A DNA stretch of 64,000 nt, from assembly GCA_002633005.1 (NCBI GenBank), contig NMRA01000827.1, positions 54,741 through 118,740 on the forward strand, in the 5' to 3' direction. The DNA comes from Phoronis australis. Lineage: Eukaryota; Animalia; Phoronida. Positions 1 to 64,000 of the stretch are shown here, piece by piece. The translations under genes and the position numbers were made by a program. Within the stretch, counting starts at the first letter, position 1. Each line of letters starts with the position of its first letter. Below the pieces are notes generated by a model. The model was not told where the DNA came from. It saw only the letters and a list, made by a program, of their open reading frames with translations, and ran no database searches.

Positions 1-159
1 TGTACCGACATTTATACGTCATGAAAAATAAGAGACATAATTTCCATAAAAACGATATTTCAATTCAGTTAAATTTATGTCTTATTTTCTCTCACTTGTA
101 AATCACCGATTTCCAAGAATGCGGGTATCGTGTCTAACTAATTAAAAAGAAAATCCATG

Positions 160-449
160 GAGCTCAAAGTCCTCCTCATTTCCTGGCGGTGGGTAGAAAA
201 CTCTGATGCAGGCTACTAATCGCATGATGAAATGACAAAAAGGACAGTTCGTCCTAAGTGACCGCGTACCCATCTTTGGAACTGTCTGAAGGCCACGTAC
301 CGCATCTCTTTATCCAATGGTCTGTCATAGCCATCAGGATATTGACTTTTGTATTGCAGCCATGCAGTCTCCAAAACATCACGCTTGATGCATACAGGTT
401 TAAAACCCCCATGCTCCACAATACATTTTTCTTCAGTGTAAGTTGTCAC
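160..449 (-). pseudogene. Kolobok accessory protein KolX (P2X7 C-terminal-like domain), decayed C-terminal fragment
   Basis: ORF reads CIVEHGGFKPVCI...VLETAWLQY...MRYVAFRQFQRWVRGHLG...VISSC. After a frameshift it continues VACIRVFYPPPGNEEDF. This is the C-x-x-x-H...RYxAYRQF..W..G.LG...V.PSC signature of P2X7-tail-like KolX proteins. Confidence 0.8.
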
Positions 450-879
450 TGTCAGAATATAGTCTGACAGTATTTTTAGTTGTATTGTTTTGTTTTGTTA
501 TTCTGTTTGATTGGCATGACCCCTGAGTTAAGTACAGTTATGATGTAATTTGTTTACTACAAAATAGTGTGGAACTTTCTAGAAGACTGAGGTCAGAACA
601 GTGATGATGTAATTTGTTTACTACAGTATAGTGTGGAACTTTCTAGAAGACTCTAGCATGACAGTGATTGATGAAGTCTGGAATATTCTAGAGACTAGTA
701 CATGTCCAGTGGTGTGCTCTTCACTGGAAACACGTTTCAGTCGGTGAAGACAATGATGGAGTTTGGAAAAGTCAAGTTTTTTTTTCGAAAACAACATTCA
801 ACAACATTCAGAATTCCTATTTAATACCAGTTGTCAATGACACATACATGTCACAACATCTCGAGTTGGTGGCGGAATT

Positions 880-1051
880 CATGGAGAAGGAGAACTTGTC
901 TGACTCACCAGGGCGGTCCGCCAAGTATACCACATGCACTCTAATGGAGGAAGAGACCAAAAAGATAATTGATGTGGAACTCGGAACAGCACAAGCATTC
1001 AATTGAGGTAGGCATAACAACGCACACAGTGCATTTGCACCAAGATGTGTC
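880..1051 (+). pseudogene. Kolobok-type DDE transposase fragment
   Basis: Plus-strand translation DSPGRSAKYTTCTLMEEETKKIIDVEL matches the DGRxDSPGHSAKYxxYT motif around the first catalytic Asp of Kolobok transposases. It runs into an N gap. Confidence 0.7.
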
Positions 1052-1953
1052 NNNNNNNNNNNNNNNNNNNNNNNNNNNNNNNNNNNNNNNNNNNNNNNNN
1101 NNNNNNNNNNNNNNNNNNNNNNNNNNNNNNNNNNNNNNNNNNNNNNNNNNNNNNNNNNNNNNNNNNNNNNNNNNNNNNNNNNNNNNNNNNNNNNNNNNNN
1201 NNNNNNNNNNNNNNNNNNNNNNNNNNNNNNNNNNNNNNNNNNNNNNNNNNNNNNNNNNNNNNNNNNNNNNNNNNNNNNNNNNNNNNNNNNNNNNNNNNNN
1301 NNNNNNNNNNNNNNNNNNNNNNNNNNNNNNNNNNNNNNNNNNNNNNNNNNNNNNNNNNNNNNNNNNNNNNNNNNNNNNNNNNNNNNNNNNNNNNNNNNNN
1401 NNNNNNNNNNNNNNNNNNNNNNNNNNNNNNNNNNNNNNNNNNNNNNNNNNNNNNNNNNNNNNNNNNNNNNNNNNNNNNNNNNNNNNNNNNNNNNNNNNNN
1501 NNNNNNNNNNNNNNNNNNNNNNNNNNNNNNNNNNNNNNNNNNNNNNNNNNNNNNNNNNNNNNNNNNNNNNNNNNNNNNNNNNNNNNNNNNNNNNNNNNNN
1601 NNNNNNNNNNNNNNNNNNNNNNNNNNNNNNNNNNNNNNNNNNNNNNNNNNNNNNNNNNNNNNNNNNNNNNNNNNNNNNNNNNNNNNNNNNNNNNNNNNNN
1701 NNNNNNNNNNNNNNNNNNNNNNNNNNNNNNNNNNNNNNNNNNNNNNNNNNNNNNNNNNNNNNNNNNNNNNNNNNNNNNNNNNNNNNNNNNNNNNNNNNNN
1801 NNNNNNNNNNNNNNNNNNNNNNNNNNNNNNNNNNNNNNNNNNNNNNNNNNNNNNNNNNNNNNNNNNNNNNNNNNNNNNNNNNNNNNNNNNNNNNNNNNNN
1901 NNNNNNNNNNNNNNNNNNNNNNNNNNNNNNNNNNNNNNNNNNNNNNNNNNNNN
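1052..1953. other. Assembly gap (N run)
   Basis: Continuous run of n. A second short gap lies at 8507-8549. Confidence 0.99.
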
Positions 1954-2141
1954 GGTCGGCTGATGGCCGGTCGGCTAAAGGGTCGGCTGAAGGGTCGGCT
2001 GGGGAGTCGCCTTATGAGTCGGCACTGCGGGCGGCTGCCGGTCGGCTAATTTTTAGCCGACCGGTCGGCAAATTAGCCGACCGGTCGACGGCTAGTCGTC
2101 GACCAATTTCCGACCGGGCGGCCAAAAATTCGTGATGTGTG
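1954..2141. mobile_element. End of a non-autonomous DNA element with GGTCGGC/GCCGACC subterminal repeats (CACTA/EnSpm-like)
   Basis: Dense GGTCGGC(T) repeats in both orientations, ending in ...GTGATGTGTG (a CAC terminus on the minus strand). The other end is lost in the gap. Confidence 0.45.
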
Positions 2142-2183
2142 CTGTATATATTTACACGGGCTTGGATTTCTGTATTCGGTGGT

Positions 2184-2270
2184 CCCGATTGCCCAGTAAA
2201 CTAGAGCGCCTGAACGGTTAGCAGAAGGTCCAGGGTTCGAGTCCCGGTTGGAGCAGAACTCTTTTCAGAC
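2184..2270 (+). mobile_element. tRNA-derived SINE head or pseudo-tRNA
   Basis: Degenerate A-box-like TGCCCAGTAAACTAGAGCG followed by a B-box/T-arm, CAGGGTTCGAGTCCCGG. No clean cloverleaf. Confidence 0.5.
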
Positions 2271-5129
2271 CTATAGTTACATGTAGTTCATGTGGTGTGG
2301 CCACAGGTGGCGTGCTCAGTGACTATACTTAGAAATGTTTGGATGGTTTTATCTTGATAAAACAGCCGTCGATCTTCGCATGAAGTCGAAGATTTCGTCT
2401 AGCTCTCAAATATAACCAGGCAGCATATAGGTACATGTAACAATACTTTGATTGTAGAAATTATTCCAGTATCTAAAAGTTATGTATATTTTCTCAGAGG
2501 GTATGACCGACTGTCTGTTTTAAGTCCTAATCACTTTTCGAGAAACAGAACCTAGGTAGAATTTACTCTTTCTACTGAAATAATTCTGATGAGCTTTACC
2601 CAAGCTTACCTCAAGGCGGATAATTCGTAGTCGTTACGATGTAGAGTGTTCATAGAATAGATTCCAATTGTAAAAATATTACGACAAGATTTTAATTACC
2701 ATTAATGAGTATGTACCTATTAAGGACCAATCACCTATATCCGAAATAACACAATTTCTTCAAAAAATATTTCCTCAAGTGTCCTGCATTTCGAGTGTAG
2801 GCAGCTGTTTCTTATATATGCACATGTTTCAAAGCGGTTTTGACTATTCTCCGATCTTTTCACTCGAAAAGTTATTGTAAATTTGAAAGCACTTCAAGAT
2901 CTACCGCGTTGTAGCAAATGAATGATTCACTCATATGTTACTTTGAACAGTCTTTTCTTGGCTTTTTTCTCAGTGTTTTGCATATAGTTAAAACCCATGT
3001 TAGTTCACATTTTTCTTGTCTTTCAGAATCATGGGGTTCACCGTACCGTGCGGAAGTGGATACTATTGTAGCGGTAAGATCAGATCGACATCGTGTCGAC
3101 ATGAAGCATTATCAAATGCAAAACTACTACCATTCTTTTGAATAACGTTAGAAATTTCATCTGTGAACGGATGTTTTCGCTACAAAACTACATTAGGAAT
3201 TGGTTAATAATGGATGTGAGAGAAGTTTGCCATCCACAAGAAATCCAAAAAAGTTATTGTCAAAGAACCTGAGGCAGAAGTGGGCACAAGCCATATCATA
3301 GATTTAGATTTGTTCATACATAGCTTGTTTACATGATTGGCTGGAATGATGAATATGCTCGGTATCAGTTCAAAGCACGCGCCGCTTCGTGGAAGCGAGG
3401 CTATTAACTTATAGGGGCTATCCAGGTCGTGTTGGAGAGCGTGAATTTTGACACTTTTTGAAGGGCCACACAACCATGTGGCAATAAAATGATTCCACAA
3501 ATACAAGGCGATTTGTTCTTTCTTTTTTGAGATTGTGGATGTGACATACCTGTATAACTTCTGTCTTGCACTAGGTTGTTTACCGTGAACGGGAACGGGG
3601 AAACTTGGTACACAATTTTTGAGATTAAACATGCTGTTATATACAGATTTAAAGATACAAATTAGTTCCTCTGATGAATGACAAAGTGTTTGTGGAAAGT
3701 TTCTTCGTTTGCATGAAACACGGTACGAAGCATGACCACATAACGTGTAGAGAGCTTTGACTGACGCCGTAAACAGTAGAACTTTGACTTTGAATATATT
3801 TGCTGGTACACAAAATTAATGACGGCAAATGATCAAAAAATATTTTACTGCCACTAAAACAAAAATACGATACCGACAACCATTGCTGTTGCTGATCTGC
3901 TAAACTGAAGCCAGAGAACTTCTACTATAACATTAATTTTAATTTGCTGGTGTAAAAGGAAAGATTAAAAAATCAACGTTAGTAATATAGTAGTATCAAC
4001 AGATGTCTTTTAAAGCATCGACCATGACTTAATATTACCTTTTCTGTGTGGCAAAACATCCCATCGCTGTAGCTAGAATATTTCCTTAGCACAAAATCCA
4101 CTATAATGAAGCCCAAGCTGGCATGCACACAAAATCCCAGTTGTGTCAATTTTGGCAGCAATGTTAAAGGAGAATGCGACCCGATTTTATTAGTCTTTTT
4201 ATCGTCTTAATCGGTCTATATCCACATCGCCTCTTATACGGTCGACCTCACCTTCCCGAGAGGTATCGCGTTAACCTGTGAGGAAGGTGAGAAAAGACGC
4301 AGTGGTTCGTCTGCAGAGTTAAAGGAGCATGCCACCCAAAAAACAACCTAATTTGTATCAATTTAGATGGAGTAGTTCTACTCCATAACGACACGTACGG
4401 TTGCGTTACCTGACACCTGACGGCAGACGGAGGTGTTGAAATTATCCAATGATGTCATCGGTTTCACACGTAGTCTGTTCAGCAGTTCACAACACGGGTT
4501 ACTGGTGTCAGCTTATCGCTTGATGTCATCGTTTAACACCAATAAATCATCAAACTTCGATGTAAAACCCTTAAAAATACGCCGAGTTCTTATAAAAACG
4601 TGTTGTTTTATTTCTCTCTTGCGGATTTATTGGTATTTGGACACACCGTAGCCTACAAAGTTCGGCAGGCCAGTAAGGTCCGTAGCAGGAGTGTGGGGCT
4701 TGTTAGGAGATAATTTCGAAATATTTTCCGTGAAATACAGACAGGAGGACCTAGATCTGTGTTGCTTAGACTTGTGATTTTTTGAGTTCTAAACACAAAA
4801 CTCTTGTTATCCTGGCCAGTGGCTCGGAGCCCGATCATGCCCGTCGCGGCCGGCCGGATTGACTCGTTATCCCGGCCAGTGGCTCGGAAACTGATCAGAC
4901 ATCACGAACAAAAACCAGCCAAAGTTCAGTGGAAACTAAACTTCCAGTCAAGAAAATACTATACTAGTGAGCCAAAGTAATGTGCACCTGATTATGTTGG
5001 TGAATTAGCCACGAAACTGCGAATCTACTTACTCGTCGGGTGCCCTGAATTCAGGTTCCGCTTTGGCCACAGCACCGTTAAGGCAGAAGTTGTACATTGA
5101 CAATCATCATTTGAGTAATGTAAATGTAA

Positions 5130-6394
5130 ACTAGAAAGATTATTGTCACGGCGTGACAATAACGGACTCTGCGCGTGCGCATTACTGGAATTATTATGTG
5201 AAGTTACTGACAACAACCCGTTCACCAATATGAAAAGGAATTCTTTAAAATTGTAGGAGAAATTACATGTTAATTTTTTGATGACCTTTCCACTAATTGA
5301 CCTCTTCCGGTGCATTTTGAACCCCGATGAGGGAGTAATTGTTAACTCGATTAAAAGTGTGGTTAATGCGTATAATCATAGATGTTTTACTTTAAGCACT
5401 TCAGAATACAAGATGAATGAAGTGGTCAAACTTTCAGAAAAAAATGCACCTAATGACCCCATGGGTGCACCAAATGAACTGAAAATTTAGAATTCAAACT
5501 CAATCGCACTTAGTAAACAGATAAGTAATTCTGAAGTCTCTAGCTCAAAATTTTAGTTTGCACTCAATGACCTTTGACCTATTTTTTCTGATTGGTTAGG
5601 CCTATTGCGAAGTAAAGTAGGGTTTTCACTTGGCATGTTGACTTACACCAGTGTGATGAAATTGAAAAGAATTCCTTGAAAAACGTAAGAGATATTTAAC
5701 ATTTTGAACGTTACATGACCTTTGCACTAATTGACCATATCCAGTACATTTTAAGCATCTTTAGGAGAATTATTGCAAAGCCCATGAAAAATGTGTTGAA
5801 CGCTAAGAATCACAGTTGTCTAACGGTTGACACATCAAAATACTTGCTGATTGAAAAGGTCAAATTTTCAGAAGAACAATGCACCTAATGACCCCATGTT
5901 TGCACTAAATGACCTGAAACTTTGGATTCCGATTTGATTTACCTGTGGCAACCAGACCTGTCAATTTGAAGTGTCTAGCTCAAAATTTTAGTTTGCACCT
6001 AATGACCTTTGACCTATTTCACCTGATTGGATAACCCGATTACTTAGAAAAGTGTTTTTTTAAATTGTCATGTGGACATATACCTGTGCACCGAATTTGA
6101 AAACGATAGTTTTAAAACTGAAGGAGGTGTAGCATTTTGAAAAATTATATGACTTTTGCACCAAACGACCTCTTCCGGTGCAATATGGAATATGATTATA
6201 TAACCAATCAAAATTTATATACTGTCAAAAGTCATATACTGAATTTAAAGACCGTACCTCCACCCAATTTGGAGTTATTACGCCTCAAAGTTGGTCGGAA
6301 GAAGAATAAGAATAAGAAAAATAAGAAGAATAAGAAGAAAATTGAAGAAAACCCAGGAACAACAGTACTCTGCGCTTACACGCGCAGAGTAATA
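5130..6394 (-). mobile_element. Helentron-associated non-autonomous element (HINE/DINE-1-like) inside the Kolobok inner copy
   Basis: Read on minus: 5' hairpin TACTCTGCGC..GCGCAGAGTA, a (TTCTTA)n microsatellite, and ~435 bp internal tandem core repeats (e.g. 5455 vs 5891). It ends with CGCAGAGT, the hairpin TTATTGTCACG..GTGACAATAA and ...CTAGTTT. Confidence 0.7.
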
Positions 6395-6849
6395 AAGATT
6401 ACCCTTACACCTGTTTGTGGGATGGAAATCGATCGAGTTGTTTCACAACAGTTTCTGTCAGCAAACACTAAATTAGCATGAGCTCACACGGCCTCGGTGT
6501 CCCGGTCGTCAATTAGTTTTATTGCACCTAAAGCCGGTAACGCAGTGATTTATTCATTGCTGGCTTCTCAAATCATTTGCCCTCACGAACACTCCAAAGG
6601 CATTACAAATTGCATCTAATGAGACACACTTTGTTTCAGTTTTATATAAGTTTTGGTTAGGGTGAGAATAATTCATTTTGAAACAGAACGCTCAGTAATA
6701 AACGCCAACTTGGTAACCCGCAATCCCGACTTAGGACGAGCTAGAGTTCATCAGTCCCGACTTTGCAGGTGGATCGTTAAGTTTTTCAGGCTATCAATTC
6801 GAACAGGAATACAGTGATGAAGAAATACTAGAGAGGAGCCGTGAACAAG

Positions 6850-7116
6850 CTAAGACAACGGAACGCATGAAGTTATTTGGCCGGTAAGCCGGCATTCGTC
6901 AGGCACTGTCGACATCTGCAGGCCACAGACACGGAGATGTTTCACTGCCTCATACATGTACTTGCTATTTACAGCATACATTTCATTCTTCACTACCATG
7001 AGCCACTTCCTAAGCATTTCGGACTCTCGAGGAAGTAAAAAAAAACGATATACCCACTTTCCTAGCAGCTGCTTAGTTCGGACAAGCGGGAACGATACAC
7101 CGCAACATAGCGGCAT
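6850..7116 (-). pseudogene. Degenerate THAP zinc-finger N-terminus of a Kolobok transposase
   Basis: MPLCC...FFLLPRE...LRKWL...LRVCG fits the THAP pattern (C..C, F-P, W, RVC-x-x-H). It starts ~165 bp inside the element end. Confidence 0.6.
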
Positions 7117-7902
7117 TCACTCTGCATATGAACCACTGACGTCGCTAGCGTCGTTTCTCACCTTCCTCACAGGTTAACGCGACACTTCTTGGCAATGTAA
7201 GGTCGACCGTATGCGAGGCGATGTGGATGTAGACCGATTAAGACGGCAAAAAAGACTAATTGAATCGGGTGGCATTCTCCTTTAAGGCCGTTATATTGCG
7301 GTGCGTGGTTCTCGCTTGTCCGAACTACGAAGCTGCGAAGAAAGCGGGTATATTGTTTTTTCGACTTCCTCGAGAGCCCGAAAGGCTTAGGAAGTAGCTC
7401 GAGGTAGTGAAGAATGAAAGGTACGCTGTTAATAGCGAGTATGAGGCCGTGAAACATCTGTGTCTGTGGCCGGCATTTCGTCGACAGTGATTTCTCTCCG
7501 GCTTACCAAAGAACTATCCATACGTTCCGTTGTCTGTGCATGTTCACGGCGCCTCTCTAGTATTTCTTGATCAATGTATTCCGGTTCGAACTGATAGCCT
7601 GTGAAACCTAACAATCTGACCCGTGAAGTATTTGTCGGATGAGCTCTTGACTAAGTCGGGCTTGGCGCCGGGCGAGTTGCCATGTATCTGCGTTCTGTTT
7701 CAAAATGAATTATTCTCATCCTAACCAATGCTTATATAAAACTGAATCTGCCTCATTAGATTCAGTTTGTAATCACTTTGCAGTATTCGTGAGTGCAAAT
7801 GTTGAGAAGCCCACTGCATGATAATTCAATGTTTGCTGGCAGAAAGCTGTTGTGAAACAGTTACTCGATTTTATATGCTATGGCCACATGATACGGGAAT
7901 CT

Positions 7903-8989
7903 TTATTACTCTGCACGTGTAAGCGCAGAGTACTGTTGTTCCTGGGTTTTCTTCAATTTTATTCTTATTCTTATTCTTATTCTTATTCTTCTTATTCTTC
8001 TTCTTATTCTTCTTCCGACCAACTTTGAGGCTTAATAACTCCGAATTGGGTGCAGGTACGGTCCTTAAATTCAGCATATGAAATTTGACAGTATATAAAT
8101 TTTGATTGGTTATATAATTATATTCCATATTGCACCGGAAGAGGTCGTTTGGTGCAAAGGTCATATAATTTTCAAAATGCTACTCCTCCTTCAGTTTTGA
8201 AGCTATCTTTTTTAAATTCGGTGCACAGGTATAAGTCAACATGACAATTTAAAAAATTACTTTTCTAAGTAATCGGGTCATCCAATCAGGTGAAATAGGT
8301 CAAAGGTCATTAGGTGCAAACTAAAATTTTGAGCTAGACACTTCAAATTCACAGTTCTGATTGGCACAGACAATTCAAATTGGAATCCAAAGTTTCAGGT
8401 CATTTAGTGCAAACATGGGGTCATAAGGTGCATTTTGCTTCTGAAAATTTGACCTTTTCATTCTCCAAGTACACTGATGTGTCAACCGTAAGACAACTGT
8501 GATTCTNNNNNNNNNNNNNNNNNNNNNNNNNNNNNNNNNNNNNNNNNNNAAAAAATAGGTCAAAGGTCATTGAGTGCAAAATTAAAATTTTGAGCTAGAG
8601 ACTTCAAAATTACATATCTGTTTAGTAAACGCGATTGAGTTTGAATTCTAAATTTTTGGGTCATTTGGTGCATCCATGGGGTCATTAGGTGCATTTTTCT
8701 TCTGAAACTTTGACCAATTAAGTCATGTTGTATTCTTAAGTGCTTAAAGCAAAACACCTGTGATTCTTAGCATTAACTATACTTTAAATTGGTTGTACAA
8801 TTATTCCCTCACTGGGGTTCATAATGCACCGGAAGAGGTCAGTTAGTGGAAAGGTCATCAAAACATTAACATGAAATTACTCCTACAATTTTAAAGAATT
8901 TCTTTTCATATTGGTAAACGGGGTTGCTGTCAGTAACTTCCCATAACAATTCCTTTAATACGCACGCCGTGACAATAATATTTCTAGTT
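7903..8989 (+). mobile_element. Second HINE copy inside the Kolobok outer copy
   Basis: Reverse-complement homologue of 5130-6394, starting TTATTACTCTGC and ending CTAGTTT. Contains N gap 8507-8549. Confidence 0.7.
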
Positions 8990-10500
8990 TAGAATTACAA
9001 ATACATTATTCAAATCATTGTTAATGTACAACCTCTGCCCTGACGGTCTGTGGAAGGGGAACCCGATTCGCGGCCCCGACAAGTAAGTGGATTTTCAGTT
9101 TCGTGGCTAATTCACGTAAATAATTACGTGCACATTATGTCTTTGGCTCACTATTATAGTCTTTTGGTGACTGGAGGTTTAGTTTCCAACTCAAGCTGGT
9201 TGTATTCATGCCAATCTCGGCGGGAACGACGGGCCAGCCTGATCTTGTTCGGAGCCACTGGCCAGGATAACGAGTAAGTCCGGCCGCGCCGGGCCTGATC
9301 GGGTTCCGAGCCACTGGCCGGGATAACAAGCGTTTAATGTGTTTAGAACTTAAAAAATCACAAGTCTAAGCAACACAGATCTAGTTTCTTCTGTCTGTAT
9401 TTCACGGAAGAATACTTCGAATTTATCACCGAACAGACCCCAAACTCCTGCTACGGACCTTGGTAAATTGGCATGCCAAACGTTGCAGGTTACGGTGTGT
9501 CCAAATACCAGTAAATCCGTAACAGAGAAAAAAAAACACGTTTTTATAAGAACTCGGTGAATTTTTAAGGGTTTTACATCGAAGCTTGGTGATTTATAAG
9601 CTGACACCAGTAACCCGTGTTGCGAACTGCTGAACAGACTGCGTGTGAAACCAATGACATCATTAGATAATTTCAACACCTCCGTCTGCCGTCAGGTGTC
9701 AGGTAACTTAACCGAACGTGCCGTTATCGAGTAGAAATACTCGATCTAAACTGATACAAAATAGGTTGTTTTTGGGTGGCATTCTCCTTTAAACCAAATT
9801 GACGCAATTTAGAAATTGTGTCAATCGAGGCCGGCGTTGGGCCTTTACAGCCTAGTGCACCACCTGGAAACCCCTGCTGATAAGTGTGGAGGACTCCGTA
9901 GTTGGAGTTCCTTGCGAACTTGGAGAGATCCGAACCACGAGGGTGAAACGCGAGTGTTTCACGAACAAGCTCGAGCTTTCACTGGCATGCAATAGGAAAA
10001 TGACTGCCATTGTACCTATTTGACGGCTAGCCTGGAACGTTGAAGTAAATTCACTGTTTCTGTTCTAAAAGACACAAATTCTCTGCCTAAAGTCTCTCGC
10101 TATTGGCAATTGTTACCGAATTTGCCCCTGGTCAGTGAGACAGATCCATGGGTTTACGTCAACATTTCCCGCCTTCTGTCTAACAACGAACTTTTGATTC
10201 CAAGCATTTACCGTTGTAAAACAGGCCTTAATTTCTTCCTTATGGGATTAGGCGTGCTTCCTGGGATTGGAAAGAACCGAAAGTTAGTTATTTCTTCAGA
10301 ATAGAGAACCTTGACCTACATTCTACAGTTGCTGATGCCACACGGATGGGCGCGCTCCTTAATTGCCACAGGTCATGAGAGTTCATGAACCAGGAAGCGT
10401 ATGTCCCTGAAGAGTGACGAATTTGTGTGCAAAAGAAATCTTTACATCCGACCGCGTTGAATCAACCTTTTATTTAAAAACGCCCATTGTAATGATAGCA

Positions 10501-10676
10501 TATAAATATAGATTATTACATGGCGAAGTCGTTATCCCCCGTTATCTAGAGCTCGAGTGGATTTTAGAGACTCATCGCCCGAGAGGCGTCAGCCCCGAGG
10601 GTGATAATTCTACAAAATCCACGAGGGCTCTAGATAAGGGGGATAACGACTGAGAACATGTAATAATCTATTTATA
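10501..10676. repeat. ~175 bp imperfect palindrome at the edge of a dispersed repeat
   Basis: Arms ATAGATTATTACATG..GTCGTTATCCCCC.TTATCTAGAGC..GTGGATTTT and AAAATCCACGAGGGCTCTAGATAAGGGGGATAACGAC..CATGTAATAATCTAT. Downstream 11010-11145 is the reverse complement of window 1-135. Confidence 0.8.
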
Positions 10677-12364
10677 CCACATACTGAGCGAGAAACATTA
10701 CAAGGAATCGATCTACCTTTCTCGACTCGCCTAGGTTTTGTAACTACTTTCTATGTCAGAGGTCCGGGGTCGGAGGTCGTGACCTTTTAAGAAAAGCCGA
10801 GCTATTTTTGTCAAATAATGCTTATACTCAAAACCAATTGAAAATTCAAACAAAATAGAAATAAAGTGAATCTATAAATTAAGGTTTAGCAACTAGTATA
10901 GCTTACTACACATTTTATCACGCTAAGCTTCGATGGGGAAAATATCGTCTGCTAAAGTAGGTTACCACTAGTAACTGACTATAATGCTCAAGTCAAAGGA
11001 TCCCGACGACACGATACCCGCATTCAAATTAGAGATCGGCGATTTACAAGTGAGAGAACAAAGAAAAAAATTTCACTGAATTAAAATATCGTTTTTATGG
11101 AAATTATGTGTCTTATTTTTCGTAGTGTATAAATGTCGATGCAATGCCCTTTGCTGAACATTCGTTTGTTGCGCGTGCTCATTTAAAGACGAAGGCAACC
11201 TTTTTTCACGTCGTTTTTAGCAAAAATAGGGTTCGTTGATTATCCCAGACATATTTTTCACTTATTTACAGCTTTTCGTAATTTAATTAATTACTCGTCG
11301 TCTACTCCGGAAGTGACGTTTTGGGAGGCAAGAATTTCGCGCCAATTTCTTTTCATACAGTCTGACTGAGAGAGCAGTCGAGTCAGTCATTGTTCTACCT
11401 CGGTTGTGATAAGTTCGCTGCGTTCTTCAATCAGGAAAAAGTGTCAATCAGGAAACACTGCAAGCGCCACAGACTCGAAGTCACGACCTGGCGGATACAG
11501 CGCGCGAACTTTACCATTACACCACCACGATTTAACTCACAATTTAACATTAAAAGACCTACTTGTTTATGGTCCACAGCGTTTGCCCGCGAAACCTTCT
11601 TTTTGTAATGCTTATTACATGTTTATATTTTGTTCAATCAGTTTTTAACAAATTTGTTGTATTTAAAATAGTCTTCAAGTACCCAAAAGACCAAATCCGT
11701 TTTTTGTGTTGGCAATAATGACGCGATTGCTTTGGAAATCGTCCTAAGTTAAGGTTTGACAAAGAGAGAATTATGAGTTTCTGCGTGATTCACTAAGGCT
11801 TCGTTTAAAAGTGACATCTTACCAGCAACTTCTGTTTTTTCGTCATCACTCAGATTCCATTTTCTTTAAAAAATGAAGTAATTTTCTTCATTGCACAGTG
11901 GAGCAGACGACGGAAACGAAGTCGTAGTGCCTATCGCCACTGCCGGTCGCCTGAGATAACGCGCGAGAGCCTATACTTAGCCATAGTTCCGTTACGATTG
12001 CGCAGTGTTCCGAATTTGACACTTGAAATTGGATCTGAGCCCCCTCCCCAAACACTAAAACTGCACACATTTAAATCTCGTTTCAGCCGTATAATTTTAA
12101 TTACCGGGATTAACTAATAAACTCAACATTTCCCTACGCTCTTGCTGTTTTATTTTTTGCGGCTGCCAAGGGGAGCGGGTGGGCCCCCTGCCCCCCCCTA
12201 AATCCGACTATGAAAATAAGCAAGCACGTTATGCGACAAACTGGTTCCCTGCGCTGCGTCCGGTCTCGGGAACAGCCTGCTTGGCCAGGCGGCAAAGTTC
12301 TGCTCTTGGCGATTTCGAATTGTCTGTTCTTTCCGAGCCCGGAAATGAATTTTATTCTTTGCAG

Positions 12365-12398
12365 TCGTGTGGAACAGGTTACGACCACTTCCATTACG
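12365..12398 (+). CDS. VOPP1/WBP1-like small membrane protein, putative exon (SCGTGYDHFHY)
   Basis: Acceptor TTCTTTGCAG and donor GTAATG. Phase 1 joins the next exon in frame. Confidence 0.5.
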
Positions 12399-12468
12399 GT
12401 AATGGGTAAAATTAAAAACGATTGTTTGACAGAAGGCGTGTCATCACATTTCAATATATCTGTTTTAG

Positions 12469-12531
12469 ATGACAAATACTGCTGTGACTTCGTTCTTCAT
12501 CTGTGCTGCACCTACTGGTACACGTGGTGGT
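12469..12531 (+). CDS. VOPP1/WBP1-like small membrane protein, Cys-rich exon (DDKYCCDFVLHLCCTYWYTWW)
   Basis: Acceptor TGTTTTAG, donor GTAAGT, 63 bp. The CC..CC..Y..WW pattern is typical of the WBP1/VOPP1 N-terminal domain. Confidence 0.75.
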
Positions 12532-13970
12532 GTAAGTATAGTTGTATTATAGTCTTTTTGACATAGTTTGTGTTGTTCAGGAACGGGTCCGGTAATTTGC
12601 TTGAGGGTTACCGCAGGATCACAGAGGTACCTTAAAAACGCCCTTACCGTTCACACTAAATGGAGCATAGAAACACGATAGCAACCAACATTTGACTGTT
12701 GACGTCATATGTGTCCGCTTAATGAAGATTTACAATGTGTAGGGCGCCATCACTCGGCCGTTTGACCCACTCTAACTTCGACAAAGTTGATATGTGTCAC
12801 ACTTTTTACTGAGAATTAAGTCAATACCAACCGGTGCGAATAGCTTTCGATGCTATGGTTCAAGTTAAATCACTACGTGGCTTAGTCGCGATGCTGAAGG
12901 AAACCTATTCTCTAATTTCTCTTATAATGCGTGTTGGTTTACGACCGCAATTATCTCATCCAACACGTTCAGCCAAACCCCTGAATAGCGTCTAGCTCAC
13001 TTCAGTCCGTGACGGCGTTAATTCAAGCCCTTGTTGTGCCGATCTCGTTGGATGTTCTGGGGAAAATAGTCCCGCTTTCTCGTCCACTTGCATGCAAATC
13101 ATGTTTGCGTAAGATTTACCCAATGTATATACACAAATCCACTCAAAGAAAACCATCACTGTAATGCATATTCTAATGCCTCAGCCAGTGCTGCAAAGCC
13201 TTAACTTGTAACTAACATTAGGACCTATTCAGCAACAACCTGACTAATTCAGTTACCTGTAATGACTCACACTAATTCGTGCCTGAGTATTTGTAGTTTG
13301 ATACAGTGTCCAGCGGAGCTTTTTGACAATTCAAAACAATTACTTCTCTATAGAATTTTCTGAAATCTATACTCAATCATTTTTGGTATATATGTACTTG
13401 GCTTTACAGTGTACTAATATCTTTTCACAAAAAATTCCAGCATCCTAGAATGCTTTCGAGTCAATTAAGTGTTTTAAAATTCCAGTAAAATTGTATATTA
13501 TACACTGTAAAACAAACCAATTACATAACTTGTTGAAACCAGTGTCAGCTTGCCGCTGGCTCCCTGTTCATCCCGCAACGAGATTTTCAGGTATGCATAT
13601 CATATCATATCATATTCTATGGCCGCCCCTCTAAATTCCAGCTGCAATCCCCATAAACACTAGTCCCGTACCACCAAATTTCGTCAAACCTGTTGTACGA
13701 ATTCAATGTATACTCGCGTTCCTGAAGTCCATACACGAGCTGAAAGCATTCCGTATCCTGGGAATAAAGTGGAAGTGGGTCCGTGTGATGAATTAATCTA
13801 GTCCCCCGGTATGGTGTTTGGTCACTGCTATCGAGTAAACTTGATCTCGAGCTATTATAATTTATAGACTGTCATGAATACGTGCATGTGAAGTTTTAAT
13901 TTATAGTCACAATGATCATACGTGCACGTGAACATTTAGCTGAGATTGCATCAACAGTTTCGCCTTGCAG

Positions 13971-14143
13971 GGTTCTGGTTGATATGGGCGTTTGTCATCA
14001 TATTTTTCGCTTTCTGCGGATGGGCCATTCGCAGACGATATGTCATGGTGCAGAACCCCGTTGTTCTCGTACAAGAGCAAAGGCCGCCAGGTTATGGAGC
14101 GACACCTACCAGCGGATATCAGCCGGTAATACAAGGGTTTTGA
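13971..14143 (+). CDS. VOPP1/WBP1-like small membrane protein, last exon (TM helix and PPxY tail)
   Basis: Acceptor CCTTGCAG, in phase with the previous exon. Encodes WFWLIWAFVIIFFAFCGWAIRRR (TM plus basic stop-transfer), then PPGY and a stop. AATAAA at 14577. Confidence 0.75.
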
Positions 14144-15639
14144 AACTTTTTCATCAGCTCAGCCTAGTAGACTGTTTACAACAAAATCCTTGGTTTGCTT
14201 TCATCAGATTAGAGCATAGACTAATTAGAACCGATCCTGGAGGTCAGTGTCAGGTTATATATATGCCAAGGGAGAACGATGCTGCTCGAGGTCCAGGCGG
14301 AGGGGCATGTTGCCCTCCCGAGGTCCATCACTAAGCATCCGATCGTGTGATCAGTCTTCATTTGTTTTATTACAACTATGGTGCTTCTTTCATCTGATTT
14401 CTTCTTGAGAGGTATTTGGGTCCTATCGATCCTGCGTGCTGACTGAAAAGTGATATTCGAGGGCGTGCCTAGTTTCTCTTCCAGCATTAGAGTCAGGTAA
14501 ACAACTCGAAAACGAGTTCATTTGATTTGATTTTTACCATACTAAGATGTTTTTAGTATGCTTACTTCAACATTTCAATAAATCAATGGTTGAGCTCGTC
14601 GTTGATTGACCAATCACGTTCCAGATGTCAGATGAGTTCACCATACTCCAATTCTAATAGAAGCCGGATGCGGGTCTAAGACTAGCCCCATAAGGAAAAG
14701 TCACCAAGTGGTGTCATAGCCAATCAAAGGACAAAGCAATCAGTGGTTATCACGTGGTTTGTGATGCCGTGCAGTTGCCACGATAGTGTTTGTTTTGTGT
14801 GCATTGCTTCATTGCTGATCACTGACATTGCACTTGCCAACTCAGTTGTCCTTTACGTGTCGCTAAGAAAGCCACCACAACATGGTGTCACCGCTCTTTG
14901 TGATAAGTACGGGTAGATTGTCATTCATGCTAATTAATACAATGCAAATGACCACTGAGGCGAAATTCATTTCCTTTTCAGGCTGGTAAAGTGTGATCAG
15001 AGAAAAGGTGGACTTTTCGGACTGCGAGACAGATCTTTAAGAATATAATCGCAGTCGCATTTTTGAGGCGGTCGACGATTTCGTCTCAGAATTTGTGTGC
15101 GTTTGTGTCGTGTGTGCCGGGTGTATGCGCGTGTATGTGTGCGTGTGGACAGGCGTGCCTGTTGTGTGATCGTTCGAGACGTCAGTGTTTCCACGTTATT
15201 TGAAGAAGAAAAAATGGCGTTATTCACCAGAATTTCTCCTACGTATGCAATTTAATAAGCGTGTCCTAATACTACATGACTGTACAGAACTGTACCAAGT
15301 CTGGAAGATGCTGGAAGAGGGCACACGTGTCCCCAACAATATACAATGTACATGTTTTGCGCAAGATACTTACATTGGAATTCTGTCAAATATTCACGTA
15401 ACTCTTGTTAACATTCTTAATAATATACCGATAATACGATTATATGCGACCGGCTTCATTTACTCTCAAAAGCTTTCATATATTTACTACATCAATTTTG
15501 GTTAGAGATTGCTAATGCTGTCATTTTACATTTATTACTTACCTGAGACAGGCCCATCCGCAAGTGTGCACAAGAAAATTCAATACACTCTCCCAAGGGG
15601 TATATTTGTATAGAGTTTGCATTGCTGAACTGTAACACT

Positions 15640-15728
15640 ATTTTTGAGGGCCCTCTTGGAAAGCAGTGCTATCACTGACGAGGCCACCCTCATTTTAAAT
15701 ATCACAATAATAATAAATAAATAATAAA
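15640..15728 (+). mobile_element. 3' end of a LINE/SINE (stem-loop and AAT-rich tail)
   Basis: TGAGGG..CAGTG CTAT CACTG..CCCTCA stem-loop followed by an (AAT/AAAT)n tail. Confidence 0.45.
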
Positions 15729-17344
15729 CACGTCAGTGACTGGTGCGGCCTGTCCTCTAAGCTACTGCTTAGTGCACCGCGGGTACTAGCTTGCCAGAAT
15801 TACTAAGCGAGCAATACAGTCTGCAGTGAAAGAGATCTTTAGTTAAAAATACCTCAAACCCCGGGTTCCGAAAAGGTTATGACCTGCCTGGTGCACGATT
15901 ACTATCGGAGGTTTACTGCAGACGACAAGCCCAGTGAGTACATGCGGAAAATATCAGTTTAGTGTTCAAAACTCAAGTCAATGAGTTTAGGGTTCAAAAC
16001 TCAAGTCAAAATTTTGCCCGGTAGTAAATTTCGAAATCCGCCGCAAATAGAAATCAACAGACAGGTAGGAGTTTATTATTGAGAAGTTGCTATAGTTACG
16101 GTTTTGGTGCCTGTTTCCCATGAAACGGGAAAAAGTTTTAAAATTCAACCATGCAAATTTTTCCCAAATGCACGTCCTGGGCGAATCGGTGGATTTTTTA
16201 TATGCACCCATTGGACGTATCTTTCTACGACGCGACGTTGTGATCATAGTCGAAACACAATGAAATACAATTTGTTCATTTAACATCTTTTCGTTTCTTT
16301 CGATTTGTTGAATACATATCGCTTTCGTTTGTTGAAAACATATTAGTTTGAGCAAATGCAGACACGTATAATCCAAAAATATTGCAAAATCATTTTTTAT
16401 GGTTTTTGCTTCCGGTATCGTAGTATACAACCTATTTGTGTATCGAAGCATAATGTAGCTTTCCCTATCACTGTAGGCATTAGGACATCACCGTAGGTTT
16501 ATTAATGTTGAAGCGTTCGGTGTTATCACAGGAAAGTGCTTATATCGAGGAGGATGTTGTACAATTACACTCACACGATGCTCCAATTGCTTCCTTATCT
16601 CCTCAACTGGCCACAAAAGTTATTTTGGTTGTATTAGACCATGGGTCGTACCTCCGGTCTTAATTACACCAGACCATCTCAGGGGGACAACTTTTTCTTG
16701 TTTGGCTGAACACTTTCATGCATCTGGTATTGTTGTTTTGAAATGGAACTTGTGTTGATGTCAAAGCATTTCTCTTTAGTTTCGATTTCAAAAAACGATC
16801 TGTCACAATGTGACCTTTGACCTTTGATGTAAAACAAAACAATGACAACTTCAAGCAACACCCAGGCAATTGGTTTAAGTCCTAACTTTTTATAATCAGA
16901 CTACCGGTATGTATATTACTGGGTTCTCTTTTAGAACAAAGAACCGTACCTTGATGTGGTAAGTGCACAGCCGTTTCGTCCATCAGGGTTTGTATTTTTC
17001 TCTCCTTGACTGCCTGTAACCAATCGCTGATTGACTTGCCGGTACAATCCAATTTTCAGTAACGTAGTCACCGTGTACATTACTACATTTAAGAACATAC
17101 ATGTAAGCTTGTCCATGAGCGGCGCAACCCTGAAATAAGTGGAGGGTATAGTTCCCATTCTCCTATGATGCGCCGCCCATGTTGTGCAAACATTTTCCGT
17201 CAAAATACGATCCCCGTCTTATCCAACAGAATTTTAATGCAGCTATTTGTTAAGTCATCCATCCCATGAGCGAGATTTTGCCTTTTTCACACGAGATCTG
17301 TGAAAAAGGGATGGATGACATAAAAGTTGGCTGCAAACAGTAAT

Positions 17345-17410
17345 TGCTACGAGCACTAGACCGGCATTCTAGAGACCTGTGGTTCGATTCCCAGTTGGTG
17401 TTCCAGATTT
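17345..17410 (+). mobile_element. tRNA-derived SINE remnant
   Basis: B-box TGTGGTTCGATTCCCAG with decayed upstream tRNA-like sequence. Confidence 0.35.
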
Positions 17411-18335
17411 TCTGTGCTTATTTGATACATTCTCCATTGTGTTTAGCGTCAGATGTTGCTGCTCGCTTTCCCGTGGATTGGCGAAGCGTGGCATTTGTGA
17501 CAACATACAGTACGCAGTATTTGACCACGCTGTGGCTAAGGTTCAGGCTTTTCCCGGCACGGGCATCAGAGAATCGCGGATCTGGCACAATTAAGTTAGT
17601 ACAAGAAACTCGCAAGATGATGGATATAGCACACTGAAGCTGCCCGTGGAGCTAAGAAACTTCCATTCGCTTATCTTCTTTTTCTCGTTTTTGAGATACT
17701 GAATTCCCGGTTGTTATATATGTACTCAGTGCAATAACCAAGGTTAATATGATGCTGACAATACAGTCACTTGTTAAAACAAGGTAAATACTGGTTTTAA
17801 GCACTTTAATACCTAAAATGTTTATGTACAGAATTCACTTACCAGACGAAACGAAGTATCTCTTACGGGCACTTACTTGAGATCGTTTGCATTGTGCACA
17901 AATTATTTAGCCACCGATGCTTTTATAAAATGACGTTAGATAGCGCTACTGAACAAGGTAGACGTTCTCGTCCAAGCTACATGTAGAAAACATCAAGTAG
18001 TGCACTGCAAACGTGTCTCTACAGTTGTATGAGACAAGCACCTTACTTTCATCCACACCTTGGACGAGAAGTGATTTCACATGATGGTTTCAGCCATGTA
18101 GGTCACGTGGAAGCTGAGATGCAACCTTAAGCCCAGGCCTGTTTCTCGAACAATCTATAGTCAAAAGTTTTGATAGGTGTCTTCATTTAGGCTTTTAACA
18201 CGCTCCCAAGCAGGTTTCGGGTTTTGATCACTCAGCTTCAAGGTGCAGACAGATTTCCCGACATTTAGCCTTAACCTGATTTTGTCAAACACGCTAAGCC
18301 AACCCTAGCCTTTTCGAGAAACAGCCACAAGGAGA

Positions 18336-18462
18336 AATTCCATCTCATGAACAACGTTCAATTCCATCTCATCAACAACGTTCAATTCCATCTCATCAAC
18401 AACGTTCAATTCCATCTCATCAACAACGTTCAATTCCATCTCATCAACAACGTTCAATTCAT
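18336..18462. repeat. 24-bp minisatellite, ~5 copies
   Basis: Unit AATTCCATCTCATCAACAACGTTC. Confidence 0.95.
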
Positions 18463-20231
18463 CTACTGTAGCTATTGCAATTCAAACGTGAGACATGAGG
18501 TACAGCATACCACAAATCACAAATACATTCATTTAGTAAAACATGCTATTTACATAAAATGATCACTTTAACCCCAAAAAATCTTCCCAGTTGCAGTACA
18601 AGCCAAACGTATTCAGCCAAAATGACCCACAATTACCCGTCATGACAGCTGGGAGGAAGTCGAAGTCACCGTCAGAAGGGGAAAAACAGGTAACCTCATT
18701 GGGTGGCTAAGCCATTTCGCAATTAGAATTTTGCCGCGGTAATAGTCTTTACCAGCCTTTTTTGTTGTTAACAGAATTAGCCGTCATGACCGGGGAAACG
18801 GTATTAGTCTGATTACTTTTGTCTTCTACTGTAGTAATTTCAGATATCGATTCGCGCAAAACTGGAACCTGAGTTAAAAAATAATTTCCTTCCGCCAATC
18901 TCTTCTGTAAGTCACCCGTACTCATTTTTTTAAACAGCAATTATGAAAGAAAGTCAACCAAAGACGGAACTTCTCTTTGGTCAGTATCAGCCGTTGCCGT
19001 ACAGCTATACATATTACAGTAATACAGTCCCTCATTTAAGACTTCATCAAGTAAAAACTGTCTTAAAATGTTTGTGACATATTACTCTTAAAGTTACATT
19101 TCGCTCTGTTTAGCCGGCAAAAAACTAAAACTGAATTCGGCAGTTTACTCTCCAACAATCGGCCTCACCGCTGTTTCTAGCCACCAAAGGATTTTATTTT
19201 CGTTAACTAGAAGAACATGGAAACAGATACACAAGAAATGCTTAAGCGTTTACTGGTTTTGGCAAACCCTGAAATTGCGGATTCAATAGTGGCTCATGCA
19301 CGCATTGCCTCAGACATGGGTTGCCAGCCCATTGGGCAATAATTCAAGATCGAACGAGTCCGAGAAAGGCCCGTTAGTTAATAATCCAGCGTTGATAGCT
19401 TAACAGGCGCGAAATGCTGCTTTCGTTCGACAATGCTCAAAGAAAGGTGGGGAACCGCGATGATGCAGTTTGATTCGTTCTGTAGGTGGCGCAGAGCATC
19501 GCCGACAAGGTGACGTAGTTTATTCCATTACGTCGTGGCTTTATCATATAATTGCTAATGTCAGTACAAATACACAGAGACCCGAATTTCATCCTTTGAT
19601 CAATTGTCCGATCGTTTATGTGCGGAGCAGGAAAACGCGTGTTGCTTTGATATACAACTTTCATACCCGACAAATGCGTGTAGGAATATTCAGAAAAATA
19701 TATCGTCGACGTAGTTCTTAACAAAAACAACGAGCAATTGGGTAACCGAAAAAATACAGGTCTCGAAGAGGTCATTCCACCAACGATGTTCTGATCTGAA
19801 GATAATCTGTAAGTTACCAAGTCACTAGGGTAACTGCAGCATCACAGACTCACAGTTACTGCAGCAAACGAAACCAAAATCTGGTGCTCTCAGCTACATT
19901 GACAGTTTTACGGACAGCGCCCTGCTGCGTGATCTCGTCTCCGCAATGAGTTGCGGGGTCACCACTGCGTCATAACTACCCATGTGTTCCAATGACATTT
20001 CTTTTGAAGTTACATCTTATACATGGAGACCAGTCGCAAACGTTGGCAGCTAGGGAGAAAGCAAACGCTTCCAGTTTGAAGACGTAATCTCTCATGATTC
20101 CGTGATAGGATGCGTAACCATATTTTTCGGAGATCGAGTGTTGCACCAACACCTATACATGTGTAAGTAGACAGGGTGTCCCAAAATGTATTCATACATA
20201 TTTTAAAGCGGAAGTACGAGTGACGTAATGC

Positions 20232-20382
20232 AGGCGTGCGTTCAGTAGACGCTACGACCTACGCTAGGACCTAGCTCAAATCTAGTCAAGGTCACGTGTT
20301 CTTATTTAAAATACACGGCAATATCTCACGTAATCTCGCGAAGTCTTGCTTTTTAGCAAGGTCCTAGTGTTACTGAACGGGA
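20232..20382. mobile_element. ~150 bp MITE with a second, inverted copy at ~45232-45384
   Basis: CGTTCAGTA...TACTGAACG inverted ends. The two copies align over their full length in opposite orientation. Confidence 0.7.
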
Positions 20383-22353
20383 GGCAGCTTTTCCTATTCC
20401 AGCAAACCGGAAGTTAACTTTGCAAAGCGTACAATACAGCAACAAGTGGGCACAGTTGCCTCTAACTAGAACGATATAAAAAAATTGCTCTGAATTCTTG
20501 GGTTTGGCAAAGCTTGGCTTTACCAGGGTATGGGAACAGAACTTGTCTCAGTTCTTTCATTTATTTAAACAGCGGTGCAAAGATGTTGATCAGCAACAAT
20601 GGCTTGATTTCTTGAATAAATCACCGTAACTCGAAACGTAAAGGAAAATTAAATCACACATATACTAAGAAGATTACTTAGATATGATTGATACATGTAG
20701 CATTGCAATTGAATTGCAAATCCCCAGACTGATATGCTCGGCACATAATCCATACATTGAAAAAGCTAAGCATTGCAACATGCCAAGGTCTGAGAGGTTG
20801 TGTAAATTCTGGGCAAGACCATGTACTGAAAATGAATACCACTTACAGTGTATGTACAAAATGCCACGTACTATGATGACTTAAGGAGGAGCAGATTTTT
20901 TCCTGCAGACCAATACAACCCTCCTACTTATGATTAATTCTTGACAATGTTGTTGTCTCCAAATTGGTCATTTTGTAAGTTTGTGTACCACGCATTTATT
21001 TTCACGCAGGTCAGAACATTGCCAACGCTTCACCTGTTTGTATGTATCATGGGTGTAAGTATAACAAGGGCCGGGTAGGCCTAGTTTTCTGAAAATAGCT
21101 TTAAAGTAGAATAAACAACTGAAGATTCGTACCCAGTTCAATCGGTTGTGCAGCAACAGCACAGATATCGATTATTTTTCAACACAATTGGGGGACAAGG
21201 CGGAGAACACTTTACAAAATTGTTTGTGTTTTTACAGTCGACATCGCGTTCAATTTGAACAAACGGTATGTCCTACCTGAATGAGTGATACTCGTTCTGG
21301 GGAAAAGGCGGAAGCTGTGAGAAAGGGTGAGAAATCTAATCGTCGTTTTTCTGCAACTGCCGTCACTTGTGACGTTTGTCCTAACTAAGAAACTTTGATT
21401 TGCTGGAATATCAAAACATCAGAAGGTCTCAATAAACCTACTTCTCGACATTCACATTTCAAAGTGCTTTCGTGTACATTTTTGAGACCCCAATAAAGTC
21501 CATGCACAATTTACGCGCACCTATATCTACATACTTAAGTTCTGTCAACAACAATGTAGAAACAACACCCTAACAAGATGGCCTTTACCTAAATCAAATA
21601 ACTCAGCATTGTACAATGTGTGTGCGAAACAGCGACCGCATAAGCACCAAACAAGTTTGGTGAGTCCAAGCCCAGAAACCACGAGCCCGTTTTATCCAAG
21701 AACGCAAGTCACGTGTTAGCTAAGATATTCGTAAGAATAATTTTAATTTCCACACTGGTCATTAACGCGACTCTTAAAAATGGCCATTAAGTCTGAATAT
21801 AAAAGAATTTTCAACTTTAAATCAATTTAAACGTTTTCGTTTTAGTAAAAACGCAGAGTCGTGCCTGCAATAACTTGCCAACGACAGTCTAGCAATAACC
21901 GCACTTGCGACCTTCGACACGGGCACCAAGAACACACTCAGAGTAGCAAACAAACAAATCATTAAATATGTCGTCTGCATGTTAAACTGATAGTCACCAA
22001 ATGAGTCAACTCTTAACATTTATGTATGTGGTCGTGACGTCCACGGAAAATACACCAAAAATGCATTAGGCATCCCTGGTGTATTTGATTGATCAAGTTG
22101 AACTATTTTGGACAATTGCAACTAGACAAATCACACTATATCACTGAACGAGAAGTTCCTGCATCGAATGATAGTACACTACATATCAACAAACAGAGCA
22201 CAATCGTACAGTATATCACAAGGGACGACGTAGTGATCAGATTTGTTTTGATAAGACAAACAGCTTTTTGTAAAAACAATAGTCTGTCTCCAATCCATGT
22301 ATTTTTACATCAGGCATGCAGTTAAGCAAGCTGAGAATAACAGACAGGGGCAC

Positions 22354-22447
22354 TTAAAAGCATGGACTTGGACAATGACGAGATCTCGCGAGGTTTGTGA
22401 GAGCCATGGCGGCACTAATCTCTTTCCAATACAAGTCTTCGTGTTCA
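22354..22447 (-). CDS. Mkx: Homeobox protein Mohawk, coding exon 5 (last)
   Basis: Acceptor TTTATTTTCAG. Encodes EHEDLYWKEISAAMALTNLARSRHCPSPCF*, matching the vertebrate Mkx C-terminal YWKEINAAMALTNLA motif. Confidence 0.92.
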
Positions 22448-22690
22448 CTGAAAATAAATACAATGCAAAGGGTAGATGAAATTAATATTAATATTTGGTA
22501 AACCATTATGAATATGACATACGAGCTCCACTCAAAACGATGACGTTTAATGCTAGCAACCCAACACCGACGGAGCACAGATTCTACGTCACTGTCAATA
22601 AAACAATCAATAATAAGAACAAAGTCGAACTTAAAGGTACAAAACTTTTTGTCTCATGACCGTGGTTTAATTGTGTGCAAAATCAATTAC

Positions 22691-22748
22691 CTTTCTTGTT
22701 CAGATGTTTTCCTTTGTTTAACGAAGTGTTCAAGCTCGTCCGTATAAT
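22691..22748 (-). CDS. Mkx: Homeobox protein Mohawk, coding exon 4 (58 bp)
   Basis: Acceptor TTTTCATTCCAG, donor GTAATT. Phase 1 to 2 is exactly what is needed to join exons 3 and 5 in frame (DYTDELEHFVKQRKTSEQES). Confidence 0.8.
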
Positions 22749-23133
22749 CTGGAATGAAAACAATTCCTCAAAATAAAAAGTTCACAAATCCTTTCAACAA
22801 GGGATCTTCCAAGTATGCGATCACCGTTGCAGAAGCAAATACGTTGGGAAACGATGGGAAGTTGATAACATTTCTGTATTCCCACTTTTACGTTAAAGAG
22901 AAGAAGTGAAGGTAAGTCTTACGCATTAAGCCAGAGGCTCTAGACATAATTTAACATAAAATGCACCAAACACTATGGTAGATAGACATTAAAGTCAGTG
23001 AAAGAAGCCACATTTGTGCAATGATTAAGTGGTCCCAACTCGGCAACGTCACCACTCCCTGTCAGTATTAAAGGAGCAAACCTCAAACGTGGAGTAGTCA
23101 AATTGTTTTCGAGAGTTTAGAAGAAACCCATAC

Positions 23134-23559
23134 CGTCGTGAATGGTGCCAGATACGTGATCATTGATTGGCGAACTTCTGGAAGACGACGACATTTCCTC
23201 ATAGTCACGTGATCCCAAAGAGCCACGCGAGGGGTTTCGTCTGCGTTGATCGATCTGGTGGTTTTGCAGAGAGAACGCGTGCTGGTAAGCATCGTTCAAG
23301 TAGCGTTGCATAATACTGTGTTTGAATTTGGCGGGCCCAACAGTCACGTCTGTATTAGGCAAGAAAGATTGACGTGATTGGTCACTTGCTGTGACGTAGG
23401 ACGTGTTATTGTCCCTGATTGGTCGATAGAATGGGCTAGAATAAGTATCCTCGTGATTCCTGTTGTTCTCCCGCCAGACATCGGAATGGTTATTTTTTAA
23501 GTCGTCCTGGTTTGGTGAAGGGAGTCTTTCATTTTTCAGTGAATCTGGTCCCTCATGTT
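23134..23559 (-). CDS. Mkx: Homeobox protein Mohawk, coding exon 3
   Basis: Acceptor TTGTTTCAG, donor GTATGG, 426 bp open. Contains KFKHSIMQRYLND and RGSLGSRDYEE, resembling the conserved Mkx repression motifs. Confidence 0.9.
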
Positions 23560-23624
23560 CTGAAACAAGTCATGGAAATCAATAACTGAAACGTTAATGT
23601 AGTAATAGGCTGTCCATCATGTGC

Positions 23625-23815
23625 GGCGCACTATAGGGGGCTGGGGGCTACAGTCCCCACTTTTTCAATGCTGCACCGCCCAATCTCTGGGCGGTGCACC
23701 ACAGGGGGGCTGGGGGCTATAGCCCCCACTTTTTTCAGTGCTGCGCCGCCCATGGTCTATGGGCGGTGCAGCACAGGGGCTGGGGGCTATAGCTTCTCAT
23801 TTATTCAGTGACGCC
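23625..23815. repeat. ~68-bp GC-rich tandem repeat (~3 copies), MITE-end-like
   Basis: GGGGCTGGGGGCTAYAG..CCCCACTTTTT..TGCTGC unit repeated. Confidence 0.75.
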
Positions 23816-26800
23816 TCCCATGTCCATGTACAATAATTATTCTTTTACGAGACTTTGATCTGAGACCTAAGTACAGACCTTCCCTGAGATAGATGGTATT
23901 TTTGTTTACCGCAATTTGCGTATAACTGCAGGTAACACTTGACAGACGAATCATTCAAACTGGGGCGAAACTAGTAATTTTCTTTGGGGGGCCGGGGGGT
24001 GTCAAACCTAACTTACGTGACTTTTTGCTGTCTGCTAAAAATCGATTAGTAGTCCTAACCCTGAAAAATAGTGACATTTCATCACAGCAATTTTATGAGT
24101 CCGACTGTTCATTTGTAAGTTTTTCAACGGTAGCTGTGTAACCCAAGTTATTTAATAGCTCAAGAACACGCCCAATATCTGAACATGAAGTAGAATACAT
24201 GGGTACACAAATCAAATTTTTAAAAGAACACCGTCATTTCAACAACAACAAACGTGGCGGTGTTTAATCTCTGCACTCAACTCGAATTCGAAATTATTTT
24301 TGACATTTTCCATCCTACGCCTGTGCGGTCTCAAATAACCATCTTATTATTTACGGTTTACGGAGATGACTGCATAGTCCTTATTTGCTCTCAATGATCG
24401 AGTACGAACTCAAAATCTCGAGTACTTACCGAGTTTGATGCTCGAATCCAGGGGTCATCAAGTGCAAACCCGGACTAGACAACCGTTTACGTAAACTACA
24501 TGTATAATGTACTCGAGCACGGCATAATGAACAATGTAGACAGTTTATTTTTTTGAGTTCGCATTTAATGACATTATCGGCGACAATGAAGCGTGGATAA
24601 AAGATGTAAAGTTAAACAGCACTACAAGAGTTTATCTCAGATAAGGCATCAACAATTGCTTAGAGTACTTTCATCAAAATACTAAGACTTCCTTACGTGG
24701 ATGTGCATTTGTTTTCCTTTTGTTTACCTTTTGTTTTCGCAACAATCTGCGGGGCCAGGGATCCGGATGTTAAACCACGTGACAATAAGTTACTGCCTTA
24801 CTGACAAGCTCACAGTGCTTGGCACCCATGTTCAGCCATGACATCCAACACACTAGTCTGACAATAGCTACACTGAAAAACGGCACAGATTAGCAGCTAA
24901 ACTAAATTACAAGGTTAGGCTATAAACGCATACTTTGTTCTGGTCCGTGTTTTTGACAATCGAGTCGGTGGTCCGGAAAATTTTTAGTTGCTGACTTTTT
25001 CAGAAAAGAAAACTCACCTGAGATGAGCAAAATCATGCGGGATTCGTTTTTAACGCATCCCTTGGTTAATCATGGTGCTTCAAACCTTGCTTACCCGTGC
25101 TTACGCGTCTTTGTGCACCTTTTCAAACAATACATAAGTAATGAGACCCTAACTGACATGCGTTTTATATTTAATTTGGTTGTTGCAGGTCTCAAAATAA
25201 GTCAAAAGACAGCACAACTTGCTGTTTTATAGCTCTGGTCACAGCTAACAGCTTCGAGAAATCAATCCTACTCAAACTAACCCTCAAAATACGTTTTTCG
25301 GTAGAAAAAACAACAACTGCACACTTTTAAACTAGAATGGAAAATAAAAAAAAATAATTTCGAGTTTGACTTGGAGTACCAAGACATATCCTCGGCTCCT
25401 ACAGTACATGTAGTTCAATATAATTTACGCAAGCTTTCTTTTCAACCTTTACATTTTTCTGAGATCAAATCTTTCGTTATTGGTTTCAGAACTCATGCCA
25501 CAGAATCATTCATTTGCGAGTAGAACACAGTCATCTTATCTCGTCTCTTAGTATACCTCCGAGAGGCAGTTTTTGTAAGCCTAGGAAGTATCTCAATCAT
25601 TGACTGACGAATGAAAATTCAAAGGTGCTTACGCTCACGGGTCAAGGTTGAATCTTTACTAATCGTTCTTCGCTTTTCTGGAAAATGTTCACCAAGTGCT
25701 ACAAGGTTTAGCAAAATGGATTCTGACATTTAAGTAGATATTTACCGTAAATGAGTGAGCGACGAAACTGCATCATCGATTTATTTCGCTAATGTCTCCT
25801 TTCTGTTGCGACCACACGGATAAAAATCACAACAAAGACAGAATTGATTTTCAACGTTTTTAGGGTAGACTTGCTTGCATTATGCCGTGTATGTATTTGA
25901 GCTCGCCAAAATATTTTTGTAAACCTCACATTCATAGAATTCGGACTTTTCACATCCAGTGCGTATAATCGCTACACTGGCGATTTTAGGATATCTTAAG
26001 TTGGGCCCGAAGGAAGTTTTTTGTCCAGTGTGTTTTTTCCTTGACCAACTTTTTTCTCTGCCCAAGTAAACCGATAATTATTGTGGGTCACCCCCACACC
26101 CAGAACTGGCGTCCCTGTGTGCAAGAAAAATTATTTTTTAAATCGTTCGTTTTTAAAAGACAAAGAAACATACACGATGGTTCTCCGACACTGAACCGTT
26201 GTAGCGGAGAGTTCAGTTGTAACAATACCGTCATAGCTAATCAATATATGACATGCACTAACTGACATCTCCATTCCGTATCAGCCACCGATCAAAACAA
26301 GTACCTGCAACGGGGTCAAAAACCGGTCATTTGGCGCATGAACATGCATTGAAAACCTGATGGGATATGTCAGTCGTAACTTACATAATTGTCGGGTCTA
26401 GCATGTTGTAAGGGAGGAGCGGGTGACTAATATTTTCAAAGAAAAAATGGTACGTCTTTAATAAATGCTTACGCGTTTTTTTGTTGTTTTTTTGTTTTTT
26501 GGTCGTGACTGTTGGAGGCTGCTCATTGCCCTCTAAATTCCCCCAATAAGCAACCGCCATGTTTCACATCACATTTACGACATGTTTAACACATGAAAAA
26601 CGGGAAAATATGCAAAACACAATTCGGATTAGGTTGAGCCGGAGACTTAACTTAGTGAATCGTCAATGGCGATGACATTTGTTTACTCAATTCGTGCATG
26701 AGCAGCTAACAAACACGCGACCAAAAAAACCGCAATGTTCAAAAACAGTATCGGATCATTATGCAGCTAAACTTTTTTTCTGATATCAAACTGGACACTC

Positions 26801-27556
26801 AGCGGTGTTCGGAGCTAACAAGGAACGCAACTAGTAGCAAAGACCTAAGGAAGCTCTAAGCGAATCATTTTCAATTTTTTTTACCAAATTGTTTTCTTAG
26901 CTTTTGAAAACTACTTGGAATTTCAATTGCGTTATATATGTGCCTACTAAGAACCAGGCGCCAATATGGGAACCTGTCCCTATCCAGAATGAGGCGCCTA
27001 CGCCAATAAGCGAACCGCTTTAGTGGGAAAATGCTTGAAAGTGATGTTCCGAATATTCCTTTTTCAATTCTCATCTACATGTATATGACTCGTGAAGCGT
27101 AGAGCAGAACCTTGCGTATGGTATTTAGGCTCGAATGTTACAGTGCATATAGGCTCGAACATTATACCAAGACGTGCTGCATGTAAATGTATTTAGCATG
27201 AAACTTTATTTTGGACGCCTGTTATTTTTCATTGAAAACTGTAAGCATTTTAGTTTTACTAAGAAAGTTATCTCAATGGTTTACACCAATCAATACTGTA
27301 ATATATCTCTCCAAACATGTCTCACTAGTCAGATCTAATCCAATTAATAATTTTCTTGTTTTGTTCGTACATAAAAACTGAACTCCGTTCTTACCTATTA
27401 TTCCTACTAGTTACATAAAACTTTGAGTCTAACAGAACCTCTTTTCTGAGATATAATCATAAAATGCGCTGTCAACTATGAGCAGTAAAAATGTTTCGCA
27501 TAGCGAAAGACCGAACTTTTTGACGAGGATAAGTGTGTGTATGTATCCACTGCAAG

Positions 27557-27841
27557 GCATGCGCCTGCACAAAGGACACTAGCATGCGCCTGCACAAAGG
27601 ACACTAGCATGCGCCTGCACAAAGGACACTAGCATGCACCTGCACAAAGGACACTAGCATGCGCCTGCACAAAGGACACTAGCATGCGCCTGCACAAAGG
27701 ACACTAGCATGCGCCTGCACAAAGGACACTAGCATGCGCCTGCACAAAGGACACTAGCTTGCGCCTGCACAAAGGACACTAGCTTGCGCCTGCACAAAGG
27801 ACACTAACTTGCGCCTGCACAAACGACACTAGTCTGCGCCT
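27557..27841. repeat. 25-bp minisatellite, ~11 copies
   Basis: Unit GCATGCGCCTGCACAAAGGACACTA. Confidence 0.97.
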
Positions 27842-28854
27842 ATAAGCGAAACTTAGACGCATGTGCCCATACGTGAAATACAAGACTAAACAATTTCGGC
27901 CAAAAAACGCTTAACACACTCTTTCGGATATTGGCACAAGGCGCGCATATACAGTGTTCAAATTGTGTTCAAAATATGGATAAAAATGCACTAATAATCT
28001 CTTTTCTAAATTCCACAATTAGGTTAAGATAGATAAATTATTTGTTGTCAGTTTTCAAAACGGGAAAACACTAGCCACTGAAAATTCAAATCAAAAAACG
28101 AAGCTTACACTTCAGCTAGTAGCCAATAAAATCTTGCATTAGAATTTTGATATTTATTTACCTACAGCAGATAGTCCCTTTAACAGTAAAACGACTTTCA
28201 TAAACAGTGTTATTGTAAATCAATTTCGATTTCATTTTATGCTGAGAAGTTTGGCATCAAACGGAAATGCTATCAATTAATGAAAGGATACAAGACTTTT
28301 GATAATCGTGTTATTTTACTGATAAATACCGCATTTACTAGACACTCGTCATTGTCTCTGCTCAGTGTCCATCCAGTAACACAACCGAAAACATGGAGGG
28401 CAAAATGAACGTGAAAACCAGCGTTTTACTTTCATTCCGATTTTTGACGAATTTCCTATAACGGTAATCCTTCACCTATTTCGCGAACAATGTAACGTAC
28501 AAAAGGAATTTCGTCAAGTCAAACTTAAAAAATAAAGCTTAAGAAAATCTTCAGTAGTTAATCTATCTTGTTTAGATGTCATAAAACAACATTTGGTTAA
28601 GTGTCTAATATAATGCTTGTAAGAGTGATCATTTTTGAAAAATGGAAAGAAGACTGTTTTGAAAATGCGAAATAAGTGAATAATTAAAGTATGATTTTCG
28701 TATGAAAAATGTCAGTGGTTGGCGTTAATTCAACGATATTCAAAACGCAGTCGCAGATATCGACTTAAGACTTGCCTTTGGATTTTCAATGCCATTCGTT
28801 ATCATGGGAATTGAATTAAACATCGGGACTAGGATTCTCGTCCTGAATTATTCC

Positions 28855-28996
28855 CAGTGGCGGATTTAGGGAGGGTGCAAGGGGGCCATGCCCCCCTAAA
28901 ATTCGTCTAGATTCCATTTGTCAGTTCGAGGATGCGAATGTCTCACGGGCAAAATCCTGCCCTACCCCCTAACTCAAACTCCTGGATCCGCCCCTG
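28855..28996 (+). mobile_element. GC-rich MITE with CAG termini and a 5-bp TSD
   Basis: CAGTGGCGGAT...ATCCGCCCCTG flanked by ATTCC on both sides. Confidence 0.8.
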
Positions 28997-29300
28997 ATTC
29001 CAGACAGGAGTCATCGCCAAGATATGTGAATTAACTTGTCAACTGCGAATGATCTATTGTCTCCTACTGTTGAATCGAGCATTTGACCCCCAAGTCAACC
29101 ACGTACTTGACAATACGTGAAACCCAGTTTAGTCGAAATCAACTCGACAGACTCAAACTCTAGACTTCACCAATCACGCCACGCGATTCGAGTACAAATA
29201 GGTAAGTTTACCCAGGGCGTGCATGCAATTGGTCAATTTTCGAGTCGAGTTTCGAAAACAGCGACTAAATACATTTTATGCGACAGATGTCATCTCTAAC

Positions 29301-29641
29301 CTGTGACGGTATGTTCCTCGTCGCTCCAACCCATACTCGATTCCTCCCCTGAACTGACACTCAGTAGCTCGGCGTTGCCGGCTACATGGCTGTTGTACAT
29401 TTTTATCCTCGACGACCAACTGATGCCTGGATGTCGCACGGTGTTCTTCAAGCGCCGGCGCGCATTTGCGAACCAATTTGACACTTGCGTGAGAGACATG
29501 TGCGAGCCGACAGCCAGGTTTGCTTTTTCCGCTTTAGTCGGATAGGGATTGTTTTTGTTTTTATACAGCCATTGCTTGAGTGGACGGGCCATGTCTTGTA
29601 AAGTCTGTCTTTTCTGCCTTGGGCGATCCTGCACAGGGCGC
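29301..29641 (-). CDS. Mkx: Homeobox protein Mohawk, coding exon 2 (TALE homeodomain)
   Basis: KRQTLQDMARPLKQWLYK..NPYPTKAEK..LAVGSHMSLTQVSNWFANARRRLKNTVR..SW..RIKMYN..V.GNAE.LSVSS is the diagnostic Mkx homeodomain and flank. Canonical AG/GT boundaries. Confidence 0.97.
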
Positions 29642-32600
29642 CTGAAAATGTATAAAAAAGTGTTAGTGAAACGTCATTTTCTGTACTATACGTTTCAAAT
29701 AGACACCGCTGACGCAGCCATCTCACACGGAAGTAATATTTCATGCGTGCACTCAGAGGGGGTGGGGGCACGCCCCCCCCCCCCCNCCCCATTTGGCGAA
29801 GTGGGCAAAAAGGTCCGCTTCAGAGAAACAAAAAGTTCGGGAAAAAGAGACAAAATTCCACTAAAAGGCGCGAATGCACATTTCAAAACTCTGGACGTGG
29901 TACCCCGTCTTTTTTTAGTACCCCGTTTTTTTGTTAGTAACAGGTCAACATTCTCAAAGATTCGAGCCACCCTATATCTTAGGCTGGGTGTGCGCATGTA
30001 TTTTAATACTAAAAAACTGCTAAATATTCTAAGCTAACTGTCACGAATCCAGGAAGCGAACAAAGACATCGTGTGTTCGTTTAGATTCGTCGAGACATTT
30101 TAATGTGTGTAAATACAATAGGCGCTTTACAAAATTTGATGTACAATTGGAGCTTTCCGGCAAAAATCAAGAGAACTATGGTGGTGGTCATCCTACTCCT
30201 GCGGCCTGCATGGGCGTTAACCCGCGACTTTACGGTACATTTGAGTTGAAATAGAGTGGCCACTGCAGAGCATGAATGTTTTCACATTTCAGAAGTCGGA
30301 AGAGGGCAGAAACAGAACAGAACAGACATATTACAAGCATGTCTACACCTGGACGCTAAGAGACTATGCTAATGAAATGAAATGAAATCAAATCAATGAG
30401 ATGAAAAACAGTGTCGAGCATGTTTTGAATGCATCCAGTATGTTTACTACGGGCCTGTTTGTTTGCGTAAACGGAAGCTATGCCACACATGCGCACACAA
30501 TACTGTAATGGCCACTGCGCTAGGTACAGTTCACTGATCAAGGCACAGATCACTGACAAGCATGCCCGCCAGCACTGCTGTACACTAGCAAGGACAACAA
30601 ATGTGAACCACTTTTATAAAGCGTGGCATTCGCCCTGTTTGTCCGGCATAGCTTAAACATCGGCTTGGTATCATAAGAATACCTTTGCCAAAATTGACAA
30701 ACAATTTCTTCAGAGAGAGTGGGAGTAACATACTCTCCAAACGATAAAAACTGACAAAAATACAGGCAACAGACTTCATATTCAACGTAGAGACTATTTG
30801 TATTCGTACACCATATCTCGGGTTGCACAATCAATTCGCACCAACAGATAGCGATACAATCTTGCAGAAATGCTCTACATAAAACAACTCCGTACCAAAC
30901 CGAGGAGGACCAGTTTTTGGTCCTTTTGAAACAGAGCATTTCCATCATGAACCACAACAATAATACGAGAAAACAGCAACGCCCCAAAAATACATTGACT
31001 TGTCATTTTCCTTGGATTATTATGACGTGAGCGTTCCAGAAATAGAAACGGGTGTGTATCAAATAAACATACGGGTTTTGTTTGTTCGTCTGTCGCCACA
31101 GGCGGGCAAGTTTTAGTTTCAACTCGACATGTTTTTCATTGAAATGCACTTGCTGTTTACAATTATGCTGTAGGCCCTATCAAGGATGGCATCAATTTTC
31201 AAAATCATGAACTTCAAAAGGAGACAGACAAACTGACGAACAATTTCTAGTAAGATTATAAACCCAAATACAACGAGAAGACTGTGAAATGCGTTTTAAA
31301 ACAGGGGTGTGCTCACGGTGTTAGGTTTATTGCCAGCAAGATCACAGAGATGTTCGCGAGATCGCCACGCATTACAAGCGAAGCGGTGATGTCATTCGTA
31401 CCTATTTCGCTTCACAGAAGGCACCCCAGTTTTAGGGGAACGTTTTTGGTGATATGTTCTGATGCCAAGGTAATTTTCTATAGCAAAACAAGCCTATTCC
31501 AACGTTGCAAGGTACATCATTACTGTTAACGTTTGACGCAAAAATGAATCTACTCTTAAAGCCGCTTGAAGTTTTCGGGGTCGGATTAGTCCGTTAAGAA
31601 TAGCTACAGCTTAGGGGCCCTAAACCTTCCCAAGAGGAGCTCGAAACATTGAGGCAACCGGGGGAACCCGTGAACACCGGGGCAGTCAAATTATCCAGAA
31701 TCAATTATGGCTAAGGGTTCACAATGAGGGACTAACCAGCTATACATTAAGACAACCTGTTGGCTGTTGCTAATGCTCGAGATCATGTTGAATGAGTAGA
31801 CTAACAGCGGCACTCATCGCGTTACATGCTGAAAGCAACATATCTGTGCTGGTTCCGTGAGTGAACGCTAGAAGGAGCTAAAAGCTGACACTTTGGCAAA
31901 AATGCTTTCGGAACATATCACAAAGATCAACTGTTGATTTAGATGACTTGTCATGATGAAATAATTTTAAACGTGTTCCCTATAGTCAAAGTAGAGGTGG
32001 TTTTGGGACTTGCAGTTCGACATTGCATAAATTGAAACCAGGGCCTGCAACTTGGCGGGTAACGGCTTGCCACTATTAGTTCCATCAGCTGCTTGCAAGG
32101 TCCAGAAACCATCTCAAATCTGAATAAAAAAACAAGATGACACCAATTCAATAGAGGCAAGTGCTCGAAACCAAGCGTTTGACGGGAAGTATATGACGTT
32201 ACTTAGCAATAACTGTAGTTTCTTCCCAACCCTACAAATCACATCAAATTTTGTACAGAACAAGTTGAGAACAATTTTATAGGGGAGATGAGAAGGTCAG
32301 TGTCAACATTTTTACACAAATTTCAGGCGTTTCTCTAACTTCAATTAGGAATACATGCATGCTTCAAATCCAGTTCAACTTTTTCACCATAACAATTGTA
32401 GATGGAAAAGTTGTCGTTTGCCGGGTAATTTTGTAGTGGGGTGAAGTGAGAAGCCCAAGACAGCCAAAACTGTTTCCACGTAAAATGATGTAAGCTTGAT
32501 AACAGAATTTAGTAAGTCTATAGCTAGGTGCCACTGCCTCATCAGTTATTCTGGGGATTTGAACCGGTTCATTTCTGTTAAATCAATAATCCCTGTTCTA

Positions 32601-34991
32601 ATCTAAACAGAAAGCAAGACATGACACGGATTTTATACTAGTTAGTGGTATAAATCAAAAACTGTTTTTCGACAGAAGGTGCTGGTTTATGGTCATTTTA
32701 TAATGACTATACGAACGAATAAGTACTAAAAGGTTACTTTCTCACAGCACGACATTGAGGGAAATGAGACAGAAAATGAGCCCAATCGAAGGTAAGTTAG
32801 CAGCCAATACCGTGGTTGGTAGGCACAGCTTAGTGATTGACGAGTACGTCCAGCAGAGGCGAGAATGAAATCTTCTCGTTACTTGCGGCAATTCCAATAA
32901 TGATGGCATTTGTCAATTTCTTACATACGTACCATTTGAGATCAGGAACACAGGTCGAAAATCTCAACAGAGTTTTTGAGATTGGTGAATAAATATTGAG
33001 TTTGAAATGTTTCAGCGAAATCCACCAAGCCGTTTTCGAGAACTCGTGTTCCGAAGTTCAAATAAAGTCGATTTGCCGAAGCCGGGAAAAAGGCGATTAA
33101 ACTGGGACAACTCAAAATTAGTTATTCGGTATAATTTTTTTCGGTAAATATAATCTATACATGCCTTAACGTCAGCTATTTCAACATTCACTCGCAATGT
33201 CAAGTGCATTTGCGGAGCGCAATTAACTTAATTATCATTAAAAGCTACCGTCCCCAGCCACGAGGTGGAATCAACTGTTATTGCTGTTTGACCTACTTAA
33301 AGGTAGGTGACAGTTCATTGTTGTGTGCACATAGTCTACACGTCACGTGCCGGGAGACTGATACGAAACCAAGTAAGAAACGGATAACAAAAATCGAACC
33401 GGTGGTTAAAGCATGTCGTTAGCATGAGATCGAAACAGCGAAATGCCTACTTACTTATTGAATTGAGGAATTTGGGTGAGGATTTATCTCTTTTCACAAC
33501 TTGTGTTCATGACCACAGAGACGTGAGGCGACTTGTTGCATTCGTTCTCTCTACGGCCGTATGCATGTAAACGCACAACTCCTTCAGAATCAAAACTACT
33601 TGTCTTTATTTTCCCTAGGCAACACGTAGCCCTTCGGTTGACCATTTAGGGGCTACAATACTTCCATTTCTGTACGCATTTCGTTACATGTATTTTAAAC
33701 GGCCGGTAACCCAAATCCGGTCACCGATTTTGAATTTTCACCTCATCAAAAATATATACTATCATTTAAAAAAGCGCTTACTTTCATCATTGGTCCTTTT
33801 TACTTTAATCTATACATATCTTCTATGAAGCTTAGTTGTGAAAATTAAGTTGACTTTGCAGAAGAATTCCAACTCCACATTTTTGGTTTCCGCTCGCGCG
33901 ATAACCACAAAGGCGCAAAGTATGTCAACTGAGTCACATGAGTTAGGCAAATGCTAGCGCGAGACTGAGCGAAGCGCGTGACACTAGCGCGTGACGCTTG
34001 CAAAATAGCATGAGAAGGTATCAGGTGAAATTTGTAAGATTTGTGTCCCTTGGACTTTTTATTCGTCAACATGCCTGATTTTCCGTAACTTCCTCAAAAT
34101 GGCACCCGATAAGAGAAACTCGAGCAAACCGCGACAGATTTTCATCGATTTCTTCAAATCATCTTGACTGAATCGATTTCAGACTTATGGTATGAGTTGT
34201 TTATAAACTCCATGTGCATATATGCATGTTTCATTTGATTTTATTTCCTGTATTTTGAAATGAGCAACTTTTTGTGGGGATGTACTATCGCCCCTGTATG
34301 CCGGAGGCATATACTTTCCCCGGCACCATTCTATCATAATTACACCTCGATGACTCAATATTATGGCGACTCGGTGAATGAAAGGACTGAGGGTATACGA
34401 AGCTGCCCTGTACCTGGCGGGAGATTCGATTTGAGTGACAGCTCTGTAATCTTTGACCTCGGATAAGTAGTAAACAAATGTCCACGCGGTTGTGCGGTTC
34501 CAAGGTGGTTCTGCAATTCTTTTTTTTTCTCGCTACACGTCATATATTTTGTATGTGAAGTTTCCCGAGAATGAAGATAAGGTATTTCGCTAGACACATG
34601 TGAAATATTGTAAAAATGGCCAATTTTTGTGAATAAGGATTGAGCCCCTCGTAGCCAAAGGGCGCCTGGAAACTAGACGATCGGCAGGGTAGGGAAGAAA
34701 TGACGAGGTTTGGAAATTGTAAGGACTGGAAGATCGTGACAACCGGGGAATGACAGCTCATCCAAACAAGCAGGCTTCAAAAGAGATTGACTATCCCATA
34801 ATCAAGGTACAACATGTAACGATGGCGGTGAACTGTATTGGTTCCTCGATACATGTGAATAACTTTGCATCATACAAGTAGTACATGTAGGTGACATTTT
34901 GAGCGCACACCTTCTAAGTATTAGACGTGTAGCATTGTACGAGACTTACAAAGTTGGCAGATTTTCTTATAACTTGATAATAATATATCTA

Positions 34992-35345
34992 CATAGGCGG
35001 ATTAGGGGGACAAGGGACCCTGGCACCCCCCCACCCCCCATTGGCTGCCGCAAAAGAAATAAAACAGCAACAGCGTGAAGAAATATTGAGTTCATTAATT
35101 AACCCCGGTAATTAACATGCGGGTGAGGGGGGCTGAGACCCGATTACAAGACCACCGGCGCAATCCCTTTCCCGTTTTTTTAGTCCTCGGTTTGTTTTTA
35201 TTATGGCAGAAGGTCCACATCCTTGGAATTTCGAGCCCCCTACCTTTTAGGCTGCGAGCGCGCATGCACTCGTCCTTTGCGCAATTGCCCGGGACAAAAT
35301 GTTGCCCCCCCCCCCCCCATGATATCTTAGATCCTCTTCTGATAT
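34992..35345 (+). mobile_element. GC-ended non-autonomous DNA element; related inverted copy at ~12030-12212
   Basis: CATAGGCGGATTAGGGGG start. The internal GGCTGCCGCAAAA..ATAAAACAGCAA..TTAACCCCGGTAATTAA block is shared with 12095-12212 in reverse. Confidence 0.6.
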
Positions 35346-37597
35346 AGTACGCAGATAACACAGCATGGTTGGTAACAGCGAACTGTTTTCACCGTTTACT
35401 CAGTTACACACGTTATGAGGGGTGATGTAAGGGTCAAGGGGCGCCGAACGGGTTTGATGGATTGAGTAAACTATTTAAGACGATTGAATTGATATCATCA
35501 AGGGCCTCCTAGTGGTTTTGTGATAGTGCAGCATTGCGGGATTAGATAGCGTCAATACAAAGCTAATTTTTCACAAACTTCAGCATTATGATTTTCTTTC
35601 CATATACAATGTACGAGTGCATTCGTATATGAACTGCCATTTAGTTGTGTGGGAAAAGAACTTCAATGTCGAACTTGGTCTTTCTTCACTGGATATACAG
35701 AAACTCGCTGCATACATTACTGCTGATTCATCAAAACCGACAACTGGTGCGTTCAAATTGTAAAATAATCTGATTATAAAATAATGACAAGTGCCTTTAT
35801 TACAGGCCCACGCAACGCTTACTACAGCAAGGCTCGTGTGGAGAGGTTCTACCGTCGAAACGTCTCTATGCACAATTTCACAGTGTTACTAGGGGTAGCA
35901 CTGTGAAATAATTATGAAACTTGACTTCTATTTGAGTAATACAGCAAAGTAATATCCTGGCATTCCGATTGGTTGGAAAATAGCACCCAGCCATTGCGAT
36001 CGCTTGGTGTTAAGGATTACACAAGAATGCTGCTAAATCTGTTGAAAAATGTCTTTAAGTTAGTGACTTGCCGCTGCTACAACAAACAGAACAGGTTAAA
36101 CCAATGCATACACACGTTTGTGTTCAGGACGACAAGACATCAAACAAAACAAAACCGTTCACTATACGTTTTAGGCTCATATCTGTTAGTACCATATGAT
36201 ATTTATGAAAAACGTTCAAATCAAGGCATGTATTCTGATACCCACACATTTATACGATTTCTAGGTGTCGCTTATCATCCATTCGCAAGGTCACTAATAA
36301 GCCGTGTTTTGTGAGCGCGGCGACGAGATCGGGAGGCAGCGAATCGACCATTAACCCGGGTTTACGGTTACACGAGGCTGTGTTGATAAGCGGTTAACAC
36401 CTTGCGTATGTTAGAAATAACGCCCAGTGCATCTGGACGCGCACTACAAAAACCAAATATCACTTGACCTTTCAACCTAAGTCTACGGAGATCAGGGGAC
36501 AATATGAGGTCAGCGAGCTAAGGCGTCCGATAGTGACCGTCTGAATGTCAAGGGATGAAATATTAGGATTCTGGCAACCCAAGATGTCATGCACAGGTGC
36601 AAACTCAGCTGCTACCAGATAATCGTTGGAGTCTCCAGAATTTTCCCAAAATTTTCCTGGTCTCACACATGAAGAACCATATCTCCGGCATTCCCAGCAT
36701 ATTATGTTGTTAATTGACTATGACATTATTTTATTTTGAAAAAAAAAAACAGCTTAAAAACTCATATGAAATTGGCAGGTCAAAAGGGCGAATACTCAAT
36801 TTTCGGACAGCCATGCGACTGCACCATTTATACTTAGACTTCCAGGAACGAACTTATAACTCAGTATTCTTAATCAAACCCATTGACTGGCATTATACAT
36901 TATATCAACTGCAAAACCCGCAAATATGTACTTAACAATATCGGTGCTTCCCAAAAGCAAAACAATTATGCGACAGGAAACCACACAAAGAAGCATTTTG
37001 TTTCCGAGAAGACCTTCACTAAGGCAGACAGTCAGACAAAGATCATGGTCAATTCGCTTCGGGCTCTGGTCATAGGTCAACTATCGGGTCAACTATTGAC
37101 CTTTTGCGTCTAGACGGACATTGTTTCGCTTAGAAACAAAAAATACCCAAAGGGTTCTGTGTAATAAACCGGTACCAGTTACTATTAGGGAACATCAGGT
37201 TCAAAATTTTCGCCTGACTTTTGAGCGTAGTCACAATTTGAGCAACCACACTGAAATTTGACCACCACCTTCACATTATAAGCCCTCATACTGGCTCAAG
37301 GTGTACAACAGTCACCCAGCAGTCACATTTGCAGTTTTGGGCCCACTGCAGTCTGAATCTCACTTTTTCTATCACAGTGAGAATTTATTTATAACTATGA
37401 ATGATCTACGTAATATTAAAAATAATTAAGACAATACATAACACAGTGCTGTCTACCGCCATTACCCACGATCTAAATAAATCTTGGTGAGAATTCTGAG
37501 TTCGAACTGTTCTTGTCAGCACTTCTGTGTTCATGTCAAAACTTAATTTCATAATAATTCAGCCAATTTATCAGATTAAACATTCAACGTTATCTCT

Positions 37598-37818
37598 CTA
37601 AACAGAACACTAGCTACAATTCGTCGCACTAAACAGAACACTTTCTACAATTCGCCGCACTAAACAGAACACTTGCTACAATTCGCCTCACTAAACAGAT
37701 CACTTGCTACAATTCGCCGCACTAAACAGAACATCTGCGACAATTCGCGGCACTAAACAGAACACTTGCGACAATTCGCCACCCTAAACAGAACACTTGC
37801 GACAATTCACCGCACTTA
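37598..37818. repeat. 31-bp minisatellite, ~7 copies
   Basis: Unit CTAAACAGAACACTTGCTACAATTCGCCGCA. Confidence 0.95.
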
Positions 37819-40800
37819 ACACGCATTTTTATAAAGCAAAGCAAAAAATGGCGGCCAAGACGACATTTGATGAGTAATTAATATCAACCACATACTTTAA
37901 TCAACTAATGATGTTCCTCATGGCTAAGGCATATTGTAAGAGGTTCTTTAGTGAAAGGTCATGAAATGGGAGTAATTTGCAGACTAAAACATAAAAGCGA
38001 ATCTATTTTTATGTTCCCATTGAAATAGGAGTAAAGCGTACGTGTGCCGTGCAGGGACCTCTGTAAAGTGACTATTGTGAACCGTTTGATTATAGGAAAG
38101 GAGAAATGGAGATATCAGTTTTGATAACGCAGACCCGGGCACGCGAGAACTGGGACCCATTCTGAAAAGGCAACACACTTTCAAAGTAGTGAGATCACCA
38201 GGTTCGTAAAACATCACGCCTGAACTACTTGACCGTAGTTTCAGCCAAATGTCAGTCAGCACGTACATAATTTGCGTCAGAACTCGAACCAGCATAATAA
38301 TTTTCAACAGCATGTGTGCGTCTCAGTAATGCCCTCAAAATGTTATTGTAATCATAACGCATTTACTGTCACATCGTGAACCATTTGAAGTTATGCAATG
38401 AATTTCACTGAAGTTCGAGGCTGACACCGTAACATATTAACCTAGAATCCTAAAGTGTTTTACGTAACCACAAATGGTGGCAAATGGTGAAACAAATGTA
38501 AATATGCCATATCTGCAGGAAGCGGGGGGGGGGGAAGATTGCCCACAGATTAGGTCGCCGCGAAAACAGCGCGCTGCTGAAGGGAAAGGGTGAACCCAGC
38601 CGGAATATTAGACATCTCATGTCTTCTTTGTATGTACGTGTTTCTGTTGTTAATGTGTGTGCGAATTTCTGAACAACCCCTGAGAACGACAGACCGACAA
38701 TAATGCTGCGATGCAGTCACTGCCATCAGTCGACCAAGCAAGAACGAGGAGTGTGCACTAGATAAGGACAGGCTAAAAGCAATGTGAGCAAGTTGACTTT
38801 AAACCACCGCACTGTCGTCTCAGTGAATCACGATTTGGAGTTTGCGATTTCAATTTGACCTAATCATCGTTGAATGGGACAAAATTAGCAACAGGGTGCC
38901 TTTTTCAATTTCTTGGCCTCGCAGAACTGATACGAGATTCTGCAGCAACGTTGAACAACAAGAGTCGAGTTTAACAACTGCCTCGCGGAGAGAAAACTCT
39001 CAGACACAATTACATGCTCTCATTGAAAAAACACGGTGATATCACGCGAGATCTTTATCTTCTAGGGAGACACTGGCGTAACTTACTGTACGCAGTCCAG
39101 AAGTGAGCGAGAATCAACATTCGTGAAACACGAACAGTACCAGATCCACCAAGCTAACTAAACTGAGGCCCGCATAAAGCAAGGGAACCGCCTGGTGACC
39201 ACAGGGACCACGAAAGCTGTGGCGGGGTGACAAAAGAGGGTGGGGTGGCCGCGAGGGGTGGAGAACTGCGACGACCGGTAGCAGTTCAAATTGTCAGTTC
39301 TCCCTCCCCATACAGTTTAGGTCACCGAAAAAACCTTAGCTCAGCATTGGTGTGAATGTTCATAATTATGAGTTTTAATGTTGGACACTCAGTGCATGCT
39401 CGCCTTTGACTAAATCCAGGCTCGAGTTCACCGTTACGCGGCGAGAAACACCTAGTCAAAATCACGTGCTCCCATTGAAAATGCATGACGATATCTCGCG
39501 GATCCTTACAATACCGTGTTGTTAGAAAAACTAGTGAAACTGGACGGTTCCCAAGTTCCCAGGTGTATTTTGTGAATGCACAATGATTTGTTTAATAAAA
39601 TGGAAGCTGATGACCCACCATAACTCCTTCTCAAATGGAGTGCACAAGAGAAATATTCCGTTGATTGAATGCAAAGAAGCTGGCAAACAATGAGTCACGC
39701 ATAAATTTTCTTATTTTGTAGGCGGTTGCATTTGATTAGGTGAGACAAGCTCAACACGAAGCTTATATGCTAGACGCTTATAACTCTAAAATGTAACAAA
39801 ATAGGTTTGCGTGCGGTCTCATAACACAAATATTATAACCCAGTCGTAGATTTTGCATAAGATATTGATTTTGTCGATTAAAAAAATTGACGTGTGCTCT
39901 GCTCCATCCGCCAAAATTGCAATATGCTTGCTTGTTCTCTACGTGCATACACGCCTGCGTTCATAAAGCCTCGAGCGAATTAGTGACGTGGTTGTAAAAA
40001 AATAGCTCGGTTCATTGACCGGTTAGCCGGGCTACTCATGTTTAAAGCTATTGACGGTCATGAATGTAAAAATGTCAGTCGTTGTGTGTGTGTTGATTTT
40101 TCGTTGCGCAATGAAATTTGTTTTATAAAGTCACCTCGTATGGTAAATGCAATGTTGGGTTCTTAAAATCAAACTGAAACCAACATCTGGCGAGTAATTC
40201 TAGAGGTGACTGGGTACAAAAATGACACATCGCGATTCTTGGAACGAGCCTAGCGGAAATGCATCACAAAGATAACAACATGCGGCCATAGCACTAACAA
40301 TGCACGTCTGCAAAAATACACAACGATAAAATGGTATAGTGATATCAAAGAAATATCGGTATGAGCTTACGGATTAGGACAGTGTTATTTTTTGCAAGTT
40401 TACACACAAGGTGCATTATAGTCATTTAGATAAGCTTGGCGAATGGTTCACGTGAAGTCTGATGAAGCACACCTCGGTATGGGACGCAGTTACTTAATTT
40501 AACTATCACAGTAATTTTCTAGGTACCGCCTCACGGTAGTGCATGGCGAGTCGGGTCGCTAGGTCAAAAGAACGTTGCAAAACAACGTGCCGCGGCGCCC
40601 ACTCTATACCTTTGCCGGCTAATCAAGGTAGACAAACGGGGGATGGGGCAACCACAATTTTGGAAGGAATATGTCAACAGCACTGCGTTTCACTTCAAAC
40701 ACAGCATATCATAACTTAGAACCAAAACTGAATCAGACAAATCTTCTCTAGACTATTGTACATAATTCTTTAGAGTTGTGTAACAAGATTCAACGTCACG

Positions 40801-41219
40801 GGTTGTTTGGTCGGAGACGCTTGGGTAAATATGTCGTGACGTCAATAAGTGAGTACATGCACTCAAGATCACAATAGCAAGGCATTTAATATGAAGACGG
40901 AAAGCTTCGAATGACTAAGCAATAATCCAAAAACATAAAAGTAGTGTGCAGACTGCGTTTTACACTAGAGGATGTACCCAGGGTGTAAATGTGAAAAAGT
41001 TAATGACCAGGGGAAATCCGTCGGCACTCTGCAATTAAGATACACCTGATAGGCAAACACGTTGGCCTGTCGATAAACTGAATAAAAGACTGCACGCATG
41101 GCCAGACGTCTTCATTTTCACCAACAATGTATCGGCTCTGCCCCCTCACCCCCCAACATCAACGAATGCCAACTTAGTACTACTTGATTAGTTTTCTGGT
41201 TGAAAGGAACTATGGTTAC

Positions 41220-41542
41220 CTGTTGACGCGGGACCTGAGACTTATCCTTGGCCTCTCTCCTGCATCGTCCCTTGCTTGCAAATACCCTTCTGCGGGGATT
41301 CCACAGTTTTCATTGTCATCGTCATCATAAGAAGTCCTCGAAAAATCCGGCGACTTGTAATCCAGCACGGAACTATCGCGTAAACTTGTTCCGTCGTCCA
41401 TGGTTGAGTCACGACTAGTACCATCGCCTTTGTTGTCTGTTAGTACCAGGTGATCGCCCGCCGGTCTATTTAACACTGAACTCAGCTGATCGCCCGGCGA
41501 CAGCGGTGTTAAGTCACTCGTAAAATCAGAATTTCGGTCCAT
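41220..41542 (-). CDS. Mkx: Homeobox protein Mohawk, coding exon 1
   Basis: ATG in good context (ACCATGG), open frame MDRNSDF...RSRVNR, donor AG|GTAACC. Phase 2 matches the homeodomain exon acceptor. The assignment rests on phase and position, not motif. Confidence 0.75.
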
Positions 41543-42226
41543 GGTTACATGTTCGGAGAAAAATCTTGTAGGGGCGAAACAAAATTCGGCACATGCAATT
41601 CTTGTGTATAAATTACCTTGCGAAGTCGTACAAGGATCGACGTTATGGATTCTATTACATAAATCATTTGCTCGTGTAGCCAGCCATTTGACCAGTGTTA
41701 ATGCCCTCAACCTTGAACTTGACCTCGGACACTGTATCTGATTGGACAACACGGCAAGCACGTGTGACTAATCATTCGCTGAGCAGGAACTCAGCCAACC
41801 TTCTTAAATTTGATACAAACGCTGTGTTATTACAGCCTGCTCGCAGTATTGTATGGTATCGATTATGAAATCAGCTGATTACATGACCTGTTTGTATTAG
41901 CTCGGGTGAATGCATTCACTGGCCCAGATTCAATTCAATGTGGTGACCCGGGAATGTCATAAAATGGAACGTGTGCAGTATTCGGAGACCGGGAAAAAGG
42001 TTGCCGACTATAAACGTGTTGCAACAAGCGTGGCGCAGATGTAGGTTTGCATTTTTAATGGTAAAAGTAACGTATTTGTAAACTAAGTAATCCCGCATTC
42101 GTACATCGTGTCGTAGCAGCTCATGTACTTTTCCCGGTGCATTCGTTTAGCGATACTAAACTAATTTCGAACGGCGTCAGTACTCACAATGCGGGAAAGG
42201 AAAAAACTAAGCCTAAAGAAATCAGG

Positions 42227-42238
42227 AATAATAATAAC

Positions 42239-42287
<49 letters not shown>

Positions 42288-42353
42288 TCAATTCACATAA
42301 CAATGTAAATAACAACAACAACAACAACAATAATAATGACAATAATAATAACA

Positions 42354-42384
<31 letters not shown>

Positions 42385-42415
42385 GAAGAAGAAGAAGCGC
42401 AAGAAGAACGAAGAA
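42227..42415. repeat. Compound (AAT)n/(AAC)n/(AAG)n microsatellite upstream of Mkx
   Basis: Direct reading of the sequence. Confidence 0.97.
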
Positions 42416-45400
42416 TTCGTTTAACTTGAGGAGGGGAGGACATGAATATGATTCATAACGGAATCACCACTATTCATTTTATTCTAGTGGATCAAAGTTC
42501 AAGCAATACAAAGGTCGTTCGTTTTCTGTCTAATACTGTCAGACGAGGGCGAGCAGTTATGCAAGACAATCTGTGCCGGATGGTTTTTCTGGGGACTTAT
42601 AAGCTGTAAGTAGTCTGGGGGGGACTCGGTTATTTTATATCATGCGCGCATCCAGCCTAAAAAATGGAGGTTTCGAATCTTCAAGAATGTGGACCTGTTA
42701 TTAAGATTCACTTGCTACGTTCAGAGCTATGAATTGTGCATTCGCCGAATTTTGGTAGTTCCTGCCTTTTTAGTGGACTTTTGTCACTTTTTCTACTTTA
42801 TTCGGAGTTTTTGTTTCTCAGAGGCAGACCTTTTTGCCTACTTCGCCCCCTCCCCCTTGGGTGCGCGCATGTATAAAGCCGCTCTCCGGAGCTCGTAATA
42901 AAGATGAAATGATAGAAAAATATTACATCTGTGCGTACCTAAAAACACAGATGCGCAAAAGATTTAGGGACCTTAGTTGAGTTCCTGTTTGGGACTGTTT
43001 CATGCAACCGGCCACAGGATAATGTCTATATATGCAACCATAGATACTCGTTATCTACACTCTACAGTCTATGATGCAACGCATCGGTTCAGTTTAAAAT
43101 CAGGACGGGTGAAATGGAGTCACTTTAAAAACATTTTGAATCCCATTGATAGGCAGCGGCTACAGTGAACACCAACATGTCAAAACCAACGTTTCATGTT
43201 ATCTTTACAGATCAGTGACTTGACCTGCCCTTAATTATTCAAGTTCCTGGATCCGCCCTTCCAACCAATACAAGTTGCCCGGCGCCGCCGTGGATTGAAT
43301 ATTTGGTAGTCGCTCCGAAGAGTCTGTTTCTTCTCCGGCCAAGCGCAGTTACTTAAAAACCCCAAATTTAATCTATACGCTAGACAAACACTGTTAACAT
43401 ATTGTTTTATAGTAAACACAATCTTTGTTGTAAAACAACAGTCTGTACTTATGTTTCATGTTTGTGTTGATTTATCAAACACATGTCTGTGCTATGTTAA
43501 TTCAGTCTTTTGTATAGGCACGTGTCAGTCACAGTGTTTTGATATGTGGTATGAATTTTAATATAATATAATTACTAAATGTAGTTTTATAAAGCGATCT
43601 GCACTAACTATTATCGTTATGTTATGTCAATACGCTGTACAATGTGCTGAAGCCCAAAACTGGAACATTGAAAACATAGCGGAATGCCAGCCTGTTCGCA
43701 AGCTCTTGTGTAACTCAAACTTCTGAGACGGCGTTATTGTACAACTTGCTTGGTGTTGACGTCATGTCAACAATCTGTTTTAGTCCGACGTCTTATGTTG
43801 CATTGAATCAGCCAATAAAAGTACGTCAGCTCCGTCGGTAAACTGAACTTTTGAATAACAATTCCGTTAGATTTCTGAGCAGTGTTCTGTTTCCACTCTA
43901 CGACATCCTGCTTGTTGTCTGCGCACTCCCATCTCATTTTGGGACCTGTTTCGATTGAAATGTCGCTACTTTAACGATGTTTTATAATCCTTACACCAAA
44001 ACTTATGGCTCTTCTTCAGTGCGACGTTTAGACTCTGTGCAAATAATCGTTAAGTAGTGTTGGTATAATTTACTGAAATAAGCCCCCAACGATGGACGTT
44101 TACACGACACGAGAACACTGTAGGCATTATATCATATACGTGTATATGCATCTCATATGTAAGCTGTTTGGCATTAACAACTTGATTCTTACTCAGATTA
44201 GAAGTGTTTCTTCGGATTTGAGAAGAATTCATAGCTCGTTATTGCTTGCCATGCTCCTAGTGTAGGGCCGTAGGAAGCGCGGGGCCAGGGGGGAGGGGGG
44301 ACACGGGCTCCCAAAAAAATTGTAGTCGTCATGGTTAAACCGTGGCAACCGACATACGCGTGGGGCCTTGGACAGTCGAGAAAAGACTGCGAATAAAGAT
44401 GAGTGAAAATTCAAGAGAACATTTGACAACTCCGTATCTGTGCCCTGCATCCCTACTTCTTAGATTCTGGTTATTCCTGTAGCCTGCCCCCCCCCCTCCC
44501 CAACTCAAAATCCTGGATCTGCCCCTGGTAACGTGTAAATTTGAACATAGTATCTTTTTGTTACATTTCAGTTGACCTACTAGTGTCTGTTATATTGCAG
44601 GTAATAAAAGAGTAACCCCCTCCCCAGCCTGTTTTCAAGTTGTTTTGCTCCAACAAATAATTTTAGCACTTATAACCGTGGTAGTTGTTACCGCGGGACG
44701 CAATGAGCAAGGAAAAGAAAATTTGCTGTGAATCGGCGCTGTGAGACTGCAGTCAAGAAAATCTGACTCTAGAGGAGTTTGACAAATAAAAACAAGTACC
44801 CCAATCTATGTCCCCATCGGCCTGCTTCGAAACAATCTGCTTTGAAAAAAATCCCTTGACGTTGATCCTGATGTAAAATTTTGTGGCTACAGATTGATAC
44901 ACAGATTTTCATAACTTCGTAAATATGTTTAAATGTCCAACATGTACCAGTTATTGTATACACACTGCAGAATGACAATCGCCGGCAGAACGCAACTAGA
45001 AATTGCGGTTTATGACCCTTCAATCGCGTATAGGAATGTCTAGCATGACGTTTCATTGCGCCCAGTGTGACGGGATGTCTATCCTAATTTAAGGGTCAAA
45101 ATTGCGTCACAGGCTACTGCCATGACACGTCATCACTAAATATCCGAATAATGATGGTGAGGTGGATAGGTGTCCCGTATTCGAAACACTCTTTATGATT
45201 CCTGGATGTTTGGTTATATGGGTTTGCTTAGCCGCCGTTCAGTAACGCTAGAACCTCGCTAAAAGCAAGACTTCACGAAATTACGTGAGATATTGCCGTG
45301 CATTTTAAATGAGAACACGTGACTTTGATTACGTTTTAGCTAGGTCCTAGCGTAGGTCCTAGCATCTACTGAACGCACGCCAGGTTGACTAGGAAGCGGT

Positions 45401-46498
45401 GCTTTCATCCACCGCGTACAAAATGCCATTCACCGACGAAGACGCTGTGAGCCACAAAATGACATCGACAACTATCATGATGGAAGTTTTTAAAAGCTAA
45501 AAATGAAAAAAACTATATGAGTATCATGCTGGATTATGGTGAGACTGATATAAATGTCCTTGTAGACATGCCATTACCTCCATTATGCAAGCCTGTCAAC
45601 AAGAAAAAAGCGGGTAAGTTGAGATTCTCGAATATTTAAACGCCATTCACTAGAAATTAACTATTTTGACACATGGTCATCACGATAAACGCTTTATTTC
45701 GAAAATTATAAAACATAACTGCATGAAACTTCCAGGGCATATTTATTTCGATTTATGCTGACTGATGAAGGTAAAATATCTGTACTGTAACTTCAGTGAA
45801 TTACCTTTCGCCACGGATTAGTGACAAGTTTTTGATAATTTTGTTCTCGAAATTACTAGTTAAAGTTCACACTTTTTTCTTCAGTGTGTTTTGGTTTTCT
45901 TAGCTTAACCACGTTAGAAGTGATGTGAAGAAACTGTATAGTTTAACTTTCATACTTACTGCAATCACATACTTTGGTAGAACATTAAAAGACCTTGATA
46001 CATGTACAGTATATTGCGTAAAATTGGGTTTGGCGGCCATTTTGAAAACTAATTTATATATCATTCACATGAACCAGATTATTTTTTTTCATATTTAATA
46101 TGTACTGAATTGTCATTTAGAAACGTAATCAAACTGATATCTTTGTTTTAAAACCATTTGTTTATTTTCTTGGAAAATAAGCCACTAATCCTTGTAGGTT
46201 ACTTAAGAGAAAAAAACACTTGTTTCCTTGTTGTTGTGTGTGATATGGTGAAGCAGTGCGATGTATGACAGCAGGTTAAAAGTACAGACATGACAAAACA
46301 GAGATCTCTTTCGGCTTTAACTTTACACCTGTGTTAATGTCGCACGTTTCGCGTCAGTTTTTAATCTCGAAATAAGGCGTGGCATAACTCATTTTTTTCG
46401 GCAGAGAGTCACCTATGTTGCCGCTGCCCAGTTGTACCTTTCAATTTTGCATGTTTGAGCAAACGGGGAGATTTACAAAGAGCACTCCGGCTTATGTC

Positions 46499-46836
46499 TA
46501 CTATATTGTATATACAGTTCGTAGTAGTCTACATGTTATTGCACGCCAAAACATTAACCTACGTTGACTATATTGTATTTACAGTTCGTAGTAGTCTACA
46601 TGTTATTGCACGCCAAAACATCAACCTACGTTGACTATATTGTATATACAGTTCCTAGTAGTCTACATGTTATTGCACGCCAAATCATTAACCTACGTTG
46701 ACTATATTGTATATACAGTTCGTAGTAGTCTACATGTTATTGCACGCCAAAACATTAACCTACGTTGACTATATTGTATATACAGTTCGTAGTAGTCTAC
46801 ATGTTATTGCACACCAAAACATTAACCTACATTGAC
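46499..46836. repeat. 67-bp minisatellite, ~5 copies
   Basis: Unit ACTATATTGTATATACAGTTCGTAGTAGTCTACATGTTATTGCACGCCAAAACATTAACCTACGTTG. Confidence 0.95.
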
Positions 46837-47794
46837 AACATCTGCATCTGTCGCAAAGGTAAACATAGTCACCAAACAATGCACAGATTCAAATGTATTG
46901 ATGTTCCGTCCGTATCATTTAGAAACAGTTAGCAACCCCTGAAATTTTAACAATAGTTGTCACCAGGCAAGTTCATTGACACATGTGCGATTGACCGCGA
47001 GTGCACCGAGAGCAGCGCCATCGTTTGACCATGGAAAGTCGTAGCATAATCTTCGTCTTCAGCGGTCAGTATGAGGTCGGATTTCGGGCTTCTTTAAATC
47101 AAAGATTCTAGATGCCTAAGAGAAATCAGACGCACCGTTTCTAATACACAACCAATTAACCCTTTCACTGCATCACCCCGGCCAACCCGCGATCGATAAC
47201 GACCGGAAGGCGATCGGAACGAAATTTGGCGCGAGAAGCGAAGCCAGAAAATGTAAATAAACTTGATGAATTTTTGGTTGTTTTGAGCTTCAATACGAAA
47301 ACAGAGACATGAGTTCAAGGCGTAACACATTGAGGAAGGACAGGTAGAAGTTTAGGCTTGTGTCTCGTCCAAATATTGGAGAAAAGTTACGTTAACCGAT
47401 GCATCGCTTGAGCCGAAGGTGATTTGTATGTCATTTTTGCAGATTTTGGTTATTTTTAGTTATATATCAATATATTAATCATCAAGTTATGAAGAATTGA
47501 CGAATGAAAATGTAACCCAACGCTTGTTTTCCGTAGCATTGTCAGGATCTCTGATTTATGAACCTTTTTCTGTTACTAAGAAGCGATCGAGAACGCAATG
47601 AAAGCGATCGGGAACGCACATTTGAGTTCGCTAAAGCGATCGGGAACGCATTGCGATGTGTTGAACATTAGTGAACTTTTCAGCAATAAAGAGTTTTAAA
47701 AGTTACAAAACAAGTGTGGTTCAATGAATTAATGATATTTTGCATCATTACTGTGTTACTTTCGTGTCAAAAACTAAATTTCATAGCATAGCAT

Positions 47795-48081
47795 CCCATA
47801 CCAAAAAGGCCTCCTGCAAACACTTGCAGCAAGCTTGCCGCAAAAGTTTCTGCAAACCAGCCACAAACACATGGAATGATCTGTTGTAAGTTTCCTGCAA
47901 CCCAGCCGCAAATATTGCAGCAAGCTTGCTGCATGTTTCCCACTAGCATGCAGCAAACTTTCACCATGCAAATGAAGTTTGCAGCAAGCCCTCAGCAAAC
48001 ATCTCCATGTCCTTATTTGTAACAGTTCCTGCACGGCAGCTACACACATTGCTGCAAGCTTGCTGCAAACATCTTCATGGG
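47795..48081. mobile_element. TGCA(G)CAAG-rich non-autonomous element with CCCAT...ATGGG ends, in transposase intron 1
   Basis: Many TTGCAGCAAGCTTGC-type subterminal repeats and short inverted ends. No clear TSD. Confidence 0.5.
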
Positions 48082-49566
48082 GTTATGGATATTTTCACAA
48101 ATGATGTTATTTTTATTTCAGGAAACAATTTCATTGTTATTATTGCCCGGCAAGCTTCATCGACCATGAAAAAAATCATTGCCCACGCTGTGGCGGTGCA
48201 CCCTTCCAGGGTTTTAAAGTACAGGCGTCTCCTTTTAGATGTAACTACTGGGAAAATGGGACTCCAAACTAAGACGCACCCAGGAGTTATTCCAGGAGAC
48301 GTATCAGCTGGGGGAAAACAAATTGTTGCGGCTGATGAAAGTGAGTGTCGAATATTTTTACAAAACTGCGACAACAAAAGAAAAAACCGAACACGCCAGT
48401 GAAGTCAAGCAATGATAGTGAGTTTGCCAAAGAAAATCTGAAAATAGATGAGACTCCCAGTAATGAAGAATTAGAGTTTGACAAGTTGTGCTTCTTGCTT
48501 CCCCAAGTCATAGAGACAATGAAAGAAAATGGTCTCGTGGAATCTTACGTGAAACTGAATGAACTTCTTGCCTCAGGTAGACTGCCTTTGAACAACATAT
48601 GTTTCCTACTATTCCTGGATATAGTTGAGTGGTTTTCGGTGGAAAACACTTCCAAAATGCGTTACCAAAACCCACAAACTCTTCGGTTCTGGGAAATTGG
48701 CTACCAGCTATTTCATGGAAAGTTCATCAGATTTATGTCTGGACAACGAAACACAGGTCAGATTTTAGACCAGTCAACAGCAAGGGGAGAGTATACATGT
48801 AGCCCAGGTGAATCCAAAGTGAACTTTGCAGTGCCATCTCTGACTACATTACAACATAACCTTTCTAAAAGGAGTCCGTTTTTTCCAGGAATAAACAGGC
48901 AGACAATTGAAAATATAGCCCACACTTATGAAAGCTCTCCTGCAATTTTAGCTGTGGATGGAAAAAAATATTGACCTGTGGGGTTTTGAACCAAATTCAA
49001 CTTTTCAGGAAAGACTGAACCAAGTTGAACGAGAAGTAGAATTCGTGAATGAGCTAACAAAAGAAACGGATTTACTAATGACCTATAGTGTTCAGACCAT
49101 TAGTGCAATACCCTCAACGTCACGTGAAAAAATTCATTCCGGACTCGTTGAATTGGTTAAGTTCATAGGATATCGTAATAAAACAATGAGAGACACTGAA
49201 CAGACGCTAATCCGCTCTGACAAAACGCAGTGAAATTCGTGCCCACCTAAAAGAAGGTCTTCAGCTGTCAGACAAGATCACAAAATTGGGAATTGACCTA
49301 AATGGGAAATCAAACCTTTATTTCGAGAAGTTAGTTAAGCTTGCAGAACAACAGAACTTTTATTCACTGAACCCGAACTTCAATAAGTCAACTGATCCAC
49401 GTTACATGCAACAAAGAACTCCGGAGTGGTTTTCTTTGCGCAGGGAAGCGAAAGTTACTGGAAGTACAGCCAATTGTGCACTCGGCTTAGAGACCTTAAA
49501 AAGACAAAAAGAACATTTTCATCAAGTAATTCACGGCATAGAAAAACCTGGTCACAGTGCACTTAA

Positions 49567-52500
49567 GTATCAGTCCACGGATCCACCGACCACAGTACAG
49601 CCAACAAGCGGCAAGGTGGGGGGTCAACCATTCAGATCCATGATTAGTCTGATCAATCACATTAGGGATAAGAGAAAATGGGTGAAGTATGACACCACAA
49701 AGTTTGGTGGTTTAGGAGATAGAAGGGAAGTGTTCTGGGGTGCAAAATGAAGCAATTTCTTGGTGTGGAATGAGTCATTTTTGACCAAATTTTCTACTCC
49801 AGTTTCTGCTTCAAACAGAATCGTTTCTGAACAATTTTGATATCACATAATAGGTTCATGACCAATGTCAGTAAAAACGGCACCGAAACTGCAATATCGG
49901 TTACCATGGTAACACTGGAACTGTTTCCGTGGAGGTACGACGTTTCCGTCTTGTGAAAAACCAGCAGTAAGCTGTACCCTTATAGCGAAGCTGCCCCCAC
50001 AAGAAAACTAAAAATAATAACATGGACATGTAGAAGACTCCATGCCCTTGAAATTAATACAATAAAAACTTTGTCAGCCCTTCATGCAGGCTTGGTAATA
50101 GGTGTCTGAATTTCACTATTTTCAGACCGCGTATGTGTATTTGTCATGTTAAACCAGTCACTAGTTGTGAGCCGTTTCTACGCATTAATATGCCGTGGTA
50201 TAATACAACAATTAAAACAATTGGTTTGCTTAAATGTTTTTAATTAATTTTAAGGACACTAGCATTTCCCAATAAAATATGAAATTATACTAAATTTGTT
50301 CATCCAATTCGTCTGAATACCAAACTAAATTTTACAATGCGTTAGTTGAATGATGGCTGACCTAAAGTTCGGGTTTGCGAATTTATCTATTTATCTGGCA
50401 CTGCCAGTCGCATCAAATGTGGTATTTCTACAAATTGCGGAGGGAAACAACTTTGGAAACTCTAGGGAAATGCACAAGGTATAGAGCGAGACATTTAGCA
50501 CCTTATAACAGTACGTGGAGCTGATGTGGAGGTGGAACGTGTCCTCCTGAGTAGTCTGTCTCAGTGTCTGCCTCGGGGGCACTATGTGAAGCAGGAGCTA
50601 CATAATCTACCGTATTAGGTTCACTTGCCCGAATCATCGTTACAACACTCGAGATATATTGGCGTCGCCAAAGACACTTAGAACATCCACTGCACACTAG
50701 AGGAAAAATCTGATACAGGTCTGAAAACTGACCAAAGACGTTAAGCCAAGGTTTAACGTCCTGCTTCGTGTGAGCTCAGGTAGGAATCACTAAACTCCAG
50801 GGTCAGAACCTGAGGAATATTTTTAGAAACACGTCATTCATGCAAAAATACTTTTATTGACACACCGTGATTGCTTATAACTTGGGCCTTATTGCTTAAT
50901 CATATCTTATTCAAATGTGTTGATGTTTATGCAACTACATGTATACATTGGCACAGAAAATAGGTACAGTCATCATAACTTTTCATAACAACCACCAAAT
51001 GTGTAACATGACTTCTTCCCATGAACTACTTTTAGAGACTAGGGAGTATGTTTTTGTCTACCAATGATTTTCTGCGATTATGAAGTTAATTAAACATGCT
51101 AAAGCTGTCAGAAATATTGGTGCCTTCACTTTAGCTTGGTATTCATATTTTGTGAGCTGAAATGGCCACATTAAATTTAATATGTTTAATTTTTCATTAA
51201 TACAATTTTAGGAATCAGGGTATAGAAAAGTTCACAACCAGCAAGAAGGTACCCTTCTGGACAACTAAGTGAGGGGGCTAGAGAGAGGCCGAAAAGTCTA
51301 CTACCAGAAGATATGTCAAAGAGAATTTTTAGCTTGAGGAACGAGTTGGGGAAAAAGTATTTGCCAAAGATTACTGGCTTATACCACAACAGGTCCAAAG
51401 TAATTTGTTGAGATAGGCCACTTTCAGCAAATGTGGGGAAACTGGGACAGACGAAGTGGTGTATGCATAGAAAGAGGCAATCTGCGATTGTCAAGGATGT
51501 AGCAAGATTGTAAAAATTCAAAGGGAGGAAACAGTACAGTGGCTGGACCTGTAAATACTATGGCTGATCTGCTAAATCCAGTGGGGGTATTAATGTATCA
51601 GCACAGCTGTGTAGGGAAGTAGGCTTGTGTGTTGTCGCAAGCTTTGTTTGCACCAGAACTGCTTGTGTGAACAGTACAAATCTAAAATTTACCTAGTCTA
51701 AGACTGAATTTTTGTCCAGGCACGGATTATGATCCTGCGCCACATGGTAATGGTACATTGTTCACTTTGTTTAGCCGCTGGATTTTTTGGTCTGACAGGA
51801 TTTCTCAGTGTCGCCATCACATTTAGATCATTTCTGACCACTGTACTATTCTTTTTCCTTGAAGATGCGTAATTGATCTGAATTTATGTTTCCGCATTTT
51901 ATTTACCATTATAGATTTTTGTTTGTAAATGGGTATATATTACTGAAATTTGAGACCCTGTCGCAGTTAGGCTGGTTTTGTTAACTTATCTTTCTGCCTG
52001 AGTTGGTAAACCCATATTCTGTCCAGGAGGTAATAAGTTTTGATTTAGACCATTTACCTCTTTAAACTTTGCTCAGTTTGTTCCTTATCCAGATGGGAAG
52101 TGATTTCTGGAATTGTAGCGAATTGACAGTTTGCTATTCCTTAAGACCATTCTGTGTGTATAAAATCACACACTATTATTCTGGTCTCTAGCAATTGCAT
52201 ATTGCCAGATCTTTCAAAGTTCTGAAATTGCTCAAAAGTGACCTGGAAGTAATACCTATTTTGTGATGGTAAAATATCTAAATCAAAAGTTGTTTTATAT
52301 GAGTTTAGGCGAGTTTATGTCCACTTCAAATGATTTTTTGTTGCAGTACTGAAAAATATTGGCACATTAGCTATGGTGGTTCCTAGTTTTTTTGGCGAAT
52401 TGACCATTTTATGGTTCCCGTGGGTAATTTTGTTACTGGTCTAGTATGTATGTACAACTGTAATCGTAGGGCAATTGTAATGCAAACCATGTTGCAANAC

Positions 52501-55500
52501 CTTATAAGAGTACGTGGAGCTGATGTGGAGGTGGAACGTGTCCTCCTGAGTAGTCTGTCTCAGTGTCTGCCTCGAGGCACTGTGCAGTAGGAGCTACATA
52601 ATCTACCGTATTAGTTTTGCCCGAATCATCGTTACAACACTCGAGATATGTTGGCGTCGCCAAAGACACTTAGAACATCCACTGCACACCTGATAGAGGT
52701 CTGAAAAATTACCAAAGACGTTTAAAGTCAAGGTTCAACGTCCTGCTTCGTGTGAGCTCAGGTAGGAATCACTAAACTCAGGGGGTCTGACCCTGAGGAA
52801 TATTTTTAGAAGCCCGTCATTCATGCAAAAATACTTGTATTGACACACCATGATTGCTTATAACTTGGGCCTTATTGCTTAATCATATCTTATCCAAATG
52901 TGTTGATGTTTATGCAACTACATGTATACATTGGCATAGAAAATAAGGTTGTCATCATAACGTTTCATAAGAACCACCAAATGTGTAACATGACTTCTGC
53001 GGTACTTGATGAAAATCTCTGATCCCTCATACAAAACAGATGGTTACATTTTCTGCGATTATGAAGTTAATAAAACATGCTAAAGCTGTCAGAAATATTG
53101 GTGCCTTCACTTTAGCTTAATTGGTATTCATATTTTGTGAGCCGAAATGGCCACATTAAATTTAATCTGTTTAATTTTTCATTAATACAATTTTAGGAAT
53201 CAGGAAAGGCTTATGCTGAAGAAGTGGCTTCTGCTGAAGTTGGAGACTTGCCGATTATTAGTAAAGGTTGGGTATAGAAAAGTTCACAACCAGCAAGAAG
53301 GTACCCTTCTGGACAACTAAGTGAGGGGGCTAGAGAGAGGCCGAGAAGTCTACTACCAGAAGATATGTCAAAGAGAATGTGTAGCTTGAGGAACGAGTTG
53401 GGGAAAAAGTATTTGCCAAAGATTACTGGCTTATACCACAACAGGTCCAAAGTAATTTGTTGAGGGAGGAAACAGTACAGTGGCTGGACCTGTAAATACT
53501 ATGGCTGATCTGCTAAATCCAGTGGGGGCATTAATGTATCAGCACAGCTGTGTAGGGAAGTCGCAAGCTTTGTTTGCACCAGAACTGATTGTGTGAACAG
53601 CACAAATCTAAAATTTACCTAGTCTAAGACTGAATTTTTGTCCAGGCACGGATTATGATCCTGCGCCACATGGTAATGGTACATTGTTCATTTTTTTTAG
53701 CCGCTGGATTTTTTGGTCTGACAGGATTTCTCAGTGTCGCCATCACATTTAGATGATTTCTGACCACTGTACTATTCTTTTTCCTTGAAGATGCGTAATT
53801 GATCTGAATTTATGTTTCCGCATTTTATTTATCATTATAGATTTTTGTTTGTAAATGGGTATATATTACTGAAATTTGAGATCCTGTTGCAGTTAGGCTG
53901 GTTTTGTTAACTTATCTTTCTGCCTGGGTTGGTAAACCCATATTCTGTCCAGGAGGTAATAAGTTTTAATTTAGACCATTTACCTCTATAAACTTTGATC
54001 AGTTTGTTCCTTATCCAGATGGGAAGTGATTTCTGGAATTGTAGCGAATTGACAGTTTGCTATTCTTTGAGACCATGCTGTGTGTATAAAATCGCACACT
54101 ATTAGACTGGTCTCTAGCAATTGCATATTGCCAGATCTTTCAATGTTCTGAAATTACTCAAAAGTGACCTGGAAGTAATACCTATTTCGTGATGGTAAAA
54201 TATCTAAATCAAAAGTTGTTTAATGTGAGTTTAGGCGAGTTTATGTCCACTTCAAATGATTTTTTGTTGCAGTACTGAAAAATATTGGCACATTAGTTAT
54301 GGTGGCTCCTAGTTTTTTTGGCGAATTGACCATTTTATGGTTCCCATGGGTAATTTTGTTACTGGTCTAGTATGTATGTACAACTGTAATCGTAGGGCAA
54401 TTGTAATGCAAACCATGTTGCAAAAGTATGTTTTCATGACCATTTCATTGTAAAATGCTGCCTAATTGGAACCGACAAGCCAATTTTTCATTTTGTGGTG
54501 GTTAGTTTTGATAAGAACATTGATGTGGTAAATACAGCTACCTCAAGTTTATGAAGAAGAGATTTCCAGTGTTGTCAGCGATATTGCGAAGAAATCACTT
54601 TTTCGCAATGAGACTGCATCACCTTAAATGTAATTCCCTGACTTTATGGGCTTTGTGTGGTTGACTCTGTCCTGTAGCAATTAGAGTGTTGTAAAGATCT
54701 AGAAGGCATTTTTTTATTAGAGTCATAACATTTGCACTCTGGACTGTACAGTTATCTTTGCATTGCATTACGAAAACATTTTGTAGTACACAAGTCTCTG
54801 GTTGGTATTTTATATTTTTTTCACGAGGAATATTTTCAACTTAGATGAGTTTTCTGTGAGGTAGGCAATTTTCAAATAAGATAATGAATAAAATTGTCAA
54901 ACATTGTTTTATTTTTTAGATATGTCATCTTCCAATAAGTGATTACTTTTAAAAAACCTGTGCAGAATTTGATTTTTACTCTTCATTTGAAGGAGAATAA
55001 ATCCATAAACCTGCATTGTCTAGAAATTTTACTCAAACTACATAATACAGGGTTGGGGACTGGAATCTTAATACAACAGAGTCTGAACCCGTACCATGAG
55101 CAATACAACACAACACACGGATATAAAAATTTGGTGTTTAGGTTCCACGGAAAGGATTCGTGCGCGCGGTAATAGTTACTAAGGTGCGTGGTCATTGTTT
55201 GTGAATACTTTGGGATTCCTCTTCTGTGGTCATCCACGGGAAACCTGGTCGCATAGAGAACAATAGATTAGCATCTTCATTGTTTCCGTTGTTATAATAA
55301 AGATATAATGACGAGCACTTATCGGCAACGGTCTGATGTACGCAAGGTTCTATATCCATGCAACCTGTGTTGTTACATCCAACAATGACACAACGAAGGA
55401 AAACAATGANTTTAGAAAAACGCAATATTTTGAGGAAATATTTTACCGCTGTTTATAGATCCCATAGGACTACCTATGTGCCAAATTTGGTGAAAATCGG

Positions 55501-55544
55501 CTGACCCCCACCTTGCCGCTCATGGCTGGTGCTCTCGTGGACTA
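49567..55544. mobile_element. ~6 kb nested TIR element (Academ-like termini), decayed
   Basis: Left end AGTCCACG..CAGCCA..AGCGGCAAGGTGGGGGTCA; right end TGACCCCCACCTTGCCGCT..TGGCTG..CGTGGACTA. Flanked by GCACTTAA on both sides. Removing it restores the host reading frame. Confidence 0.8.
50501..54423. repeat. ~2 kb tandem duplication (50501-52497 and 52500-54423)
   Basis: Both units start CCTTATAA.AGTACGTGGAGCTGATG and end TGCAAACCATGTTGCAA. A single n sits at the junction (52498). The units have reciprocal indels. Confidence 0.92.
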
Positions 55545-58500
55545 GCACTTAACACTCAGAGAATGCTTTATGGAACTGAACACGAACTGGATGCAGTCGC
55601 AACAATGACATCTAAAGTGTTGCCGTTTCTGTTTCCAGAACTGAGCTATTACGAAGAAGGATGCCAAACAATACCTCACGGCGACAATGCAGCATTCATG
55701 GTAGTGAGTTCGCATGGCAGTCTCTGGACAAATGATAATGCAGAACCAATAATGATGTATGAAAACAAGTGCAAACCACCCCAGTCCTATAATCCTAACG
55801 CATACTACAAGATTCCTAAATATTACGCTGTACAGTTACTCTCTGAGATGTTTGCTTATAGATGTGACAAATTACTCTTTACGTGCTGGTCAGAGACGTC
55901 CCCTACTGCTTCCATGGTTAATTTCGACCATCATCTATGGGGAATGTGCTGGGAGGAAATGACAGAAGTGTATGGCAGTCCAAATCCAAAGCTACCTACC
56001 AAGTTCAGACCTAGTCGAAAGTTCATCCAAGAACAAATCGCTGCATTTATGGAGAATAATATCCACTTTCTCGCTGAGTTTATGTCGTGTGTTGCTGTGA
56101 GATCACCATCGTCAGACGTCCAAAGTGATGACGTTTATATATCGCCACAGAGTTCAAATGACGCCAAGCCAATTTCTACAGCTAAAGACTTACAGAACTG
56201 CCTTGTGTCGACGAAAAACTGGATTAATCGGGCTTATCAGTTGTCTAGGACAACTGCATCCGAGATTCTGGTCTACATGGTGAACAATTTAGACCGGACT
56301 TACCATGCCGAAATAAATGTTGCTCATCCTATAGCGTATGCAATGAAGGGAACAAGTATGAATAATGTCACCTTTAGAAGTATGATGAATCACGTTATCT
56401 CTGAATGTGAAGCAAGGGGTCTAAACGTGCTGGCCACGTCTAGTGATGGACAATGGCATAAGTACGGAGTTCGCGGTGATGACAACGAACCATTGACTGT
56501 CTTGCAATTACAGAAAGATCACTGGTCAAGTGTGATGTCACAAGATAAGAAGACGATTTTGTCCCAAATAAAATCTAAAGCAAGTGTAAAGAGTTTTCCT
56601 GAAGATGTCCAAAAAAGAGTACAATGTCAATGGTTCCGTGACTGTCTGGCATAAGACAGATTCACCGATGACCGGGTATCTAAACACAGAGCACTCAAAA
56701 TCCCAGAGAAATGCAATCATTGATGCTACTTGCCAGAACAGATATGATGGAACTGAATCTCAGCTGTTATCTGTAAAAGAAACATGTCTCGCACTCCTTG
56801 AGGATTAACACTTTGAAAACACCTCTCTCGAAACTCTAAATGCTGTTGAAAATATAATTGAAAGCTCAGTAACAAATAACGTGCAGAATTCGCATGAGTT
56901 CCTTGGACAGGACTATTTTGTCGAACCATGGTTGTTCCAAGAAGAACCGATTGCTACACAAAGTTTTGGCGTAACATCTGACGTGCTCTCTGGGGCTTTT
57001 GAGGCCATGTACAGTAATGGCCATGACGACTTCTATGTGCAAACTGTGATCGATATGAGTGTTGATAAAATACCTTTAAGAAGAGATGGTGACCATATGG
57101 AATTGGGCGAAGAAAATCTCAACTACGCAGTATATGCCAATGATGACAACACATGTGTGGACACAGAACATGTACTTCAAAGTAAGGAGAATGGAAATGC
57201 GGAGTTGTTAGTTTCTGAGAATCGTTACACTGTGGACACTGCAACGTCTGAATCCATGCTGAATGCTTTAAAAGCAAATGAAATGGCTGAAAACTATCAT
57301 AAATGGTCACAAAAACTGTTGAAGACTTCAAAAGACTTTTTGCATGTAAGACCACTTGCAATAAGGCACTCCACAAGTGAACTCCAAATGTGTCTACAAG
57401 TGTTACGTGTGCAGCACGGTGTTTGTTTTGACATTAAACCTTAAAGAAGGAGCTAGTTCAGTTGTTCATGTCTACATTGAACTTTGGGGTAAATCCCCCT
57501 ATAGGAAGTATCATCAGCGCAATCCAAGTGTTTGCTCACTTAGAAAAATGTGTTGTTCTGTTTTAGAACGTGCATCAAAACAAGAGCTTGCTAAGATTCT
57601 CGCTAGCAGAAGACACATGTCATAAAGCTTTACAACAGTGGATTGAATCTGGACCATTGTACCACACTTCGTGTTTTCTTGATAGTGAAAATAGTATGAA
57701 GAATTGGTTTTCTCGTCCAAATACTGACCAATACGGCAAGAACAGGTTCCACTTCACCGACGCCTATCACATTTTGACTTGTATTAGGACAAAACTCTGT
57801 ACTACTGGAATTGCTGGTTTAAAGCGAAAAGCATGGGAAGATGTTGCTCTATCTCGCAAAACCCATCTCAATATTGCTGCGATTGAGGATTGCATTGACA
57901 AGCAAGATGTAGCTTTAGCAAGACGTGTATTTTCCAGGGATGTTCAAGAAAATATGCTTGACGAATATGTCGAGAAAGAATTTTGTGAGTTAATTCGAAA
58001 CTGGTTTGATGCCGAGGACGAGCCTGCCATACCTGCTGCTGAAAGATGCATCCGAAGGCTTCGACTTACAAAATGGCTTTTAGAAGAATTTGCAGTGAAC
58101 ACATTTCCGCCACAAACCCGATATATCAGAGGCATACCGATACAGACTTTCGAGGCATTGTTGGTGCACTTGGAAAGGAAAATGCAAATTTTCCCTTTCT
58201 GCAGAAATCAAACATATAAGGTTCGTGCAATAGGTTCTCAGCAGGTGGAAAACTTCTTTTCAACATTCCGAGATATGAACTCCACTGGACAAGGGAGACC
58301 AAAACCAGACTCCATTCCTCAAATGATGACAGCAGTTGCAGATTTAGACTACTGCAGAATTGACCCAAGCAGGTAAGCATGATTTAGAATCAAGCTTTTT
58401 TCCTACACATGATTAACTGTAAATTACGTGGACATATCAACTCTCATGTTTGATATTTTACAAAAGTGTTATTTTTTCAGTTAAAATTTTGAAGATGTGG

Positions 58501-60205
58501 CAACAAAACGCTCCGTGAATAAAAAATGAAAAAAATGTTTCACATACCTATCCTCTGAGCTGTGACAGGAAAAAAGTTTTGAGGGCGATGTAAGTGTAAA
58601 TTTATTTTCACACAAGGGCTCGTATGTATAATCAAAATAGTTAGGAACTAGTTGAACTGTAAGAAATTATATTAATTTAACACTTAGCTTGTCAGGTTTT
58701 GTAAGAGGTGCCACTAAGAATTTGAATTGTTTCAAATGTATTCACATTTACATGTTTAATCTTCTATAAAACCCCCTACTTGGTTTCAGATCATTCTATA
58801 TGTCAACCCCACGAGCCGGAGTGTATCCAATGAGACAGTTTGAGTCCGATGAAACCCAAGAATGTTTTCACGGCCAAACGCAAGACATTCATTCTGCATT
58901 AGTTTTTAGTCTGATAACTCCGAGGTTAGTGTTATGTGATACACGTTAACTGTAATTGTTTTCTTATATACATTACTTTTTTCTGTAGTCAACTTTCTCT
59001 TTTTTCGTCTTCATCTATTCGTTATCATGTCGCGTATTAGTGCTGATAAAGTCACGTAAAGCACCATTGTTTTAAAAAATATTCAAATCGTGGCATTTTC
59101 AAATAAGCAAGGTCTTCATGAGCGCCGGGTCAAAAATACCCTTCAATAAATAAACGTCCAAGCGCTTGTGCGTCGTATTACGGTATTTCCACTACTTTGA
59201 AAACAACGGGCAAGTGTAATGCAGCTTACAGGCTAGCGTCGAAAGCTTAAAAGGAGGATTGATTACTCATTAAATTTTGAGACGTCATAAGGTCGCAACC
59301 CTTTCATTCTCTTCAGTAGACGACGATACAAAATTCAAGATTCCTTTTTCCAGGGACCATTACTTTGATTCAGTGCAAAGAGATCGGAAGAAGCATCTTC
59401 GGAAAGGAGGGAAAGTGTCGTTGCCAAGCGAGTCCGCCCATGGTGAGAAAGGAGTGCGACAACACCATTCGCGAGATGACTCGAAGATACCTGCTCATAA
59501 ACGACTCGGATTTCAAAATTTGTCAGAAGTTGTGTAGCCAAAAGTATTGTGGTGATAAAAGTGGTGGGATTTTGTTTAATGGTTTACTAATAACATCCAT
59601 ACAGAGTTGAACAAGACTGACTTGCTACATCCTTGTGGCTTGTATGTGTTTGTGTTCTTGGACCCGAGTTCACTGTGCTATTTCAGTTCATGGGACATTG
59701 AAAAAGAGTGAGAGGAGTTGTAATACACATACTATATTGTGATTTTCTCAAAACGTGACAATGTTGTCTTTAAGTCATTTCAAGACACACTATAGTAACT
59801 ACACTGGAAATCAACAATATGAAAGCAAATTCCGTAATAATAGTAATTGTTTAGTCACACATCATCTCAAAATAGGTCATAAAAATATATAAAATATAGC
59901 TCTGGGTAGTCAACATTACAAAGGCATTGAACATTCCCCACGAGGTATTTTTGGAATGCATTGCACTTATTATAGACACTTATTTTATCTATCTTAAACA
60001 GAACCAGTGCATTTTTGTAGTGTTTAGGTATATTCAAATGACCGTACTAAGTGCCATTGGCCATTGTTATTACCATAAGATTTTAAAAAGAAAATAACAC
60101 AAATGTAGAAACTTTAGAAAAAGGTTCAAAATATCACATCTGGCAACTGCCAACCATAAACTCTTTTAATCAGAATAAAAACTTAAGCAAATTTCACTAC
60201 TGGAC

Positions 60206-60715
60206 TTAACGAAGCTTCTGTTTTTTGTGCCTACAGAGGGAGGCATAATGCTTGTACGATTTGCCGCATTCACAACAGAAAGCAGTGACCTCATGTTGTG
60301 ACGCGATGTGTCGCTTTTAGGCTCACTTTCTCTGTGAAACATTGGTTGCAGGCATGACACTGAATTGTCTTGTCTCCTGAGCACAGTGCTTCATGTTGTG
60401 ACTTTTTATACCTATTGAAAAACTTCTTGCCACATGAAACACGTGGAAATGCTTTGTAGTTTGCGTGCTGGCTCATGTGATCTTGAAACTTTGTTTGTCT
60501 CACGAACACTTTCCCACAGTCCGTCACTGGGCAGGTGAACGTCTTGGTTGCAGTCCTGTCACAATACTTTGTTGCCATGTGGTCAAGCAGTGTTGATTTT
60601 TTACTAAACGAAGCTCCACAAGTCACACATTGTCCTTTGTCACAAGCACTAGTTCTCCTTTTTGAAGGTGTAGACGTTAAGAAGCGAAAAGACTCATCTT
60701 GTGGCAGAAGTTCAA
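60206..60715 (-). pseudogene. Multi-C2H2 zinc-finger protein exon inside the transposon, with one frameshift
   Basis: Acceptor TTTTTTAG at 60716. Fingers CVTC..F..L..H, CPVTDC.K.F..F..H...H, (R)VSC.K.F...H...C and CHAC..F..L. After a frameshift: RHIASQH and CCECGKSY..L.RH, then a stop. Confidence 0.8.
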
Positions 60716-61748
60716 CTAAAAAATATCAAAAGCATTTCAGTTATACTTGTTAGGTTAAATCTCACAAAAATCAAGAAAAACAGTGAAGTATAATAAACAA
60801 TCAACCCACCCGGCGCCTATTTCAGGGTACGTATTAAATGTAAAACTGACATAACACCGTAACTTGAACGAGTATTCAGGCCAATGCATAGAAAAAGAAT
60901 GTGCGTTCACGATCGCTTTTTTTGCGTTCACGATCGCCATATGAAAGTAAGGATTTCGTTCTCGATCGCCGTCTCACCCAAGGACAAGATTGTATTGGTA
61001 AATATCTCGAATTGTTTCACAAAACATAACTTCGAAAGGTGTCACCTGGGGCAATGAAGCTCTAAACGTCACACTTCTTTACTTTAGAACTCTGGAACTG
61101 CTAATAACAGGTAAAACTTGTCGACTTAACGACGCGCAAGGCATTTTATCGGAAGGCATTACTGCTGGGCCGTTTATTTGATGAAATAAGCAAAAGCCAG
61201 GCATCATTTCAGATTGGCAACAAAGGTTAAGCTCTGACGCTTTTCTCTGTGTCGCATTCGTGCCAAAGTAGCCACTATTTAAGAAGAAAATGACACTAAG
61301 ACTCACCGGGTACATCATCGTCGTCTGCCATTTTTGCGGCAAAGTGTCGTTCTCGATCGCTTTCCGGTCGTTCCCGATCGCGGGTTGGCCGGGGTGTGCA
61401 TGCATGAGTTCATATTGGAATGGTGTTGCAAATGCACCGGGTAATACGGTCTGTTTGCGCCTTTACTTGACGCTTCGTTTCAATATAACAACATTGCCCC
61501 AAAAACAACTCTGCCAGTCGATCATGAATTTGTCAAATTAGAACACCCGGAACACTATCTGACGACTTGACAGTTAATTGATATCGAGCATTTATTGGTC
61601 GATACGTAATGCGTAAAATTGGGACAAGTAATCCCAGCTTTAGTTATCCTTCATTGTGTTCAACTAGCGGAATGTCCGGTCAGACTTTGCTGCTTGTTTT
61701 CCCTTGGTTCAATAAGGAATGGCGAGGCGTTGCGTTTGTAGTGGTTGT

Positions 61749-61910
61749 CAGTGACGGATTTAGAGAGGGGCCAAGGTGGCCATGCCCCTCCCTAAAACTC
61801 CCCCATATCCCATATTTGTCAGTTTGGGGGAGCGAATGACGGTCTGACGGGAAAAATCCTGGCTAATACTTTGCCCCCCCCCCCAACTAAAAATCTTGGA
61901 TCCGCTTCTG
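61749..61910 (+). mobile_element. GC-rich MITE, same family as 28855-28996, with a 5-bp TSD
   Basis: CAGTGACGGAT...ATCCGCTTCTG flanked by GTTGT on both sides. Shares an internal CCATATTTGTCAGTT block with the 28855 copy. Confidence 0.8.
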
Positions 61911-62561
61911 GTTGTGTATTTGACCTCGCTGTGACTTTTTCCACTTCCCCACGAGACGCTGAAGAAGCGCGGATATGGCATAACTATGTATATGAAACTC
62001 GCGTGTTGGTTGACATGACACTTTGGCGCTGGGTACGTTCACATGCCATACTCATGACCATGCAGGTAAGAAACTTTCAATTCAACTGAAGTTGGTTTCC
62101 TTCGATTTTCTCGTTTTTGGGATTGAATTCACGACTGTCACGTGATATGCAGTATTACAGTGTATAAAGAGAGGCCAGGGTTAATGATGCTGGCAATGTA
62201 GCCACTCGTCAAAACAAGGTAAATGATGGTTTTAACCACTTAAGACCTTTCATAGAACTAGTTCCAGGCTTTTTAGGTTACACAACAAGATTCGCACAAA
62301 GCAGTTGAACATCAAGACTGTTATACACAGCCCCGAGCACTGAAGAGAGATCAGTAGGTCTAGCCAAAGTACGTACGCGTGCAAGTTTTTGTAACTCATT
62401 TTCTAGGTACTGCTTTGTACTACTTACCCGTCTTCTGTTGTTTAGTTGCGCATCCCTAGTCCTTGGCAAATTCAGAATCCACCTATAGGTGGAGCACCAT
62501 GCATGTAGAACACAAGTACTCAAAACAACCGTGCCTCACGCATGAACGGCTCACGGACCTG

Positions 62562-62999
62562 TGCCCGGTTGCATGAAACAGTCCCAAATAGGTACTCACC
62601 TACGTTCCCTAAATCTTTTTTGCGTATTTGTTTCGTTCTTTACTCACAGATGTTATATTTTTCAGTCATTTTGTCCTTATTATGAGCTCTTGTTTGATTA
62701 TGAATTTTTCTAATAATATAACTAAAAACTGAGCTCTTAATTCAGTCAAAATAATTAGGGACTTAATCCTTAAATTAGGAGCGTTTCATGAAAAGATCCC
62801 TACTTATTTTCAATGATGATGAGAATTCAATGTAGAGTTTACTCTCGATTTGTATCAAAGCCAAAGACTGGCTCAGTACTGAATGAAACTCAAACAGCAT
62901 CAGAAGAGATAACCGCTGTTTTCATAAGTCCACAAATACGCAGTAGATTTAGGGAACATAGTTGAGTCCCTATTTGGGACTGTTTCATGCAACCGGGCA
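62562..62999. mobile_element. PIF/Harbinger-like MITE
   Basis: ~55 bp TIRs TGCCCGGTTGCATGAAACAGTCCCAAATAGG... flanked by CTG on both sides. A partial copy lies at ~42950-43015. Confidence 0.8.
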
Positions 63000-63037
63000 C
63001 TGGAGCATTAGCTCGTTGACACAAAAACTGGTGCCGA

Positions 63038-63450
63038 CACTCCCTTACAAAAATGAACTTAAGTTTTTCGCTGAAAACTTAAGTTTTTCAGCACAATGTT
63101 AAGTTTTTCAGAAAACTTAAGTTTTTTCAGGTGTAAAACTTAAGTTTTCACAAATAAACTTAAGTTTCATGTAATAACTTAAGTTTTCATGAAAACTTAA
63201 GTTTTTTGAACTAACAAAACTTAAGTTTTTCTGATAACTTAAGTTTATCACAAAACTTAAGTTTTTGTAGTTTTAAAAACTTAAGTTTTCCTGAATTATT
63301 AAGTTTTTCGAAAACTTTAGTTTTTCCAATTATAGAAACTTAAGTTTTCCTGACTTCTTAAGTTTTTCAGAAAACTGGATTTTTTCATGTTTGGAAAACT
63401 TGAATTTTCTAAAAACTCTAAGGTTTCTATGTGATGAAATTTACGTTTTC
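63038..63450. repeat. Array of palindromic AAAACTTAAGTTTT motifs, probably the end of a CACTA-like non-autonomous element
   Basis: More than a dozen copies of AACTTAAGTTTT, decaying rightwards, preceded by CACTCCCTTACAAAAA. Confidence 0.7.
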
Positions 63451-64000
63451 TAGTTTTTAAAATTTGAATATAGTGAGATATTTTTTAATTTTTGGTTCAA
63501 AAATTTTCCCATTATTTTCCAACAAAAAATAATTATTTGCTCATGCAAAACCCATCGTCTCATAAAAATGTTGCCCGAATGTTTCCTTAACATTTATATA
63601 GATACAAACCATAAAAGGACGAAAGTTTAACCAGTACTGATTTAGTGCAATTACGTAATCATTATCGCACGTGAATTTAAATGTAGACGAACATCCGGTG
63701 ACCAACAGCAGTAAGAATGTATCCAATGTTAATCCCCTGAGATACTGACCTGGTCAGTACAATCTAATCAATAGAACTCATGTAATTCTTAAAAAAACGT
63801 AGTTATTGTGCAAGTTTCCTTTGTGTTGAGTTGTATTCGTAAGGCAGTTTCCACCGGAAGTCAACAGTTTGAATTTTATAACGACAGTCAACTTCGAAGA
63901 AAAAGTCGTGTGTTGGCTAGCCCGCGACAATGAAGTTTATATTACTACGAGCTGAGCCAGCAAGAAGACATTTCACAAGTTTTGGAAGTCAGGTTAGTGC

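Follow-up and report, generated by a model that had tools for sequence, protein, structure and literature searches.

A dead two-gene DNA transposon with a predicted P-type transposase and a lambda-type exonuclease domain in Phoronis australis

The element and its ends

Positions 47174–61396 of a 64,000-nt window from Phoronis australis (the whole stretch of DNA that was analysed) are occupied by a genuine terminal inverted repeat (TIR) transposon, a P-type element with two genes. This copy is dead. Its net length is 8,237 bp after subtraction of a nested insert of approximately 6 kb. The left TIR (47174–47216, plus strand), which begins with the bases CAC, and the right TIR (61354–61396, minus strand) are 93% complementary over 43 nt, and the termini of the element are CA...TG. 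The outermost 22 nt are identical between the two TIRs, and this 22-mer was seen twice in the window and not at all in 100 shuffles.

Immediately outside the TIRs lie the two copies of an exact 5-bp repeat, TGCAT (47169–47173 and 61397–61401), the apparent target-site duplication (TSD). When lengths of 1 to 12 bp were tried at the TIR-defined ends, exact repeats were found at 1 and 5 bp only, with seven mismatches at both 7 and 8 bp and three at 9 bp; no exact duplication of 7–9 bp was found after the ends were moved by up to 6 bases. The probability of an exact flanking repeat of at least 5 bp by chance is about 0.0016. Judged from this one copy, 5 bp is probably the TSD of the whole family; a 9-bp duplication followed by a later 4-bp slip would give an identical appearance. 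The initial annotation had proposed the TGCAT duplication, a net length of about 8 kb and TIRs of ~60 bp. The first two agree with the present results, while the TIRs are real but slightly generous in length, being 43 nt when ungapped and reaching ~60 bp only with gaps.

The sequence context of the TSD, known from a single copy, is TGCA-periodic. Directly to its left, TTAACCCTT hinted at a piggyBac-like end as the insertion target; this was rejected because the window contains neither a matching other end beyond 4 bases nor an empty-site copy.

A 15-bp motif is present in five copies at each end of the element. Two copies lie within each TIR, at +16 and +37, and three form a subterminal cluster. 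On the left, the cluster (GCGATCG(G/A)GAACGCA, +410 to +463; 47583–47651, plus strand) is within intron 1 of the transposase gene, and on the right (60901–60969, minus strand; +428 to +481 counted inwards from that end) it is within the intron of the partner gene. A two-cluster layout composed of other motifs also occurs in the related loci L016 and L044, where the first motif is at +12 to +20, compared with +16 in this element. The layout is clear in only two of ten related regions, and L041 has the outer cluster alone. A candidate CAC right end at L022 was dropped, as the motif scan gave it no backing.

Coding regions

The transposase gene is on the plus strand, and its ATG is 135 bp inside the left end. 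Exon 1 (47309–47343, 35 nt) extends from the ATG to a putative splice donor and would be joined to exon 2, at 48122, with the reading frame kept, yielding an N-terminus that resembles that of homologs. Intron 1 also contains a palindromic-repeat insert of ~300 bp (approximately 47794–48090), probably an unrelated MITE. The first part of exon 2 (48122–48968) encodes a C2H2/BED-like finger, a helical region and RNase H strand 1, with the codon for the first catalytic aspartate (D1) at 48957–48959; there are two frameshifts within this part and a third at its end. In a homolog model, the stretch that aligns with the N-terminal portion of P transposase includes this helical region. The following piece (48969–49566), with a frameshift near 49210–49230, encodes a helical-bundle stalk and the N-terminal part of a YqaJ/lambda exonuclease (QRTPEW...R...TGS).

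At this point the gene is interrupted by the nested element (49567–55552), which consists of 5,978 bp together with a single copy of the 8-bp duplication GCACTTAA. It has its own imperfect inverted ends, an internal duplication of ~2 kb and no ORF of more than 123 codons, and is outside the design of the host element. Its deletion, a reconstruction suggested in the initial annotation, gives an open frame of 479 codons.

Downstream of the nested element, 55553–56654 encodes the rest of the exonuclease, a return helix and RNase H strands 2–4, with the second catalytic aspartate (D2) codon at 56445–56447. In this copy the PD motif of the exonuclease has decayed to SSHG (55707–55718), and E-x-K is intact (55761–55769). 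Several frameshifts and stop codons disrupt the acidic linker and helical region that come next (56655–57569), before a piece (57570–58373) that encodes DxxH (57759–57770), a P-type GTP-binding-like insertion domain and the catalytic glutamate (58248–58250), and has a splice donor at its end. The start of the next exon (58790–58850) and the last coding piece (59289–59534), all on the plus strand, encode C-terminal domain sequence conserved in homologs, basic in the last piece (E to 1e-16). Some 430 extra bases upstream of the last piece represent an intron or an insert.

The convergent partner gene is on the minus strand. Exon 1 (61307–61331, 25 nt), whose start codon lies 66 bp in from the right end, is predicted to be spliced to exon 2 (60200–60715), which encodes about five C2H2 fingers, some degenerate, and has a frame break near 60294; the product matches PF00096 at E 1e-11. 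Among the 17 related loci, seven have C2H2 motifs downstream on the opposite strand, and none of the six with more than 2 kb of downstream sequence lacks them. No same-strand C2H2 motifs were found downstream in the 17 loci, and no C2H2 motifs in 407 kb of control DNA, mostly bacterial. The C2H2 partners show only weak similarity (matches to two of the seven, at E 1e-4 and 2e-3), and a homolog search with the partner protein gave no matches. On this sequence evidence, the convergent C2H2 gene belongs to the element design. The initial annotation had correctly described the convergent gene, the spliced plus-strand transposase starting ~135 bp inside the left end and the P-type signatures, which are visible in the translation as DxxH, DKQxVxxAxxxFS and QxVENFFS; it had noticed neither the motif arrays nor the inserted exonuclease, the defining feature of the element.

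Fold and family of the transposase

The AlphaFold model of the homolog P0106 (pLDDT 87.3, pTM 0.83) aligns with the Drosophila P transposase (6p5a) over 377 of 442 resolved residues, with Z 30.1 and rmsd 3.0, the predicted GTP-binding-type insertion included; 6p5a was the best match among 48,161 chains. This full-length model is that of the homolog, which is ~33% identical to the window copy in the C-terminal piece. A model of the window's own 57570–58373 piece also matches 6p5a (Z 14.1, rmsd 3.0, 203 residues aligned), with Transib as runner-up at Z 6.2, and the nearest Atlas cluster to this piece carries P-type GBD families. Like the P superfamily, the predicted models have a D-D-E core of the RNase H-like type, with DxxH, as well as the helical GTP-binding-type insertion, and by these models the transposase fold is clearly of the P type. 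It was structure comparison alone that found P transposase in the PDB; sequence searches with window pieces and family profiles did not. No P-family Pfam model was over cut-off in the window pieces queried, and P-type GBD and C-terminal Pfam models gave no match at E 1 in a 43-sequence C-terminal alignment. Across the family, the catalytic residues are strongly conserved (D1 35/36, D2 66/67, DxxH 66/67 and 67/67, E 64/64).

In P transposase, GTP is contacted by K385, K400, V401, S409, F443, D444, N447 and D528 (PMC7776569). These residues appear to be only partly kept here, as mapped by motif spacing only: V in 28/67 (N in 20/67), S in 51/67 and F/Y in 62/67, with S/N/D at K400, a variable residue at D444, D at N447 (67/67) and L/Q at D528. 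A THAP domain, which the initial annotation had considered absent, was found in none of 34 long homologs at E 0.1, some of which may miss the first exon, and in none of the window pieces. In its place there is a CxxC...H...H finger in this copy and, N-terminally, in 7 of 59 long homologs, a finger that could itself bind the ends.

The exonuclease is carried on a helical bundle between D1 and D2, and is predicted from the models to separate RNase H strand 1 from strand 2. The D1–D2 spacing is 539 residues in P0106 compared with 73 in P, and the bundle plus exonuclease accounts for about 470 residues. The domain is at the same position in 58 of 59 long homologs, and PF09588 (YqaJ) matches 21 of 34. 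With the family profile, E was 5e-5 for LHK-Exo (3sz4) and 0.01 for lambda exonuclease (3sm4), and the structural matches to the two have Z values of 15.8 and 15.7, respectively. The predicted fold and the catalytic motifs are shared with these free phage enzymes, whereas this domain is embedded in a transposase. Its PD-(D/E)xK residues are conserved (D 55/57, E 54/57, K 54/56), and of the 34 homolog rows that span all six residues, 29 retain the two active sites in full. At the positions aligned to lambda R28 and S35, residues of the 5'-phosphate pocket, R is kept in 42/45 and S in 41/46. The exonuclease is probably an active 5'-to-3' enzyme serving transposition.

The family is large, with 552 protein clusters from gastropods, bivalves, annelids and amphioxus, and the homologs are 1,200–1,700 aa in length. 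Among its members are Branchiostoma belcheri KAI8490370.1, Owenia CAH1798622.1 and Batillaria KAK7507914.1, as well as the 1,608-aa cluster of P0007, which represents an intact form. Two sets of four equal-length proteins, at least about 99% identical, are encoded on separate contigs; these near-identical intact copies point to recent mobility. Of 54 loci found with a designed pattern, 17 are true relatives and the other 37 match by chance; the pattern had no matches in viral contigs. The exact TIR is also absent from viral contigs, and a related-locus search of viral and metagenome contigs gave no confirmed relative. In none of the 17 relatives (11 loci of at least 4.5 kb and six shorter) were both ends or TIRs found in one locus.

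Possible mechanism and placement among transposons

The locus is best read, with a probability of about 0.6, as a dead two-gene cut-and-paste element in which a P-fold transposase with an in-core lambda-type exonuclease was combined with an end-binding zinc-finger protein. Where a copy is intact, its separate zinc-finger protein would be expected to bind the motif repeats at the ends. Cut-and-paste transposition, staggered by 5 bp, would be the work of the DDE site, and the exonuclease would probably degrade 5' strands back from the excision break. It is reasonably likely that the C2H2 protein, whose fingers number about five against a motif of 15 bp, substitutes in trans for the absent THAP domain.

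The role favoured for the exonuclease, tentatively, is resection of the donor flanks. This would steer the gap into homologous repair from the sister chromatid, so that the donor site regains its element and the number of copies shows a net increase. Lambda-type nucleases have also been recruited by ISL2EU (PMC4482050) and KolobokE (PMC9587614), which suggests a benefit independent of P chemistry. Once the cut has been made, the exonuclease might instead trim the non-transferred 5' strand of the element itself, leaving a long 3' single-stranded end. The Drosophila P transposase makes a staggered cut 17 nt inside the TIR, giving the 17-nt 3' extension that P ends require, and the order and mechanism of this cleavage are stated as unknown (PMC7776569). 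A 5'-to-3' exonuclease matches this type of product, and a protein bound at the first motif (+16 here; +12 to +20 in L016 and L044) could stop resection. This role is nevertheless rather unlikely, as P transposase forms such ends without an exonuclease, the same nuclease has been recruited by the non-P transposons ISL2EU and KolobokE, and a processive enzyme would require a precise stop.

Both of these transposons differ from the Phoronis element in design. KolobokE, of the Kolobok superfamily, has a TTAA TSD, RR termini, an exonuclease that lies downstream of its transposase domain, and a zinc finger between DxxH and E (PMC9587614), whereas here the exonuclease is in the core between D1 and D2, the termini are CA...TG, the TSD is TGCAT, and the interval between DxxH and E has only two isolated cysteines, 64 residues apart and about 70% conserved. 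ISL2EU, of the PHIS superfamily, shares the two ORFs and the YqaJ exonuclease; it carries YqaJ on the second ORF and has a Harbinger-type transposase with THAP, an AT TSD and GG termini (PMC4482050). The YqaJ position, TSD and termini of ISL2EU are all at variance with this element.

The element shares with the P superfamily (Drosophila P, THAP9, zebrafish Pdre, Galileo and 1360) the predicted fold and the D-D-E triad with DxxH. CA...TG termini are typical of that superfamily, and zebrafish Pdre2 starts with CA. TIRs with subterminal repeats ~400 bp inside are found in zebrafish Pdre (PMC7776569), and a divergent P element has 9-bp TSDs (PMC3698922). An ordinary, catalogued P family with a true TSD of 7–9 bp, in which the exonuclease and the C2H2 gene are carried along incidentally, would account for these likenesses, and a match may be catalogued in Repbase or Dfam, the comparison having been made against papers. 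Such a reading is improbable, however, given the absence of THAP from the 34 long homologs, the exact duplication at 5 bp (one copy) with mismatches at the 7–9 bp of P, the near-constant position of the exonuclease with its conserved catalytic residues, the conserved position of the second, convergent gene, and the failure of P-family Pfam models and PDB sequence-profile searches to detect a P transposase.

The initial annotation had interpreted the element as a mixture of P and Transib/RAG traits. Transib and RAGL/ProtoRAG (6pqx, 6b40) have CAC ends and 5-bp TSDs, as in the one copy here, and RAGL has two convergent genes and ends with the same first bases as the RSS heptamer (PMC7204232). 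Transib and RAG1 are also the next-best transposase folds, but the matches to P0106 (Z 13.3 and 12.2, rmsd 4.5–4.8) are far weaker than that to P, the partner is a C2H2 array and not RAG2-like, the TIR departs from the protostome RAGL consensus past CAC, and no exonuclease has been described in Transib or RAGL. A Transib/RAG-related element is therefore very improbable; with a P fold and a partner that is not RAG2-like, the CAC ends and 5-bp spacing are best taken as parallels.

The element is a variant within the P kind, with a design (P-type transposase, in-core exonuclease and C2H2 gene) undescribed in the papers searched; YqaJ was not found in passages of PMC5718144 and PMC10294476. Of the distinct, possibly undescribed lineage suggested in the initial annotation, the two-gene TIR element and the lack of a description in those papers stand, and the mixed ancestry does not. 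With slightly less than even odds, the family may be an undescribed superfamily-level sister of P, common and of recent activity among molluscs, annelids and amphioxus, in which a separate C2H2 protein recognizes the ends, the in-core lambda exonuclease processes DNA ends, GTP is perhaps no longer needed and integration from CAC ends is staggered by 5 bp as in Transib/RAG.

P transposase is unusual among cut-and-paste enzymes in its GTP requirement and 17-nt 3' overhangs (PMC7776569). A sister lineage, if it is one, would be a natural experiment on the origin of both traits, and a family of this size, predicted to have the fold of P but equipped with a further nuclease in the core, lacking THAP and using another target stagger, offers a direct comparison for P. 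The role of the lambda-type exonuclease is also open for ISL2EU (PMC4482050); since intact near-identical copies exist, its role in transposons could be tested here with just one protein carrying a point mutation. The homologs are named in databases as 'YqaJ viral recombinase domain-containing' or 'hypothetical' rather than as transposases, which makes the family relevant to annotation as well.

Element ends, target-site duplication and state of the copy

The transposon occupies window positions 47174-61396, as placed in the initial annotation, and is bounded by terminal inverted repeats (TIRs) at 47174-47216 and 61354-61396 (43 nt, 93% complementary). The outermost 22 nt are identical at both ends; this 22-mer is found at two places in the window and in none of 100 shuffles. 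TGCAT immediately flanks the element on both sides. Among direct repeats of 1-12 bp, only lengths 1 and 5 were exact, in agreement with the 5-bp target-site duplication (TSD) proposed earlier, and lengths 7, 8 and 9 bp gave seven, seven and three mismatches, respectively. When the ends were moved by at most 6 bases, no exact repeat above 3 bp appeared, and the probability of an exact flanking repeat of at least 5 bp by chance is about 0.0016. GCAT follows the right copy of TGCAT, making the insertion site TGCA-periodic, and in this one copy a 5-bp TSD would look the same as a 9-bp one altered afterwards by a 4-bp slip in the left flank. That history requires one additional event and is the less likely of the two. 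A designed-pattern search returned 54 loci, divided by tblastn into 17 relatives and 37 non-relatives. None of the 17 held both ends, so the TSD evidence is that of the present copy.

Removal of a nested element at 49567-55552, as the initial annotation had advised, restored an uninterrupted frame of 479 codons and gave a net length of 8,237 bp. This nested element (5,978 bp plus an 8-bp duplication) lies inside the transposase gene, lacks any long ORF and has inverted ends that match imperfectly; it is probably a non-autonomous hAT-like element. It contains a tandem duplication of about 2 kb (50500-52497 and 52499-54423, with one N in between), which may be an assembly artefact. An insert of about 300 bp in transposase intron 1 (47794-48090), made of palindromic CTTGCAGCAAG-type repeats, is probably a MITE. 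The copy is dead, because both genes are frame-damaged (four frame changes in the transposase upstream of the nested insert, further frameshifts and stops in its acidic-linker region, and one frame break in the partner C2H2 gene) and the exonuclease PD motif has decayed.

Predicted transposase fold and embedded exonuclease

The AlphaFold model of a homologous protein, P0106 (1,181 aa; alignment of 67 sequences; pLDDT 87.3, pTM 0.83), matched Drosophila P transposase first in both Foldseek (E 2.4e-5) and VIA-align (Z 30.1, rmsd 3.0, 377/442 residues). LHK-Exo (Z 15.8) and lambda exonuclease (Z 15.7) came next, followed by Transib (Z 13.3, rmsd 4.8), RAG1 (Z 12.2, rmsd 4.5) and Hermes (Z 10.2). 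A model of the window's own piece, 57570-58373, aligned with P residues 318-565 (Z 14.1, rmsd 3.0), with Transib second (6.2). The initial annotation was right in its observations (TIRs, apparent 5-bp TSD, two convergent genes) and in calling the transposase P-like, but the Transib/RAG admixture it inferred is not supported by these scores.

The P0106 model runs from RNase H strand 1 (D220) through three long helices, the exonuclease (residues ~400-610) and a return helix to strands 2-4 and D759, which predicts an insertion of about 470 residues between strands 1 and 2. The RNase H residues are conserved (D1 35/36, D2 66/67, DxxH 66/67 and 67/67, E 64/64), as are those of the exonuclease (D 55/57, E 54/57, K 54/56), and this conservation across homologs indicates that the exonuclease is under selection. 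Among 34 rows spanning all six residues, D-D-E is kept in 33, D-E-K in 30 and both in 29. Of the GTP-contact residues listed in PMC7776569, whose positions here come solely from motif spacing, V, S and F/Y are retained, and K400, D444, N447 and D528 are altered.

With 57570-58373 as query, 14 longer proteins matched at up to 62% identity; 552 protein clusters matched at E <=0.001, the best 150 of which were listed. Pinctada was named in this search; look-up of 20 relatives gave names for five, four with an organism, and these include Batillaria, Owenia and Branchiostoma. Two clusters (1,608 aa and 1,253 aa) each hold four proteins of the same length, encoded on different contigs and with an identity of ~99% or higher, as recent mobility would predict. 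One order of segments is common to the 59 homologs of at least 800 aa: N-terminal region, D1, helical region, exonuclease (58/59), RNase H strands with D2, acidic linker, DxxH and E; the profiles derive from the same 59 proteins, and the result speaks to order only. Pfam, which is independent of them, found YqaJ in 21/34 homologs and THAP in none of the 34; the P-type RNase H N-terminal model gave weak matches in 14/34. A CxxC...H...H finger stands at the N-terminus of 7/59 homologs and of this copy.

Partner gene, end motifs and classification

In the minus-strand partner gene a short predicted exon of 25 nt, located 66 bp inward from the right end, precedes an intron and an array of about five C2H2 fingers; the arrangement mirrors that of the transposase, whose own predicted first exon is 35 nt long. 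Opposite-strand C2H2 motifs recur downstream in 7/17 related loci, including all six with more than 2 kb of downstream sequence (for the remaining 10 this sequence is shorter than 2 kb), and the two-gene design is therefore a trait of the family. No same-strand downstream motifs were found in the 17 loci, and no C2H2 motifs across 407 kb of control DNA, mostly bacterial. At one locus (L049:2-2440, plus strand) the zinc-finger ORF is far longer than that of the window: it covers 813 aa or more and includes an extended Pro/Thr-rich region.

A 15-bp motif is repeated five times at either end of this copy: at +16, at +37 and three times between +410 and +481, the inner three lying within first introns. 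Among 10 related regions scanned, the two-cluster layout recurs in L016 and L044, each with its own motif, and L041 has the outer cluster alone; seven lack comparable clusters. A CAC lies 12 nt before the first motif copy in L016 and 20 nt before it in L044, whose contig starts there, a faint hint that relatives may also have CAC termini.

The element would be expected to work like a P element. The C2H2 protein probably binds the family-specific end motifs, substituting for THAP; a P-type dimer would bring the ends together, the DDE site would cut, and insertion would be staggered by 5 bp. Resection of 5' strands would fall to the embedded exonuclease. This nuclease could generate a P-like 3' overhang on the element's own ends; P ends have a 17-nt extension, by a mechanism stated to be unknown in PMC7776569. 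Resection of the donor flanks, which would promote repair of the gap from the sister chromatid and a net copy gain, is favoured, since the same nuclease type has also been recruited by transposons unrelated to this one, ISL2EU (PMC4482050) and KolobokE (PMC9587614).

The element is not filed in the P superfamily because, on the evidence here, it departs from two of its defining features: P transposases have THAP, whereas none was found in 34 homologs, and P TSDs are 7-9 bp (PMC3698922 and PMC7776569), whereas that of the element, in one copy, is apparently 5 bp. Feature-by-feature comparison led to rejection of Kolobok, ISL2EU and Transib/RAGL identities. No P-type transposase with an internal exonuclease was described in the open-access literature searched, including PMC9587614, PMC3698922, PMC7776569, PMC10983969, PMC7204232, PMC4482050, PMC5718144 and PMC10294476. 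Members may be listed in the supplements of these papers or in curated libraries (that of PMC10294476, for one); that the family is already catalogued, for example in Repbase, Dfam or a subscription journal, is a real, if lesser, possibility.

Surroundings and stray relatives

A TALE-class homeobox exon, Mohawk-like in appearance, lies at 29296-29673 on the minus strand (PF05920, E 4e-18), with candidate further exons at 41216-41767 and 23117-23569 (both minus). If 41216-41767 is the first coding exon, the transposon lies ~5.4 kb upstream of it. A very long foldback spans 4196-9776, centred near 7200; it is an imperfect inverted repeat with arms of more than 2 kb and many segments 86-95% complementary. 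Tandem arrays at 46500-46836, 27557-27841 and 37598-37821 have periods of 67, 25 and 31, and a palindromic array (18-60 bp) occupies 63056-63465 at the end of the window. A short Cys-rich frame at 969-1051 (minus), WCKCTVCVVMPTSIECLCC, adjoins a 902-N gap and resembles the P2X7 C-terminal/KolX-type domain of Kolobok and Harbinger-like elements. Two family members, locus L003 and protein P0006, are on short contigs assigned to bacterial MAGs of Candidatus Thiodiazotropha by label; host contamination is the likeliest reason.

Follow-up and report, generated by a model that had tools for sequence, protein, structure and literature searches.

Amongst described systems, the closest to the element analysed herein is the P superfamily, represented by the Drosophila P element transposase (PDB 6p5a, 6pe2) and THAP9, which has the same predicted HTH region, split RNase H core and helical insertion domain, a DDE triad with a DxxH motif, and TIRs accompanied by internal repeated sites. 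The first two catalytic aspartates of P transposase, D230 and D303, are spaced by 73 residues, and its TSD is 8 bp (PMC7776569). A GTP cofactor and 17-nt staggered cleavage also characterise the superfamily. Lambda-type nucleases are carried by several eukaryotic transposon lineages. KolobokE is a C/DxxH-group DNA transposon with a lambda-exonuclease-like PD-(D/E)xK nuclease lying downstream of its transposase domain, a TTAA TSD and RR..YY termini (PMC9587614). ISL2EU encodes a separate YqaJ ORF, with a role stated to be unknown, beside a PHIS-type transposase, and has an AT target and GG termini (PMC4482050). In bacterial Tn7, the DDE transposase TnsB is paired with a separate or end-fused endonuclease of PD-(D/E)xK type, TnsA (PMC13598128), and Transib/RAG1 elements display CAC termini (heptamer CACAATG plus nonamer) and a 5-bp TSD (PMC1131882).

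The window (the whole 64,000-nt stretch of Phoronis australis DNA examined) harbours at 47174-61396 a decayed 14.2-kb DNA transposon, which is a dead copy. Its transposase differs from that of P in about 465 extra residues (a helical stalk and a YqaJ nuclease) between the first two catalytic aspartates (D1 and D2), a second insert of 168-562 aa before DxxH, and a C2H2-like N-terminus where P has THAP; the element also contains a second, zinc-finger gene, and this copy (one insertion) is flanked by a 5-bp repeat rather than 8 bp. With no THAP and a 5-bp repeat, it stands outside P membership at this copy, yet its way of working is predicted to be P-like. KolobokE was rejected as an assignment, as here the nuclease sits within the RNase H core and the element has CAC termini and a 5-bp repeat, and so was ISL2EU, as here YqaJ is in the same chain and target and termini differ. 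Transib shares the CAC termini and 5-bp duplication (here one insertion), but was rejected on fold matches far below that of P (Z 27.9), namely RAG1 at Z 10.9, the next transposase after P, and HzTransib at Z 9.7, and on its heptamer, the terminus here being CACCCCG. The nuclease is predicted to fold like lambda exonuclease, LHK-Exo and YqaJ (PF09588), at Z 15-16, and shares every aligned motif with them; however, lambda exonuclease is a free phage enzyme, whilst here the domain lies inside a eukaryotic transposase and, unlike TnsA, is exonuclease-type and within the catalytic fold. It is almost certain that the architecture is as described with respect to element ends, order of domains in the single chain of intact relatives, and retained catalytic residues at both active sites. 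The fuller reading, of a dead transposon with a P-fold transposase whose lambda-exonuclease domain between D1 and D2 likely resected donor ends, has about an even chance of being correct.

Ends, genes and nested insertion

In conspecific DNA, loose ends occur before 47174 in 22 and 19 contigs (agreement 0.38), and the left terminus at this position is confirmed by many other flanks. Both termini read CACCCCGGCC, and the TIRs start with CAC (Table 1). The nine matches to the 13-mer within the window all lie at the two ends (chance mean 0.08), and the subterminal copies are likely transposase-binding sites. With regard to related loci (10 out of 253 pattern matches in an alignment scan, about 30% identical), no element-scale TIR pair was found at L001-L010, and the GCGATCG motif of the window was absent from them save for one match at L009, a stand-alone YqaJ. 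The convergent zinc-finger gene arrangement recurs at L004.

Table 1. Features of the decayed transposon, by position in the window
Feature	Position	Strand	Basis
Left flanking direct repeat TGCAT, 5 bp, probable TSD	47169..47173		only length 5 matches among 2-10
Left TIR, 5'-CACCCCGG..., 43 bp	47174..47216	+	93% complementary to right TIR
Three subterminal 13-mers GCGATCGNGAACG; fourth inside TIR at 47189	47583..47648	+	motif count vs chance
N-terminal zinc-finger-like region, frameshifted; C2H2-like in homologues, not THAP	48130..48400	+	tblastn
HTH-like helical region plus first RNase H strand, carrying D1 (VDGKK, codon of D 48957-48959)	48345..48968	+	
Helical stalk bearing nuclease; reading frame shifted, with loss of about 74 letters near 49183-49219	48967..49408	+	
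YqaJ/lambda-exonuclease domain, N-terminal part (QQRTPEWF, VTGS)	49409..49562	+	
Nested high-copy TIR element, about 6 kb, at TTAA; about 2-kb internal duplication; unclassified	49563..55552		
YqaJ domain, C-terminal part (YGTEHE, SSHG, ENKC, YYAVQ..EM); end approximate	55553..55995	+	
Return helix plus RNase H strands carrying D2 (SDGQ, codon of D 56445-56447); approximate start	56180..56456	+	
Second insert: variable acidic linker and helical subdomain; several stops/frameshifts	56457..57758	+	
DxxH (DAYH), helical insertion domain aligned to that of P, catalytic E (codon 58248-58250)	57759..58372	+	
Probable C-terminal exons 58790-58924 and about 59350-59534; putative splice sites	58790..59534	+	tblastn
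Decayed tandem C2H2 zinc-finger array, second gene, convergent with transposase	60209..60725	-	zf-C2H2 E 1e-11
Three subterminal 13-mers, with a further two at 61348 and 61369	60904..60969	-	motif count vs chance
Right TIR, end ...CCGGGGTG	61354..61396	-	93% complementary to left TIR
Right copy of 5-bp repeat TGCAT	61397..61401		repeat-length comparison

The transposase gene is broken by deletions and by the nested element, which is 5,986 bp long and splits the YqaJ domain. Eight letters (GCACTTAA) fit either side of the nested element, and DNA contigs join 49558 to 55545 in all four runs (two samples), i.e. the site is empty in other copies; nine short reading frames from this element yielded no informative Pfam family. 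The motifs of the window copy are spread over four frames, and are located at 48954-48968 (VDGKK), 49409 (QQRTPEWF) and 49454 (VTGS) in the first half, from 55569 (YGTEHE), 55707 (SSHG), 55761 (ENKC) and 55821 (YYAVQ) after the nested element, from 56262 (EILVYMV), 56328 (PIAYAMKG) and 56442 (SDGQW) around D2, and from 57759 (DAYH) and 58236 (SQQVE) in the last part. All motifs on which a sequence-only reading had based a YqaJ/lambda-exonuclease domain between the first two catalytic aspartates are present, including SSHG (55707-55718), which it took correctly for a decayed SPDG. Its placing of the region in one ORF holds from YGTEHE to SDGQW (ORF 55494-56654), but D1 and the first YqaJ motifs lie in other frames, with two frameshifts between them; 31-32 letters are missing directly after D1.

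The pieces in the window represent one gene, since tblastn matches to four intact homologues are collinear across 48130-59522 and conspecific contigs bridge the nested element; a probable C-terminal exon is matched by P0006 at 59352-59522 (E 3.7e-9). One conspecific DNA contig (3,517 nt) spans 48082-57103 but lacks the nested element; between 48968 and 49219 it is 106 letters longer than the window. By frame arithmetic, not contig translation, these differences restore D1, YqaJ and D2 to a single frame. RNA reads from two runs (18-19% read) fall on the 5′ part of the gene in both directions, at a mean depth of 0-8 per direction, and are not taken as proof of mRNA.

Relatives and predicted fold

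The family is large, with 552 clusters at 50% identity matching the C-terminus (E up to 0.001), from which the best 150 were taken as relatives by C-terminal core alone. Intact members, from molluscs, an annelid and amphioxus, are single proteins of 1,200-1,700 aa. Amongst the best 150 of 552, all 32 proteins that reach D1 display the order D1-YqaJ-D2-DxxH-E, as scored with domain profiles that included these 32 sequences, and none has D1 and D2 but lacks the insert. The placement first suggested for the YqaJ domain is therefore shared by every one of them, and the possible split of YqaJ and DDE core into separate polypeptides, when tested, gave a single polypeptide in each. A sister group without the insert was not found among the best 150 of 552 matches, and could stand further down. 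D1 and D2 are 494-587 aa apart in the relatives, and the second long insert claimed between D2 and DxxH is real, having the length given above in homologues with both motifs.

Both active sites are conserved in homologues: D..ExK of the exonuclease is kept in 27 of the 32 relatives, and the D of DGKK is invariant (42/42). Within the 42 D1-bearing sequences, the YqaJ residues are retained as W (41), R (39), S of VTGS (37), E (36), S (39), D (40), E (40), K (39) and Q (37), with the motifs of the family lining up one by one with those of LHK-Exo. For 65 long sequences, D2 is present in 64, DxxH in 63 (2 without the region) and E in 61 (4 without the region), and the catalytic columns of the nuclease are conserved about as strongly as those of the DDE triad. 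A Pfam scan for YqaJ (PF09588), which found nothing in seven window ORFs, was above cut-off in 11 of 13 homologues. Pfam scans of window ORFs and homologues contained no THAP, and the THAP pattern was seen in 0/42 sequences against 11/42 for a C2H2-like finger, many N-termini being truncated. Trees of the two domains correlate (Spearman 0.62, 0/200 permutations); of 36 splits, however, no more than 11-15 are common to both, and 1 and 4 of the conflicts are supported.

Structural prediction (AlphaFold) gives a P transposase fold built around a lambda-exonuclease domain: chain 142-565 aligns with P transposase at Z 27.9 (rmsd 3.2, 348 aligned, 14% structural identity), and residues 281-486 with lambda exonuclease (3sm4) at Z 16.0 (rmsd 2.9, 185 aligned). 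P transposase was undetected by PDB sequence-profile searches, one of which matched the exonucleases alone, and TnsA was absent among the 50 structural matches listed. The post-insert half matches P from residue 241/242 only (Z 20.8, rmsd 3.7, 291 aligned; Z 20.8 against 6.8 in the comparison of P-like folds), i.e. past D230, and therefore the D1 strand precedes the insert. The aspartate of DGKK falls on a predicted strand; strand order and invariance support it as D1, in keeping with the proposal that DGKK is the first catalytic strand. The order predicted by the model is HTH, strand 1 (D1), nuclease-bearing helical stalk, the other strands (D2), a long linker, DxxH, the helical insertion domain and E, with the second insert partly of low confidence (pLDDT <50 at 713-806).

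Possible roles of the nuclease

Resection of donor ends by the tethered nuclease, with a net gain of copies, is the leading mechanism, and is plausible at slightly under even chances. The DDE core would excise and integrate much as P does, whilst the nuclease would load on flanking host DNA at its 5′ ends, digesting 5′ to 3′. The resulting 3′ overhangs would favour homologous gap repair over end joining; with the sister chromatid as template, the element would be copied back, so that cut-and-paste would net extra copies. Lambda-type enzymes degrade the 5′ strand at dsDNA ends, leaving 3′ overhangs (PMC3424549), and either HR or NHEJ repairs the breaks that P leaves at donor sites (PMC7776569). 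An accessory rather than essential role is favoured, because 5 of the 32 relatives have lost the exonuclease residues yet kept DDE, and because this nuclease family also occurs in superfamilies that are unrelated (ISL2EU, PMC4482050; KolobokE, PMC9587614). Such relatives could themselves be dead or domesticated elements, and thus are no proof that the nuclease is dispensable. Processive 5′-3′ digestion by a ring oligomer is typical of the lambda exonuclease family, and the oligomer formed by lambda exonuclease is a trimer. That the enzyme is a toroid (PDB title 1avq) counts to some extent against donor-end resection, in that a domain tethered to a transposase might be unable to form such a ring.

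It is also conceivable, although doubtful, that the nuclease acts on the non-transferred strand of the transposon itself, making or trimming the 5′ cut to give a long P-like 3′ extension; it would then be a built-in TnsA counterpart needed for excision. P ends have 17-nt 3′ extensions, with cleavage order and mechanism stated to be unknown (PMC7776569), and the 5′ cut of Tn7 is made by TnsA, a restriction-endonuclease-like partner (PMC13598128). The presence of the insert in 32/32 relatives and the comparable conservation of nuclease and DDE columns speak for this role as well; however, P transposase functions without such a domain, five of those relatives lost the catalytic residues but keep DDE, and the top fold matches are end-loading exonucleases. 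A role elsewhere or without catalysis is unlikely, be it degradation of excision by-products, trimming of integration gaps or mainly that of an end-binding clamp. The clade of P0065, P0098, P0105 and P0117 would suit it, having retained insert, stalk and length without catalytic residues, but 27/32 relatives retain the residues for catalysis and those of the end-binding motifs, in nuclease domains that average 32% identity.

An artefactual arrangement, in which gene prediction fused two genes or nested elements, or in which DGKK is not D1, is very improbable. The window copy is in pieces and has no Pfam YqaJ, and ahead of the insert four acidic columns reach 80% conservation or more, two being invariant. 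Against this, uninterrupted genomic frames at L002 and L003 (1,362 and 1,532 codons) contain all motifs, the conspecific contig covers D1 to D2, and the D230 strand is missing from the post-insert half; on the intact frames and the contig, a gene-prediction artefact was rejected as largely refuted.

A possible lineage beside P

Returning to donor-end resection, the nuclease is in the transposase's own chain, and therefore one point mutant in an intact homologue would separate its role from transposition. Two questions are thereby made testable: do cut-and-paste elements gain copies by actively steering repair of the donor site, and by what means do P-like enzymes cut the second strand? An insert of 465 residues separating the first two catalytic residues is tolerated by the RNase H core, and engineered fusions might be placed there.

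No published description of the architecture was found in the literature searched; Repbase, beyond that search, may hold a label. Tentatively, the family could be an unrecognised lineage of animal DNA transposons, of superfamily rank and sister to P. Its ends would resemble those of Transib (CAC, 5-bp TSD), a C2H2 gene would be its partner, and its two-nuclease transposase would, after excision, resect the donor break to get recopied. No relatives came up in single-protein scans of metagenome or viral contigs. Names on the database records listed are limited to hypothetical, uncharacterized or 'YqaJ viral recombinase domain-containing', and a search of the ESM Atlas gave one unnamed cluster of 58 members, 64% of them with YqaJ.

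Placement of the nuclease in the transposase fold

The sequence-only reading had set a YqaJ/lambda-exonuclease domain between the first two catalytic aspartates (D1 and D2) of the transposase, and structure prediction agrees. An AlphaFold2 model of the protein relative P0014 (residues 61-1253, 24 sequences; pLDDT 77.8, pTM 0.65) gave five Foldseek matches at E-values up to 0.001, two to Drosophila P element transposase and three to lambda-type exonucleases. By VIA-align, the P chain (142-565) spans model residues 6-1187 (Z 27.9, rmsd 3.2, 348 aligned), whilst lambda exonuclease matches only 281-486 (Z 16.0, rmsd 2.9, 185 aligned); the P fold is therefore predicted to bracket the nuclease on both sides. 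The domain is reached in the model by three long helices, with one helix back, and a weak helical-bundle match over 126-574 suggests packing of these stalk helices against one another.

As proposed, DGKK appears to form the first catalytic strand: its aspartate is invariant (42/42), and residues 96-105 of the model, where it lies, are predicted to be a strand. The second invariant acidic column upstream of the insert falls in a predicted loop. When only the post-insert part of the related locus L002 was folded (pLDDT 86.0), it aligned with P from residue 241/242 on, past the first aspartate D230 (Z 20.8), with mouse RAG1 from about 606-609 and with Hermes from 185-186 in most rows. The first aspartates of the latter two, D600 and D180, precede these starts. 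Because the post-insert half aligns only past the first aspartates, the D1 strand is placed upstream of the insert. The insert stands in place of P residues about 231-241, a segment that we read as the loop between strands 1 and 2. The second insert, between D2 and DxxH, ends in a conserved helical subdomain (window ~57150-57600, model 813-950) that has no clear fold match in structure comparison (Z ≤ 3.5) and whose sequence may resemble a SAP-type DNA-binding motif.

Domain order and conservation among relatives

With the C-terminal core alone (57579-58373) as query, 552 clusters were matched at E-values up to 0.001. The best 150 of these were examined with domain profiles built from 42 family members, including the 32 D1-YqaJ-D2-C proteins scored; they comprised 83 C-terminal fragments, those 32, 25 YqaJ-D2-C, nine D2-C and one YqaJ-C. 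None of these best 150 carried D1 and D2 without the insert, and D1-D2 spacing in the 32 proteins is 494-587 aa. Both active sites are conserved, with D2, DxxH and E present in 31/32 and D..ExK in 27/32. The remaining five (P0065, P0098, P0105, P0117 and P0135) are without the nuclease residues, although their insert is of full length and they retain DDE and DxxH; in the transposase tree, four of them group as a single clade (support 90).

YqaJ and the DDE core also occupy one polypeptide: in each of two metagenome loci a single unbroken frame, of 1,362 and 1,532 codons respectively, encodes the complete architecture. Hosts among named records are Dreissena, Mercenaria, Pinctada, Mytilus, Littorina, Batillaria, Owenia and Branchiostoma. 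Nuclease and DDE-core trees of 39 sequences correlate (Spearman 0.62; 0/200 permutations), which fits, and does not prove, long co-inheritance of the two; they have 15/36 splits in common with FastTree and 11/36 with IQ-TREE (one and four supported conflicts, respectively). The full-text literature searched, with Repbase and article supplements outside that search, held no description of this architecture, nor is the design mentioned in the portions available of PMC5718144, PMC10045372 and PMC4455052. The architecture is real, and may possibly hold superfamily rank.

A stand-alone YqaJ ORF was seen elsewhere (L009, 9941-10744) on a 33-kb contig of dense unrelated ORFs, possibly a large DNA virus, on which no transposase match was found.

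The window copy and its surroundings

All of the motifs listed earlier lie where they had been read; in the window they do not share a single frame. VDGKK closes an ORF at 48968, QQRTPEWF..VTGS (49409-49465) lies in a third frame, and a 6-kb insert parts it from YGTEHE (55569). Only the stretch between YGTEHE and SDGQW, which ends at 56456, has one continuously open frame. The suggested Pfam scan found no YqaJ in seven window ORFs, the sole match being a sub-threshold TNP-like_RNaseH_N (E 0.0032). The pieces nevertheless belong to a single gene. When longer proteins were searched with the 55563-56651 frame, 20 of 1,006 candidates proved to be relatives, the longest of 1,706 aa and 15 with YqaJ precomputed; four tile window 48130-59522 collinearly by tblastn.

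In each of four public DNA runs (two samples), contigs join 49558 to 55545, a junction that represents the nested element's empty site, and a 3,517-nt contig spans 48082-57103 without this element. Other copies carry 31 additional letters at 48968, which code for the conserved stretch that follows DGKK; up to 49219 the surplus totals 106 letters. By arithmetic on frame offsets, these letters would bring D1, YqaJ and D2 into one frame. The window copy is dead, and interest lies in intact relatives.

Features of the element and of the surrounding window
Feature	Position	Strand	Remarks
Inverted pair, 43 bp	47174-47216 and 61354-61396		both ends start CACCCCGG
C2H2 zinc-finger array	60209-60725	-	convergent with transposase
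Nested element	49563-55552		high-copy; TIRs; at TTAA
Internal duplication of nested element, ~2 kb	50500-52497 vs 52499-54423		
THAP-like motifs of nested element	near 55130-55400	-	decayed; by eye
Inverted repeat pair	4164-9792		arms 4164-7117 vs 7116-9792, about 81-88% identical; internal repeats; foldback-like
Tandem array, 67 bp	46426-46908		
Palindromic array	63054-63465		AT-rich; unit AAAACTTAAGTTTT

The nested element appears Kolobok-like, but its termini, GT..AC, are at odds with RR..YY, and an 8-bp repeat is a possible alternative reading; Pfam support for it is absent.

TGCAT flanks the 43-bp inverted pair on both sides, a match found at 5 only of lengths 2-10. Contigs stop matching exactly before 47174 (22 and 19 in two runs); as they diverge there, with a flank agreement of 0.38, this is a terminus of a family with many insertion sites. 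Summed contig depth in run X2 (flank 42, gene roughly 740-1,200) suggests a multi-copy family, although this ratio is not a copy number. Contig depth over the element ends (47174-48145 and 60828-61396) exceeds the gene's several-fold, and beyond 47216 many contigs no longer agree, which suggests that non-autonomous derivatives exist. A 13-mer occurs nine times in the window against 0.08 expected, each time pointing inward and within about 500 bp of the element ends.

A 29%-identical relative, L004, harbours seven C2H2 fingers (its positions 8203-8892, minus strand) matching the window array in position and orientation; other related loci, which are shorter, have no C2H2 fingers on that strand. 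The product could be a putative binder of the subterminal repeats or a regulator of the element.

Possible role of the nuclease and relation to known transposons

By analogy with P, as described in the accessible part of PMC7776569, the DDE core would excise the element and integrate it at a new site, in this case with a stagger of 5 bp. Once excision has taken place, the nuclease could reach two kinds of end, those of the transposon and those of the donor flanks. Enzymes of the lambda type attach to the ends of dsDNA and degrade the 5′ strand, so that 3′ overhangs remain (PMC3424549, from the portion available), and their whole motif set is kept in the family. A role resembling that of TnsA, with the non-transferred strand as substrate, for which the available text of PMC13598128 offers an analogy, seems rather doubtful, and clean-up or binding roles are unlikely. 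Action on the donor flanks is the reading that we tentatively favour, because P needs no helper for both strand cuts, because some relatives retain DDE after losing the nuclease residues, and because ISL2EU and KolobokE, with different ends, recruited the same nuclease family. The last point would imply a general benefit, such as the steering of donor repair to homologous recombination.

Whilst the element may work like P, THAP is absent from its transposase, and the window copy displays a 5-bp repeat rather than an 8-bp TSD. CAC termini and a 5-bp repeat are held in common with Transib, as far as the accessible part of PMC1131882 describes it, but the heptamer is missing from the element's termini and P, not Transib, is the closer fold.
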